Part shown: positions 1-64,000 of the stretch, one piece after another
Position numbering within the stretch: position 1 is the stretch's first letter
How the letters are laid out: every line of letters starts with the position of its first letter
Source of the DNA: Patellaria atrata CBS 101060
Taxonomy: Eukaryota
Length of the DNA stretch: 64,000 nt
Direction: 5' to 3'
NCBI GenBank assembly: GCA_010093705.1
Contig: MU006089.1
Coordinates: 1,242,455-1,306,454, forward strand
The notes under the pieces: model-generated
The model's input: only the letters and a program-made list of their open reading frames with translations
The model's database searches: none
Told to the model about the DNA's origin: nothing
Program-made: the position numbers and the translations under genes

Positions 1-120
1 GGTAAGGTGACCCTCGCTGAGGCTTTCATAGCGGTTGGTGAAGCAGATTTGATCCCCAAGGATCCGGATCCAGCGGTGTGGCATCTTCGCGCAGGATATG
101 GGATGGAGCATTCGGTATAA
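1..120 (+). CDS. Probable 3' end of a gene starting upstream of the window
   Basis: Frame 1 is open from base 1 (GKVTLAEAFIAVGEADLIPKDPDPAVWHLRAGYGMEHSV) to TAA at 118-120, followed by AT-richer UTR-like sequence. Too short to assign. Confidence 0.4.
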   Translation, partial: GKVTLAEAFIAVGEADLIPKDPDPAVWHLRAGYGMEHSV

Positions 121-1856
121 CTGGGTTTCAATTGTGAATGAATCGTCATGAGAACGATAAAGAAGTTGTCGGTCGTGGCTTATTATGACTTCTCTTCGTT
201 TTTACTGTACAGTACTGACATATCAACTGAGGCAAGGGGACTAAGTGGCTTTCTTACGTATTATTTCACCAACCACAACTTAATATGACTGGCCTTTAAA
301 TGAGGAACAAGTATCATGGTCCTCGAGCGTATATGGTGATAATGATTCTAAACTACTAGAGGCGAGATTGGATTTTTATCTCCCTTTCCACGACAGATAT
401 GAAAGAAGTGACCTTATTGGACTAGTTAATTTCCTGAACAGCAAAGAATCGCCTTTTCTTTGTTGTCCACTCTTGACGATTAAAATGACCTCGAGACGGA
501 TCGGAGTGTTTCTTGAAACTACAGTAGGTAACGCCAGTTAACTGTACGCCACACTTGGTGTTGGCTCCCGAAACGAGCTTCCTTGAGATTTGTTTCATCT
601 CAACCACACCAACCAGCAGCACCATCTCTACTTTCCCATTTTATTGCAAATTTTTGATGGAAACGTCTATCTTCATCGACCTAGACATTGGTACAAGCCG
701 TATCGAGTGAGCGCTGCACGTTACACCCATTGATATCCTCCTTTCTAGTTGCTACTAGAAAGCCAGGGGCTAACGAGTTTCCTACTCTCTCTCTAGATCC
801 GCTCGGCCTACCCGTTCTAAGCTGGCTATAATGTTGGGTAGGGTATGCTGCATGTCTCATTGCGGATGTAAATGCACTTTGCCAATGACAAGTGGCGATA
901 CAGTTGTAGCCAACCTGACAGGTGTTATATGCCACTTCTCAATGAACGCCGAAGCCGAACGATTAAAGGAAATCAGCGGCCTGGAATTCCTACATCATCA
1001 CGCCTGGTTCAGACAAGCTTGAGGTTCCTTTAGAGTTTTTCTTTGTCTTCCATCCATCTCATCTCATCTTTTGTTCCTCCAATCACAGATTCAGTTCATC
1101 AGGCACACTGTTGGCGGTTACAGCGACAGTCAAGCCAGCCCACTGTGGCTCATATAGACGACAAAACGGATCAGTCACATCAGCTGGCAACTGGCACGCT
1201 CAGCATGTTTTCCAACCAAATTCTTCATCTCGTTTTTCTGTCAGTAAACTTCTCTACCCTTGTTAACCCTCTCTCTTGAATTTAGCACTACCATATTTCC
1301 GGTAGTCAGCCTCGAAGTCTTCCGGCCAGGTACCCCAATTAAAAACTACAACTCCGTTAAGACACTTATGCCGTAAATTCGTCTAGACGGAAGCTGATGT
1401 CCTCCTGTTGTAACTCACAGACCTATCGAATCGGCGAGCGTCCAGTTGTAGTTACGCTTAACTTGATATGGTAGTTCTCCGCATCGGAGCTATCCAGCTT
1501 CGACCTGAAACAAAACAAGCTCCCTCCGAAACTCTGCGAGACTCCATATAGTTCATTTGGTTCCTAATGACCTAATCCAACACCACCAATCGCCAAAGAA
1601 ATAGATTGTTTGTGCCGAGCCTTCGACTTCTCTTTGTGTTGTATCTTCTTCCATCTCCTTGTGTGATATGTGGAGATGTGGCTGCAAAGCTCGGCTCCCT
1701 CGCGATATGTTCTAGAGACCAAGGGGACCCTTAGCCCACATAACCTTGTGATAAAGTAGTTGATTTGTGTTTGTTTTAAGATGACAAAGCTTAAACGCCC
1801 CTGATACAGAAGGAAGTACCATTTTAGGGGTTAGGCCTTTCTGGTCGGTTCTTCGA

Positions 1857-1862
1857 TATAAA
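1857..1862 (+). promoter_or_regulatory. Putative TATA box of the lysozyme-LysM gene
   Basis: TATAAA about 115 bp upstream of ATG 1975, followed by a pyrimidine-rich leader. Confidence 0.4.
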
Positions 1863-1974
1863 GGATAGTCGACGTCTCTCGTCCGTTATGGCTTCATCCA
1901 TAGCAAAGTAGGTCTTCTTTCCTGACTTCTAGTCACTCCTTTTTGTAAACCTATCTTGGGTATTAGTTGCCATT

Positions 1975-3156
1975 ATGCAAACCCTTCTTTCAGTAAGTTT
2001 CCCTCCTACCGAATATGGTTGTAATAGCGTCATCTGACAATGTTGCCGAAGGTACTTGCTGCTGGCAGCGCTATAACACTCGTTTCAGGAGCACCTACTT
2101 CATCTATCTATTTTCCTTCCCATAGCCATGGTCATAACAAAATTCACAATGTTCAGAAGAGGACTTCGGGCTCTTATCTAACAACATTTGGAGGAGATGG
2201 TTCCAGCCTTGCTGGATGGCCAGGCTCATCATCTTGGATACCTTTTGATTCTGCGTAAGATCAGTCATCTCCGATACTTCTATAGCATGGTTAATGTTTC
2301 AATTAGCTTCGAACAGAGCAGGGGAATGATGAGACAGTCTTGTTCACAGTTTGGTGTACCGAACAATTCCGACGGAGAGACCAACGACATCAAGGATGCT
2401 ATCAACATCGTCTCCTCAGAGACTGGCGTAGACAAACGGTTTATCCTCGCCATTATGATGCAAGAGAGCAACGGCTGTGTCCGAGCTCCTACCACCTCTT
2501 ATAGCCACCGCAATCCCGGACTGATGCAAGACCACGATGGTGCGGCAACTTGCAATGAGAATGGCGTACAAAACCCTTGCCCCAAGAATACCATTATCCA
2601 GATGATCCGCGACGGCACCGCCGGCACTCCAGCTGGAGATGGTCTCAAACAGCTTCTCGGTCGAGCGACAGGTAGTGGTGACCAGAAATTCTACCAAGCT
2701 GCTCGCATGTACAACTCCGGCAGTCTCGACCCCAGTGGCAACCTCGGCCTCGGTGTCGCAACGCACTGCTACGCCTCAGATGTTGCCAATCGTCTCACTG
2801 GCTGGTTCGCTGGACCTTCTGGTTGCGATCCTAACAGTGTAGGACAGTTGACCGGGACAGTTGGTGGAGTTATTCCTTCAACAGGCTCAGGCGATACCGC
2901 CGTCACTCCGGGCACGGGAACTCAGCAACCACCAGCAACAGAGTCACCCCCGGAGACTGGAAACAGTGGAAGCGGGGAAAGATATCCGGGTGCTTCACAA
3001 TCGTGTAGGAGATGGTACACCGTTCAAAGTGGTGACTGGTGTGAGAAGGTTGAGCAGAAGGCGCACACGACCCTAGAAAAGCTTTTGGGGTTGAATAGCG
3101 GGTTACAAGGAGACTGCTCGAACTTGTGGTTGGGATACTCGTACTGTGTCGAGTAA
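1975..3156 (+). CDS. Secreted lytic transglycosylase/goose-type lysozyme-like (GH23/SLT fold) protein with C-terminal LysM domain
   Basis: Exons 1975-1992, 2052-2254, 2307-3156 (GT-AG introns). Signal peptide MQTLLSVLAAGSAITLVSGA, then a KR site. SLT motifs IMMQESNG, GLMQ and AARMYNSG. Ser/Thr/Gly/Pro linker, then fungal LysM (CRRWYTVQSGDWC...LNSGL..DCSNLWLGYSYCV). Confidence 0.88.
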
Positions 3157-3692
3157 ACGCTAAGAAAGTGGAAAATTAGGAACGGGGCGTGGTGGATGCT
3201 AGGAAGACGGTGTCGCCTTTTCCTTACGTTTCACACCTCGGGCTGGATGAGAGTAGCCTGATTAACTTCCCTACTACATTTTATTCTGCTTTACTTTCTT
3301 TCAGCATTTAGCTGCTGACGATTTTGGAACTCGTCTCTTTGAAGCTATTGCTTAGAGACCTTCATTCTTTGTAGATACATTTTCATTCCCTTCTCTTTGA
3401 CCATAAACTTGAATGAACATACATATAAGATGTTCTTCTATGTTACAAATCACTCCCTCTCGTTCTGTAGAAGCTTCCTAACTGCCATAACTTGTCACAA
3501 AGTGTCTTCTTTTAAAGCAAAAGACGAACGCCCCCCACTTCCTAGCTATGGCCCTACAACACAGTACCTAGAATACCCCATTTATCCTGCAGCATAAATC
3601 AGCGGATCCCTCGACACACATAGAGATGCTACTCACTTCGCGTCTTCTGAGGTGTTACTTGATGGATGGGACAGACATGGAAGGTACGGAGA

Positions 3693-3818
3693 TTAGTTGC
3701 GCCTGTTGAAGCGGCAACACTTGCGGCAGAGGATACCGGAAGCCGAACTCTTGACATTGAGAACCACGAACGCGACGATGATCATCGCAAGCACGACTAT
3801 ACCGGGCGGACCGTTCAT
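3693..3818 (-). CDS. Possible 41-aa single-TM micropeptide
   Basis: MNGPPGIVVLAMIIVAFVVLNVKSSASGILCRKCCRFNRRN: hydrophobic helix plus a basic Cys cluster. The ATG is preceded by a CT-rich leader. Confidence 0.3.
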   Translation of the reverse strand: MNGPPGIVVLAMIIVAFVVLNVKSSASGILCRKCCRFNRRN

Positions 3819-5560
3819 AGTGAGAGGTAGAAAAGAGGACGCGGTGTGTTCAGTTTTGAGTTTGGGTTGAGAAAGAGTGTCCACGCGGATCGTTTCGTGT
3901 CCCTTGAGGATTTGATTTGGATTCGTGATGCTGATGATTGGTTTGATATCGTTTTGATGGCGATGGAGTTCAGTGAGCGCGGGAAGTGCTGAAGTGTGTT
4001 GGTGTTAGAGAGAGGAGAAGAAAGAGTGGTTATGGACTGATTAGGCAGCGATATGGGGTCGAACCGAATGGAAGTCAAGTCTGAGCGTTTGAAGGGTTGT
4101 CTACATCGGGTAGTGAAGAGTTGACGTTGGATTCTGAAAGATCTTATTGTTCAGGCATGTGAATGGTGCTCGTTACGGGAAACCCCCCTATCCAGCACGT
4201 GCTTTTACCGTCGACAGAAAGAAATAATGACTCGTGTGTAGAATATGGTAAAGACTTTTTGACTTGGTGTAATCCGCCTCCCCTTGTTGGTCTATCTATC
4301 AGCATGAGCCTTTCGCATCGCTTTTTTGAGATATCGTAAGCTACTCACCCCCAAGGAGTCTCTTAGAGTTTGCTATGAAGAGACTGTGTATCCAGAGACG
4401 CTAAAGCTGTTCTATCCGTAAATCCTCCGCATCTATTTCTCAACTCTCACCATGCACAGTGCAGGGCCGATGTCTACACATCTCTTAAACCACTCACCTC
4501 TATTCACACCTATCCCCTTTCTTCCCAGGACACTTCTAAGTTACTGTAGTCTTGATCTGTAAATCCTCCCGCACTAAGGTATGTACAGGGTGAGACTATA
4601 CCCTATACAATACCTGGCAGCAGTAACAGTGCTGTACAATGCACACACCACACACTACAGCTCATCTACCAATACCTCAACCTAACCCTGCTATCCAGCG
4701 AACATAGTAGTAAGCCCACATCCCGGAAGTATTCCCTAAACACCGACAAGGGAATAAGATACAACGCAACTTTGATGGCCTCTTCTCCCCATCCTACACA
4801 AAACAGCTCACACACCACCGTAACCGGGATAGAGACTTCCACTATCTCATTCCATCTTCCACATAGACGACCTCAATCACACCTAATCAACTCCCCAGAC
4901 CCCACTTCCTCCCAAAATCCCCATGAACTCATAACAGGACGACGACAATAAACCCACAGCTCCATCCCTCCACCCACTCCCCCCTCTATAAGCGGAGAGG
5001 TACTTCCGGTCTCAAAACCCCTTGAGACTCGCTGTTCCTCGCACATGGAGAGGGTGGGACATGTACCGCGGGGTTTGGAGCGATTCGACCGACGCTGATA
5101 CAGATACCGATACCGATGCCAACAACGACGATGACGGAGGAGCTGTACCAAGGCCATCCTCCCACCGCGCGGAATCCACCCCCAGAACCCGACCTAGAAC
5201 CCGGACCCAAAGGAAAAAGGACGGAAGAAGCGGACGAGGTGGGAGACACGAAACGCACCCAACCACTTTTTGCCGAGCATCGATGTCATGTCCTGGGATT
5301 CTCGTCGGATGGGTGGGAAGGGCGGAGTGGGTCAAATGAGGCAAATGTATCCAGTACCCAGCCGCAGACACAGCCCCAGACACAGGGACGGAACCAGACC
5401 CAGAACTAGACATCATCCCCGCGAACCTTGGGCGACAGCAGACGGGCAGTTTCGGGATTACGATCATGGCTGCTGTGCGTGTTAGTGTTTTAGCTGGGTT
5501 GGTGGTAAGGGATGGGAGTGAGACTGTAACCGGAGAGAACGAATAGGGGAGATGAAAGGG

Positions 5561-5640
5561 AGAAGAAGAAGAAGAAGAAGAAGAAGAAGAGGAAGAAAAA
5601 GAAGAAGAAGAGGAAGAAAAAGAAGAAGAAGAAGAAGAAG
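5561..5640. repeat. Imperfect (GAA)n microsatellite
   Basis: About 80 bp of GAA with GAG/AAA interruptions. It explains the poly-S and poly-R ORFs here. Confidence 0.95.
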
Positions 5641-6277
5641 TGGTTGTATAGCATGGGCGAGGGTGCAAGAAGTGGGTTATCGACGGTGTGTTTGGGGTCG
5701 GGGTGAATTTTTTAGTGAAAGGGGTGATCAGAAACTTTTTTGGTTGCAGTTTCTACTTTGAAGAGATTTAGGCGTGGTTATTGTTATGGTGGGTTTTGTG
5801 GGATAAGGGATGGACTTGTGGGATCGCTATTAAGGCTATACGAGTATACGTGGATTATTTTCGCGTTCGTGTCTGATATAGATGTCGTAAGCATACTTTT
5901 TGTGGTTTGGATGAAAAGAAATCGAGACTGGTTAATTATATAGAGAAGGGATCTCGGGATATAGTCTTCGCTCAGTCCGAACCATCACAAAAGCAGCAAT
6001 GAACACCAAAATAATCGAATCATGATATCGATTTCACATCTTCCTCATCTATATATATACTATTTTTTCAGCGTTCCGGTATTCACACGGTATAAGAAAC
6101 AAAAACGCCTATTCTTTTTCCCAGTCGAAGAATTCCACTGTACACAAACGACCGAGTGAACATTTTTTAGGTCCAGTACGACAGACGACAACAGGTAAGC
6201 ACTCAAAAGCCGCCCCTAAAAAAAGCATATACAAGCATCGAAAGCCAAAAGTAACCCCATAACACGCGCGAGCGCTT

Positions 6278-8200
6278 CTAAAACTCTTTCTTGGTATACT
6301 CGACCGGACCGACGTATTCGTGTCTTCCCTTGTAGAAATAGTAGGAGATGGACCAGATGACGACGACGCCGAAGACGAGACAGTTCCAGTTCATGGCCTC
6401 AGGCGTCGGGAGCGGTGTCTGGGGGAACATGGCCATGATGAAGACGAGGGTGAGGAAGGCGACGGAGAAGACGTTCAAGGGGAGACCCCATTTGCCGAGG
6501 CTGAAACGGCTGGGGAGGAGAGGTTCGTGACGGACGCGCTTGATGACGATGCAGCTAATGGAGACGATGTAGGAGGCGATGAGGGCGCCGGTTCCGAGGG
6601 AGGTGACGATGTTGAAGGCGACGGTTGAACCGATGTTGATGAGTGCGAGAAGGCAGGCGCCGACGTACGAGACAATGACGGCATTGAGGGGGATATCCCA
6701 GCCAGGGCGAACCTGAGGGTGGTAGGTTAGCGATTGTTATAATGAGGCTGGATATATGATGACGGAGTGGCTGTTCACTGGGGTGGTACAACGAGTCACA
6801 TGTGGCACATGGTTGTACCAAGGACGTTATATCAAGGGATTTATACGAGAAACAAACTTACATCAGCTAGGAAGTCCGAGAATGGAAGACCACGATCTCT
6901 GGCAAACGCCCAGACCTGACGAGAGGAGGTAGCAATGTTGGTGACACAACCGAAGATAACCATGATGATCATAATGCTGGTAAGCACGTTGGTTGCAGCG
7001 TACGAATTGGTAGCGTTGTAGAACACCTGGATATAGGGTTGCATCGTCGGGGTGGAGAGAATGCTTTCAACATCTCCGAGAGTGAAGCAGAAGGTGATGA
7101 TCATGATCCAACCCATAGCGCCGTTCACCAACGCCGTGGCAATCATAGCGCGAGGGAGAGTCTTTGAGGCATCTCGAAGCTCCTCAGACATGTGGGTTGC
7201 TGAATCCGGTCCAATGAAGGAGAAGACGGGGGAAAGCATACCGACCAAGCAGGAGAGACCCGTGTTTCCCCACCCACCACCATCAGTAAAGGTGGTGAAG
7301 ACTTCCTTTGCAGGGGCCTTGGGGCCGAGAACCCAGAGTGTAATAAGAACAGCGAAGAAGCCGAAGATGTGGAGCACGAGGACAATACCTTCAACCAGGG
7401 GTAGACGACGGGCAAGGAATGTGTTGAAGAGCTGACAGAAAGTCACAATGGCAATGACGATCATAGTACCATGCCATCTCTCGGGAACGTAAGACGGATT
7501 GTTGAGAATGACGAGGCCTTGGAGCTGACCAGCTGCTAGGAAAGCAATGGCGGTGTTACCAACTTGCCATCCTAAGACGCAGAGCCAGCCGACGATGTAA
7601 GACATGAATTTTTGGCCAGATCTCGGTGCGAATTCAGAAACCTAGACGTCATTAGAATCTGTTTAGTAGCTATTCTGTAAACTAGACTCACCCAGTGATA
7701 TTGTCCACCTGTAGTTGGAGCCATTGAGGCCATTTCCGCCATGGAAATGATTGCGGCTAGAAAGCCTATGAATGTTCCAACGTACACCCAAATCAAACCT
7801 TGGAATAAATCAGCGCCATCCACGAAAAGTGAAGAATGGATATCCTACCAGCAGTTCCACCGTTAATCAAACCGAAGATGTTCGCGCTGAGCAATCAAGT
7901 TAGTGATGTTCTTTTCACATTACAGCTCTCCCAGAATGGTTTGGAGAGGCTCTATAGCTACTTCGATGGGAATACGTACCTCAATTGAGCTTCCCATGTT
8001 GCCATAAGAACCATAGTAAAACCAAAGATTGAAATGAAACGGAAGTTTCGTCGCAACTGCTGCGTCTTGCCCATACGGTACATGTCTCTTTGATCGGAGC
8101 GCGTTCCCTTCTTCTCTGTGATTTCATTATCACCATCATTCTCGTTTTCGTCCATGTAGGGTACAGCTTCAACGGCCGTTACGACCTTGTCGTCAGCCAT
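6278..8200 (-). CDS. APC-family amino-acid permease (choline/GABA transporter-like), multi-exon
   Basis: Exon pieces LRRNFRFISIFGF, SMAEMASMAPTTGGQYHWV, GPDSATHMSEELRDA, SSRQVWAFARDRGLPFS and MNWNCLVFG are diagnostic of HNM1/UGA4-like permeases. GT-AG introns separate them. Confidence 0.93.
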
Positions 8201-11200
8201 GGTGAAGAGGTGTATAAAAAGTTCCTAGGAATAGAAGTGATAAGGTAAGAGCGACAGAAAGGTGGAATAGTATAGTACAACAACTACTCTACAACCTTGA
8301 ATCGGAAGGAAAGAAAGTCCAATGTTTGAGGAAATCAAGGATGGAAGCTTCGAAGAGAGAAGTCCGGAATGAAAGAAAAGGATGCTCCCCCAGAGTTAAT
8401 CAATTAAACGTAAACCTCGCTTCCACAGGAAAGGTTATGATAATGTATCGAACAAATCCGTCGACAAGCCTACAATCTCCAAAGAAGAAGGGCTCGATCA
8501 TTGCTAGGATTTTCCATTTTCCAAACTGCATGCAACTGCAGCATGGGTCGAAGACCGCAATTAGAATAGCTTGATACTGCGAGTCTGAGAGGCGTCTGGA
8601 AGGTGATAGGGTCCCTGTCTGTCGGCGGCGTTAGATACAGATATAGAATTATGGACCTTTTAACAGGAGATAAACTAATAGTAGCAGTACAGCAGTTTTG
8701 CAAACTAACATAAACCGGGTGTGACTGGCTGCATCCTTAGATTTCTTTGGATTCTTTTAGACTCCTTTCCTCTATCCTTACTCCTTAGGAAATGCAACTA
8801 ACTATACTGTACAGCACTACTACTGCTGGTTAGAGGAACCCAGGGATCGGCGACAGATTCCGTAGAACCTTTTGAAGGCTTCTGATATCCCACGCCACTA
8901 CGGGTTTTGGGCCTTTTGAGGTGCAAGACCATGATCAGAGGCGGTATGGTCCCCTTATGGTCCGCCCATGCCCGCAAACCGTTCCCTTGCACTTTGCGTA
9001 AAAAGGACTCCAGGGCCCTTGGATCCGCATCCCCGCGTGCTTGGACGGCGCCATATTCGACCCAAACCTACCGGTAGTAAAAAGTAGATCGTTAGAGAAG
9101 AATTGCAAAGCCTGAAGCCTCCCACGGGTCTCTCCTTTCTCGTTCCAAACCGGTTGGGGAGACGACGGCAGTTGGCGGAATGCTTGTTGATTTCCCTTCG
9201 AGTCTCTTGCTTGAAACGCCACGGACCCTATCCTTGGACCTTTGAGCATAAAAGATGAAAAAGCAATCTGTTTTCCTGCAGGAATCTTTACCTTGCAAAT
9301 CATCCTCTCTAAAATTTCATACTGTAGCAATATTTACCGACTTGTTGAAAATCTGGAGCCTCGATAACTTGAAGATCAAAGCTGTGCCGCAAAAGTGCAG
9401 AAGAAGCAAGCAGAGACGGTTCTTTTCCATCGCCAATCGATGTCTCAGAAGCGATTGTCCCGCTTGAACTGGCCCACTCTTGCGCAAGCTGAGAAGTTGA
9501 TCAGGCCCCGAATCTGCTTGTCATCGTTATCTTCACCTTGAGATGATGATTGGATCTCATGCTCTGTGCAAAGGCTGCATCCTCGTTGTTTTTGCTTTTC
9601 GGATTTGTGGGGATTCGAGTGTGCATTTTTATGCATGGTATACAATTTTAGCGATTGATGGTGCGACTCCTTCAGTCTTCAAACTCAGAATAAGACAAAA
9701 AGGTGAACAAGGGCTTCCCATACTGTTGGAACCGAAAGCTGTTCAAGGGAGGTCGGCGACCAATAACTTACTAACTCCGTATCTCGTAATCTAATAGTAA
9801 TACAAGGCATCAAAATACCACAGGCGATGTTGTGTACAGTAATATCGGATGTCTAGCACATGGGGAGAGTTTTAGAACTGTCAGCGAGTAAATAGGGAGA
9901 TGTCATTGTGCGACTGTCTTTGAAGATATGGACCGCTATGTCCTCTCCTCGTCGTCATATCATATCAGATGAACGACTTCGTACAACTCCACGACACCGC
10001 AAGACCAGGAACTCGATGAGCGTTGTTCCGTAGCGTGCAAAGCTAGAATACACGGGCTGCCTTGCCCGCTTGTCTGAGCTTGAGGCATACTGTACGGAAA
10101 GATTGAGAACCCGTACTTTCATCAGGCGATGAGCAATCTGCTCACATTTCGCAATCCCCACAGCGAGCCGTGATCCACAAGCAGAGGACGTGAAATCTTG
10201 GGGTAGTTGTCGTTCTTGAGAATAGAGTTGCAACGGCCATATCTATTCTCAACACCAGATATTGTATCCAAAATCGTCTCTATACTGAACTGATTTATAT
10301 CATTCCGAGTCCCAGTGACATGGAATTCATAACATCTATCTGTCAGACTGGCGACTGCGCCAAAGTTTCACAAAACGATTTCTTCTCCGTAAAGAACCTC
10401 GTCTGCCAAAACTTGGAAAAGCCTCATATTTAACGACCCTATTCTTCGGGCCGAGCCAAAGAGTTTCTTGAGTGCTTTCTAGCCAACGACTGGTGCGATT
10501 TCAACCCAGCTACGGGCCGTGCAATGCTCTCCGCTCGCCCCGAGCAAACCTTGGTCCGATTTGCAGTAGCTTTGTTTAAGCGCAATTTCTGCCTTTTGAT
10601 GGCGCTTCTATAACCAATTAAAAGTTATTCTATAGATTCAACAAATGTCCTGAGCTCCAAGCTTGACGAACTCTACCTGTCGTTCCGTAAGAAGGGCCTA
10701 TTCCTCAATTTGACCGATATGGAACATTTGGAAGAACGCTGTAGCGTCGTGTATCAGGCTGTTAGCCTGTTATCGGTGATCCAGGTTTATTGCATCCTTT
10801 TCTACTTATCCCGAAATAGGTGGAGGATGCTCGGGATTTGCTAATGCATGAAAGGAGCCTCGTTTGGAGATTAGCTTTCAAATACCGAGTTTTGACTCTT
10901 CTTACCTTCCGTGCTGTCCAGTTTCTTCAGTTTCATGATTCGTGTCTCTGAACCAGGACAGTCGATGTGATTACAGTTCAAGGAAGCTGCAGTAACGAGG
11001 TGATTGGAAGTATCTAGACGGCGAGAAGAACATGCTCTCTATCCCAGGAGTTCGGAGAAGCATGGGAGCCTCGTGCAAGTCCTTGAGATGTCCGTTCGTT
11101 CTCACCACGCTTTACCGTTAGTTATGCTAAGGTTCAGAAGACACGATCTTTCTGGTACCGTGGTACTCGCACTGTATGAGTACCGTGCTGCATGATGAGA

Positions 11201-12695
11201 CTAAATCTCCCTCTTGCGTGTGAAGGGCCGAAGAGGGATCGTGAAGCCCATCGTTCTTAGAGTAATTGCCGGTTCTCAGACCACCACCATTGATGATCCT
11301 GTGTACAGTAATATGGATAGTCTAGCTTCTCCATGTATCGTTTTGAACCTCAGTTCGGAAAATAGGATTATTGATGGCAACAGGTGGAATTTCCCATAAG
11401 CCACCACGTTTTGACCCACGTCTGAGACAGTATGGCTTTCATACGACTCTCCCCAAACGAGAATGATAGATAGGATCGTGCTTCAAGCCTCTTTGCCCAA
11501 ACATGAAGCCACAGTTTCACGACTAGTTGTTCTGAAATGGGGAATATAGAAAGAAACTTCAGTGTAGCATCATGAGGTAATGTGAAAGTTTCTTGACTTT
11601 TTGGTCGGTAGCTGCACGGATTCCTGAACTATGGGGACATCCAAAGAAACAGACAAGTATCTGCCATCGAAAAACGTCAGAAACGTCCGATCAAAAACTG
11701 CTGATCAGTTCGAGAACTCGCATTCCTTCAAACTCGAGACGATCCGATAACGGATAACGGCATAAAGAGACGAGAGGAACCCCAGGAAGCAAACCCACGT
11801 CTCGAAAAGAAGAACGAATGCACGAACCTGAATACAAAGTCATCGCGAAGGAATCTCGCATCGAGGATCCCTGACCCCTCATTCGCTGCCCCTCGTTCCC
11901 GTTCCTGTTCCTGTAAATCCTGTACCTGAAGTGTTGAAATCGCCACCAAAGAAAGGCACCTTACAGTAGTTCATCAGCATAACAATCAATTCAATCATCT
12001 CGAACTGTCGATCTGGGCATATATCGATGAGTCTGCTGTTGTTGTGAAGATTTGCGAATAGTGGTCTGAAGAGAAAGCGTCCTCTGACTCGTGAAGTGCC
12101 CGTTTTGCTCACTTCGCCGGCTCCGAAAAAAAAGGCATTTCCCGCTCCCATAGTCGCCCCACTAGCGGGTGCTTGCACGTAGATTTTCGAACTCGAGCGG
12201 GAGGGAGAGGCCCGCTGCCGCCGCTTCGAAGGGTCATGATTCAGTTCGACTGACTCGATGGCGAAGTTGGGTTCTGGACGCTGGGCATCGCTATGAAAGT
12301 CGTGGGGTGATGAGAGGAATGGTAATGTTGGTAATTGCCATTTTTGTAGGTCTGCTATGGTTAGAATGTCGAAATTTTGTCATGTTTCTAGTTCCTGAGT
12401 GCGCTCCACATGGTGGAGGTACTCTCATGAATATTACATGGCATGGGTTGTAGGAGTGGGTGAGGTTCAAGAGAAGTCTGCAAGGCTACGATGAGTCGAC
12501 GACCATGAACGATGCGAGAACGAAAGTCAAGTTCAATCCTTATAGATGATTGTATTCTTCCTATTGTATCCACAAGAACAAGACTTTGATTTTACTCAAC
12601 GCCATAAAATCAACAGAGCCTCTCCACCATATTGTGATACAGTTCAAACGCCCAAATTCCTAATAAGCCGTTCCAAGCTGAAAGTAGCAAGCTGT

Positions 12696-13732
12696 CTATC
12701 GCACTTCCGTAACAGCAGAATTTTCATTTCTGATCCCCTTGACCTCCATAACCTCGGTGAACTCTGACGTTTCACCGAATTCCGTAACCGTGACCGTAAC
12801 GCTCTTTCCTTCCCTCCATTCGCTCTTCCTGTTCGTCACTATGTCTACACCGACGTGTCCATATCTCTCTTCCTCCATCTCAACCATGACGCCACTAGTC
12901 TCTACTACTTCTTCCTTGGCCTCGCCACTGGATGGAGCATCCATAAAAAGAATGAGACCACCTTTAATGATAGCATTTGCACCCAAAGGGTATCCTGACA
13001 AAGGATTCCCCTCGCCTTCAGTTGCTCTACCAGCGGGAGTCACAAAGCCTACGCTCTGGTAGAAGCCCTTAGACTCGGCATCACCACTCGCGACAACACT
13101 AGCACAGACTCCCTCCCTTCTTGCTTTGTCAATGCCCCAATTACACAGAAGTCTTCCCAGACCTCTTCGATGGAATCTGGGGTCAATGGCTAGAAGGTCG
13201 AGATAATAACCATTGTCTCTTCGGGTGCCGGTGGGGGACATAGATTGCCAGATGTGGGAGAAGAACGGGAAAGCGCGGTGGAATATCGTGAGAGCCTCTG
13301 GGCTATGAGCAGCGCGGTTCGGGAAGAAGTATGAAGACACAGCATTGCGAAGGATTTGAAGGGGTTTCATGAGGCGTCCTAACCATCAATTAGTATACAG
13401 TTGCCCAGGTAAGATACGGCAGGGGTAGGGGAAGACGTACTTGGGTCCCATCTCCAAAGTCCAGTGGCATTGGGACCTTGTTTTTCCCATTCTGCAACCC
13501 CCACAATGATTTCATTACCATTCTCGTCTTGCTCTGTAGCCACGATATAGGTGTGCGCCCAATCCCACCAGTTCTCCCGGTTACGTCTGTGCCAGAAAGC
13601 TACATAGTCCGCTGGATACTGCTGACGGCGGGGATGTATGAGATTAGAGAAGAGCTCGTCGTTTGCAAAACCTGCCGCACAACACGCTGAAATTGCGGGG
13701 AGATCTGAAGCTCTTGCTAGACGTATTGGCAT
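12696..13732 (-). CDS. GNAT-family acetyltransferase
   Basis: ATG 13732, intron 13440-13379. Contains MPIRLARASDL, EIIVGVAEW, the acetyl-CoA motif YLDLLAIDPRFHRRGLGRLL, and GFYQSVGF. Confidence 0.88.
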
Positions 13733-15053
13733 ATTGGAATTGAGCAATTGACCAGGAATAGAACGAGTACGTAAATTGAGAAATTGAGATTTCAGGAATG
13801 CTTGTATAGGGAATTCTGAATTCTCAGGAGGGAAATAGAATCGGATCAGTTTCAAACTTTCAATCACAGAAACAACACAATTGACACATGAAAAAAGCTG
13901 TAAAGTGCGATCACCAGTTTTAAGCGGTCAAGTCTTGTTCGAAGCTGCAGCAATAGATAACGCCACAACCACCATATTCTCGAGGTTACCCCTTCCATCT
14001 TGCGTTAAATGCAGAGATGAAGTCGGCAGAGTCGGGGCCCCGAAAGCCACCACGTACAGCCGGACATGCTAAGGAAAAGAGAAAAGCCTCGACGGTAGGG
14101 GAGTACAGTAGTGGCATGGTGCAACTTCCAGAGTCGCGAGGCATTCTGGGTCTGGGATGCAGAAACCATGGCCAGTTTGGGTCGTTAAATTTCTGAACAA
14201 AAGCATTATGGAGAGAGGTCGTCGGCTTCGGGCCTTCCACATGATGTTGGCGGATCGTACAGGACTTATGCAAGTCTAAGGTGCAACTCTTAATAATTAT
14301 GCATACTGTCTGCAAGTGGCACAGGTAGGCTGAAGTGTTGAGAAAGTAATCTGACTTTTAGTTCGGAATAGACGACCATATGGGAACATACGTAAAAGTA
14401 ATAGTTGGATTCATTAATCGATTGATTGATAGCATAATGCTTGCAGAACGTTATCGCTTACAAGATTAGGGAGAGAAAATACTGTTTTCGGGCTTTTCGT
14501 GAATCGGGGAGATAACATAGGGTGAAACCTCTCTCTAGGTATTCTCTTCATACTTGGGTTCTATGGATATTCAGAAACGCTTCTGACTATTGACTATAAT
14601 CAAGAGACTGTTCAAAAGTAGTATGGGGTTCTGATAATCTCGAATTCGAAAGACGATCTGCGGCGGCACCATAGATACTAGCTTGATGATTATCAGAGAC
14701 ACTGGGATACAAATTTGGTAATACAGTTGAGGAGACAGAAAATTCTAAGATATTGTTTAAGCGCCTAGCTTCATACGACTTGATTGGATCAAATGTTTAC
14801 TGTGTAGGGGGGATAGACTCTTCTCCCTCTTGTGCTGTTTGTGCCATTTGCATCGCCTAAGGGGCCCTTCTCGTCTCATTGACCTCACTGGCCGGACGAC
14901 ATCGTCACACGCAAGTCTGCTGTTGCCTGAAGCCTAGCCGTCACTCAGTCATAGTTCTACATGATGAAAGCTTCTGTTTCTTCTCTCATTACGTTTTTTT
15001 CTGAGCGTACGGTACTTGTACACCTGGGGACCAACATACTCCCTTGAATTGCA

Positions 15054-15875
15054 ATGGCAGACCCTACTCCCAAATCCCCGAGGGAATCGATAGCTGACTA
15101 TCCTGACTATCCAAACAAGAGGAAACATTTTATCCCTCTAGGTATGATACATCAAACTAGCTCATAGGTCTTCTCTAACTCATCAATAGAGAATAACCCT
15201 GAAGTTTTCTCTCATCTGATCCAATGCCTTGGGATTTCCCCCTCTCTCGGTTTTCACGACATCTACTCCATTGACGATCCCTCACTACTATCTTTCATAC
15301 CTCGTCCTGCTTACGCGCTGCTCTTTATCTGTCCCTCTGAAGTCTACTATCGCGCCCGTGCCAACGAACCTCAGTTCCCCGACTATAACGGATCCGGCTC
15401 CGATGAACCAGTAGTATGGTACAAGCAGACGATTGGTAACGCATGTGGTCTCATAGGCCTGTTACACGGTATCAGCAACGGAAAAGCCCGCAATTTCATC
15501 ACTCCTGGCTCAGATATAGATACTCTGATCAAAGATGCTATTTTGTTAAAGCCACAGCCGCGAGCAGATTTACTTTACAACTCGTCCACCCTTGAGAGTG
15601 CTCATGCATCTGCAGCTGTCAGGGGTGACACTGTAGCACCAGACGCCGAACCTTCTCCGGAATTGCATTATATCTGCTTCGCCAAAGGAGCAGACGGCCA
15701 TTTGTATGAATTGGAGGGTGGCTGGAACGGCCCGATCGACCGTGGACAGCTGGAGGAGCATGAGGATATGCTGAGTGAACGGGCACTGAGTTTGGGAGTC
15801 AAGTTGTTGATGGAGAAGGCAGGTGGTAATCTAAACTTTAGCTGTGTAGCGTTGGCTCCGAGTTTCGACTCATGA
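15054..15875 (+). CDS. Ubiquitin C-terminal hydrolase (peptidase C12, YUH1/UCH-L3-like)
   Basis: Exons 15054-15141 and 15190-15875. Motifs FIPLENNPEVF, KQTIGNACG (catalytic Cys), ELHYICF (His) and LYELEG (canonical LYELDG). Confidence 0.93.
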
Positions 15876-17849
15876 GCATCAAGATGCCCATATAGCCTCA
15901 AGTACTCATGCTAAGATGTATGGAGACATCTGAATAAGGTCAGGTTCTTACACTTCCGTTTCCGTTTCATTCGCATCTGAGAATGAGTTCATTGGTAAGT
16001 TCTATGTGAGAGTTTAAGGTATGTCGCATCGCCTAGTAGGTCTTAGGAAGGGCTCCATCCCTATCAGAGTCTTTATTCTCGTCCTCAGTTAGCAACACAA
16101 TAGTAATCAAAACTAATTTTGCTTACTCGGCCCTTCGTCTCATTTGTTGATATGCTTCGTCTCTGAATTCGAATATACTCCTTGTTATCACACAGTTCTT
16201 GACTCAATCGGATAATCACTTGTTCACCAGCAAGATTCATCGAATTTGCCCTATTTTCTTCCATTGCGTATCTTTAAACGTTATATCTGAGCAATGAACT
16301 CTTCCCATTGTGTTCGTCTTCAGTGTACCTCTAACTTCACTAAGGAATCATCTCATTTTTCGCTCGAGTCGGTGCTCCCCTCGATGTGTAGGTGTAAAAT
16401 CATCGAAAGACGTAAGATATAGAAGTAGAGGATAAAAGAACCGGTTGCGCGAAACAATTAGGAATGCGAGCGATAGTCCGACTGATGTTCGTATGGTGTA
16501 GAACGTTGGAGGAGGTAAAGCGAAAACGGCATCCAAATCGCTGCCTTGCTTGCAACGAGTATGGCAAGCGCTACTTCCGTATCGAAACATACTCAGGGTT
16601 GTAATGAGTGTATGGAACTCGTACTTTACCGCGGCCTTGACGTCTGGTAGGATACGTTCTAATGTTACATTGTGCCACCCCCCATTTCCTGTACGCTGTG
16701 CTTACCCACGAGTAGGCGCGATGCTCGGATACGTTTTCGACCTCCAATTCTGCGCCGGTCGCGTATAAAGCTGCTCGTATGCTACTCCTGCTGCTGCTGT
16801 AATCATATTGACCCGTTCTACCCATGAGTTGGATCCCACCGTGGACATACCCGATACTCGAACTTTCGGTTTGGGTATCGCAATCACCTATATAACGGCT
16901 TCGTAACTATATAGCTATCCAGATGGAATTCGATGGCTATTGCTTGTCCCTCTTCTCTGTTTTATTAGCTCTTAGTATTCTCTTCAACTTTCCTGTTCAA
17001 GGTAAACACGGATTGTGCAGAAACATTTCAGAATGATGGCCCTCTGCGCATCTCATAACATTTCAGCAGCACATTGGCCAGGTCATTGAGCTCTTTAAAT
17101 GGACTCAAGTTCATATTCACTTATCATCGCTCTCTTTGTTTGTGATCTTTACGTGTGGGGTGACGGTTAATACTTTCTTTTGTGGGTTGTAACAAAGTAG
17201 ATGCTTGTCGCGATATATGAATGTCTAGACCTCTTTGAACATGAGAAAGAGCGGCCACTCATCTCTAGCGGTTCGATTCCATTTTTTTCGCCTAAATACT
17301 CTATTGCAATATGTGGCCAGATTCCCAGGCCGCGTGAGTTGATTGTTCATCGCCAGTGCGGAGGTTCCCGAGTCCACTGTGATGGTCTCTTCTCTGAGAG
17401 CCTTGAGCCAACGGAAGGCACCTGGGACTGCGTTCATACGGAATTTATTGCGTCTAGAGGTTACTTTTTGGGGCAGGTCGTATCAACTTGTTAATTTCTA
17501 GGCACCGAAACACGAGAGAAAATCGGAAACGGGATCCAACAAGATCGGAGGCTCCGGAGCTCCTTCGAGAGTCGAGACACTTGATACCTGACTATTCTCT
17601 GATGTCTGCAGTCGGCCCGCTCGCTCTACTCCTAGATCCTCCCCGATGATAGGCCGAACACGTTATAGGGAATAGCTGACAATCGCCGCGGGGGGGGAGC
17701 TCCGGATCTATCCCGTATGTTGCTCCCGCCCTGCCCTCCGCCCTCGATTCCTTTCGCTCCCTAGCCGCAAGCCAGACCTTCTCTACCGCCACTTTTAATC
17801 CATCAGTCGAGTATACATTGGAGATTTTCTACGGTATTTCAAAATTACT

Positions 17850-20150
17850 CTTTTAAATCACCCTGTGGCTAGTATCCAGTTCTCTAAGTAAGTGAACCTT
17901 TCTTCCTACCGTGTTCCTTCCACATCCCCTCGGCCTACCAAGCGCCGATGACGTCCTACCAAGCTCCCAAAGGAATTATCACTTCAGGAAATCCTGCTCA
18001 TTGTTCCTCTTTACCTTATCCATACCCTTTTACTCCCGTCAGCCCGTGTGCTTACCGATGAAAATGCGCAGAAACTTACAGATATCTGATACTTTTACTA
18101 ATTAACCTTTGGAATTAGTATTAACCATTCTCGACTATTTCACCCTTCATCGTACCTCCCAACCCTCATTTTCTCTAAGCCATGCTGCGGGCAATTGGGG
18201 CATGTCGGCGCCCATGAAAATGTTCTCCGAAAGATCTTTCATAACATTCAGTGCGACTGTGGGATATCTCCCGGTATAATACTCTTTATACTCATCTCAA
18301 TTCGGCCCTTGTGGTTCCTATGACGTTCAACGAATCTATCCTCTACTCTTTAGGTCAGTCCCAAATTGCGGTTATACCCTCAGCGTCTTTCCTCCTTTGG
18401 TCTATAGAGGCCCAAAGAACACATTCAACAAAGGTTCAATAACTTACCTATTTCGACATCCTTTGACGGCCCGGTTCTAATCTATCTCATTCCCTACACC
18501 CAACCAGCGTTTTCTCCGGACGGTCTAGCCTCGAAGACCTAAGATACCAACCTACCATCAAGGTTACTATTTTAAGGAAATAGAAACGGCTATTTGGTAT
18601 TCAATATCCACTCTAGGTCTTATTCGGGTCGAACGGTTCGAAAATAATTTTAAACATCCTCTCTATCCTTCTTTCAGCTCATAGTCCCACCTATAATCTT
18701 TAGTCATTATTCTATCCATATTGACTATAGGAGAGATGTCTTACGTAGTCTAACAACATATATAATTCTCAATGACGGGATCACCCCTTCATAGCATGAA
18801 TTCCTACCTTTGCTCCTCCTTATCGCGTTACAGTGGTTCTTCTTCGGCCGGCGTGGCGCCTAGACGTTCCAAGAACTCCAGAATCTGGTCAAATCCCTAC
18901 GCCTTCTGATCATCTTGTAACGATCCCTTCATACGAATCCCTCCTCGCGACTCTTTCCCTCGGACCAGATAGTAGCGGAGATGTTCTACGACATACTAAA
19001 TCATTTCCCGTTTGGTGATCCTGCTATAGTGGTTCATCGGTTCCTGCATGTCACATGTATCCCCAGTACTCCCCTTCTATCGGTCAATGAATGTCGAAAG
19101 CCGTTCGTCAAAACGCGGTATTCTATTTACCCTTTTGGTAACTAATTATTTTAGGCAGTCAATCTCATGATGTCTCCACCACCTCGAGCACTTTCAATGG
19201 CAATGAAATTCGAGTTTTACCCCTTTCGCTCTCCGTGGTCCTAGATTATCGTTCTTAATGCGTGACTTATACCTTCACACGTCGCTCTCCTCCACTAATG
19301 TGGTTTTATATTCCTAACGGAATCTAACTTATTACACCCTTTACAACACTTTGTGGCGGTGTTTAGATATTCTTGGTGCGGTCGCATTACCTCTATATTT
19401 TCAATAACCAAGCGAACTCTGTTCCCAGAACAATAGTCCTCTCCACAAACCGTCTCACCTCCGTAAACCTTCTGGAGGCTCATGATAGAGTTTTGTGTTT
19501 TTGTCGCATCCGACCAATCCTCCTACTTCCCTACCAGTAAAGAATGAGAAAACTAGGTCACCCTCTATAGGTAGGATCGTTATGATATATTGCGGCTCTT
19601 AGTGTCCGCCCTTGCCTCGTAGTCCCGGCAACCACTTTCACCCCTCCGGCTAAGATACCTTAAAGACGTCCTACAAGAAAAGAATTTTTTTCAATCCATT
19701 ACTTGTAAAGGATACTCGGGTTTCTATTTAACTTATTTCGTTCGCAGGTCTCGATCTTACTCCTTTGACCCTACCCCTATCGACCCTACTCTTATCGACC
19801 CTACTCCTACTAAACCTTCTCCTCCTACCGAACCCTCTCCTATCGATTTTTCTCCTATCAAACGTCCTTATATCGACGGTGTCCAATCTACCCTACTCCT
19901 ATCGGCACCGCACCTCTCGATCCTACTCCTATCAACCCCTTTTATCAATAACTCCGCACTCAATAGTTAATTACCCCTATTCAGACAACGCCTCGTTTAT
20001 AAGACTCTTTAGTACTATTCTACCCCTCTATTATCCGAATACTAGGAATTCTAGTATTTACATTGAGTAATCCCGTGCGACCAAATTTCATAATCGCGTT
20101 GATTTTAAAAGAGGTTTTTACCAGCGGAAGTATTCTTAAGGTAAAACTGC
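17850..20150 (-). other. Decayed, RIP-like formerly coding or repeat sequence (boundaries approximate)
   Basis: Purine-rich minus strand with many TAG/TAA/TGA codons that read as Q/R if reverted C>T, and an apparent TpA excess. No family was recognised. Confidence 0.35.
19768..19940. repeat. Degenerate ~15-nt tandem repeat (GACCCTACTCCTATC-like)
   Basis: Repeated ctactcctatcga-like units. The minus strand reads cga tag gag tag gat, compatible with a mutated R-Q-E-Q-D coding repeat. Confidence 0.6.
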
Positions 20151-20159
20151 GTTATCTTA

Positions 20160-20439
20160 TGTCAAGGCTCAACCTCAGATGAGAGCTGAAAGGTATATTG
20201 CTGTATGTACATGAAGCTTAAACTTAAGGAAAGAAAGTAAAAGAGAGTATCAGAACAGCGTGAGCTGTTCTATTAAAGTACAACATGACTAAGCTACTGG
20301 ATCATGCATGGAGCTTAAACTTAAGGAAAGAATGTAAGAGAAAGTGCCAGAACAACGTAAGTTGTTCTATTTAAGTATAGCATAGCTAAGCCGCTGGATC
20401 ATCCAAGGCACTTATACCTATCGGGTCTAACCCGTGACA
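20160..20439. mobile_element. Solo LTR (280 bp) of an LTR retrotransposon
   Basis: Begins TGTCA (20160) and ends TGACA (20439). Flanked by an exact 5-bp TSD TCTTA (20155-20159, 20440-20444). Contains an internal ~97-bp direct repeat. Confidence 0.85.
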
Positions 20440-21654
20440 TCTTACCTATAAAATTAGAATATTAATTAATAATATTAAGCGCTACCTTTATATAATATAG
20501 GTTAATAGTAAGTTACAAACTATTCATCCTCGCGTTAGGCTACTATTGGTTAGGAAAACTGCTAAGGAGTGATAATAATGAACGGCGAGCATCGTCCTAG
20601 GTTATAACAGCAACTTCCATAACCTCCATTTCCCTATACTTTATCTCCACGCGACGTCTACCTATGACGACTCCGTAAGTGTAACATACAATCTCACTTG
20701 TGCAAATATCACCATTCGATCTCAGCTAATACAACCTCGAATGGAGTAAGTTTTAATCGGATCCAGCCGCCTTTAAGCAGAACTTCTACCAATCCCCTAC
20801 CGATTTCAGCGCATTCCACAATTTTATCCCCTTCTATAGTTCCCCTCGGGCTGTTATCGTAATGTGCTCTACAACGTGCATGCTCCTACAAATATAACAC
20901 AAAGCTACAATACTGGGGCAAAGGGCACGGAGGTGTGATTTTTGCGGGTTAGGGGTTTTTATTACGGGCTGGCACCGTGAGGATAAGAGGAAGCGCCGCC
21001 ATTAGTTCCTGTGAAATAATGTGAAAGACTTACTTGCGGGACAGAGAGAAAGGGGTGTTGCAAATGGTTTGTGTTGATGGCCGTGCAATTGATCGCAATC
21101 AGATAGGCGAGTAATCCTCAAACCAGAGCAAAGGATCCTGCACAGTGTAAAATCAAATTCGAGGTAGCTAAGGAAATAATCAATAGCTGATATGGGGAAA
21201 GCTGCGGAAACTGATCAATTTTGTAAGCAACGAGACGGATGGACTATTTTCAATCTCAGCAGAAAGTCGATCTCAAGTGGGCGAGTAATCTCAAGCCAGA
21301 GATAGGCTTACAAAGTAAGTATCCGAAACTCCTTGTCAATGCTCTATGAGCGCCTCCATGATAAACACCACTAGAGCAACATAATCCGTCAATCTGACCA
21401 ATAACTTTCCACTCATGATTGAAAGTCCCGTCGACGTGGTCAAGCAATCTTCCTACCCAACAGGCCATATAACGCAATCGACAAACACACCAAAGAAAAT
21501 GAACAGCCGCCTTGATAACTTTTGGGGAGTAGTTTGCATCCACCGACAGCAAGAATCGTAAAGACCCTAAACCACAATTAGTATCCATTCTATTAACGAC
21601 ATTCAGGGGAACATGCAATGACTGGTCTTCAACAATCGAATCCACCACCTGTTT

Positions 21655-22599
21655 CTAGTGAAAGTATGGTCGATAATTAGGATCCAATCCGTCGATGAAT
21701 TCTGAGGGCGCGTAGGGGAAAGGAAGCACATTTTCGTGCCATTCTGAAACCGAGGGAATCAGGTCGGCGAATTGCGGGAGGAAAGCGAACTGCAGCTGGC
21801 GGATGGGCATAGGGTGCAGGATTAGCGGCGTAGACTGCCGCACTGCGGGATCCTGAGAAATTTGCGTGTATTCCGCTGGAAAGATACTCAGCACTGAATA
21901 AGGAGGCGCGGGGCCTCGTCTATGCTGAGGGATGGGGTACGTGGGGACGGGTGCTGCTTTGAGAACCTCATTTAGAGCTGGGGGAGGGGGAAGCTGGTAT
22001 TGAGGTAAGAGAACGCTCAAGAGCATCATCCCGGTCTGTAAGGCCTGTTCGTCAGTGAAGCCTGAGACGCGAATATAACCAGTTTTTGAGATCTGGGCCG
22101 TCATTCGCGGTTCCGGGATACGGAAGACGAGCTGGTGGTTCAGTTCAGGCTCGTAGGTAATATGTTCACGGTATGGTGATTGGTTGCGTAGTCTCTCCAG
22201 GTGAAGGTTGAGATGGGCCTCACTCACAGCAGTCATATTGGAGACTCTGAAGTGTGTCAACTGTGTTCCGGGGCGGACCTTCTGGAGCATGGCAACGAAT
22301 TTATCGGCCGCTTTCTTGGCGTCATCGACGGTTCGCGTTCCTGTGATCAACATTGACATGCTCTTCCAGAAGATGATAGCGGAGGCGGCGGGGTTGCGAA
22401 CTCTGGCCGTTACGCTTGTTCCGCGGCGGGCACGATACTCAACATTGTCTCCGAATCGTGCCATGTCCTGTGGCGGTATGCAGACACTGTAGCCACAGTG
22501 GGCTTGAATGTTGACAATTTCCCACTCAAGGTCCAGAGGGACATTAGGCGGGTGTAGAGGGAAGTGAATGCGATTTCTGGGCACAGGTTGGGATGACAT
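21655..22599 (-). CDS. Divergent TATA-binding-protein-like factor (TBP paralogue), intronless, 314 aa with Pro-rich C-terminal extension
   Basis: Both TBP repeats are visible: IVNIQAH...NVEY...RVRNPAASAIIF...MLITGTRTVDDAKKAADKFVAMLQKV, and FRVSNMTA...LHLERL...YEPEL...LVFRIPEPRMTAQISKTGYIRVSG. First ATG at 22599. Confidence 0.88.
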   Translation of the reverse strand: MSSQPVPRNRIHFPLHPPNVPLDLEWEIVNIQAHCGYSVCIPPQDMARFGDNVEYRARRGTSVTARVRNPAASAIIFWKSMSMLITGTRTVDDAKKAADKFVAMLQKVRPGTQLTHFRVSNMTAVSEAHLNLHLERLRNQSPYREHITYEPELNHQLVFRIPEPRMTAQISKTGYIRVSGFTDEQALQTGMMLLSVLLPQYQLPPPPALNEVLKAAPVPTYPIPQHRRGPAPPYSVLSIFPAEYTQISQDPAVRQSTPLILHPMPIRQLQFAFLPQFADLIPSVSEWHENVLPFPYAPSEFIDGLDPNYRPYFH

Positions 22600-22745
22600 T
22601 ATGAGAGACAAGAAGTATGGTTGAACACAGCAGGGTGAATATGCGGTTACTCCACTGTAGGTTGAAAGTGTTGTAAATTTGGTAACTGTTGCAAGCACAA
22701 GATGGAGTGGGGTGTAAGAAAGATGGAGGGTTGGGGTTCTGAAGA

Positions 22746-22760
22746 CCTTTTTATACGCGT
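22746..22760 (-). promoter_or_regulatory. TATA box (TATAAAAAGG) abutting an ACGCGT (MCB-like) site upstream of the TBP-like gene
   Basis: Minus strand reads ACGCGTATAAAAAGG about 150 bp upstream of ATG 22599. Confidence 0.4.
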
Positions 22761-23686
22761 CGAGCCGACGACTCGATTCGCGAACGTGAATACAAATATT
22801 GACATTGTATCGGGCATGGACTGGCCCCTTAAGTTTACGTACAAATTTTACTTTCCACTACCTAACTCGTGAAGAAATGTTAAGTTGAGCCTTGGTAATT
22901 GATCAATAGCAAACGAGCTAGTTAAAAAAAAGTATGATAAACAAACAAAGGAATCCAACTCTCACGCTTTTCTAAATGTTCTGGGTCTCGTATTAGGATA
23001 GATGCTCAACTCCCACTCTCTCCCCAACAGAGAAATATGCTATATGCACAGTGATACTTTGAATATCCCTATGCTTGGTAAGAAGTTCCTCTCAGCATCT
23101 ATTGATGCAGGATCTGTGAAATTGAAAAGAGATAAGGGTTCCGAAATGTGCGGTTATTCTTCTCCATTTCACTCGCCAGATGCCCCTAGAACAGTATTGG
23201 AACCTTCTATTGGAGTCCTGTTGACCTGAAACCAGGAGGTCTGCACTTCTCTATCCGGGGGATTATAGTCTGGAAAAGTCTCTTGGATTTGACCAAGGTT
23301 TTCGCAGTTAAATTGCCTTATACAAACCCTATCCCCTTATCACGAGCGGAGTCCACTATGAAGTAAGACTTAAGTGAAAGAAAACCATTACTTTGATGAC
23401 TTACCCGCAAACACGGTATAATTCCGGGAAGTGGGCCACAATAGAATTGATGATCCAATATCCGGGATTCATACCAGCTCTACAGATTCAGCTGTTGGTT
23501 GTAGTTGTCTGTCTCTTACAACTGCTGTCGTTCTCCTCAATTCATACTACTAGAGCCAAACTTTCTCACCTTCTAGTGGTATATTCTACCTTTGCCTTGG
23601 AACCAGATCTGCAAGTGCTGACTTCTGACCACCCGTAGAACAACAACGAATCTTGCGACAAATTTCTATACTTCCTTACATACTAG

Positions 23687-24471
23687 TTGCAGACCTTCAT
23701 ACACAAGAGAAAAAGAAACGAGGAAGACAACGAGCAACACCATAAGAAGACTCATACGAAACTAGAGAACGAACCTGCTCCCTCGGTGTTGGAAGACGAC
23801 GATACCATCTCCATTCCCCCAATCCCCGATACTCAAATCATGAGCGCTCAGGTTAGAGACGCTCATATCGTCGACTACCACGTTCCTAATGGTCAATTAT
23901 ACACTGAGTAACGTGTTAACGGTACGGGGGCGGAAATCACCCTCCCCGCCGAGGGGAAGAGGGAGGATCTTATGAACTTTCGGGATCCCGGACTCTTTGC
24001 CGGTCACTTCAATTCAGAGGTTTGTCTAATAACGTTAGCCCGTCATGCTGCGGTCACTGCTGGGAGTACAGACGCTGAGATATCTCATATCTTGGATATG
24101 AAAGAGAAGGGTGAGAAGGTAAAATGTTTTCTCACGTACCATATCCTTACTAATCCTTTTCAGTTTCTTGGTTAGGAAAGAGGATTGTCAAGTGGAATGT
24201 TACAGGAGCATGGGGCAATATGAATATGAGATGAGCTTATGCTTGGTTGCGAGGGAAATTACATACAACTTGATCAAGTCATACAATGCAAAAGAATTTA
24301 CCAGAAAAATATCCTTCTAAAAACCACCATATGTCATTTAAGCTCCTTATGGAGCCAGATGTTGCGAGCGATGAAGTTATCGAAAATGTGATTGTTCAAA
24401 TAAGCATTGCCCCAGCCGTTACACCACACTTTAGCCGACAGGACTACAAATTTGATCTACCCATGGTATGA
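23687..24471 (+). pseudogene. Disrupted hypothetical gene
   Basis: ORFs 23687-23911 and 23972-24175 share a frame and are separated by a single TAA. An intron-like GTAAAA...CAG lies at ~24119-24163, with more stops downstream. NLS-like KRKR near the start. Confidence 0.35.
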
Positions 24472-25165
24472 TACGAACGACACAAATACGCTAGGACTAT
24501 CACATTAAATAGTGAGAACTTTAATGGAACAGTAATAAAATGATATTGTATACCGTCCCGCACGTAGAATCAGTACGATGAGGATTTCTCCTATCTTTTT
24601 AACTTTCAACACAATAGGGCCGTTTACTCCGTTTCTTTTAGGACATACACCAGTGTAGATTCAACCATATTTTTCAGATTGGGGGGAATATTTTTACCAG
24701 TGCAAAACGCATTCTCTTTACCTATAGACCAAACCACACTGGATGGGTTTTGTATTGTGATTTACTCCCACGTCTCGTAAGTACACTACTGGGGATATTT
24801 GCGCAGAGATAGCTTGAGGGACGAGTCTACAGTATCCACTGATGGTAAACGCAATCATAAGGTTGATACTTCTATGATCAGCGGTAAGTGATTGAGGGAA
24901 GGACGCCGGAAGCCCGGAGGGAAGATCCTTTAAGTGCCTTGTTGAATATCGATATCGAGAGGGATTACATAGAAAAGCGCAACTCATCAAAATAGTTCTA
25001 TAAGGAACATTTCAATGGAGTTATATGATTAAAAAATAAGATAAAATAAAACTTACCATGCTATGCGTCTGAAGAGTCGTCAATAGGACCCGATTCTGGT
25101 TTCTAGTGATTGGTAGAGTAACATTACAACAAAATAGAAAACGAGATCAAAAACGGCAAAATAAT

Positions 25166-25281
25166 TGGACGGCGAGGGACTCGAACCTTAATTTCCGCCG
25201 ATACACTATGGTACAGGACAGTATATTACACAGTCCAGCTGTATAGTACACGGTGGCGTCTTACCATTAGACTAACCGCCC
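25166..25281 (-). tRNA. Atypical intron-containing tRNA or tRNA pseudogene (Ala-type acceptor stem, apparent GTA anticodon)
   Basis: GGGCGGT-TA-GTCT-AATGGTA-AGAC-G-CCACC-GT-GTA-C-[~45-nt intron 25245-25201]-C-GGCGG-AAAT-TAAGG-TTCGAGT-CCCTC-GCCGTCC-A, followed by T-runs. A and B boxes are present. The anticodon and T stems have mismatches. Confidence 0.75.
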
Positions 25282-25768
25282 CGATTGTTGCAGACCTAGC
25301 ACCTCTAAAGCGCTTTTACTCGCTTTCCCTGCATCGGAAACTGGTTTGCAAGTTTAGCATTTTGTTCAAGCGAACAGGAGACTTAACGAATTTTCAAGGG
25401 GGTTGGGAAAGGGGGTGTGGTTGAGATGTGTGGGTGGGTAGCTTCGGCGAGCTCCCGAATTTGCATGTGCAGAAAACAAACGGCACCGAAATCCTCACCT
25501 CACCACTCCGTGACTTAACAATATAACAAAAACCACACTCAATAGATTTGTTTCAACCACTTTTAGAGAATGAAGCGACGCAATCTTTTTTATCGAAATC
25601 GGAATAGAGACTGAGTGGCAAGCGATCAATGACAGACCGATGAAAGGAATAGAACCTACATTATTAGGACCACAGTTTCGACCGCAGCGAAGATCGCCCT
25701 CCTTACTCTTTTGGACCAGTCCAAGATTCAGCGATTTGATCATCCCCACGTGAACAATGTAACGCGAT

Positions 25769-25841
25769 CCCAGAACGCAATCCCAGAACGCAACTCCTAG
25801 AACGCACTCCGATAACGTACTCCCAGAACGCAATCCTCGAA
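25769..25841. repeat. ~13-nt tandem repeat (TCCCAGAACGCAA-like, about 5 copies)
   Basis: tcccagaacgcaa tcccagaacgcaac tcctagaacgcac tccgataacgtac tcccagaacgcaa. Confidence 0.8.
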
Positions 25842-26097
25842 CACCATCATCGACACGATAACACAGATCTCTCGCGACTATGGCCGACAGGAGGATGAAA
25901 CATATCTAACAGACCAGAATAGCTACTCTGTCAGTATCCCCAAGGGCGAAACCTCGACTACTTCTATCTCCCGGACACAGGCATAGCTCATCCCCTGCGT
26001 TACATCTATGGAAGATCAGGAGGGTATAGAGCGCGCAATATTTCCTACACACGCGTAAAGAATTAGCCATATCCGGATCCGGTGATTCACTCTATAT

Positions 26098-27084
26098 CTC
26101 GAGCAGCAATTAAAAAACTACAGAAGAACTGCCTTGAAGGAGGACAAGAATTGGTCACACTGATAGACAATCAGTATAATATCCTGACAGCAGAATGGGG
26201 CATGAATGTCAATTTCAGCTGGGTCCCAAGCCACAAAGGCATCTAGGGCAATGAGCTGGCAGATAAACCGGCCGAACTCGGACTAGAAAGGAAATCTGTA
26301 CAAGCATCATCCACCTCACTTAGCCACCTGAAACGTATGAGTAGAGAAAAGATAATAATAGATTGGAAAAAACAATGGGAAACAAACCCTAGAAGACAGG
26401 GAAGCATTACACCCAAGTGTGTAGAGCAGCAATCTCATTTTCAACCAAATCATCAATCCCAAAATATCCAAAGAGGACTTAAGCAGCATTCTTTCAGCTG
26501 AAGAGTGGAGCAGGCTTCTCCAAGTCATACTCCAAGAGAATTGGAAAGGATACTGAAGGGAAATGTTTTGGAGACTGTAGGTTTATCCAAAGCCCAAGAC
26601 ACCTGATTGTTTACTGCAAACATTACTCTAAGGAACGTAAAATCATGGAGAAGCAGCTAAAGTCAAGAATGACATTAACAAGACTCTTTTGTACAAAGAA
26701 GGGGAAAGAAATACTCTTCCAATACTTACACAATACACAAATATCAACAGCTAAATGGCTGCTACATAAAAGAGAAATCAATGAAGAAGAACAAGAAACA
26801 TAAAAATGATAGCATACAGGGGAAAAACTAGTTCGATATATAATGCAGGGAATTGAAGAGCAAAGGATACAGTGGAGTTAGTTCAGTTTTCTAATGCTTG
26901 GATTAGACTGCAAAGTTTGGACAACTGGGGAGATTCACTCCTCGGACACTCTCACTAGACATATTATTGCCCTAGGATAGGGATTTATGTAGATAGAAGA
27001 GTAGCACCATAGCCTAAGAGCTGCATGCGCAGTATTGTAGATAATGCAATACAATGGATTAAAAAAAACCAAAAAAAAAAAAAA
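26098..27084 (+). mobile_element. Degenerate 3' part of a non-LTR retrotransposon (Tad/I-type LINE): RNase H C-half, CCHC knuckle, 3' UTR, poly(A)
   Basis: Translates as VNFSWVPSHKGI*GNELAD (RNase H), AAFFQLKSG, CFGDCRFIQSPRHLIVYC (CCHC) and LHNTQISTAKWLLH, with stops and a frameshift. A-tail at 27061-27084. The 5' boundary is uncertain and may extend to ~25480. Confidence 0.88.
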
Positions 27085-29499
27085 GAAAGGAGTGACTTGG
27101 GAAGGCCGTCACTGACATCTGCACTAGGTCAAATCTCAAGGGTTCCTAAATTCATAGCTTCTTCATCCGGAACATGGGACGTACCTGAATATAGCATAGA
27201 CAGGAGCCGAAACCGTGGACGAGGGAAGTAGGACGGACCTCTGCCTTCTGAGAAGAGACAACACACCAGTGTGACCCATACCGCTCCCAACGTTGAGGGA
27301 TAAACGGAATAAAGACAACTTGCGAGATGCGCTATGGGAGAGAGGCGTAGGAGTCCAGAATAGCAAGATGAAGGGTGAAGGAGAGACAATCTAAAGTCTC
27401 AAGAGAGGAGTGCAGGCAGGAACTACTTGAACTATTACCTCCGGACTTACATTGAGTCAGACGACAAACCAATACTCCTCCGATTTACGGATCGTATCAT
27501 GCGGAGATATGGTAGGCAATTTTGGGAACAGGATGAAGGGTATTTAGACCAATGAGGATATAGTCAACTGCAAAAAGGTCGGGACGCTTGATCAGACGAC
27601 ATAGGTCAGGTTTGTTGCCAAACACCCGTGATGTGTATTGAGTCATCCAAAGTCGTTCGCAGCCCATTTCCTACTCTTATTCCATTTCCATATATCTATG
27701 CTCTTATTACACTTCCGTGATACCAAACACACATTTCCCCTAGAGAATGAGAATTATGGTGAAACAGCCTAGGAGTCCACATCATCGCCCATGCCAACGA
27801 CCAGGACCGTTGAACTAGCGAGGGCTATGGAAAGAACTGGTAAAGTAATTCCGTGGTTTGAACTTCAAGTCTCAGCACTTACAGTGCGCGTTACTGGAAA
27901 CTATGCTGTTATGTTATCGCGGAATATCCTCCTGACAGTTCTACATCGACGGTTACTGAAAGAATGGGACTCCAAATAAGTTTGCTCCCAGATGGCAAAC
28001 TAAGTGAGATGTTCCAAAGTTCGGGACCCTTTCACCAGAAAAGGCACACACGTTCGATTTGTATTTTGGATATTCCTTCAAACCTCACGTGACTCTCCAC
28101 ACCTTGACACAACACTTCGACATCTCCAGTCTGAGTTAGAGATTGAGCAGTGATCACCGGCTTTACGGTACGATATAGTTCTTAAAGCGTTTTTATCTCA
28201 AATATTGTAGGTCCTGACAAGAAGATAGGTTATTAACCAAACTTTGATACGTCCCGCACAAATATTCACGTCGATAAACATGTTTTCGACATACCCAGCT
28301 GAAGGTCGTAAGCGGAGAATCCGTCAAGTAACAACAGAACCAGTCCACGTCGGAGAGATCATCGAGCAGTTCTTCCAAAGTCTCAGGAACTTGAGGAGAA
28401 TGAGGCCGAATAGGAGACATTCTTCTCTACTAAAGCTAGTAGTCACAAATCCTACTCCAGAACGTACGCCTATCACGAAGATCTTCAAGTGTACAAAATT
28501 TACGACTACGACGGAAATCAGCCATATAATGGTTGAATCCATCGCAACAAGCAAAGACCTAGAGGGGATTGGTCACCCCACAATGTTGGTAAGTGTTATG
28601 TGTGAGCAAGAAAGGTACGCTTCCCTAATATGTTTCCTCTGTTTTGGTTATGATTTTGATGACCGGGTCTAACTATACGCTATGCTAGATACTCTGAACC
28701 ACGAGCTACTATGACGAAGACACAGGCCCAGAAGAGTCTGCGAAAGATACTAGAGGCTGATAAGGTTCGTCGTGGAAGCTGTATCTCAAAGCTTCGAATC
28801 TGCTTTGGAAGGGATGGTAGATCGGGAGCGTAGAGTTGGAGCATATAGTATAGAATGCCCTCTATTTTGGGTATAATAAGAACATTTTGGCTCGAAGTCC
28901 TCCCAGTATAATAGCTCAGCCTGCGTATTGACCTGTAAGACCAACAAAAATAATTTCTATGGTTTGGCCCATTGAGGACGGCTACATGCTCTGATGCTGT
29001 AATAGTTTATAGCTCATCTAGTAATTGCGCCATAGGGTCAAAAACATACGACAGTACTCGATCAAATGATGAAAAGCGGTAAGGGAGACCTGAGACATTT
29101 CTGACTGAGGGTTATTTTGACTTTCGACGACAATCCGAAGTCAAACAACGAGATTATGAAATGATGAAACGGAAAGGAATCCATAAGAGATGTTATGAAC
29201 CTGGATAGGGTTGTTACTTGACTATCGAAGTTTGTTCTCCAGGTCACGGAGTAAAGGTTTCTGACTGGAGATGAAACCGCCGACTCTTAGACCGACCAAA
29301 AAAGCAAACCAAAGATTGGAACCTTAGTGACTCTATGGTGAGATAGGATCAATATAAGAAGATAGGAAAAGGATCACAGAGAGTCCAGGAAATCGACTAA
29401 ATGAAATAAATTGGTTGACTTGGGGAGCGAGACTATGGACGATTGCTTCAATTTCAAGCAACTAGAATAAAAAGAGAAAAGAGAAGATAAAGAAGCAGA

Positions 29500-29880
29500 G
29501 TTTGAGAGACGCTGGACGACCAATTAAAGATATGTAGAATAAGAAGGCGAGGCGCTACAAGAGATGACAAATGGATTGGAATAAATGGAAAGCCGGGTGC
29601 GTATCTCGAAAAGGGACAAGGACTGAAGCAGGACATCAACGCTGTACCACGAACTCGAAATTCTTTCCTGATATATTGTGATGACGAATCAATCGTTATT
29701 CGAAGAGTTCCCTGCCCAGCAATTGAATGGAAGACATACAGCGCAAGGATAAGTGAGCAGGGTGAGTCGTACGGAAAGCCTTTTGGTGGGAATTGGAGCA
29801 AGAATCTATCGGTACCTGATTATTAGCTGTCAGGGTCTCCTAAAGATCGGAAGAAAACAAGACTATTACTCACTTGGTAA
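29500..29880 (+). pseudogene. Possible decayed HMG-box gene
   Basis: VPRTRNSFLIYCDDESIVIRRVPCPAIEWKTYSARISEQ resembles HMG helices 1-2. An intron-like GTGAGT...CTGAT..TAG follows (29762-29826), then a frameshifted SEE-QDYYSL resembling helix 3. Stops upstream. Confidence 0.35.
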
Positions 29881-31591
29881 TTAACTCTCCCCCGTATAGC
29901 CATCGGCGTGGTGACATCTGTTCGCCCATACCAAGATGGTCGGGGTTGAGGTGGTCGGGCGGGAACTGAAGATCTGGAGATTCGGTGATTAGTCATCAAA
30001 ACACACCCTCACAACAAACGAAGCGACTGGAGCCGCTACCTGCTTCTCACTTTAGACGAAGCTGGTATAGAACACATTAGATGAAGTAGCAACCTGGGGA
30101 TGCCTGAGGTTAAGAAGCACATATTCATCAGGAGGAAGCACAGATTTGATCACTACCGTATCAAAAGCAATCATAAAATTCACTTGTCTCTCTCTCTGGA
30201 TCTAGTGGAGAACGGACACGTTAGAACTACCCGGAGGGACTAACCGTAAGACCTCTTCTGCACGTAACACTTGCGAATTATAGAAACAAGAAACCCTAGC
30301 AAGATAGTATCCAAGCAGTTATGGTTTCCAACTTATATACAGAAATGCCAAGTTATATGACTGATTGATAAGGATAAGATGGATGTCGCACTGACAAGCG
30401 CCCAGCCTCTCCCCGGTCCCCCTTGATCCACTTGATGCTCCGCTGTGTTGCATACCTTACCTTAGTTCTAGTTCGAAAATCCTTCATCTCCTAAGAGAAA
30501 ACTTAATCGCGACTTCATCTCTTCACCTTGATTGACCTTTGATCTCGACCATCCAATTCAACGCAGCCTCATTGTGCATTATCATCTGCTGGTCGCAAGC
30601 TTGGGAAGTTTGCTTGGAGCTCAGCTCGGCTCGAGCCACAAGCCAGAAAGAAAGTGGACCAGTCTAGTATGCTGTAGAAGTTTCACAGCATCAAAACATC
30701 CTTGAATCCCAATCCTGAGTCGTTTTCCGGCTGCATCCAAGATTTCATGAAAGAACTTTCTGTATTCATATGAATATCACAGGCCATTAGTGGGTCACGG
30801 CGGTGACTCTTGTGACGTGTAGCAAGCGTAGCTGAGACGAAGCGTGATAGAGCAAGGGAGCCTACCTCACTTTGGTTGGGTACGTTGCCAGATCGGACTA
30901 TTAGGGACAAAGAATAGAATACCTTCTAACTTACTTTATCTTGGTTCTACACAGCCCCCACTATCGCCAAGCGCTCGTCTTGAGCATTATGGAGGGGCAT
31001 ACCTGAATGCGAGAGAAGAGAGGCAGCATTACTAGACTTATCTATCTTCAAGAGCCGACCGGAGTGGCTCTGATTTCCCAAGCTGAACTGGATGTGCGAG
31101 GTAGAAAATGTATGAAACTGAAGACCATGGTAAGGTATGATTAGCAATGTTTACATTGCAACATCCTTCCAACGTTTCACTGAAGCACTCAAAAACGGAA
31201 GGAGAGATCTCTAGTAGATGACGAGAGCTCCTTCCACACGTATAACAACAAATAGTTATCTCTGCTTTTAGACCACATGGAAGTTCCACAAAAATGACTT
31301 TGGAATTCGGCCAAATGATGACCCGCCTTGGACAATAAAGAAAGCACGAATTTCTCATAACGCCAGATGGCTGGGGAGCTGATGATGCCTCTTTCCACAT
31401 CTTCTCGCAGTTCGCAGTTTCGGATACCTAGCTCATCCTCTCTCAGCCTACTGTAGGTACACTCACCTATCGGGACACTTGACCAGGGTCGTCTTTGTCG
31501 GGAGCTACATGCAGTATTAATGTGGCTTGTTTAGCTGATGTACTGTTTTTAGGCAGTCACAACCCAGTTGCTTTCCGAATCAACCTCTTGG

Positions 31592-31599
31592 TATATAAA
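31592..31599 (+). promoter_or_regulatory. Putative TATA box of the S8 protease gene
   Basis: TATATAAA about 120 bp upstream of ATG 31719. Confidence 0.45.
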
Positions 31600-31718
31600 T
31601 GTCACGATGCCCCCGATTTTATACCTGATATAATACATCCAACAGTTGCTTTCCATTTCTTCGAACCTAGTTAACTATCTCTGCACACTCCTAGTAACCT
31701 ACCACTCTTTACTTAATC

Positions 31719-33956
31719 ATGGCTTCTCCTATTACCATCAACGGAAATTCTCTTAATCCCAGTGCCCCCGGTATCCGTGCCTTTGGACTGGAGTCTGATG
31801 ATGCTGCTTCTTCCAACTATATTCTGATTCAAACCGATGGGCCCTTAAGGAAGGCTCAGAAAGAAGATCTCAAAGCTAAAGATGTGGCCATCCACGAGTA
31901 CGTTAGTGAGAATACGTATCTATGTGGCTACAAACCCGAAGACCTCGCTCCCATTCGCGAGCTACCTTTTGTCAAGTACGCAAACGTATACCAACAGACA
32001 TTTGTCGTACAACCAGATCTACGGACCCAACAACTAAGTCCAACTGAATCACTCCTCAATCAAGCTACTACACATTCACGTACTCTACAGACAGTCGATG
32101 TAATCTTTCACCATGACATTGATCCAGACTCGTGCGAAATCAGGAGCGAGCTTGCAACAGCTGCCCGTGCTGATCCAGATGATATCACTCTCACCTCGAA
32201 GAAAGCTCAGCTTTCTGTACAAGAACAGTATCTCGACGATATTGCTGCCATCGACGGTGTATGCTTTATCAAAGCGGTACATGCTAAAAAGCTTCGCAAT
32301 AACATCGCCCGTGGAATTCTCAACGCCGATGTTATCATCAATGACACTCCTTATAAGGGAGAGGGCCAGGTAGTATGTGTTGGCGACACTGGTTTCGATA
32401 CTGGAGACACCGAGAACCCACATCCTGCTTTCACCGGTAGAGTGAAGAAGCTCTATGCACTTGGCAGACCCAACAAGTCCGATGATCCGGATGGGCATGG
32501 AACTCATGTCTGCGGTTCTGTGCTTGGAGATGGAATTTCTAAAACCATGGGCGTGAGTCCCGAATTCAAGATCGAAGCTCCTGCCTCAAAGGCCACCCTT
32601 GTGGTGCAGAGTCTTTTGGACAGAAATAACGGATTGGGTGGTATTCCTAATGATCTTGAAGGTACGTATACCGAAACTTCTTCATCCTGATTGATATATT
32701 CTATGTAAATTTTATTTCTTTTTTTTTTGTTGGTATACTATGCATCGGTTACACTCCCTTTATTGCACAACTTACTGTGTGATTCAAAGGTTCGTACACT
32801 TCAAGTATACTAAGTGTGAATAGATCTCTTCCGTACGCCCTATGAAAAAGATGGGGCTCGTATTCATACCAACTCTTGGGGATCTGGCGGTAACAGTCAA
32901 CTCCCATACGATGGCTCAAGCATTGACATCGATAAATTTGTCTACGAACACCCAGATATGGTCATTCTCTTCGCGGCTGGCAACGATGGCAAAGATGCTG
33001 ACAACAACGGGATTATCGACCGCGCCCAAATTGGCTCAGAAGCAGCATCCAAGAATTGCATCACTGTTGGTGCTACTGAGAATGACCGCCCTGACATCGC
33101 TACGACATATGGCCAATTTGGCTATTCAGCACAGCCACTTTTCTCTGACAAGATCAGCACATCATCTGAAGGTATGGCTGCTTTCAGTTCTCGTGGTCCA
33201 ACCAAAGAGAAACGCATCAAACCAGACGTTGTTGCTCCTGGCACTGGTATCTTAAGCACCCGTTCCCGCCGGACGGGCGAAGCATCTCCTATATATGGCG
33301 TTAGCAAAGACAAAGAGTGGATGTTTCTTGCCGGGACCAGCATGGCCACACCGCTCGTCGCAGGATGTTGTGCCGTAATCCGTGAGACCCTCGTAAAGAA
33401 TGGAACAGAGAAACCTTCTGCTGCTCTGATCAAAGCACTCTTGATCAACGGTGCTGATGATGTTGAGGGCCAATATGTCCCTTCAGAAGCAGGTCCATCC
33501 CCAAACATCAACTCTGGCTTCGGCCTCGTCAACGTCGCTGGTAGCGTCATTCTCCCCGGTGACGCCAACGGTGGCTTTGGTGACTCTGAAAAGCCACTCG
33601 ACGACGAAGAGGAGTTCGAATTCACCATCGACGTCCCCAGTTCAGACTCTACCACGCAAATCAACGGCACCAGCACCTCGCCAAAAGCTACACCTACCAA
33701 CAAGACTCTTAAAGTCACGTTGGTCTGGTCAGATCCTCCAGCTGCGGCTCTCCAAAGCGATCTTGATCTCACTGTTATTGCAGGTGGTAAAGAGAGGCAT
33801 GGGAATATGGGCACAAAGAAGACCTTTGATCGTATCAACAATGTTGAGAGGGTCTTTTGGGTTAATGTACCAGCTGGTGAGGTTAAGGTAAAGGTGAGCG
33901 CGTATCGTATCACTACCACACCTCAGCACTTTGCTTGGGCTTGGAAACTTTATTAG
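31719..33956 (+). CDS. Subtilisin-like S8 serine protease (KP-43-like), no obvious signal peptide
   Basis: Exons 31719-32661 and 32824-33956. Catalytic Asp VCVGDTGFD, His DGHGTHVCGSVLG, oxyanion FAAGNDG and Ser AGTSMATP. Also ARIHTNSWG and a C-terminal beta-barrel (LKVTLVWSDPP...NNVERV). Confidence 0.95.
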
Positions 33957-34252
33957 GGTGGGATACACTAGGGACTATGTGAAATTGTCTGCCCTGGGCT
34001 GTAGGGTAGGAATTCATGTCATAATGTTGGAGTTCCAACGGACGGTCTTTTGCCTCTAGGTACTGTTGTGTGGTTAATTTCCTATAGTCAGAATATAATC
34101 AAACCTCAATTCCTTATCCTACTCCGCACATATACGGTGAATGCTTCGATCTTGCCATTCCTCACCTTAACGAACTAATGTCTGTACTATGAACCTATTA
34201 TAAGGCTTGTCTAAACCATCCATCTTCGTAAAAAAAAAAAGACGCACAACCC

Positions 34253-34631
34253 TCAACTTATCATTCCTCCCACTCTCTCATGTCCTAATCCGTACAGAAC
34301 TCCCAAATTCCCACACTCCACGAACACGAACTCAAAACCCCACCCACTCCACCACAACATGCCACCCCTCCCTCCTCGCCCGTCGAACCCAACCCGCGAG
34401 AAACAGAAGGATCAAGATCTCCAAAGTCCAGATCACGGCGATCATGACCCCGGCGATCATGCAGGCGGCCAAAACGACCACCATTTGGACTTGGGGGTCC
34501 TCCTCTGCTGGTTCTGTGTTGGGTTAGCGGGATTTTGATTTGGGGACTGGGGGTGGGATTGGAATTTTGGGGGGGCAGAGGGAGGGGAAAGACTTACGGG
34601 GGTATCGGGGCAAGCGGAGTATGAATACCAT
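34253..34631 (-). CDS. Small (~98 aa) hydrophobic membrane protein, two exons, absent from the ORF track
   Basis: AAAAATG at 34631. Intron GTAAGT 34597 to GCTAAC..CAG 34514. Product MVFILRLPRYPQPAEEDPQVQMVVVLAACMIAGVMIAVIWTLEILILLFLAGWVRRARRE... Confidence 0.45.
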
Positions 34632-36288
34632 TTTTTTTTTTGATTCGTTGTTATGATGTTATTGTGGCTGGTAGTGTTATGTTGTATTGTTGCTGGTAGA
34701 GAGATGTGTGATGTGTGATGTGTGGTGTCGTATGTTGATGGAATGTGCGTTGTGGGCGAATATTTAGGTTGTGAGACTTGGCGGTGAGAGCGTTGGACAG
34801 TATTGATGTTTCGGTATGGCTTTTAGATGAAGGATGTGGGAGGGGCGATGAGGTGAAGTTCAGTTAATGTGAAGGTAGGGGTATGGGTGCTTGGTAAGCG
34901 TGTTTAGACATTTTCTGCTGGTTACGAAAGGGGGTTTTGGTATTATTAGTTCCTTCAAAATCTCGATTAGCAGATTAGCTATTTTCTCGATGAACCCAAA
35001 TTGAGATTTGAGTAACTAAGGTATTCTGCTTCATGACGTTGCTGTGGCAACTGACCCAACATCAAAATTCCGCAATGTCGAAAAGCATACCATCGCTTAA
35101 GCGAATATGGGGTTATATGGTGTATATCAAATGCATTCTTTGGAGTTCAAATTGCTATTATTCAGATACTAATAAAATACCCCTTGCCCCTGAATCCCTG
35201 AACCCATGGAGGAGGAGGTCAATCATGTTACTTAGAAGAGAATTTCTTCCTTTCACTTTCGTATAGGAAGCGGAAAAGCTTGACGGATTATGAAGTTGAT
35301 GGTATTTTTAATCATATCCGTGTTTATCAGTTCCGTCTGAAGTCTATGCAGTACAAATGCACTCCTAAAACCCCACCCAGATTCCCAAAATCCCAGTGGG
35401 TACGCCCAAAACACATCCCCGAAGTCAACATGAAGATAAAGCACGGTACCATGGTACGACCCTTCAATATCCATATAAGTCCCGCAATTCCTGCTGTCGT
35501 CCCCTGGTGCAGCAGTGGCTTATAATCACCACAATTACCGCCAGCAGCAAGACCAGCGTCCTCTCCTCCATCCTGTCTCCCCGCTGTCTGAAAAAAAGAA
35601 TAATTATGTGGGCTACCAATCAGTTATTAGCGAGATGTATCTTGGTATCAGTGTATTGTACGGATTACCCTATTCGCTAACAGATCACACAAGCATTTTC
35701 AGCTGTGCCCAAATTCCATAAGCAGCTGGCATGGAGGCCAGCCACAGAACGAAGATACACAGGGTGAGTAGACCCACCACCCTCTCTATGCTAACATCGT
35801 TTGGAAGCGCGAGGTAAGAAGGGATTTGTACGGATGGTTGTGGTATTGGTATGTTTGATTTGATTGATTTGTGAGGTCTGGATTTGATTGTGGGTGATAT
35901 GGAGAATGCACTGGTAGAGTTGCCGGTGGTTTGGAAAAAAAGGGCTTATAAGGGGAAAAGGTGTTAACTGAAGGTGACGGGCTTGGTATATAAGGTGTTT
36001 GTTCGCAAGGTGGGAGGACTGGGATTGGCTTTGGCATCAGAATACCGTTGTGAATTAGTGTGGGGTAAAGAATGAAACCTATTGTTGCTTTACAGGTTGG
36101 AACCATACGCACAAGTCAAACGCTCAAGAGAATTAGAAGCTTAGGAGATGTGGACAATTCAGAAGAGAAGTTGATTTCACAGGTATAGACTTGAATGTGA
36201 TTGTTTATGCTGCTATTGAATTCAATTACTCCTCCAGTTTGGTGTGATATGGTACAATGCAATATTCAAAGGTGAATTCCACTAGTTC

Positions 36289-37081
36289 TCAATGAAGCTC
36301 ATTCAGAGCATTCTTCCGGATCCTGCTCCCCTTAATGTTTCCCTCCACCCATTTTTCCACTCTGGCCATAGTATCTTGATCCTTAGGCTCTCCGCCAGCA
36401 TTCTTAATAGTAGCAAAACCAGGAGGGGGTCTATATAGCTCTCTTCCCGACTGCACAATGATATTGGAGCCTGTCATGAGGCTACAATGTTCTTCTTCTT
36501 CTTCTTCTTCCTCAACAATTTCCCTTAGTGGATCTCCAACCTTGCCTCCGTAATCCTTAGGCTCACGCCCCATAAGACGCTCGAATGTGCTTATACGGTA
36601 TCTGGCTTGCTCCCGATAATGTGCCATGCGGCTGGGATGTATGTTCGTTACTGCTGCTTTTGTTCCGCGCTTCCAAATTCTCATCTGTTCTAACTTAGCA
36701 TATACAATGAGAGAAGAACGGTTTATGATCATATTGCTCACCTCAGTACACATTTTACGGCAGTTGGCACAGTTGACGTCAGGCCTTTCGAACTGATCTG
36801 CAGACGGTATAGGCATATCGGGGTTCTTTCGAAAGGTAGTCACTTCGCCCTCGACTGACACGCCTGGTGGTTCAGGCTTGTCGTCAATGTTATTGAGCTC
36901 GACAAACCATCTGCTGAACTTAGAGAGACGTTCGGCCTTTTCACACTGCAAAACTTTGTCAGTGTATCCACATTTGGAAACGAAACGGGAGCAATATCAT
37001 GATTAGTACCTCCCACGCAGTTTCCTCACACTTTTCGCATTTGGACTTTAGGTTTGACTGGGTAAATTCTGAATGAGACAT
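36289..37081 (-). CDS. Hypothetical protein with CxxC motifs
   Basis: ATG 37081 (MSHSEFTQSNLKSKCEKCEETAWE) splices via GTACTA...CTGAC..CAG into the 220-aa ORF (CEKAERL...CANCRKMC...). A second in-frame intron is possible at ~36743-36687. Confidence 0.6.
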
Positions 37082-37382
37082 TGTGTTGACGATTACTTGA
37101 AGAGAATTGATGTGATGATTTGCAAGGGGAGACTTGTTCGGTGAAAGAAAGGCGATGCGAAGAGGACTGTGGTTTGGAAAAGAAGGAATTCGAGCAAAAT
37201 TTTAAAAATAAGTGGGAGTCCAAGCTCTATGCAAAATCTGTTTGTGGCCAAAAGACGTTTGACAGCCTTTCACATTCAGGGGTTACCGCAGCAACATGTG
37301 ACCGCGTGGAAGTTTTCAATTAATCCATTCCCTCACTCATCCACACACTTCACCACATGATCCAAAATCCTCTAGATCCAAA

Positions 37383-38130
37383 ATGGCTACTCAAATCAAA
37401 ACCTTTCAGGATCTCCCTCAAGAGAGCTTGTTCTAATGATCGCTCAATACTCTCATCTCACGAATCTCGTCGAAGATGTGATTCTGAACAACAAAAATGA
37501 TCTGACTGCTCGAGAAGACAGGGTCATGACCTTGGTAAAAGGAGCTAAGAGGTATCTCCCAAAAGGATGTGGGCTTGCCTTCGTCAACACAACCAAATTG
37601 GACGCTGTTCTCAGGGCTACGGTATGTAACAAATCGTTTCATCTGAAGGTTGCCCGCAACCGCCCTTATCAAGGTTTCTAGCCTTATTTGAGCATGAACC
37701 CATCGATGTTCGAAAAGATCACACATCTGGTCCTTGGTTTAAATGACAACCTGATCTACTGGGATCGAGAACGAGATCAGCCGGAGGAAGAGAACATGTT
37801 CTGCTGATTGAAAGAAATGATACTTGGAATAAATCAGCTCACAAATTCTGTATATCTCTTCAGTGGGCGTGCACCCACGACTTATTTTTTTGAAAGCAGA
37901 CATCCCCTGGACATGCTACGAAAACACCCAAAACTCAATCTCTTCGTCTATTGCCATCCTCTTTTGTCATCGTACCCTACTGTAGAGCGATATAGTAGGA
38001 GAAATAACGCTTGGATGCCATTAATGAATGGCCCGCAGGGCTTCTTCTTTCCTAACTGGAACTTTGAGACTTGTAAGTCCACTAGCAGTGGTACAGGAAT
38101 ACATTTTACTCTAACAACCAGTTTAGACCC
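37383..38130 (+). pseudogene. F-box-like pseudogene truncated by a LINE insertion
   Basis: MATQIKTFQDLPQE/LVLMIAQY (F-box-like LP-E-I pattern) with a frameshift at ~37425. In-frame stops TAG 37679 and TGA 37805. Intron 38073-38121, then LINE sequence. Confidence 0.55.
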
Positions 38131-38481
38131 TAAGGCAACTCAAATCTCTACTGCTAGATGGCTGATGCACGCAGGAGATGCAGATAGAATGGAAGTGTAG
38201 AGTCTACAGAATACAACAGGATGTATGGCATAAAACTGGGAATAAAAAACAGATGGTAAAGAGGAAGAAGGGATGGTTTTTCAACAATTTCCTTTGTATA
38301 GAGTTTAAACTTCCTGACTTTCCTTTGCAAATAAAATATCAGTGGGTTAAGCCACTAGAGACTTTACTAAGCATATGAGGGCCCTGAAAAGGGATTTATG
38401 TGTATATGGAGTTGCGCCATAGCTTGAAGGCTGCATGCGCAGTATTGTAGGTAATACAATACAATGGAATTAAAAAAAAAA
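38131..38481 (+). mobile_element. Heavily 5'-truncated LINE copy (ORF2 C-terminus, 3' UTR, poly(A))
   Basis: ATQISTARWLMH matches NTQISTAKWLLH of the 26-27 kb element. The last ~90 nt (gggatttatg...gctgcatgcgcagtattgtag.taat.caatacaatgga) match that element's 3' end. A-tail at 38472-38481. Confidence 0.82.
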
Positions 38482-40351
38482 CGTGTCGTTCTCTCGTAGG
38501 ATTGAAATATTTCACCGCCTTAATTTTGTCGACGTACGCTCATGTGCGATAGGTATACAGTTGGAACTACAGTAAAGTCAGTTTCTGCCGCTTATATGTC
38601 ATCATACTCAAGGTCTACTTAGGATACAGAGGGAAACATGAATAACTGAGCTATCAATAGCAGAATAAGTTACAGTGTTCTACTCCGTCAAATTGTTAGC
38701 TTAACTGCAGCTCATCTCCGTACGATTTGACCATACAATCATTTCTTAGAACTAGGCCGGGGTATATTGTAAAGAGTGACCTTAATACTCTTCCAAAAGT
38801 ACCTGTAAGAGCATTTAGAAAGTTTTATGTCTTGCCAATATGTTATCTATTTATGTCTTTAGCTCTGGAAACGCTTGGTGAGCTCTCGGTACGAGGATAG
38901 GTGAAAGTGCGACAAGGGGTACTTCATAACGCTCTCAACGGGTGCAAACAACTTCCAATTGCTGCGTTTGAGCTTTCAGTTCCATTCAACGAGATTTCAG
39001 CGAAAATACATGATGAAAGTTCACTTCACTTTAGTATGAACGGCTATAGTATCCTATACATACGAAGAGATTCCCCTCCGTAAGTGAATTCTCCAGCTAC
39101 AAACATCTCCATAGCAACAAATTACTGCTCCGGAAGAGGTGTTTATAACAGAGATCGATCTACTCCTGAATCACAATGAACTCCTCCGAACAATCATTAA
39201 GAAGGATTTATCCCCGGCCTTGAACAAGATCTGGGCCTGGATAGTCCCATCTAAAGGTATGTCCGTACGTAAAGCCGTGAGACCAAAAGCGAAGAAAACG
39301 TGGATATCGGGATGGAAGAGCTCGTACCGCACCCAGCAGTCGAGAAGTGTAGCCAAGTCACAGTCAGGAGCCATATGAAGGTGAAACCGTTGGGGGAGCC
39401 CGTCCCATAAGGAGACGTTGGAGATTATAAAGAGGCAGATTTATTTTGGAGGTTTTTTTTGAATATACAAAGAAATATTTTTTCGCTCTTAAGTGTTTAG
39501 ACGGCCGTGAGAACCTTTAAGCGTATAATGATTCGAAAACGCCAACGTAGAATGGAGTATGATGAATGAAACAGCACACGCCACATTGTAGCTTACCAGA
39601 GGTTAACTGTGCAGATGATCACACCCTCCATATACTGGTACAATGTACGTTTCTTTTAACTCTCGCTTGCCGGAATGTCTAATCTGTTTGTGCGGTTAGT
39701 TATCATAGTCTTAGGCCGGATTTGTATGGTTCCGGTACTGTCAACCATCTCTTAAACACGACCTTGATTCAGCCAAACGTCTGGCGAGATCCTCATACTT
39801 GGAACCCTTGATTGCCGCTAGTATTTTGTCGCTAACTCCTCCGGCTAAGTGTACAAAATGGAAGACTATGCACTTTAGCATTTATCTGATCTGCCCGATT
39901 GTATCGTCTAAGTCGGAGAAACTTGAAGATATGCCTAACAGGTAATCTACAAAATCAAACTGATTTCTGATTTAGTATTATTCAGTACAGAATAGTTTCG
40001 AGCAACGGTAGTAGTAAAGGATGACGGTTCAGTTTGAATATCTTACTTGATAGGCTGGGGTGAACAGCCCCTCATCTGCAGCTATTCCAGGCAACATAGG
40101 TAGTTATACAGTACCATGTCCATGTAGCTTGATGGGAGGCCGGATGAAGTCAAGCGCTTTTTCAGGAGACGGCAGCTATGTCCTAGGGGTTTTCACCGGA
40201 CGGGCTGGAAAGGTTAGGTAACTTCACGAATGTGCTTGAGGATGCCATCCATACTTTAAGGATCTTCCATCCTCAGGCTATTACACCGCTAGAGGCGGTC
40301 AACTCGACTGAAATTCTTGAATATCACGAGGCTCTTCGCCCGAAACCGAAC

Positions 40352-40931
40352 ATGCCTCCACAGCGGATTAACACAGCATCCTCATCTGGTACTGAAGGAA
40401 GGGAGTACTTGTTGAGGCGCGTGCAGCAGAGCTTCAAATTTCGGGCTGAAGCAGAACCTGAGGAAGACCCAAAACTGCAACAAGTGAGAATATCCGCCTA
40501 TAGGTTAGAGAGAAAATGGCCCCGCCTGAAAGAATTACTTGAAAAATGGTTTCAAGGCGTTGAATTTGAAGAGAAACTGGTAAGCATAATTCTATCGGAC
40601 TGCATCTTTCAGTTGGATAATCGCCCAACGTAATGCTGACAAGTTCTGGCGTTAAGTCTATCAAAAGAGACGAATACATCATCGAAATTGAAAAGCCTCT
40701 AACCCAGGTAAGGTCTTATTAGTTCTTTGGGCATCCAGTATTTCCTGACGCATATTTTGTTCCAAGGCACAGCTGGACGAGATCCAAAAGCTCCGGACAG
40801 AACCTGAGCCTGGTGGCCAGCAGACTGGTCCTATTGCTCCTCCGACTGAACTACCAGAACCTCCAGAAGAGGATGATTCCGACGATGATACGGTAGCTGG
40901 TGCTGCTAATGCGGCGCAGAACAGCACATGA
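40352..40931 (+). CDS. Small (~147 aa) hypothetical protein, first gene of the triad
   Basis: Exons 40352-40579, 40657-40707, 40767-40931, all in frame with GT-AG introns and CTGAC branch sites. Compact domain WPRLKELLEKWFQGVEFEEKLSIKRDEYIIEIEKPLTQAQLDEIQKLR plus an acidic tail. Confidence 0.72.
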
Positions 40932-41252
40932 GCTGGTGAAGTGTCTGATTTCATCTCATTTGTATTGAGGCGCAGGGTATGGATGGTGGTGGGAGTCGCC
41001 TAAGGGTCAAGGGGGTCATCGCGACCCGAACCATCACTGCCACTGGCAGCATACCCCTGGGAATTCCGTGAGGCTGACTCCGGAGCGATATGGAGGGCAG
41101 TGCAGCATTTAGATATATACTCACAGTGATGCTTACTGTAGCTTGGAGTTCAACATAGTCGTCCTCTGTTTACGGGAGTTTAGTTAAAATTATCGCGCTA
41201 TTTCATCGCTGAAAGGCTTGTTTTATCCACCTTGGCGTCACTAGTTCTAATA

Positions 41253-43221
41253 ATGGGGTCATTGCGGCTCTCGGATGCGTTCAAGGCCTCCTACAATGAC
41301 CTCGACTCTTACCCTTTGAATATTATATCTCAAGCGACATATCGTGGATTTCTTCGTGCTTATACTGAGAGGCTTGCGGCTGCTTCATCCAAGTTATTTG
41401 CCAGTGACAATGGCAAGATCTACGTCCCGTTCCGCGATCTCTTGCCAGTGCATAAAGGTAAATAGCACCAAGATAATGGAAGGAAACTCTGCTAACCATC
41501 ACAGGATTCGAAAGACTCGAAGCTACAGACGACCAGTCACTGAAAAGCCGTCTTGGTGATCAATCGATGACCGATGTCACAACAGGACATACTACCGGAG
41601 CGATCGCAACGAAATGCGATCCCAGATGTCGGTTCATGCATGTCTCTCGACAATTCCCTCATCATAACTCTTTCAAATTGCGCATGTTCCGTTGCTAATT
41701 TGCCAATTACTGTAAATAGATTCTTGCAGGCCGACAATGCTCGAGAACCCCTCAACCTCACGAAGCGGATGTTCGTGAGGATTATGAGCTATCATCAAGT
41801 CATGCCACAGTATTTGGACTTGGTTGCGTTATTTGGTTCCCGTATAAGGGACCGTGACCGACGGTTCAGTAGTTTCCGCGACTATACAACTCTACAAAAT
41901 GCGCCCAAAGGAACCTCGATGCAGGATTTAGCCCGTAGCGGGAGGCAATTCCAGCTATGCTACAATTTGAAGGCAATCAATTGCATTTCAGATGAGAATA
42001 CCAGCCCGGAACTCAAACAATGGTCTGTTCGGCAAGGGGCATTTCTGCATCAATTTGATGTTGAGCTAGGAACTACACTATGGATCGTCACAAAAGGCAA
42101 ACCCGATCCTCGAGAGGGCAGACAAGACATCAAGGAACAAATCGAAGAACTCACAGGGCCAAAAGGAAGGAAGCAGGATAGATCATTCAAGTCTGCGGCC
42201 CAATCATTCAGGTCCAGTCTATCGGTCCATTTACTGTTCTGTTACTGGGCGATGCTTGACTGGCGTTGGTATATTCAATGTCTTGAAGAAAAAGTGGAGA
42301 ATAAGGTGAGTGAACCAACCCGTATCCTCTGCGATAGCTGACGTGAATTTACTTTAGACCGATAGCATTGTGCAAGAACTTCGATCTAACAAGAATTCTC
42401 GTCAAACGTACGCTTCCGAAGATCTGATGACTATCCAAGGATTTGAAGACGACATCAACGAAGCCATTATGATTATGGAGTCAAATAATGATACTTTGAG
42501 CTCCCTGCAAGCATACTACGAGAAACTGCTGAAACACAAGCATTTCCCATCCGAGTTGCTGACCGAGTGCCTTGACGATGTTCAACTTTTCGCAACTCAG
42601 ATCTCTGGTATGATCCACGATGCAAAAATGCACATATCACGCGCACGCCTGCTCCTGAAGATCGCTGATGATCGTAAAACAATTGTAAGAATTCTACGGC
42701 AATGCACGACCTCCTTTCCTGAGTCTGACCATTTACAGCTTATACAACATCTTCAATCCCAGACTACTGAGAAAATGGAGTCCCTTAACCAGGGAATGTT
42801 TGGTATAGGAGTTCAGTCTCAGAAAGATACCGTTGCTATGCGCATTGTCACATTCGTAACTCTGATCTACCTCCCGGCAACCTTCGTCTCAGTGAGCGAT
42901 CCCAACAACCACTTAATTCGCATACTAACAGAAATTCAGACATTCTTCAGTACAGACGTCGTAAAGTACCAACCCCCCGATAACAGCCCAGTGGTGACCA
43001 ATGCGACCTTTTCGACGCCAGCGTTTCAAGGGTCTTATTCGAGCATAGCCCTAAACAGATGGCTGCAAGTCACCCTTCCGTTGACCATGATCACACTTAT
43101 GGCAGCTGTCCTTTGGTACAGAATAGACTCCGGGAAGAGACAGAAGATCTGGATACAGATCGCGAAAGGTGAGAATCGGGAGAATCTTTTACCACTCTAC
43201 ACTACTGTCAAGGAGAAGTGA
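41253..43221 (+). CDS. CorA-like membrane protein (fungal divergent type, lacks GMN motif)
   Basis: Introns 41458-41504, 41638-41719 (GC-AG), 42306-42357, 42685-42738, 42892-42939. N-terminal DPRCRFIFL...SYHQVMPQYLD...FG, a long helical stalk, and a C-terminal TM pair MRIVTFVTLIYLPATFVSTFFSTD...WLQVTLPLTMITL. Confidence 0.85.
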
Positions 43222-44130
43222 GCAGTCGGTGTTGCAGGTTTTTCTTCACTCAATCTCGCATTGGGAAACTTGAACATGGAAAAGCTATCCGAGCTATTTC
43301 ATCCGCCGATGGTTCTACGACGACCAAATCATTAGGTCTCTCCGCTCGCGTTCCGTGGCCCTCCCTAAGGTCTACACAACCGGTACTGTTGGTTTGTAAC
43401 TTCGTAACGCATTGGGAGCAGTTGCTATGGGACCCAGTATATGGAGCTAAAAACCTAAACCGACCCAAGTATCGCAGATTCCGAGCTTCGGTTGATGTTC
43501 AGGGGCTAGGGGGCCGTCAACGGAACTAATCGGTCTCCATATTCCTGTAGAAGCGATTTAGATCGGAGAGTGAGGTGAGTGGAATTTGTTAACGAGAGAT
43601 TTGCATCTTGTAATATATATGGTTGGAATGCGGAGCTCTTGGACTGTGATATAGTTGTAGTATAAATTGTCTCCTCCCCACCTCTGTGTCGCGCCCGTCT
43701 TCTCTCATGGATATCCAACAAGGCTACACTAAGCCTTGTTAGATACGTCTCGCGCTAAACTGGATATATACACCTTCGCCACCCCCATTGCAGATGATGG
43801 ATGGCCGCCCTTCCACAAGGCTGGACGGGAAGGGATGGAGCTGACCCACCACCTTGCACCATGTTCGGGGCGGATCGCCTCGAGAAGCGGTCGCCTGTTG
43901 TGCAAGTATAATAACTCTTGGACTCGCTGCCTTGTGAGGTTCTGCAATCTAAAATCGTTCTTGCAACTGTAATATGCGATCCTAATGTCTCTTTCTGTAT
44001 TATTACACCAAAGTTATCATTGACGGAGCATTATTATATACAACATCCTTCCTTTGCACTAGGCTCGCAAAGAGCCGCAGTGAGCTCCCTAGTTCTGCCT
44101 TATTAGTTTTACCCCGCAAGGCTCGTCGTC

Positions 44131-47100
44131 ATGGCGGCTCAACCTCAAGTTCAAGTCGCGCGTAATACCTCAGATGGCTCCATCATCGACGAACTAAGAC
44201 GCAAATTAGAAGAGCTCACATTAACCGGACATTGTGGACGACCGTTCATTCGTGTCGAGGAGCTTAGGAACTGGCTCTTGAGCGGGCCAACCCCAGATAT
44301 CGAGCAAAGCCGGGCTTCGAGATTGCTCTGGTTCGCATACAAAGCTCGAAACTTGACCAATCTTCCGAAAAACATACAGCAACTATGCAATCGTTCCAAA
44401 GGATGTCTGGTCCTGCTTTGCATTCTTACCCGGATGGGTCATCCACACCTGCTGGACGGATTCATCAGACGAGGCATCGTCGACGAGCAGCTACCCATGC
44501 GACTGACAGATCTTGAGACGGAAACCGAAACTATGCGCATCGAAAAAGGCGTAGAATTTGCCAAAACCTTCGACGAGCTCCAATGGCAATTCTTTCCTGT
44601 CAAATTCGACCTGAACATGGGCCTCGAGCTTCAGCAGAAACACGTGGTACCGGTTTGCAAAAGAATCATTATAACAGATAAGGGAGGAACTGCCGTGCTT
44701 TACCAACTTGAAGTCCTTGAAGAATTCGTCGCGGAGGACATGAGAAAGAAGCTTATAAATGCTAGATTCAAGGACAGAAATGATGGATTAGGATATGTAT
44801 GTCTCCTCACTCACGTCCATCGCAATTTTAGTTAATATTAGTGTAGCGATACGCTTTCGCATTGAAGTCTTTCAAGGAGGGTAATAGGGATGTTTGGTTG
44901 AACGAATGTGAATCCTTCTGGGGCTTGAGAGAGCACGATGGGATGGTTCGCTATCTAGGCAACTTCAGCCATAGAGAACCACGCCCGGAAGAAGACACGA
45001 CCGAAATGACATTCAATATACTACTTGAATACGGTGACTTCGATCTGGAAGATTATCTCTATGGAACTGCTCAACCAATCTTCCCTTGGGAGATTATAAA
45101 TTTTTGGAAGTCATTATTCGATGTTGCGGATGCGGTTGAGGGTATCCATAATCTCAAAATTCCAAACGGTTCTGGGGGATTTCGAAAATATAATGGGTGG
45201 GTCCTAAAATACATGATAAGGAAAATGTGACTGACTAGCCAAGGTGGCATGCCGATATCAAGCCCGACAATATCCTCAGTGTGCGCGGAACGTTCAAACT
45301 AGCTGACCCCGGATTTGCTAAATTCCAGAAGCATACCGGAAAAGAAGCAACAGAGATGATCTTAGGTGGCACACAAACATATGGTATGTATCATCTTATC
45401 AACGCATGGGCTCCGTTGACACCCTCTAGGCGCCCCCGAGCGAAATCCAGATAGGCGTGGTACCCTTTCAGAGGTGTCTCAAAAGATTGACACCTGGTCT
45501 CTAGGCTGTGTCTTCTCTGAAGTTGCTACTTGGGTCATTTTGGGGTGGCAGGGAGTCTTGCAATTCAGAAGGCTGAGGAAAAACGCAACCAAAGCTATCA
45601 TGGACTCCCGTAAACACGCATCCTTAAAACGGATCCATCGCCTCAAAGCTGGCGATTACTTCCATGATGGTAGGGATGTGCTCGAGATTGTAAAGAAATG
45701 GCACGAAACATTACGTCGACTCTTGCGGATGGGCACTACGGATCCCATCACCATCCAAGTTTTGGATCTCATTGATTCGAAAATGCTTGTTGGCCCTCCC
45801 GCTGAGAGGAAGCGGATAGAGGATATTTGCAAAGACCTTCGCGACATAGAGCGTACCACATCGGAGCCTCCATTAGAGCTTCCTGATGGTATTATGGAAG
45901 CTTTAGTTGAGATGGATGCAGCGGCACCGGCACACATTGCCTCGGAGAAGCGTCGAAGTGGGATTGGTGTTTTGCAACACCATCAAACTCATGGATCACT
46001 CACTATCGCTGAAGAACGAGAAGCTCGCAAGTCTAAGATGCTCGGGGAGCCAATGATGAAAACGGCCCATCGTTCAGAATACCGCAAAAGTGCAATTACC
46101 CGCCTTGCGCCAACTATCGAAGTAGAGGGAGGAGTACCGTTGTATGAAAGCCCTGTTGAGGATTTGGAGGGAGACGATGGTTTGAAGATATCGATGGATC
46201 CGTCGACACCGGCGAAAGCTGCACCCATGCGAAAGAAGGGTGGCCTTTCTCCACCACCACCATTACCACACTCGCCGCCAGAACTATCCCGCGAACAGTT
46301 CACTTCGGAGTCACAGTCGGAGCCACTGATAAGGACAGTAACAAGACGACCTAGGCCGGCAAGACGAAGGACGACTGTCTCCCAAGATGTTTTTCAAGCA
46401 CGCGAGGAAGTGGAAAAGCGTGAGAAAGGGAATGTCTTCAGAAAAACCCGAAAAGATCAGCTACTCTCCGGGCATTTCAAGCATCGAGATATTGTAAGTG
46501 CTCATACTGTTTTGCCACATATTATTTCTAATAAATCGCAGAAATTTCTCGTCGACAATGCAGAGTCCATGAAGAAGCATTGGTATGAGGCGAAATACTT
46601 ACTGGAGACGCTTTTGATGAAGGCCGCGGGCCAAGACGATGATGGCGCAGATATGAGCTTTACAGTAGGCAACTGTCAAGTAAAAGGCAAGAAAGACAAA
46701 AAGGAATTTATGAAGGCAATGAACGTCGCATCACCTACAGAAGGCCATAATACGGATATGAAGATGGCACTTGGCGAGATTTTCAACGACTACTTGAATC
46801 AGCTAAAGACCCACAAGAAATTTCCTCATCTTCCAATGAAGAACCTCACGTTGATCGTATTCACGGACGGTATCTGGGCTGGAATGCGCAACAAAGAAGA
46901 CGTCTTCCATAAAATAGTCGCCTTTGTTCGAGAAGTAGATGAGATTGGTGGTAAAATGAAAGAGAGGCCGGTGAGCATTGAGTTCATCCAATTCGGCGAC
47001 GATGCGGACGCGACACATCGGCTTCGTCGTTTAGATGATGATATGCCGTGGCATGGCGTACGGTAAGTTTTCCGTTCAAGTTACGTCGTACAATGTAGAT

Positions 47101-47441
47101 GCTCATGCTCTTCTAGGGATATCGCCGATACTGAGCATTCCAAGGGCGACATCATCAAAATGCTTCTTGGTAGCTTCGTTGAGGAATATGACATGCAGGA
47201 TGAAGCCGAGGAAGCTGTAATCAATAACCCTTTCGATGCAATACCACAGCTCAATCGTGCCTCAACGTTTGGGACGATACCAATGGTGCCTCACGGAGCT
47301 TTACAGATTCCAAGGACACCGGATCCGAACGGATCGCACATATCAATGACGGGGCAGATGTTGAATGGAGGCAGGCCGGAGTCTTCATACTACGCCTACG
47401 ATCCGGCTTCAAGTGATCTGGGGTCAAGGAGACTACGCTGA
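44131..47441 (+). CDS. Ser/Thr protein kinase fused to a C-terminal vWA domain
   Basis: Introns 44797-44846, 45197-45243, 45384-45429, 46494-46541, 47063-47116. Kinase motifs FALK, HADIKPDNIL, LADPG, GTQTYGAPE and DTWSLGCV. vWA motifs FLVDNAESM, TDM, LIVFTDG and IEFIQFGDD. Confidence 0.9.
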
Positions 47442-48795
47442 GAGCAGTATGATTCTCCAAATTTCAAATGTTACCTCCATTCCGAACAACTACGCCGCTA
47501 TCAGCTTGGAAGAGGACTTCTCCGCCACAGTCTGGTTACCACCTTCCGTCGACAATTTGTCGAAGGCGACTACCCTTAAGGTTATACAATACGTGTCACG
47601 GAATCTTAATGGAGATCTATCGGTCACGAAGAGACGTGCGCTTGGACTGAGGTCCTCTACACTCTCGCCTACGGTTGTACAAAGGTTTAGGCGTGCAAAC
47701 TCACTCCCATGACCCACATGCTATCTGATGCACGTCTCGGGGAGGTTTATCGTGACGAAAGTTTCGCTACATATCCTTCAACGAATGATAAATTTCTCCG
47801 GGGGCATGCTCGTTCCACTTGAACTGGAAGGGTTCTTGACAGTTCTGTACCGAATTCATCTTCACCCAAGGGCTAGTCAACCTGATGCGGATTGCATCCA
47901 GATATGACCGTAAAGTGATAAATACATCCCTGTTCGTATGATCCGATCTTAGGCCAGGATTCCATCCTCTTATTCCACCAGAGATGAGCTCTCCGCCCGT
48001 GGCAATTCTCGAAACTTCATCTAGTGGACGACCCCAAATTTGGAAGTCATCATGACGATTGTAAGGGATTTGCTGCGCGGCCCAAGTGGAGAATTACTGG
48101 GGAGGTTTTTGAAAAGAGATGGATCGACGTTTGAACGGTTTGAAATGTTTGTATTCAGAATTCCACGTGGATTATACCCCTGAAACCATTGGGTCATTTC
48201 GTAATCAATGTAAAGCACTTCGTACCAAGTAGTCGCCACTCCAGGTTCAGTAGTCAAGCGGATTATTAGCAGAATATTTGCAGCCTCGGTTATTTAGTTT
48301 TATTTTATTATATGTTCGATATGCTTATTAATTTGAAATTCGCTCACGTGACCGGATTTCCAAAAGTAGTAATACGACGAGAAGACAAGGGTTGGAAGCT
48401 CTATACTCCCTATACTCGGTACTTTACACTTCCGCATAGATAGTTATCCCTATTCTTGGTATATTGCTAGAACCATAGTACATTTCCAGCTTTTCAGTCC
48501 ATGCAGCAGGAGGTAGGAGTTACACACGAGTAATATAGTTCTATTCTCAAAAATCAAGCAGCAGAGAGCTCCCTGCACTCCCAACCACGGCATCGGCGAA
48601 CTCCATGTTAAATAATCCAGCGGGACCAGTGATATTGCACGTGTTATCAGGGCTGGGTAGATCTATCGCAGGTACAGGACATGGAGCCTTGGAGTTTACC
48701 CGCCCCCAAGCGCACTTAGCCTGATGCAGTAGGTGGTAACTGGCAAGCGTACATGTACATAACAACAGGAACCGTCTATCTGGGAGCTCCGAGGC

Positions 48796-48803
48796 TATAT
48801 AAA
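48796..48803 (+). promoter_or_regulatory. Putative TATA box of the 5'-nucleotidase gene
   Basis: TATATAAA about 60 bp upstream of ATG 48860. Confidence 0.45.
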
Positions 48804-48859
48804 CATCCGCATGCGCCTTGAATTCTACCTTTTCCTCCTGTTGACGACTGATTGATAAA

Positions 48860-50802
48860 ATGGGTTTTGTGCGATGCTGCGTGCTTGCCTTGTCCCTAGC
48901 CGCAACTTTTACGAAAGGTGTGAGCGCAGAGGATGTGCTATATAGCCGGAGATCGTCGCTGCAGAAGAGAGGTATCGATGCGGATGGGAATTACAATATC
49001 TGTATTACTCCTAATTCCTTGCGGAAAGAGTCTTGTGCAGTGTACAGGAACTGACAAGTGCAGCATTCTTCCATATCAACGACGTGCACGCACATCTGGA
49101 TGAGTTCAGTTCCTCAGGCACCGATTGCACGAGGCCGGAGCGCGGATGTTACGGTGGATACGCTCGTGTCAAATCCGTGATTGATGCGCAAAGGCCCCAG
49201 TATAACGACAGTCTGTTTCTCAACGCCGGCGATGAATTTCAGGGCACGTTGTTCTATACCTACTACGGCGGTGAGAAGATCGCTGAGACCCTCAACCAGC
49301 TGAACTTCTCCGCTATGACATTGGGAAACCATGAGTTCGATGATGGCGATGATGCACTGGGTGCTTTCTTGGAGAACCTTACGTTCCCAATTATTAGTGC
49401 AAACATCCAATCCACTCATCCAGTGCTCAACCGGACTATTAAGGCGTTCCACATCTTCGAGGAGTACGATCTAGCTGTCATCGGAGTAACGACCGAAGAG
49501 ACATCTAACATTGCAAATCCTGGTGAAGGCACGACCTTCAGTCCGGTGGTTGAAGCCGTGCAAAACACCATCGACTTCATCCATGAGACCACTAACATCT
49601 CCCGTATCGCAGCTCTCACTCATATTGGATACGAAGAGGATCAAGCTCTTGCTGAACAAACCAAGGGTCTCTACCTCATCATGGGTGGACACAGTCATAC
49701 CAATCTTGGCGACTCTGAAGACGCAGAAGGACCATATCCGACTATCGTGGAGAATGCAGACGGAGAGGAAGTCTTTATCGTGACTGCATGGCGATGGGGC
49801 CAGTATCTAGGCTACATTGATGTGACATATGACCCGGACGGCAAGATCCTAGCATACCACGGCGGACCCATCGAGTTGAATAACCAGACGGCTCAAGATC
49901 CAGACCTTCAGGCACAGATTGATGAGTGGCGTGTTCCGTTCGAGGAGTTCGCTGCCGAGGAGCTAGGCACATCGCTCTCGGTCCTCGACCAATCTACTTG
50001 CCAGGAACGAGAATGCACTCTCGGTAACTTCATGGCGGATGCTATGCTTCAGTATCGCTTGAATCTCACTAATGAGGTCGATTTTGCGCTAATCAACGCG
50101 GGAGGCATTCGTGCAGAGATTGACGAAGGTCCCATAACGCGTGGAGAAGTGTTGACCGCGTTCCCTTTTGGCAATGCGATTGTAGATCTGACCTTCTCCG
50201 GCGATGAAGTCTGGGATATCCTCGAAGGTATCATTTCAGGTGTGAACCTGAACAACGGCGAGGAAGTCACAAGTTTCTTCCAGGTTTCCCGCGGCATCGA
50301 AATCGAATACAACCCCGAGAACGGAAACGGTTCGAAACTGGTGAGCGTGAAGATTGGTAACGAGACACTAGATCGCGAAGAGGAATACACAATCGTGACA
50401 CTCGATTTCTTGGCTGGAGGTATGTTGCCCGCCAAATATGATTATGTCCCATCCCCAATCCTGGAAAGTCTCAATATCCTACTAACTCGCATACCAGGCG
50501 GTGACAATTTCTTCACCACCGAAACCGAGTTTGCTTCGTTAGGCACTCAGGACGAAGTCCTCGTTGATTATATCCGTTCCCAGACTCCCGTGAACGTGAC
50601 GCTAGAGGGTCGTATTCGCGTCGTCAATGGCTCTGCTGAAGACCCACCGAGCTCGACGTCCAGCCCAACAGGCACAGAGACAGGATCGCCGACCTCGACT
50701 GAGAGCGCTGGCGAGCCGACAGACACCGGTGCTGCAGGAACATTGGGGGTCTCGGTAGGAGTGGTGGCGGGTGCTGTTCTCGCGGCGTTGGCGGCGCTGT
50801 AG
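48860..50802 (+). CDS. Secreted, probably GPI-anchored 5'-nucleotidase/apyrase (calcineurin-like metallophosphoesterase)
   Basis: Signal peptide, introns ~49001-49063 and ~50420-50497. Motifs HINDVHAH, NAGDEFQG, LGNHEFD, GGHSH and INAGGIR. Ser/Thr-rich stalk and hydrophobic C-terminal tail. Confidence 0.95.
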
Positions 50803-52873
50803 AGAAATACCATTTTCGAAGAGGTGGCGGGAAAAGGTCGTAGGATAGGGGGTCGCAAGCAAAAGGCTGTATTTGTACGATTTGGTGTTGTTCTGACGAA
50901 TCTATAATGAAATTAGTGATTAACACTGTACCCTCGAGCACTGAACGACCAAATGATGGGTTCTCCACTTACTAAGGGATGGCAGAACCTATCAATGAAA
51001 GTCGGCGAAACTTCTCCTCTCCTCATTTCTCTCCCGTGCTGTATCTGCAGCTGGAACACCTCACCCGCGAAATTCGACCCTAGTCCTCTTCAAACTGTCA
51101 AACACCTCAACGTCTACCTTATACTAGCGCACACTTCAGCCTTTGCGCCCCCCCCCCCCAAAGCCGTCATTGCCACTCTCTTTCAGGAACTCTGCTTCCT
51201 GTTGACCCCACCAACGACCTTCCCCGGCCTCTTCTCGTTAAAAGGGGGAATCAAGTCTCGTCTGCGTAGTTCTAGTTGATCCTACCCACGGGAGATGATT
51301 CAGCTAGCGGTACTAGCTGCTGCAGCAACTGAGCGATAATACCATCTTCCCCTTCTTAGGCCTGCGGGCGTCATAACTTGTCTCTTTTTAAAGGGAAGAA
51401 GTGACGTGCAAGTGAAACCAGAAGTTGGTGCTGCTTTGTAAGGTGTTGTGGTGCACCGAGTCTAGGTTGAGGGTACGGAAGAGGTTTCGTACAAATGCAT
51501 ATCTCTAGAGGAGAACGGCATGTTAGTGATAATAGATCATGGGTACGGTCGCGAGACTTACAGTCCAAGAACTTACCAGCCTACCGACTCTTTGAAGAGT
51601 GGTATGTTGACCTCAACGCAGGTAGTGTCAAACCTTCAATGAGGTCCGTACTTATGAAAAAGGCGCATTGGAAGAGATATAGATCGTATACCAGGTTCAT
51701 TTGCACTTATACACTGATATTAGCGTCTGAACGACTCCACTTGCTAAATGGCTGACGTCAATCTATGAGGTTTGGCTGGCAAGGAAATGGTTTGAAAAAC
51801 CGCGGCAACCACTTAAACAGTTGATGATAAAGAAACACTGTTACCAATTTATCTCCCGCTTCAGCTATTGACTATATACTCAAACATAGTGCAAACCCAT
51901 TCCACTAGAATCCAGCCTCGCTCCAGCTTTTGAACTATCAGACAACAATATAACCCAGCAGCCAGAACCGTCCCGAAGGGGGGTTTCCAGCCTATTGCCA
52001 GAGTCAACTGTTCGATCATCATTCAGGCTGCGTAGGTTAAAAAAAAAGAGAGAGAACAAATAACCATTCCCTGAAATCATAAGATTTCGAGTCGGGCCCT
52101 ATGCGGAGCATCAAGATTTTGGTCGAGGAGTTTGGGGCTTAGGGTGGCTCACGAGGTTTATATACCTTATCCCCGGCCAAGGCTTCTGGCAGTATATTGG
52201 ATCACTTGTAGGCGGTCACCGAGGGGTATCAGTCAGAAAGGGGACGTCATTAGGGGTTCTTCAGCTTATTGCTTGTAAGTTAATTGTCAATTCACCCTAT
52301 ACCCTGCGTTGAAAAGGACGACAAAAAAATGACAAGGCGAGCGAGACCGCATATGGAAGATGGTGAGGCTCCATAGGGCTGTAGTTTTAAATTATCTTTC
52401 CATTATATATTACTATCAACATCTGCATGAAGTAGGTTACTGGATAATGCCATGATTCGTTGAGGTCAGTGGCAGAATTCATGTTACGTAAGGTTTGTGG
52501 ATACGAAAAGCCCCTACATTGTAAAAGTACCACATTCATTATATATATCTGTCGGTCGTATCTATTTCTTCCAGATGCGAGACCCTTCGTGTCCGATATG
52601 TAAAGTAGTTCGTATTTCGGATTTCTCTTAATCAAGATCCCAGTCGCAGCTTCGCAACAACCAACCAGATCATTCAATTCACATAACTATGCAGACGCGA
52701 ACACTTCACTGGCAAAATTACATACAGTTATCCACTCGAATATACAGCGGTATATAGACCTTCTTTCGCACTCGAAAATCACCACCCCATTCATGAAAAC
52801 GCTTACCTCGACTCAACCCCTACGGAGTAACTCCCACACAAAAACACACGACACCCCGTCCTTCACCAGCAAC

Positions 52874-53326
52874 ATGCAAACCCTCATTCTCCTCCTCGGC
52901 GTCCTCCTTACCACTCTCACCTCCACAACCGGCACCCCCCACCCTAACCCCGAGCCCCTGACCCGCACACATCCCCACCCCTTCACCTCGTCCTCTCCCC
53001 AGCCCTCCCCAATACCCACCTACACGAACCCCTTCCGCCACCTCTGCAATATCAAGTGCACCGTCTCCCTCTCCCCGGCCCAGCTATCCAACACGACCTT
53101 TCTCTGTCTCCCCGAGACGAAGCTAGGAGTCCAACGCTGCGTGCACGACTTGTGCGATTGCTCCATCTCGCCGGCCGCGGATGCGGAATATAATGTGCTC
53201 TGTAGACGGAGCACGGAGGGCGGGTTGGGGACTTGTGTAGGAGGGTCGGGGACGGGGACTGGGCTGATGGCGAGGGAGACGGGGCCGTGGGTTGGTGTGG
53301 AGGGGAGGTGGAAGGGCCAGAATTAG
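52874..53326 (+). CDS. Small secreted cysteine-rich protein (150 aa, degenerate CFEM-like spacing)
   Basis: Signal peptide MQTLILLLGVLLTTLTSTTG, Pro/Thr linker, 8 Cys. TATATA at ~52751. Confidence 0.6.
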   Translation: MQTLILLLGVLLTTLTSTTGTPHPNPEPLTRTHPHPFTSSSPQPSPIPTYTNPFRHLCNIKCTVSLSPAQLSNTTFLCLPETKLGVQRCVHDLCDCSISPAADAEYNVLCRRSTEGGLGTCVGGSGTGTGLMARETGPWVGVEGRWKGQN

Positions 53327-55838
53327 GAGAAGAGATTGGGAGCGAAACTGGAGTTTGGTTTTTCAGCTTGATGTTAGCAGGTTCTGGAGTTGGATTTTCG
53401 GTGGGATACGTACATATCTCTTAGATGCCATCAAAGCTTCTAGAGAGATAGAGCTCAAAGGGAACTCGGAGTGCGTTGTTCAGACCATGAAGAAAAACGG
53501 CAAGAACAGTAGTGTTGAAGTAGCTGGAAAATAGTCTGGTTCAGCTGCTGGGTCAACACATGGTAGTGACTGATATCCGTATCGATCTGAACCATTTGTT
53601 AGCTTTCGGACTCATCTTGTAGCTCTGGCAACTGTCCATTTGGCCGGATGTTAGAAGAGAGTACACGGGATTAGGCATTCTCCTATCTTCATCGTATGTA
53701 GTACTCAGAGAGGCAATGAACTATCCAGGATCAGTTGTCTTCATAAACCTCCGGTCAAAATAGATAAAGTCTGGGAATTACAGTTAATACACTCTCCATC
53801 TTGTCTTCCTAAAGGAGGAAACCCTTGTATGAAGCTCCAGGACATAATGACAATTGGTCGGCTCGTATTCAGTCTAATAAAATGTCTTATCTCTTAACAT
53901 GAAACGGTTTGGCCCTTCGCACTCGCATCTCAACTTCCGAAGCGCTCCATCGTGCATTTAACCGTGCTCCAATACCACAGTGTTGGGACTGTATGACTTG
54001 CATCGGCAGGATCCTGTAAGCCATCCTAGTGTCAATGAAGGATCGCAACCAGAGTGCCGGGGCAGACTCGAGGATGAGAGATGTGGGAATCCGAGCACAA
54101 GGGGGGAAAGAGTTTATCACTGGCCCCGCAGAATGCTTCATCCCTACGTTTTGTTAAATCGGATGCGGTATCCAGAATGTCCCTGGGCTGAGGAGGTATA
54201 TAGATTGTGTAACGCACCATCGGTCTTCGGACACTTTTGTGTCTTACAAAAACATGAGAACAGGTGGGTATTAGTGTAAATTATTTAGCTTCACGTCGCT
54301 CTCAAGATCATGGAAACTTTTAGCGGACGAAAAGGTGTTGGAATATAATGATCAAGTGAAAGAGACTCCAGGAGGGAATGCTTGATGGCCTGTGAATATA
54401 CGAAAGGGAATGGGGGCCGTGTGGGGTCCGAATATGTTACATCAAACAAAAGGAACTAGGATAGAGAAGAATGAAGGCCATAATAACGCACCGAATTATC
54501 AGATGTGGATGAAAAACAATTCTTTGGGGATTTTGTCTTGCTGTTGTTGTCAAAGGTGTTCTTCTTTGGCTAAAACAAATGCCACCGAATTTCCCCAACA
54601 ACAAATCTTTCCACTAGAATCCATTGTTCTACTACTTATATACCCCTAGTATTATGATTTATGCATATCATGTTCCTGTTCTCGCCTGCCGATACACTCT
54701 CGCTCAATCTTCTGTCACGTGACCATGTCGACGCCATCATTATCCAACCAAAGAATCGCTCGATTGTGGCCCTTACATTTTCCAGTACAGTAGTAAATCT
54801 CCCATGCTTGATTAATTCTAGATTTCACGGTACCTATGGAGTGTCGAATATTCCCTCTTCTACAAAAGGCGTAAAGATATATGAGTAGTTCCAACTGCCC
54901 CAACAGTCGACCAAACCATTCCTTCTTTACCTGAATGTTGTGCACCACATTTCTACAACATGGTCGATCGTGCATGCAACTACCGCTAAGGAGATTTATT
55001 ATTATATCTCCAACCTACCCACGTTCTGGGCTACCAAGGGCATTACATTCCATCTTCGAATGCATAGGACTATTCTTGACCACGACTGTCGAGTACGTCA
55101 TCGAGAAGTTCCTCCCCCACGCTTGCGGGAAGTACAAGTTCCAAGAGCGTGATCGCGAAAGGCGAAGGCCCGACCGTGAGCCGGGAACTGGACTACGACG
55201 AAGGACAACTTCCAGAAAAAGTATCACATCGCACTGAAGACCGGTCTGCATTCTCCTAGCGGGCATGACGACGAGTAAGGTTTCGGTCATTCCGATGGAC
55301 ATTCTGACCATATTCCCACACTGACATTGGGCAACCGAACTCTATGATAAACTGACTGCCAAGATGGTTTGCGTCCCGGTGAGACCTCTGTAGGAAAAAC
55401 ATCTGTGGAAAAGCGAGTTACAAGCATTGAGGGACCCCCAAAAACCTACTGACCATTCGTCGAAATATGAGAAGAAAAAGGTAACGAGATCTGATTATGA
55501 TATATTGTTTACTATGCAAGGAAATCTGGATGCGTAAAAAAGGAAAGTGAGAGTTTTAGAGGGAAATAGAATGTGTGCAATGCCAATTCTTTTGAGAACC
55601 GAAGAATGCGAATATCAACGCTATGCGAAAAATACAGACCTTTTTATGAATTTATTTTCTTGACCTTTAACCAGAAGATCCATAGAATGTAATCGTAATC
55701 ATAACTCTATCATGAACGTCATCACCGACTCTTATAATGCAATCCTGGTACTGTTACAATGCAATCTCTATCAGTCTCTATAATTTTTTTCCCGTACGCC
55801 CGAACCAATTGAACTCCACAAATGCGACCATTAAAATT

Positions 55839-58051
55839 TTAGCCAGTATGATAGTGCGCAACTCCCGCACCCTGCATCCGGTATAATAGTGATTGAGTGT
55901 CAGGGCTCAGCGAGACGCGAGGAGTCTGCGCGTGGGCAACGTCACCGCGGATAAGGGCTTGAATCCAAAGGAAATTTTTAAGAGTATCTAGGGGTATGAT
56001 TAGTGGATGAAATATCGACATGAAAAACGAGATATAAGGAGACGTGAAATAAAGCGAATACGGTATAGGAGGGGTGGAAACTGGGAATGACAGAGGATAG
56101 AGCTCAGTGGGTATTCGAAGTGAGGATAAACATACGCTGAAAGTCATCGAACCACACCAAACCAATGCTAAACGCGAACCGTAATATCTCCGCCAGGAAG
56201 AATGTTCGCTGAACTTGGTGCCGAGCCGACGCGAGAGAAGTGAGGAGGCTAAAGTGGGCGATAGAGTGAGCTTCTGCAGTTTCTCCCAATGGAGTAAAGG
56301 GCTGGAGGAAGGTTGTACGTACACCCAACAATAAACCCATGGGATCCCGGCCCAGGTTTCCACTGGGCCTCGTAGCAAATGAAATAAGGCCTCGAGTTCC
56401 GTCTCATTATGATTGTCATCATGAGGGAAACCCCATCCAGTGCCTCTGATATGTATTGTTGCTGCTAACCTCACGCATTCCTCGATAGTCTCTCTTCTGG
56501 AATATTGAGATGCGTTAGCCCTTCCTCTTGTACCTGCAGCGGCCCGTCCAAGCGCGTCGAGTCGCTGCATAGCAGACTCGCGGAACCGTGTACCAACGCT
56601 ATGGCCAAGGTATTCGCTTTCCTTAATCTTAGTTGCGGAGAAGGTAATATTAAGGATCTCGATGGTCGAGCAGGAGATATTAGTGAACGTGTCGAGTAAT
56701 TCGAAAGGCTCGCGAAGGAACAATGGGGAACTAGTAAAGAAAGTCGATACGTCCGACGAAGGTTGCGCGCGAAGAGTAGGATTTGAAGTAGATGTGAAGC
56801 CTGGTAACTGGAAAGTTGATACAGAATTTATCATATCTAACCTGTAATCACAAAATTAGTGCATGGACAAACGATGAAAGCGAAGCGGCTCACATTAGGA
56901 TAGTATCATGGAGGTTGGGGCTTGAAATTGCATCGATGCCACCGCGCATACTGACCATTTGGGCTAGACCCATCAGATGCGTCTGTGCGGTTTTTTCACC
57001 TTGTACGAGCTGTTGAATTGTGTTAGCTAAATGTTTAATGAAATGATTTCTATGCCGCTCACTTCAAACCCTCCCAAAAAAAGAACAGTTGCCAACACAT
57101 CGTCATCAGGCAATGTTCCAGCACTCCTTAACTTTTCATTCAATGCTTGGATAGCATGAGCCTTGTAATGAAGGAGATTCTCCTGAGAAATCAAGGGTAG
57201 TTGAAGCATTGGCGTGTATTGTCCGCTAGAACAGAGGCAGATCGCAAGAATAAGGGCGGGATTAAACGGAGAATTATTGAACCAATATTTTATAGGGGCG
57301 ATACGACTAGCCTTTACTAACGCAAAAGGAAGGGATAGATATTGCGCATCTACAGAGTTAAATAATTACGGTGAAGCGATGCGGAGGCTTGAACTCAACT
57401 TACATTCATCGACACGGCGAACAACCTCAGCCCAGAGTTTGTGGGAGTTTTCAGACGGAGTTTTCAAGATTGATCCAAGATTGCAAATAGTGTAAGGTTC
57501 GTCTTCCGGAAGCGTTAGAAACGAAGGTTCATAACTCTGCACCGGCCAAGCTCGTTCGCCGACTTCTATATCTACAGAGAGGTCCTCCGGAGTTTGACCA
57601 GATAGCATTAGGGATGGAATTACGTGTCGTTTGTTTTGGGTAGAAATATCGTTTGCTCGACTCTTCGAGTCCTGACTAGCCATTGGAATCATGAGACCGT
57701 AAGGAAAGTATCCTTCATCTGATGATTGACGGGTTGGAGTGAGTGATGGACTAACAGGTGTGCGTCGTCTTTTACGATCCTGGCCGTTGGAATGTGATGG
57801 TGATGCTGCTGGAGAGTATGGAGATGATGGAGTCTCCCAAATTAGGTTGCCTTCGCTTACAGGTTAGACACAGCAACATGACAAATGCTAAAAGACGACT
57901 TACTACCTGCTGATCGCGCCTCCCTCTCCCGCCTTCGATAATCTCGCATGACTTGAGAACGGATGGTTCGTCGTTGCTCTGAATCTTTCCCTAAGCCGGA
58001 TGGAGAGTGATTTACGAAAGCGAAGTCTTTTGGACTAGACATTGTTAACAT
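55839..58051 (-). CDS. Fungal-specific transcription-factor-like protein, multi-exon
   Basis: N-terminal FAFVN...RRTIRSQVMRDYRRRER motif and the middle-homology-type segment YKAHAIQALNEKL...DDVLATVLFLGGFE. Later exon ECVRLAATI, with GT-AG introns between the ORF pieces. Confidence 0.75.
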
Positions 58052-60361
58052 AGAATGGCGTCGTCTGTTGTCGAGAACGGATGGAGTAACGGAAAGAGAA
58101 TGATGTGGTTATTGTTCCGAAGCTAGTCTATATGTTTGGTATTAGTAATTAGGGTTGTGGCTTCGGAAACCAATGTGATCTTGATAATGTTGTTTGTATT
58201 GCTTTTAGTCTGGAAAGAGTTACGGAATAGCATATATACTTGTGAAGATCTTGCATCCTTCCCGGTTCCTTTGATATAGTGAAAGATCCTTGCGTAGATT
58301 AAGGGGATAAAGAAAGACATCGGCGACGCATGGACGACTCTATTCATGGATCTGCGAATGAAGACAACGATAAAATTGGGGGATGTGCACCAGCTTATTG
58401 GTAATCAGTTACACGAAAGTGTAACGCTCGTACTTTGGACGGACATATGCAGGGGAGTAGATGCATAGTTATTAAATTCACATAGATCGGCGTTGAAGGT
58501 CGAAATAGTCTGAACGCTGAGGTGAAAACTCACCTTCAACTGGAGATGGCTTCAGATATTCGAAACAGTCAAACGTATCTCAGCCCTGCCAAGCGAAGAT
58601 GCTTGACTAAACCAAATGAGGATGCAGCTCTCCTGGGCGGTCGGGGGCGGAGGCTGCACAGGGCTACAGGCACGACAGGGCTGATTACGGAATCCTTGTC
58701 CCGCTGAGATTCCTGGGGCATATGACGGAAAGCCAGACGTTGCCAGACACGCCAGAGAAGCACACGTCGGGTAAGCTGCAGATTTTGAAGCATAAACTGG
58801 GCGAGTTACCATTGCTGTCTCCATGATGACAGACGTCAGGCCCAATCCAGCCATTTCCGAAGCCAGTCAGATCCAATTTTTGACCTTACCCATGCAACAA
58901 ACCTCGTGGAAACGTGCAGGCCATGCCTTAGTTTAGATCCTGGAGTTGGACTTAAAGGCCAACTTGGGGCTGAACATTTCTGTCATTCGTAGCGAAGGAT
59001 GACGGATAGTTGTACCGACAGTTGGGTACTGGGTACGTTGAATGTTCTCTTCATCTTCGATTTCGTTGTACGAGATCTCTGTACCCCCATAGACCTTGCA
59101 AGTGCCATCATATGTTCTCCACAAACATCACACGACTTGCCACCGTAAGTGGTAGACAGGTCGGTTGCGATATCAATCGAACAAAAGAGCGACGTCTCAG
59201 CAACGGAATACCAATTTTTGAACAAGGTCGACTTAAGATTGTAGTAATTGTAGCGATCACCAAATCCTTAGGTCATCGATTGCATTTTGAGGGGTTTGGG
59301 ACAAAACGACATCACGGCACGGAATTATGAGAGCCGGACAATGTTTGAACAACTGGCGCCAGCAGAAACAGCCTCGAAGCCGGACAAGTCAGCCATTGGA
59401 AAGTGGGGCGGACGCTGACAGTTCAGTGAAGCTGCAATCGCACCAATAGCGAATTATCCCGAATAAGGGAGAAGGAGAAAGAAAAACAGTTGTAGTGATG
59501 AATGTAGATAAAGGGGTTTACCTGAGGTCTAGTCAGCTCGGCTAGTTCTAGGGAAGGTTCGGCCGATGTTAGAGAAGCCTTGTATAACATGCTCTCGTTG
59601 CTATAAGCACCTTATTTCCCACGTGCTTTTCAGACAGAATCCTTGGAGAAGGTAGAGTGGCCCTCCGGCAACATCCGCTGTATATCAATCCTTTGGAGAC
59701 TGAGATCACCAAGCGACGTGTGAGGTTCGGAGGTTCGGGCGCCACAATTATCGCACACCCAGCCTCGCATGGAGTGTCAATCTATCCTTAGTGTGAACAA
59801 CCTTATCTGATATGATTGTTAAAGCGAGCATGGGGCGCATCCAAGTGCAGTTAAAGAAGACTTGGGTGACGTTGTGCTTGGGTTCTTACGAGCAATAGCT
59901 CCAGTACAAATCTCTTGACCCGGGTAAACAACTCAGATGCAAGCACTGCCAGTTCCTGTGCTTTGCTTACTAAAGACGATGTCGCTCTAGCCAATCTACG
60001 GAGACATAGCAACTCCGGCATACATTCATGTGAGCAGTTTGGCAAGCCATTGAGCAGGTTATACTTCCAAGTAACCGCAATGACATGCTCCAGAAGTGGC
60101 CTCGCCCGGGCAAAATATTGACGTTTGAAGTTCTTAATGAAAATATCAGATTGGATGGGCATATAGCGCATCAACTCCAGCAAGGTGGAATGCCTGAGGG
60201 CCAAGTAGCCGGGGTAGGGGAAATGTCATTCATTTATTAAAAGGATGAGCCATAGTAACCCAGCCTCACCGTTAAGACATCAGTCTATACCAGCGACTCT
60301 GGAGCAGTTGATGATTCGAGCTCGATCCGCACACGGAGCTCAGCCAGTCGGGGAATAGTAT

Positions 60362-61061
60362 CTAGTGGCAGTATCGGCTGAACACAAGTAGATCGGCTAC
60401 GACGCTCCGCAGCTCATGACGCCGACCCATTGCAAAGGCTTCATCAATACAAGCTTTTCGGGGATGCAAGTGAGACTGGTAAGGCTGGTCGGAGTGGGCC
60501 GATTTACCGGTAGTATCGGCAGCTCCGTGAGTGGAGATACCGGAACAAGCATTGCAGGAGATCCTTTGAGGTACTTTTCTAACTGGATTTGGGATCAGTA
60601 TTCTTATTCCCAGTATGAGATCGCTCTTTGAGTGGTTATATTGTAGCGGTACCTTCATGGGGCTGTGGTATTTCTGAAATGTCAGCCTCAACGTAGTGGA
60701 GCAAACATGGGTGTTTCAGCCCGATGACCTCACATACATCGAGCGGTGATACCGTTCCAGTACTACTGAAGATACAATGAAATTGTAACGATTTCGGACG
60801 GAAAGTAGCGATACGCACTGAAAGGTCGCCGAAGAAAGGGCCGACCGGAGTCTCCATCAAGGGAAAGTTATCTTTGTCGACGGTGCGATAAGTCACTCGA
60901 ACCCCACTGCTAAACAAATCTCTGCATAAAGTATTACTCTTCATCATCAACTGCGTGGTTTTTCTAATAATACTGTAAATGACCTGTTCATTGTTGTGCA
61001 ATGCATTCGTGGTAATAACCGTAATTGACTCATGGGGGAATATTCGACCCTTCGTTCCCAA
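60362..61061 (-). pseudogene. Possible disrupted hypothetical gene
   Basis: Protein-like 141-aa ORF continues past stops as KDLLQCLFRYLHSRSCRYYR and shifts frame into KACIDEAFAMGRRHELRSVVADLLVF. No family was recognised. Confidence 0.25.
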
Positions 61062-63188
61062 AACTCTTCAGAGTTGTTCTGTTGTCCTTAAAAGAAAGCG
61101 GCTATATCGAAGAACTTAGCTTTCGATTGTTACTGTCGAGTTAATCTGGCATTTTCTAGTGTCCAGCTCTTTCTATAGTTTTGTAACAATCCTCTAGGGC
61201 CGGACCGGATCAGTAGACCTCGATGGTATATCGAGGGGATAGAAGACATTTAAGGGTCGAGCGTCCGCTCAATAGACGAGCTCCAAAGGAAGATCTGGTA
61301 GTTAATTGTGCGGAAGATCATCCGACTAATCGTACAGAGATTCCCACATAATATGAAGATGTGTTAACCCAACTAAAACTAGTGAGTCGAAGGGGAGGAG
61401 TTCCGGATGATCGAGGAACGTAAGTATCGAACCGTATCTCTCTTACGCGCTGAAATCAACAAAGCGTATTAGGAAATTCCTGAGTCCTATCAATACTCAC
61501 TCTGCGTAGTTCAAAGGACTTAGAGGGGGTCGAGGTAAGTTGATGATGAGGTGGTTTGGTACTGTCTTTCGGCTGAAAAGCCGGCGGACTTTGCGTTTTT
61601 CCTTACCGGTCGCAAACTCGAACTACAATGTCATCCCTTGCCTTAAATCATTTTCACATATCAACTGCTTGTGTCCGACCTCTTTCGATATTTGCATGGC
61701 TCTTGAGATCAGAACCATCTTTAACCGTCTCTCGGCCTGACAGTAGAAACTTTTGTGTTTAATCTGCTCATACCTCGTACTCACCATTCTTACTCGAAGA
61801 TGCACCATAAAGGGGAAATCACGCATACATTTCAATCGTGCAGTCCTACAGTAGTAACAGCACAAGCCGTAGGGATATTTCTATACATGGCGTCATGGTA
61901 TAAACATTCCTTCACAATCTCGATTCGTTACCTACAGGTACACAAAGTCATCCCATCTTCATCATCTCTCAAATCCATTACGGCATATCTTAATATCCTA
62001 GACCACTAGAGGAAGATTGCTAACTATGCTCCTTCGCTTTCCTTGCTCGCAATCAGTAAGAACTAAGATCTTCCCCTTCTCCTTTTTTAGTATTCATAGC
62101 ATCGACTCATCGTCGCTAACCCCTCATTCTTCATGATTTCTACACGGGTAGAACTGCTCGAAGGTCCCTATCACCTAGGCTATTAATACTATAACTTACA
62201 AAGTTATCCGATTACAACCTTCATCTAGATATCTAGAAAATATTTTTTTCAGGTAGAGATTAATACGGGATAGAATTTAAACTAGTTTTAATCTATCATC
62301 TTATTAGCGTCTATAGTATTTGATTAGGTTTTACTTCAATAACTATATTATACCATAAAAGCTTGACAAATATTGACGTCTCAACCATAGTGTCGTATAG
62401 GGAAGAAGAACGGAAGGGGTTCTGATCGAAATTAGATTGGACAGATTCAACGATGATTATGATAGTGTCGACTTGTTGGAGAACCTTAGCATGTCGACAT
62501 TGCTCGAGATGTCCGAGGTGCATGGGACGACCTAAGGCGCTTTGAGGTCACTGAGATACTCGGAGATGCCTGGGATATCTGAAGTGCAAGAGCTGTTTGA
62601 AAAGATAATAGTTCTTATTGGTGGTTCGTTCTAGCCGCGAAATTGCGGATGGCCGTCCTTAACTTCACGTTGGTGAATCGTAATATTACCCACCGGCCCA
62701 TCAGGTACAAGTTGAATAGCCAGTGACAATTTGTCGGTTTGCTATAGTCCTATATGGGTAGAACTGACCGCACGTATTCAGTGTTCAACCTGACTTCAAG
62801 GTGCAGTAATCCCCGGAGGTGTGGATTTTGAATTAGTGGGCGTCAAGTCTGAGCTACCCCTATAGTTGATTGAGCTAAATTAAGGCAATAGACACAACTT
62901 ATTCAAAATGAAGCCTTCAGCTGAACTGGTGACAATGATAGTTCATAGAGTGAAGCACGGAGTCCATGAAGAGTGAAGTTTACCAGAGAGATACAGCACA
63001 CAAAGCTCTCATCACACTGCTGACATACACTCAGCTCTCACGGACGCGGGTCGTTGTACTGACCTTTTTTTCAAGAGGCAGAAGAGAATAGATTTATTTT
63101 AATTACTTTCGGTAACAACGATTAGGATGCAAAACATTACAGTTTTCTATTTCTAAAATTCACAAGACTGGAACAACACGCGGGATCT

Positions 63189-64000
63189 CTACAACCATGG
63201 AGAGTCTCCTTCGAGTCCGTTATGTACCCTTTCAGGTTGTCTGTAGCGCACTCGATTTCTGATACGATGTAGCATCGCAGTCCAGCCAATATTCTTGTTC
63301 TTATTATCCTTTGGAAAGATCCTCTCGACAAATACCTCGACAGTAACTCTATCGACGGGCGCGTTCCAGTCTTTCTCTGAGACATTTACATGCTCCATCA
63401 ACAAGTCGGAGCCGAGTTTGAGCCCCTTGAGAAGTATTTCATGGTCCTTCGTACTGTGCCATTGATCTCCTAGATTCTCTAATTCTCCACAAAGACGGAA
63501 CCCCATTGTGACGGCCAAGGCGATACGAAGTTCTCTGTTAGAAAGTTCCTTCATGATATTACTGGCCTGAAACTCCAGATCGGCTCGGTCTTGCCGATAA
63601 GCCGAAGCCAGCTTTTCCCACGGCATTTCAGCATAAGCAACTCGAGCACGTTTACGCTCGGTATTCACACTTACTATCAGCTTATCGGTAATCGGGACAA
63701 GTTTGTGGAATTGTGGAATATCTAGCCACCTATCCAAGAGAAGGTCTCTTGCGTACCTATAATCAAGAAAGAACCTCTTGGTTTCAAGACCTGCAAGAAA
63801 TGCCATAAACTGTCGCAAAAATATAGCAAATACACCGAGGTGGAGTGGCGTGTCCTGATCGAATACAGGAAGATCCGAATTCTTTATCGGAAACATGTAG
63901 ACAAACTCATATTCAGGAGTGTCAGGGAGCGGATTTTTCAATAAGCGAGGTCCTTCGAGTTTTACGGGGGATGATGGAGGAGAGGTTGGCGGAGTGGAAA
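63189..64000 (-). CDS. Hypothetical helical protein, 5' end outside the window
   Basis: The frame is open from the window edge to TAG 63189 (~270 codons) with natural protein composition. No motif was recognised. Confidence 0.65.
   Translation of the reverse strand, partial: STPPTSPPSSPVKLEGPRLLKNPLPDTPEYEFVYMFPIKNSDLPVFDQDTPLHLGVFAIFLRQFMAFLAGLETKRFFLDYRYARDLLLDRWLDIPQFHKLVPITDKLIVSVNTERKRARVAYAEMPWEKLASAYRQDRADLEFQASNIMKELSNRELRIALAVTMGFRLCGELENLGDQWHSTKDHEILLKGLKLGSDLLMEHVNVSEKDWNAPVDRVTVEVFVERIFPKDNKNKNIGWTAMLHRIRNRVRYRQPERVHNGLEGDSPWL

Follow-up and report, generated by a model that had tools for sequence, protein, structure and literature searches.

The TBP-like gene and its surroundings

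The window analysed here, i.e. the whole 64-kb stretch of DNA from the ascomycete Patellaria atrata CBS 101060, contains a single TBP-like locus as judged by tblastn within the window. This locus is an ORF on the minus strand (21655-22599), whose putative product is denoted P0001 below. It runs without interruption through 314 codons from the ATG at 22597-22599 to the TAG at 21655-21657; the frame contains no in-frame ATG further upstream and is open as far as 22857, which amounts to 400 codons from stop to stop. Given that this one ORF spans the whole TBP core, the description of the gene as intronless in the original prediction fits, and the reading frame is intact as claimed there. The Pfam TBP profile (PF00352) recognises two tandem TBP repeats in P0001, which is the criterion for the family, with a score of 85 bits (cut-off 22.9; E 3.2e-24) distributed over two stretches, the best of which covers residues 117-191. 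A phmmer search against the PDB chain sequences yielded 35 distinct matches at E <= 0.001, all of them TBPs or TBP fusions, with the TBP of Chaetomium thermophilum (7z7n_D) at the top (1.8e-16) and yeast TBP chains at 5e-16. The features of the locus, together with the two genes that bound the gene-poor stretch around it, are the following.

15168-15875: ubiquitin C-terminal hydrolase gene (Peptidase_C12), bounds the gene-poor stretch
21655-22599, minus strand: ORF of the putative TBP paralogue P0001, 314 codons plus TAG, uninterrupted
21658-21996, minus strand: Pro-rich C-terminal tail, residues 202-314, predicted to be disordered from about residue 230
21997-22254, minus strand: C-terminal TBP repeat, residues 116-201, 22% identical to the canonical consensus
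22255-22524, minus strand: N-terminal TBP repeat, residues 26-115, 31% identical to the canonical consensus, pLDDT >90
22748-22755, minus strand: candidate core promoter, TATAAAAA octamer at -156 to -149 relative to the ATG, with a C/T-rich stretch after it
31698-33956, plus strand: subtilase gene (Peptidase_S8), bounds the gene-poor stretch

No other Pfam-recognisable gene shares the roughly 15.6 kb (16000-31600) of lower-GC DNA (0.43-0.45) in which the ORF lies. The original prediction had described its neighbours as decayed; this was not borne out, given that the 86 stop-to-stop ORFs of at least 55 aa examined in 16000-31600 gave no Pfam match above the curated cut-off and the flanks look non-coding. 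The only listing in this stretch, an amfpi-1 match at 19298-19522 on the minus strand, was rejected because it falls below its cut-off (17.6 bits where 25 are required; E 0.006). In the only two public runs found to contain the stretch (one sample from one study), depth over the ORF is about 327, compared with 334 and 310 in its flanks, and over 14500-34400 both runs behave as DNA, with contigs that cross intergenic DNA without joints. No RNA run is listed for the locus, a blank that speaks neither for nor against its expression. Because the depth of the ORF equals that of the flanks, the locus is real single-copy DNA.

Multi-copy repeats at 20210-20403 and at 26100-27100 bracket a unique segment of 5.7 kb that contains the gene. 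The former consists of two tandem copies of a 97-base unit that are 83% alike; its word depth exceeds that of single-copy DNA about 80-fold (27156 compared with 334 in the first run), short-read contigs break there, and the unit looks like a high-copy dispersed repeat or a satellite. The latter is a multi-copy stretch with a depth of 1478-13605 against about 330; in both runs, the contigs there are short and loose ends are numerous. Short tandem arrays are also present in the gene-poor flanks, at 19758-19938 (period 15) and 25761-25842 (period 13). The Peptidase_S8 match of the bounding subtilase gene falls in two separate frames (31698-32690 and 32820-33956), for which an intron is the simplest reading. 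Further along the plus strand, four consecutive long frames (256, 287, 242 and 548 aa) occupy 41571-47066 without a Pfam match at E 0.001, and these could represent exons of an unknown gene or of several such genes.

Several features of the ORF bear on whether it codes for a protein. The frame of 400 codons compares with a maximum of 259 codons in 300 shuffles of the surrounding 5.7 kb, and its GC (0.54) and GC3 (0.59) stand out from both flanks (0.43), as they do in neighbouring genes (GC 0.49-0.52 and GC3 0.48-0.58). The RIP indices (TpA/ApT of 0.59 and (CpA+TpG)/(ApC+GpT) of 1.26) are not RIP-like and leave no RIP footprint, so that RIP is not the cause of the fast divergence of this gene. 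Furthermore, P0001 retains 22 of the 37 columns with a conservation of at least 85% among 95 canonical-type TBP cores, compared with 24 of the 136 other columns (Fisher p 1.5e-6), i.e. the conserved columns are preferentially retained and the retention pattern thus tracks the constraints of the TBP family. Frame length, GC, RIP indices and column retention, all of them indirect evidence, favour a protein-coding gene that is maintained by selection.

The same features have to be weighed against the possibility that the ORF is a duplicate without function or on its way to decay, such as a processed retrocopy derived from the resident TBP gene; its frame would still be open, but it would be silent or inactive. 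Such an origin could account for the lack of introns and is compatible with a gene that is alone in some 15.6 kb without another recognisable gene and adjoins multi-copy repeats; it also draws on the loss of key DNA-contact residues, the long branch and the lack of an orthologue in the searched collections, all described below. However, neutral sequence that has diverged by about 70% from every TBP should carry stops or frameshifts, against which stands the open frame of 400 codons, far from the 259 of the shuffled sequences. The gene-like contrast in GC and GC3 with the flanks, the threefold more frequent retention of family-conserved columns and the lack of a RIP signature that might explain the fast divergence argue in the same direction, and we consider a dying duplicate unlikely.

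Upstream of the ATG, the TATAAAAA octamer and the C/T-rich stretch that follows it are a possible core promoter. The octamer has 2 matches in the 64-kb window, where chance alone would give 2.5, and its pattern was picked after the sequence had been inspected, so that it amounts to a promoter hint only.

Predicted saddle fold and DNA face

The AlphaFold2 model of P0001 has pLDDT values above 90 from residue 21 to about residue 210 and consists of two lobes with the expected order of strands and helices. In Foldseek comparisons, this model matches the human TBP core 1cdw_A with a TM score of 0.95, an rmsd of 1.3 A and E 4.6e-18; across human, plant and yeast TBP cores, the target-normalised TM scores are 0.93-0.95 and the rmsd 1.2-1.4 A. 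The alignment that served as input comprised P0001 and 109 of the best 150 of 1010 phmmer matches, and because these were TBPs, the model is biased towards the TBP fold; the assignment of P0001 to the TBP family by sequence evidence stands independently of the model. Thus, a two-repeat saddle is confidently predicted. The original prediction had named failure to obtain this saddle as a result that would count against the gene, and the fold was obtained; together with the Pfam and PDB matches, it agrees with the classification of the gene as a highly divergent member of the TBP family.

To compare P0001 with canonical TBP (yeast Spt15, 7z7n_D and 1cdw), positions were numbered by the printed phmmer alignment with yeast TBP (chain residue + 60), with which a MAFFT alignment of 145 TBP cores agrees. 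The assignment of yeast positions to the DNA face, or to the TFIIB stirrup and other partner contacts, follows the TBP structural literature, for the DNA contacts that on yeast and Arabidopsis co-crystals. Canonical TBP sequences carry two pairs of DNA-kinking Phe (F99/F116 and F190/F207), and of these four residues P0001 retains one: G60 corresponds to F99, F77 to F116, N154 to F190 and S171 to F207. The loss of three of the four Phe with retention of F116, as originally claimed, is thus seen in both alignments, and the motif strings given for it match. The resulting pattern, G-F-N-S, occurs in the query alone among the 145 cores, of which 95 have F-F-F-F and 20, all TRF2-like, have x-W-H-F. 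The losses are lopsided, with the C lobe lacking both of its kinking Phe and the N lobe lacking one. In canonical TBP, it is the Phe pair of the C lobe that introduces the kink at the first base step of the TATA box (PMC3142196).

Beyond these Phe residues, the hydrophobic and basic concave DNA face of canonical TBP is extensively altered. In the C-terminal repeat of P0001, the changes comprise P191H, L205Q, K211Y, V213R, T215S and K218T in addition to F190N, G192Q and F207S, so that the underside of this lobe is polar. Retained in this repeat are N121, R160 (yeast R196) and the stirrup Y149-E150-P151-E152-L153, which corresponds to yeast Y185-E186-P187-E188-L189. In the N-terminal repeat, V71 is replaced by Q32 and K120 by S, in addition to the change of F99 to G60, whereas R98, R105, F116 and T124 of yeast are retained (R59, R66, F77 and T86 in P0001), with I in place of L114 and L in place of V122. 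This repeat also contains one additional residue, W78, which directly follows F77, and its turn reads S-M-S where S-G-K is nearly invariant. In helix H2, K133, K138 and K145 are retained, whereas R137 is replaced by D and R141 by A. Altogether, the N lobe is 31% and the C lobe 22% identical to the consensus of the 95 canonical-type cores, compared with averages of 45% and 36% for the 20 TRF2-like rows, so that P0001 has diverged further from the canonical consensus than animal TRF2. The architecture differs from canonical TBP as well: the N-terminal region of P0001 has 25 residues, and a Pro-rich C-terminal tail of 113 residues replaces the N-terminal extension.

Two other sequence criteria of canonical TBP are found in P0001, namely the pair of central Asn and the acidic C-terminal stirrup (yeast E186, E188 and L189), in line with the original description. 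N30 and N121 correspond to yeast N69 and N159, the central Asn pair of canonical, TATA-binding TBP. The stirrup is the surface that canonical TBP uses for TFIIB-type factors, and its conservation suggests that the contact with TFIIB is retained in P0001. Since three of the four kinking Phe and much of the DNA face of the C lobe are lost, P0001 is most likely unable to bend a TATA box and, as far as can be judged from these residues, most likely cannot form the canonical bent TATA complex. The Phe pairs of TBP co-evolve with NC2 and Mot1, and TBP variants that bind TATA less stably seem not to need NC2 and Mot1 (PMC6672047).

Relatives and origin

An exhaustive phmmer search of 1.84 billion representative sequences yielded 1010 matches at E <= 0.001, of which 142 reach 1e-10. 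At E 1e-30, no orthologue of P0001 was found among the 1.84 billion representatives, the sole passing match being P0001 itself. Among the best 150 of the 1010 matches, the other 149 are 24-36% identical to P0001 and include canonical TBPs, TRF2-like proteins and other divergent TBPs. A word-indexed search of 5.8 billion clusters gave 829 candidates, among which only the public model of the same gene (P0002, see below) was recovered. No relative was found in the viral contigs scanned. A metagenome locus (L001) was rejected as a spurious match because the similarity is confined to 34 residues of the low-complexity tail and the GC-rich contig contains no TBP ORF. Searches of the full-text literature, mostly outside subscription journals and without supplements, retrieved no account of a fungal TBP paralogue of this kind.

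Three further candidates were examined and discarded. P0040, which has G and N at the positions of F99 and F190, is an arthropod-type TRF2-like protein by its C-terminal motif and profile score. P0004 and P0020 share a 'GTR.V.DA' stretch and were considered as fungal paralogues of one family; their identity to a canonical core is 45-47%, compared with 27-31% to P0001, and the Atlas cluster nearest to P0004 consists of diatom TBPs.

As a sampling control, we used the neighbouring 5'-nucleotidase ORF (49015-50802), for which the next best proteins are at most 72% identical, with Rhinocladiella the best. By this control, Patellaria atrata CBS 101060 is without a close sequenced relative in the database, and the missing orthologues of P0001 are accordingly weak evidence on the age of the gene. 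Within these limits, P0001 is an orphan, probably a lineage-restricted one. The lack of orthologues is one of the points that fit a dying duplicate, and another is that P0001 has the longest terminal branch of the 69 cores in the tree described next (2.97 changes per column).

Neither a quick tree of 145 cores nor a careful mixture-model tree of 69 cores gives P0001 a supported position. The latter combines 5 canonical rows with 64 of the 90 representatives taken at 62% identity, the other 76 cores being left out; no starred clade in it includes P0001, and the bootstrap had not settled. In the free tree, P0001 is placed weakly beside the divergent rows P0013, P0014, P0021 and P0044. Two constrained topologies were compared with the free search by the AU test: (i) a clade of P0001 with 7 TRF2-like rows, for which lnL is 9.4 higher (p-AU 0.60), and (ii) a clade of P0001 with 4 canonical rows of plant and fungal type, for which lnL is 10.5 higher (p-AU 0.64). 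Neither is rejected, and given that the two clades fit equally well, the tree does not discriminate between these origins. The original prediction that the factor had evolved independently is therefore not upheld by the tree.

Profile comparison gives a clearer contrast. P0001 scores 94.2 bits on a profile of 20 TRF2-like cores and 120.8 bits on a profile of 95 canonical-type cores (a difference of -26.6), whereas held-out TRF2-like rows (P0040, P0092 and P0136) prefer the TRF2 profile by +54, +43 and +72 bits, respectively. Because the canonical profile suits P0001 better than the TRF2 profile does, P0001 is not filed as a member of TRF2/TLF. The likeness to TRF2 asserted in the original prediction thus stands as an analogy, with 20 TRF2-like rows showing x-W-H-F at the four Phe positions, and falls as a statement of membership; 'TRF2-like' may describe how P0001 works rather than its descent.

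The resemblances and differences between P0001 and TLF/TRF2/TBPL1 can be specified further. Both are TBP-fold proteins that have lost kinking Phe, both carry the YEPEL stirrup, and P0001 shares nine TRF2-consensus states (G50, V53, R56, A94, L105, R118, T167, T173 and Q188). In contrast, the TRF2-like rows with x-W-H-F retain F207, whereas P0001 with G-F-N-S retains F116, and TRF2 is described as confined to animals, whereas P0001 comes from an ascomycete. TLF/TRF2, which yeast lacks, does not bind TATA, as the original prediction had stated for the metazoan factor, but interacts with TFIIA and TFIIB; it can activate TATA-less promoters or act negatively by sequestering TFIIA (all from PMC3142196). 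Among TBP-related factors of this type, it is the only characterised precedent. The divergent TBP paralogues of protists and viruses, including giant viruses, resemble P0001 in being lineage-specific, fast-evolving TBP folds with altered DNA faces, but no specific sequence relationship to it was found, and among the matches listed none is more than 36% identical to P0001.

These data bear on whether P0001 descends from a duplicate of the fungal TBP, came in by horizontal transfer, or survives from an ancient paralogue lineage of TRF2/TLF-like, protist-like or viral type. The fit of the TRF2-like clade, the nine shared consensus states and the weak placement beside four divergent rows in the free tree would agree with a foreign or relic origin, and so would the Atlas clusters nearest to P0001 by language-model features, which are clusters of viral and oomycete TBPs (scores of 0.92-0.93). 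On the other side, the canonical clade is an equally good constraint, the profile preference runs opposite to that of the held-out TRF2-like rows, and the composition of the gene matches that of host genes. Moreover, the scanned viral contigs gave no relative, the one metagenome match is spurious, and the matches listed include no donor candidate above 36% identity. We regard an origin of this kind as distinctly unlikely.

A putative TATA-independent factor

The textbook picture of ascomycetes, including the yeast models, is that of one universal TBP serving all three polymerases (PMC3142196 and PMC9934661), and TATA-independent TBP-related factors have been described for animals (PMC3142196). 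Across the ascomycetes compared in PMC9934661, TBP is a conserved single-copy family, which agrees with the premise of the original prediction that fungi typically possess a single conserved TBP. Between yeast and mammals, canonical TBP cores share about 80% identity (PMC3142196). Both observations speak against the notion that P0001 is the only TBP of this organism and acts as its general factor despite the substitutions: its repeats are 22-31% identical to the canonical consensus. This notion appears hardly tenable.

On balance, we lean towards the reading that P0001 is the product of a genuine coding gene, a lineage-restricted, putative TBP paralogue that works as a TATA-independent TBP-related factor. 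P0001 combines the predicted two-repeat saddle and the retained acidic C-terminal stirrup with a dismantled DNA-kinking apparatus, in which three Phe are gone and several hydrophobic or basic residues on the underside of the C lobe have given way to Q, S, R, Y and T. Under this reading, the protein could be recruited to a subset of promoters by other proteins and engage TFIIB/Brf-type partners there; alternatively, it might compete with TBP for these partners. Its role may accordingly be either to nucleate initiation at certain promoters or to titrate away the partners of TBP.

A more far-reaching version of this scenario is that P0001 represents the ascomycete's own TRF2-like factor, which evolved independently of that in animals, does not bend TATA, keeps the TFIIB-type stirrup and serves a private, TATA-independent or stage-specific programme, for example in sexual development or dormancy. 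We regard this version as improbable. If true, it would make P0001 the first factor of its kind in a phylum for which a strictly single-copy TBP is assumed.

A working fungal example of a TATA-independent TBP-related factor would show that abandonment of the TATA box by such factors arises repeatedly. If it works, P0001 would also be a natural experiment on which surfaces of TBP are dispensable while the fold and the TFIIB stirrup remain, and would hint that filamentous fungi select promoters at a further level, hidden so far; if it is silent, it is a curiosity of one genome only. The gene model is already present in a public proteome, and what is new is the unexpected phylum and the distinct pattern of losses.

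This public model is evidently P0002, a protein of 180 residues that is identical to residues 1-180 of P0001. Residues 181-314 (21655-22059) comprise 134 codons past the end of P0002, with coding-like GC and no splice donor seen there. The public model may be truncated, and because it ends at residue 180, the true 3' end of the gene is uncertain. The tail itself has a GC of 0.55 and a GC3 of 0.56, with pLDDT values of 42-55 over residues 231-314. A stretch of the tail ('SEWHENVL...SEFID') was considered as a counterpart of the C-terminal motif of six TRF2-like matches, of the arthropod type, and was rejected, given that between 104 and 450 of 500 shuffles scored at least as high in local alignment. 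No relatives of the tail were detected by phmmer among the 1.84 billion representatives or by local alignment to TRF2 tails. This Pro-rich segment may carry motifs for interaction with partners.

Follow-up and report, generated by a model that had tools for sequence, protein, structure and literature searches.

Organization of the locus

The window analyzed here is a stretch of 64,000 nucleotides from the genome of Patellaria atrata CBS 101060. Three genes were identified on its + strand: gene 1 (40352..40931), encoding a small soluble protein of 147 aa; gene 2 (41253..43221), encoding a CorA-fold membrane protein of 559 aa assigned to PF26616; and gene 3 (44131..47441), encoding a kinase-vWA protein of 1021 aa. 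Gene 1 has the exons 40352-40579, 40657-40707 and 40767-40931. Gene 2 is composed of six exons, 41253-41457, 41505-41641 (or -41631), 41730 (or 41720)-42305, 42358-42684, 42739-42891 and 42940-43221. Gene 3 also contains six exons, 44131-44796, 44847-45196, 45244-45383, 45430-46493, 46542-47062 and 47117-47441, separated by five GT..AG introns. As read from the window sequence, all of the frames were open, and the introns of the three genes were 46-88 nt long with GT..AG at every end. The intergenic gaps were 321 bp between genes 1 and 2 and 909 bp between genes 2 and 3. These features agree with a preliminary description of this DNA, which had reported three intact and co-oriented genes. Two sequencing runs (X1 and X2), which may be those from which the assembly was made, each contain this DNA as a single contig with no joints. 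Alignments with homologues spanned the whole of genes 2 and 3 (41253-43149 and 44173-47225).

The flanks had been described as decayed or non-coding. There was no long ORF at ~37.0-40.3 kb or at 47.45-48.9 kb, and two ORFs from these flanks had no match when scanned against Pfam. Single exons of the window were also nearly blank in Pfam, with Pkinase as the sole match (26 bits, exon 3), and the domains were therefore established through homologues and predicted folds.

Gene 1 encodes a small protein with a conserved core

In the gene 1 protein, a Ser/Thr-rich, basic N-terminus precedes a conserved core, and the Patellaria atrata protein ends in an acidic tail; no hydrophobic segment was found in its 147 aa. 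The core (40499..40579, + strand) carries the motif Y-x-L-x-W-x-K-L-K-x-[FWY]-L-E-x-K-[FW]-P...F, and Y50, L59, L63 and F72 were invariant in 9/9 sequences. A profile built without the window ranked the core ORF first among 1699 six-frame pieces of the window, with an E-value of 1.4e-7. The second exon (40657..40707, + strand) encodes 17 aa that include [DE]-x-Y-[IV]-x-x-[IVL]-P-E-x-L-[TS], and in 8/9 loci a regular expression located this motif in the DNA separating the core ORF from the CorA-like gene. Near the N-terminus, an R-[RK]-x-[ST] site was present in six of the nine gene 1 homologues. The start at 40352 given in the preliminary description is supported because the homologous ORFs open at an aligned Met. 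The public model of gene 1, P0087 (346 aa), includes extra upstream exons and omits the 17-aa exon.

Database searches with the gene 1 protein returned no Pfam family with E<0.06, no PDB sequence with E<0.25 and no match at 0.9 or above in the Atlas. A single-sequence search of 1.84 billion representatives with the 76-aa exon matched the window's own model only. The idea of gene 1 as an orphan, or as no gene at all, was dropped, since counterparts were found by profile search in eight other loci.

Gene 2 encodes a CorA-fold membrane protein without the GMN motif

The 192-aa exon of gene 2 was 100% identical to Patellaria atrata protein P0028, a public model that has a different N-terminus and retains two in-frame introns. 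PF26616, 'CorA-like transporter domain', was the precomputed annotation on P0028 and on all 60 family hits. Gene 2 thus belongs to the PF26616 proteins of Pezizomycotina, although the family definition contains no link to a small upstream gene or to a kinase-vWA gene. In a wider search, in which every hit likewise carried this annotation, the CorA-like family numbered 284 proteins at E<=1e-30; a single genome has several paralogues, and a literature search found no function in print for PF26616. No match to PF01544 was obtained with the window exons at E<=0.1, and the homologues of gene 2 scored 18.4-26.4 bits, below the 27-bit cut-off.

The CorA-like nature proposed earlier for this protein was borne out at the level of the fold. 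The model of homologue P0033, which is 53% identical to the gene 2 protein, had a pLDDT of 84.1 and a pTM of 0.76 and displayed an N-domain of the alpha/beta type followed by long stalk helices and, at the C-terminal end, two TM helices. In Foldseek, the top matches of this model were without exception T. maritima CorA chains (E 1e-9 to 1e-7, probability 1.00), with a TM of about 0.5-0.58 on the target and a sequence identity of ~10%. The gene 2 family shares its whole-chain fold with the CorA / MIT superfamily (T. maritima CorA; PF01544) and has P-x-T-F at the end of TM1, whereas the protein is ~200 residues longer and has a longer TM1-TM2 loop, and the family carries S-T-D in place of G-M-N.

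Two hydrophobic segments, residues 446-470 and 507-528, were found in the gene 2 protein. The end of TM1 (42868..42957, + strand) reads Y-L-P-A-T-F-V-S-T-F-F-S-T-D and is split by a 48-nt intron (42892-42939). TM2 (W-L-Q-V-T-L-P-L..., 43060..43131, + strand) lies in the hydrophobic segment 507-528 and corresponds to helix 479-520 of the P0033 model. The S-T-D that occupies the G-M-N place (42949-42957, + strand) was identified from the sequence and from the family column counts: over 42 family members, S was found in 39, T in 41 and D in 40, and GMN in 0/42. G-M-N at the end of TM1 is the Mg2+ selectivity signature of the CorA / MIT superfamily. Because a gene 2 channel would be without this Mg2+ filter, ordinary Mg2+ uptake is unlikely, and judging from the loss of GMN the gene 2 product could even be no channel at all. 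The N-domain of the family contains invariant His, Cys and Asp positions.

Gene 3 encodes a non-RD kinase fused to a vWA domain

The gene 3 protein opens with an N-terminal region that falls outside any known family. A protein kinase follows, joined through a poorly conserved linker to a vWA domain and a tail. The protein was 41-46% identical over nearly its full length to homologues of ~1000 aa. The N-terminal region (residues 1-215; 44131..44775, + strand) had no Pfam match and no PDB match by sequence, and in the Atlas the N-terminal part of homologue P0009 resembled unnamed Ascomycota clusters only. Within the gene 3 family, mean identity was 52% in the vWA, 50% in the kinase and 33% in the N-terminus.

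Pkinase was matched by 22/22 gene 3 homologues, with one Pkinase stretch per protein. The catalytic loop H-A-D-I-K-P-D-N (45248-45271, + strand) and D-P-G in place of D-F-G (45305-45313, + strand) were read from the sequence. The kinase residues in gene 3 are K229, H341/D343, K345, N348 and D360, and the VAIK Lys, the alphaC Glu, the HxD, K and N residues and the Asp of DPG were invariant in all 22 homologues; the glycine-rich loop is atypical (K-G-G-T-A). The earlier assignment to non-RD kinases agrees with H-A-D in place of H-R-D in gene 3 and with the family pattern G-W-H-[AG]-D. The gene 3 product would be a cytosolic and, judging by these residues, probably active non-RD Ser/Thr kinase. 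When the kinase-family profile was compared with solved structures, TTK/Mps1 was the closest (E 2e-14). However, the C-lobe region alone aligned with TTK/Mps1, and the fungal family is set apart by HAD, DPG, an N-terminal region of its own and the vWA.

The vWA domain (residues 741 to ~950; 46542..47225, + strand) is interrupted by an intron (47063-47116). At E<=0.01, Pfam VWA was matched by 5 of the 22 homologues, and the window's own exon was unmatched. The vWA proposed in the preliminary description was nevertheless recovered from structure: residues 741-913 of the window protein (173 aa) were predicted to fold with a pLDDT of 92.7, and the top Foldseek matches were all vWA domains (ANTXR1, CMG2, factor B, integrin I and Rpn10; best E 1.6e-5). 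The predicted MIDAS, of the form D-x-S-x-S ... T ... D, keeps four of five positions in the window (D745, S749, T811 and D849). Over 26 sequences, the D was present in 26, the first Ser was replaced by A/G in 25, the S/T was present in 26, the T in 25 and the last D in 25. In P0041, ankyrin repeats take the place of the vWA.

Linkage of the three genes across fungi

The preliminary description held that the module would fall if homologues were unlinked in other genomes; linkage was kept in most loci and assemblies. The CorA-like gene adjoined the kinase-vWA gene on its upstream side in 10/13 distinct metagenome loci, a count that covers the loci in which the kinase was recognized at family level and the upstream DNA was long enough, and that comes from phylogenetically non-independent loci. 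A complete CorA-like gene was located on the same strand 0.6-1.3 kb upstream of the kinase in L004, L007, L008, L015, L022, the L024 group, L029 and L034, and on the opposite strand in L003 and L027. The remaining three (L013, L021 and the L032 group) contained the kinase with no CorA-like gene within 10 kb.

For pairs from the same assembly in named genomes, the locus tags of the CorA-like and kinase genes were adjacent or near in 5/6. They were consecutive, on contigs of matching length, in Peltula, Polycauliona sp. 2, Pseudogymnoascus VKM F-4513 and Claussenomyces and three tags apart in Oculimacula, and those of Coniosporium were not adjacent.

In five annotated proteins (P0007, P0017, P0081, P0075 and P0041), the kinase is combined with a CorA-like part. 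P0007 and P0017 were rejected as true fusions, as both CorA-like TM helices are missing, and they look like merged gene models. It is doubtful that P0081 is a true fusion; its chain stops before TM2, and it also looks like a merged gene model. P0075 and P0041 contain nearly the entire CorA-like protein and may be either true fusions or merged models. In every case, the five proteins indicate adjacency and shared orientation of the genes.

A gene-1-like ORF was found 400-1050 bp upstream of the CorA-like gene, on the strand of that gene, in 9/9 assessable loci, with leave-one-out profile E-values of 2e-6 to 4e-17. In the inverted loci (L003 and L027), this ORF stays with the CorA-like gene. The sole other family recurring in the flanks was HET, present within 10 kb in 4 of ~13 loci (L001, L008, L013 and L015), and the remaining flank genes were unrelated housekeeping or metabolic genes. 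In a quick kinase tree with a midpoint root, linked cases were found on both sides of the deepest split and unlinked ones at four separate places. The kinase-vWA family gave 27 hits, compared with 284 CorA-like proteins, indicating that many CorA-like genes may work without a kinase of the gene 3 type.

Taken together, linkage in 10/13 metagenome loci, 5/6 assemblies and 9/9 loci with an assessable upstream ORF, in the absence of a shared context, supports a three-gene module. By the comparison of these loci, the three genes probably form one working unit that is as yet undescribed; a literature search found no published description of the three-gene cluster.

Discussion

Taking the folds, the catalytic residues, the absence of GMN and the conserved linkage and order as established, our favored reading, held with moderate confidence, is that the locus is a conserved cassette of filamentous ascomycetes in which a CorA-fold channel without GMN, a non-RD kinase-vWA protein and a small third subunit act together and the kinase controls the channel. 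The CorA-like protein would oligomerize in the membrane and, like CorA, have its large N-terminal domain on the cytosolic side. Control by the kinase may be direct or may pass through the small protein. The near-complete predicted MIDAS of the vWA would hold a conserved endogenous partner, for example the cytosolic domain of the channel or the small protein, and the small protein, which is predicted to be largely disordered, may serve as a regulatory subunit or as a kinase substrate. Its activity would result in a regulated ion flux or membrane event, with a role that may lie in stress or ion signalling or in cell death. Against such a unit stand the three of 13 loci with a kinase but no CorA-like gene within 10 kb, and linked fungal genes can share regulation without acting on each other.

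Two analogies quoted in the preliminary description were traced to print, as far as the available text of the sources goes. According to the accessible part of PMC10600005, CorA is the effector of a type III-B CRISPR system and is activated by SAM-AMP. That system resembles the locus in that a CorA-family membrane protein is encoded beside the proteins that control it and serves as an effector instead of a channel for nutrients; it differs in being prokaryotic and controlled by a nucleotide signal, and it lacks a kinase, a vWA and a small protein. The CRISPR CorA effector and the CorA-like gene 2 family showed no sequence relation, and the latter had no match in PADLOC. In wheat, the available portions of PMC10260399 and PMC11153570 describe Lr9 and Pm57 as kinase fusion proteins with a vWA. 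They share with gene 3 a protein kinase and a C-terminal vWA but carry tandem kinases, whereas gene 3 has a single kinase domain, and the likeness considered here is one of architecture. Both the CRISPR-CorA and the wheat kinase-vWA parallels are analogies, not homology. A third comparison can be made with fungal cell-death clusters, given in the available text of PMC12881547 as an NLR with an amyloid motif plus a HeLo/HELL protein, or a gasdermin plus a protease. These two- and three-gene clusters are likewise small groups of co-working ascomycete genes in which one gene product targets the membrane, but Pfam scans found no NACHT/NB-ARC, HeLo/HELL, gasdermin or protease domain in the three proteins of the locus.

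It had been proposed that the module is a fungal immunity or cell-death system, with the vWA as sensor of a ligand and the CorA-like protein as pore effector. On this reading, the kinase-vWA protein would sense a non-self or danger cue and open a lethal CorA-fold pore, with the small protein as adaptor, inhibitor or guard. The three-gene module in that proposal stands on the linkage data; the immunity and cell-death roles are without direct support, given that no death or NLR domain was found and that the vWA is conserved, and we consider them unlikely. The missing Mg2+ filter of gene 2, the CRISPR and wheat precedents in the available text of PMC10600005, PMC10260399 and PMC11153570, the swappable C-terminal domain (ankyrin repeats for the vWA in P0041) and the differing genomic contexts of the cluster are consistent with such a role. 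Nearby HET-domain genes point the same way, but are a weak hint because HET genes are very numerous in filamentous ascomycetes. Pfam scans of the window exons and of 22+6+6+9 homologues found no HET, HeLo/HELL, NACHT/NB-ARC, TIR, gasdermin or patatin domain, so that the three proteins are without any known death or NLR domain. The PADLOC matches (mad6, PD-T4-6, MkoA and Stk2) rest on the generic kinase domain and carry no evidential weight. Conservation of the vWA is about equal to that of the kinase and is atypical of a sensor, which would usually evolve fast; a conserved partner accounts for it better than a variable non-self ligand does. Gene order is retained across classes by orthologues with 40-55% identity, a pattern suggestive of vertical descent under purifying selection. 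CorA goes unmentioned in the available text of two overviews of fungal cell-death domains.

A specific form of the immune reading, which we likewise consider unlikely, is an ancient three-gene death or alarm switch. Here, the non-RD kinase with its exchangeable C-terminal domain would open a CorA-fold pore that is not Mg2+-selective, and the small, fast-evolving protein would hold the pore shut or couple it to the kinase. If true, eukaryotes would have an equivalent of the CorA effectors of prokaryotic defence, and kinase-vWA immunity would be known from a second case besides wheat.

Improbable in our view is an ordinary metal-ion homeostasis unit, in which the CorA-like protein would carry a divalent cation that is not Mg2+ and would be tuned to supply by the kinase, with the metal-binding vWA as sensor. 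The CorA fold, the PxTF of the CorA signature retained beside S-T-D, the four of five metal ligands kept at the predicted MIDAS, the invariant His, Cys and Asp positions in the channel N-domain and the housekeeping manner in which the genes are conserved would all suit it. It sits poorly with the complete loss of GMN among the 42 family members, with the patchy-looking distribution among named genomes and the several paralogues per genome, and with the small protein, for which we know of no role in the CorA, Alr1 or Mrs2 systems.

Very improbable is a two-gene unit in which gene 1 is a conserved uORF or the 5' exons of the CorA-like transcript: its constant position 0.4-1.05 kb upstream on the same strand, and the rarity with which annotators have called it (only the window's own model was matched in the 1.84 billion representatives), are outweighed by the presence in gene 1 of a separate aligned start Met, a stop codon and three coding segments that are conserved and spaced by intron-like gaps, by the conserved start Met and N-terminus of the CorA-like proteins in 15/17 annotated homologues, and by a size of 147 aa plus introns, far larger than a typical uORF.

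To our knowledge, gene clusters that persist across fungal classes outside secondary metabolism are rare, and those known are mostly cell-death or allorecognition pathways. Gene order kept amid changing surroundings is strong comparative evidence of joint work. None of the three genes has a studied relative, and for the PF26616 family, with its hundreds of members, the cluster provides a first testable context by pairing them with a dedicated kinase and small partner. If the favored cassette works as a kinase-gated pore, it would be a new type of effector for fungal signalling or immunity, and experiments could then address how far it parallels the CorA effectors of prokaryotes and the kinase-vWA receptors of plants. 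If it is instead a device for ion homeostasis, it would represent a new mode of regulation of CorA-type channels.

Gene Structures of the Cluster

The exons of the three-gene cluster (40352-47441, forward strand) were rebuilt from the sequence and checked by script. Gene 1 encoded a small protein of 147 aa from three exons, gene 2 a CorA-like membrane protein of 559 aa from six exons, and gene 3 a kinase-vWA protein of 1021 aa from six exons. All frames were open, every intron was 46-88 nt long with GT...AG borders, and the intergenic gaps were 321 bp between genes 1 and 2 and 909 bp between genes 2 and 3, confirming the preliminary description of three intact, co-oriented and closely spaced genes with clean splice sites. 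One intron of gene 2 could be placed equally well at 41642-41729 or 41632-41719, the two placements differing by two residues.

The public models covering genes 1 and 2 differed from the rebuilt ones. P0028, the model over gene 2 in Patellaria atrata CBS 101060 (531 aa; 41571-43221), contained a 192-aa exon of gene 2 at 100% identity, had a different N-terminus and retained two in-frame introns, one of them within the first transmembrane helix (TM1). P0087, the model over gene 1 (346 aa; 38861-40931), skipped a conserved 17-aa exon and joined gene 1 to extra upstream exons, for which no homologue support was found. Comparison with homologues indicates that the rebuilt models of genes 1 and 2, rather than P0087 and P0028, are the ones to be preferred. 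The N-terminus of gene 2, M-G-S-L-R-L-S-D-A-F-K-A-S-Y, agreed with the family consensus, and the Teloschistes protein P0017 omitted exactly the 18 residues of one of the in-frame introns. The splice junctions of gene 3 were matched by P0001 from Peltula.

Linkage of the CorA-Like and Kinase Genes

Genes 2 and 3 were linked in many fungi, and locus tags, merged models and contig DNA were concordant. Six assemblies had both proteins among the matches listed. Consecutive tags on contigs of equal length were found in Peltula (M1816_005081/82), Polycauliona sp. 2 (Q9169_002521/22), Pseudogymnoascus VKM F-4513 (V494_04413/14) and Claussenomyces (M1818_002194/93). The two genes were three tags apart in Oculimacula and not adjacent in Coniosporium, where the CorA-like protein among the matches listed may be a paralogue. 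Five annotated proteins of 1390-1654 aa had a CorA-like part ahead of the kinase. P0007 and P0017 were without both TM helices and P0081 ended before TM2, and because the helices were absent or incomplete these proteins are probably merged gene models. The CorA-like protein was almost entire in P0075 (Cosmosporella) and P0041 (Cudoniella).

Metagenome contigs were scanned with the kinase alignment, giving 54 loci, and near-identical ones were merged. A locus was kept if its kinase matched at the family level and at least about 2.9 kb of DNA lay upstream, which left 13 distinct loci; those that were too short or matched at the kinase-domain level only were excluded, and one distant group was set apart. 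Among these 13 loci, which are not phylogenetically independent of each other, a complete CorA-like gene lay 0.6-1.3 kb upstream of the kinase on the same strand in eight and upstream on the opposite strand in two (L003 and L027). It was absent from the contig DNA covered in three (L013, L021 and the L030-32 group), and a sensitive profile search agreed. The distant group (L042/43/45), which had 29% identity and lacked the N-terminal region, had no CorA-like gene either. In a quick, midpoint-rooted kinase tree with long branches, linked cases were found to either side of the deepest split, with unlinked ones at four separate places, a pattern that would fit an old linkage with later losses.

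Proteins resembling LpxA and LpxC, of lipid A synthesis, were encoded in the flanks of one unlinked kinase group (L031:11021-13729 and L032:16605-17426), which was unexpected beside a fungal-type kinase.

A Small Gene Upstream of the CorA-Like Gene

A single-sequence search with the 76-aa exon of gene 1 against 1.84 billion representatives returned the window's own model only, and there was no match to gene 1 in Atlas at 0.9 or above. That gene 1 is an orphan was ruled out by its counterparts in the metagenome loci, where its weak best tblastn matches recurred just upstream of the CorA-like gene and on the same strand. Where the upstream DNA was long enough, 9/9 distinct loci (the window, L003, L004, L007, L008, L015, the L024 group, L027 and L029) contained an ORF whose motif was Y-x-L-x-W-x-K-L-K-x-[FWY]-L-E-x-K-[FW]-P...F; L022 and L034 were left out of this count, as their contigs end too early. 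As a regular expression, the motif had no match elsewhere among 14,284 six-frame pieces. When a profile was built from the other eight, the left-out ORF was the top match of its own locus each time (E 2e-6 to 4e-17); in the window, with 1699 pieces searched, gene 1 had E 1.4e-7 against E 1.4 for the second-best match. A second segment, [DE]-x-Y-[IV]-x-x-[IVL]-P-E-x-L-[TS], lay downstream of the core in 8/9 loci and corresponded to the 17-aa exon. The start Met of the ORFs was aligned and preceded P-x-x-R-R-x-T, and an R-[RK]-x-[ST] site was present in six of the nine homologues. The gene 1 protein had no hydrophobic segment, and no Pfam or PDB relative was found.

L003 and L027 have the CorA-like gene in the orientation opposite to that of the kinase, and in both the small gene was inverted together with it. 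Because of this joint inversion, the tighter pair is that of small gene and channel gene. The preliminary description had taken the three genes for one module and had named linkage of the homologues in other genomes as the test; the homologues were linked in most of the loci, and this result supports the module.

The CorA-Like Protein

The relatives of gene 2 carried the precomputed Pfam domain PF26616 (CorA-like transporter domain). With the database protein P0035 as query, 284 proteins were found at E<=1e-30; among the 120 of them listed, the named PF26616 relatives were all from Pezizomycotina, and several species had two or three paralogues. P0033, a homologue 53% identical to gene 2, was modelled from 42 aligned sequences (pLDDT 84.1), and the model combined an N-terminal alpha/beta domain with long helices and a pair of TM helices at the C-terminus. 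When this model was used with Foldseek, every top match was CorA from Thermotoga maritima (E about 1e-9; identity about 10%), and the PF01544 scores of gene 2 homologues fell slightly below the cut-off. The CorA fold, together with scores so near the cut-off, suggests that the gene 2 protein functions as a CorA-type channel does or is derived from one. In the family, TM1 ended in Y-L-P-A-T-F-V-S-T-F-F-S-T-D, with S-T-D at the position of CorA's G-M-N in 39-41 of the 42 members by column counts. GMN, a defining feature of Mg2+ channels of the CorA type, was found at the end of TM1 in none of the 42 members. Among the three module proteins, only the gene 2 protein had TM helices (two).

The Kinase-vWA Protein

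Homologues of gene 3 of about 1000 aa (27 matches, best 45% identity) came from lichen-forming fungi, Pseudogymnoascus and other Leotiomycetes, Coniosporium, Endocarpon and some Sordariomycetes. Pkinase was matched by 22/22 aligned homologues, and the closest solved kinases were TTK/Mps1 (profile search, E 2e-14). No variation was seen in the family at the Lys of VAIK, the Glu of alphaC, the His or Asp of H-A-D, the Lys or Asn of the catalytic loop, or the D-P-G Asp. Because these catalytic residues are invariant, the kinase is probably active. The non-RD state is a trait of the family. Residues 741-913 of the window's own protein had a predicted fold with pLDDT 92.7, which matched vWA domains only in PDB (best E 1.6e-5). 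Four of the five MIDAS positions were retained; at the fifth, the first Ser, 25 of 26 family sequences had Ala or Gly instead.

Compared part by part with 12 homologues, the window's protein had a mean identity of 33.5% in the N-terminus, 50.3% in the kinase, 32.3% in the linker, 52.0% in the vWA and 18.5% in the tail. The N-terminal 215 residues had no Pfam match and no PDB match, and the N-terminal part of the database protein P0009 resembled unnamed Ascomycota clusters only. P0041 from Cudoniella acicularis (1542 aa) had ankyrin repeats at residues about 1360-1485 in place of the vWA, which shows that the kinase family can exchange its C-terminal binding domain.

The poorly conserved linker (45900-46500, residues about 546-735) contained short stretches that the whole family conserves, with the consensus A-R-K-S-x-L-L-x-x-P-L-M-K-T-A-H-R-S-E-x-L-K-S and P-Q-D-V-F-Q-A-R-E-E, and that resemble short linear motifs or docking sites.

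Genomic Surroundings

In an all-against-all comparison of flanking ORFs from 14 representatives, only the module genes and one family in three loci were in common. This family was HET (heterokaryon incompatibility; Pfam). With all scans counted, HET genes lay within 10 kb of the kinase in four of about 13 distinct loci (L001:5558-7210, reverse strand; L008:207-2351, forward; L013:1825-3074, reverse; L015:985-3033, reverse), and HET was the sole flank family found more than twice. Because HET genes are very numerous in such fungi, these neighbours are a weak hint at the kind of genomic region. The other neighbours were unrelated (YL1, PUF, GCN1-like, FtsH-type protease, P450, MFS, SDR and transcription factors). 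The nearest recognisable neighbours in the window were an intron-split subtilase upstream (Peptidase_S8; 31698-33956, forward strand) and a 5'-nucleotidase with a hydrophobic C-terminus downstream (Metallophos and 5_nucleotid_C; 49015-50802, forward strand), and neither recurred beside the cluster in other loci. Long ORFs at 36289-36996 and 55839-57863, both on the reverse strand, had no Pfam match at E<=0.001.

Proposed Function of the Cluster

The protein folds, a full set of catalytic residues, the absence of GMN, the TM helices in gene 2 and the conserved order small-channel-kinase were observed, and on this basis we lean slightly towards a kinase-controlled channel unit, whose physiological role we leave undecided. 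As in CorA, the channel protein would form an oligomer in a membrane and have its large N-domain on the cytosolic side, and the cytosolic kinase would target the channel or the small protein, the latter being a putative regulatory subunit or substrate. Since the vWA was conserved as strongly as the kinase, it would bind a conserved endogenous partner and not a variable foreign ligand.

Three further readings overlap with the kinase-controlled channel, as special cases or amendments of it. The immune or cell-death system of the preliminary description is a minority possibility that we consider unlikely. It would suit the loss of the ion filter in the gene 2 family, the exchange of vWA for ankyrin, the HET neighbours and the form of the cluster, described as typical of fungal death pathways in a review (PMC12881547), but the three proteins had no known death or NLR domain, the vWA was conserved, conservation was orthologue-like and the CorA-like protein had no PADLOC match. 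CorA as a type III CRISPR effector (PMC10600005) and kinase-vWA fusions in wheat (PMC10260399 and PMC11153570) have already been published, and their likeness to the cluster would be one of analogy. Ordinary metal homeostasis seems less likely still, and that gene 1 is part of the channel transcript is improbable.

No literature on PF26616 or on the cluster was found in the main texts of openly accessible papers, and CorA was not mentioned in the available text of the review of fungal cell-death clusters (PMC12881547) or in that of a survey of fungal NLR effector domains. The three-gene cluster appears to be undescribed. As synteny was limited to the three genes, it argues for selection on the cluster itself.
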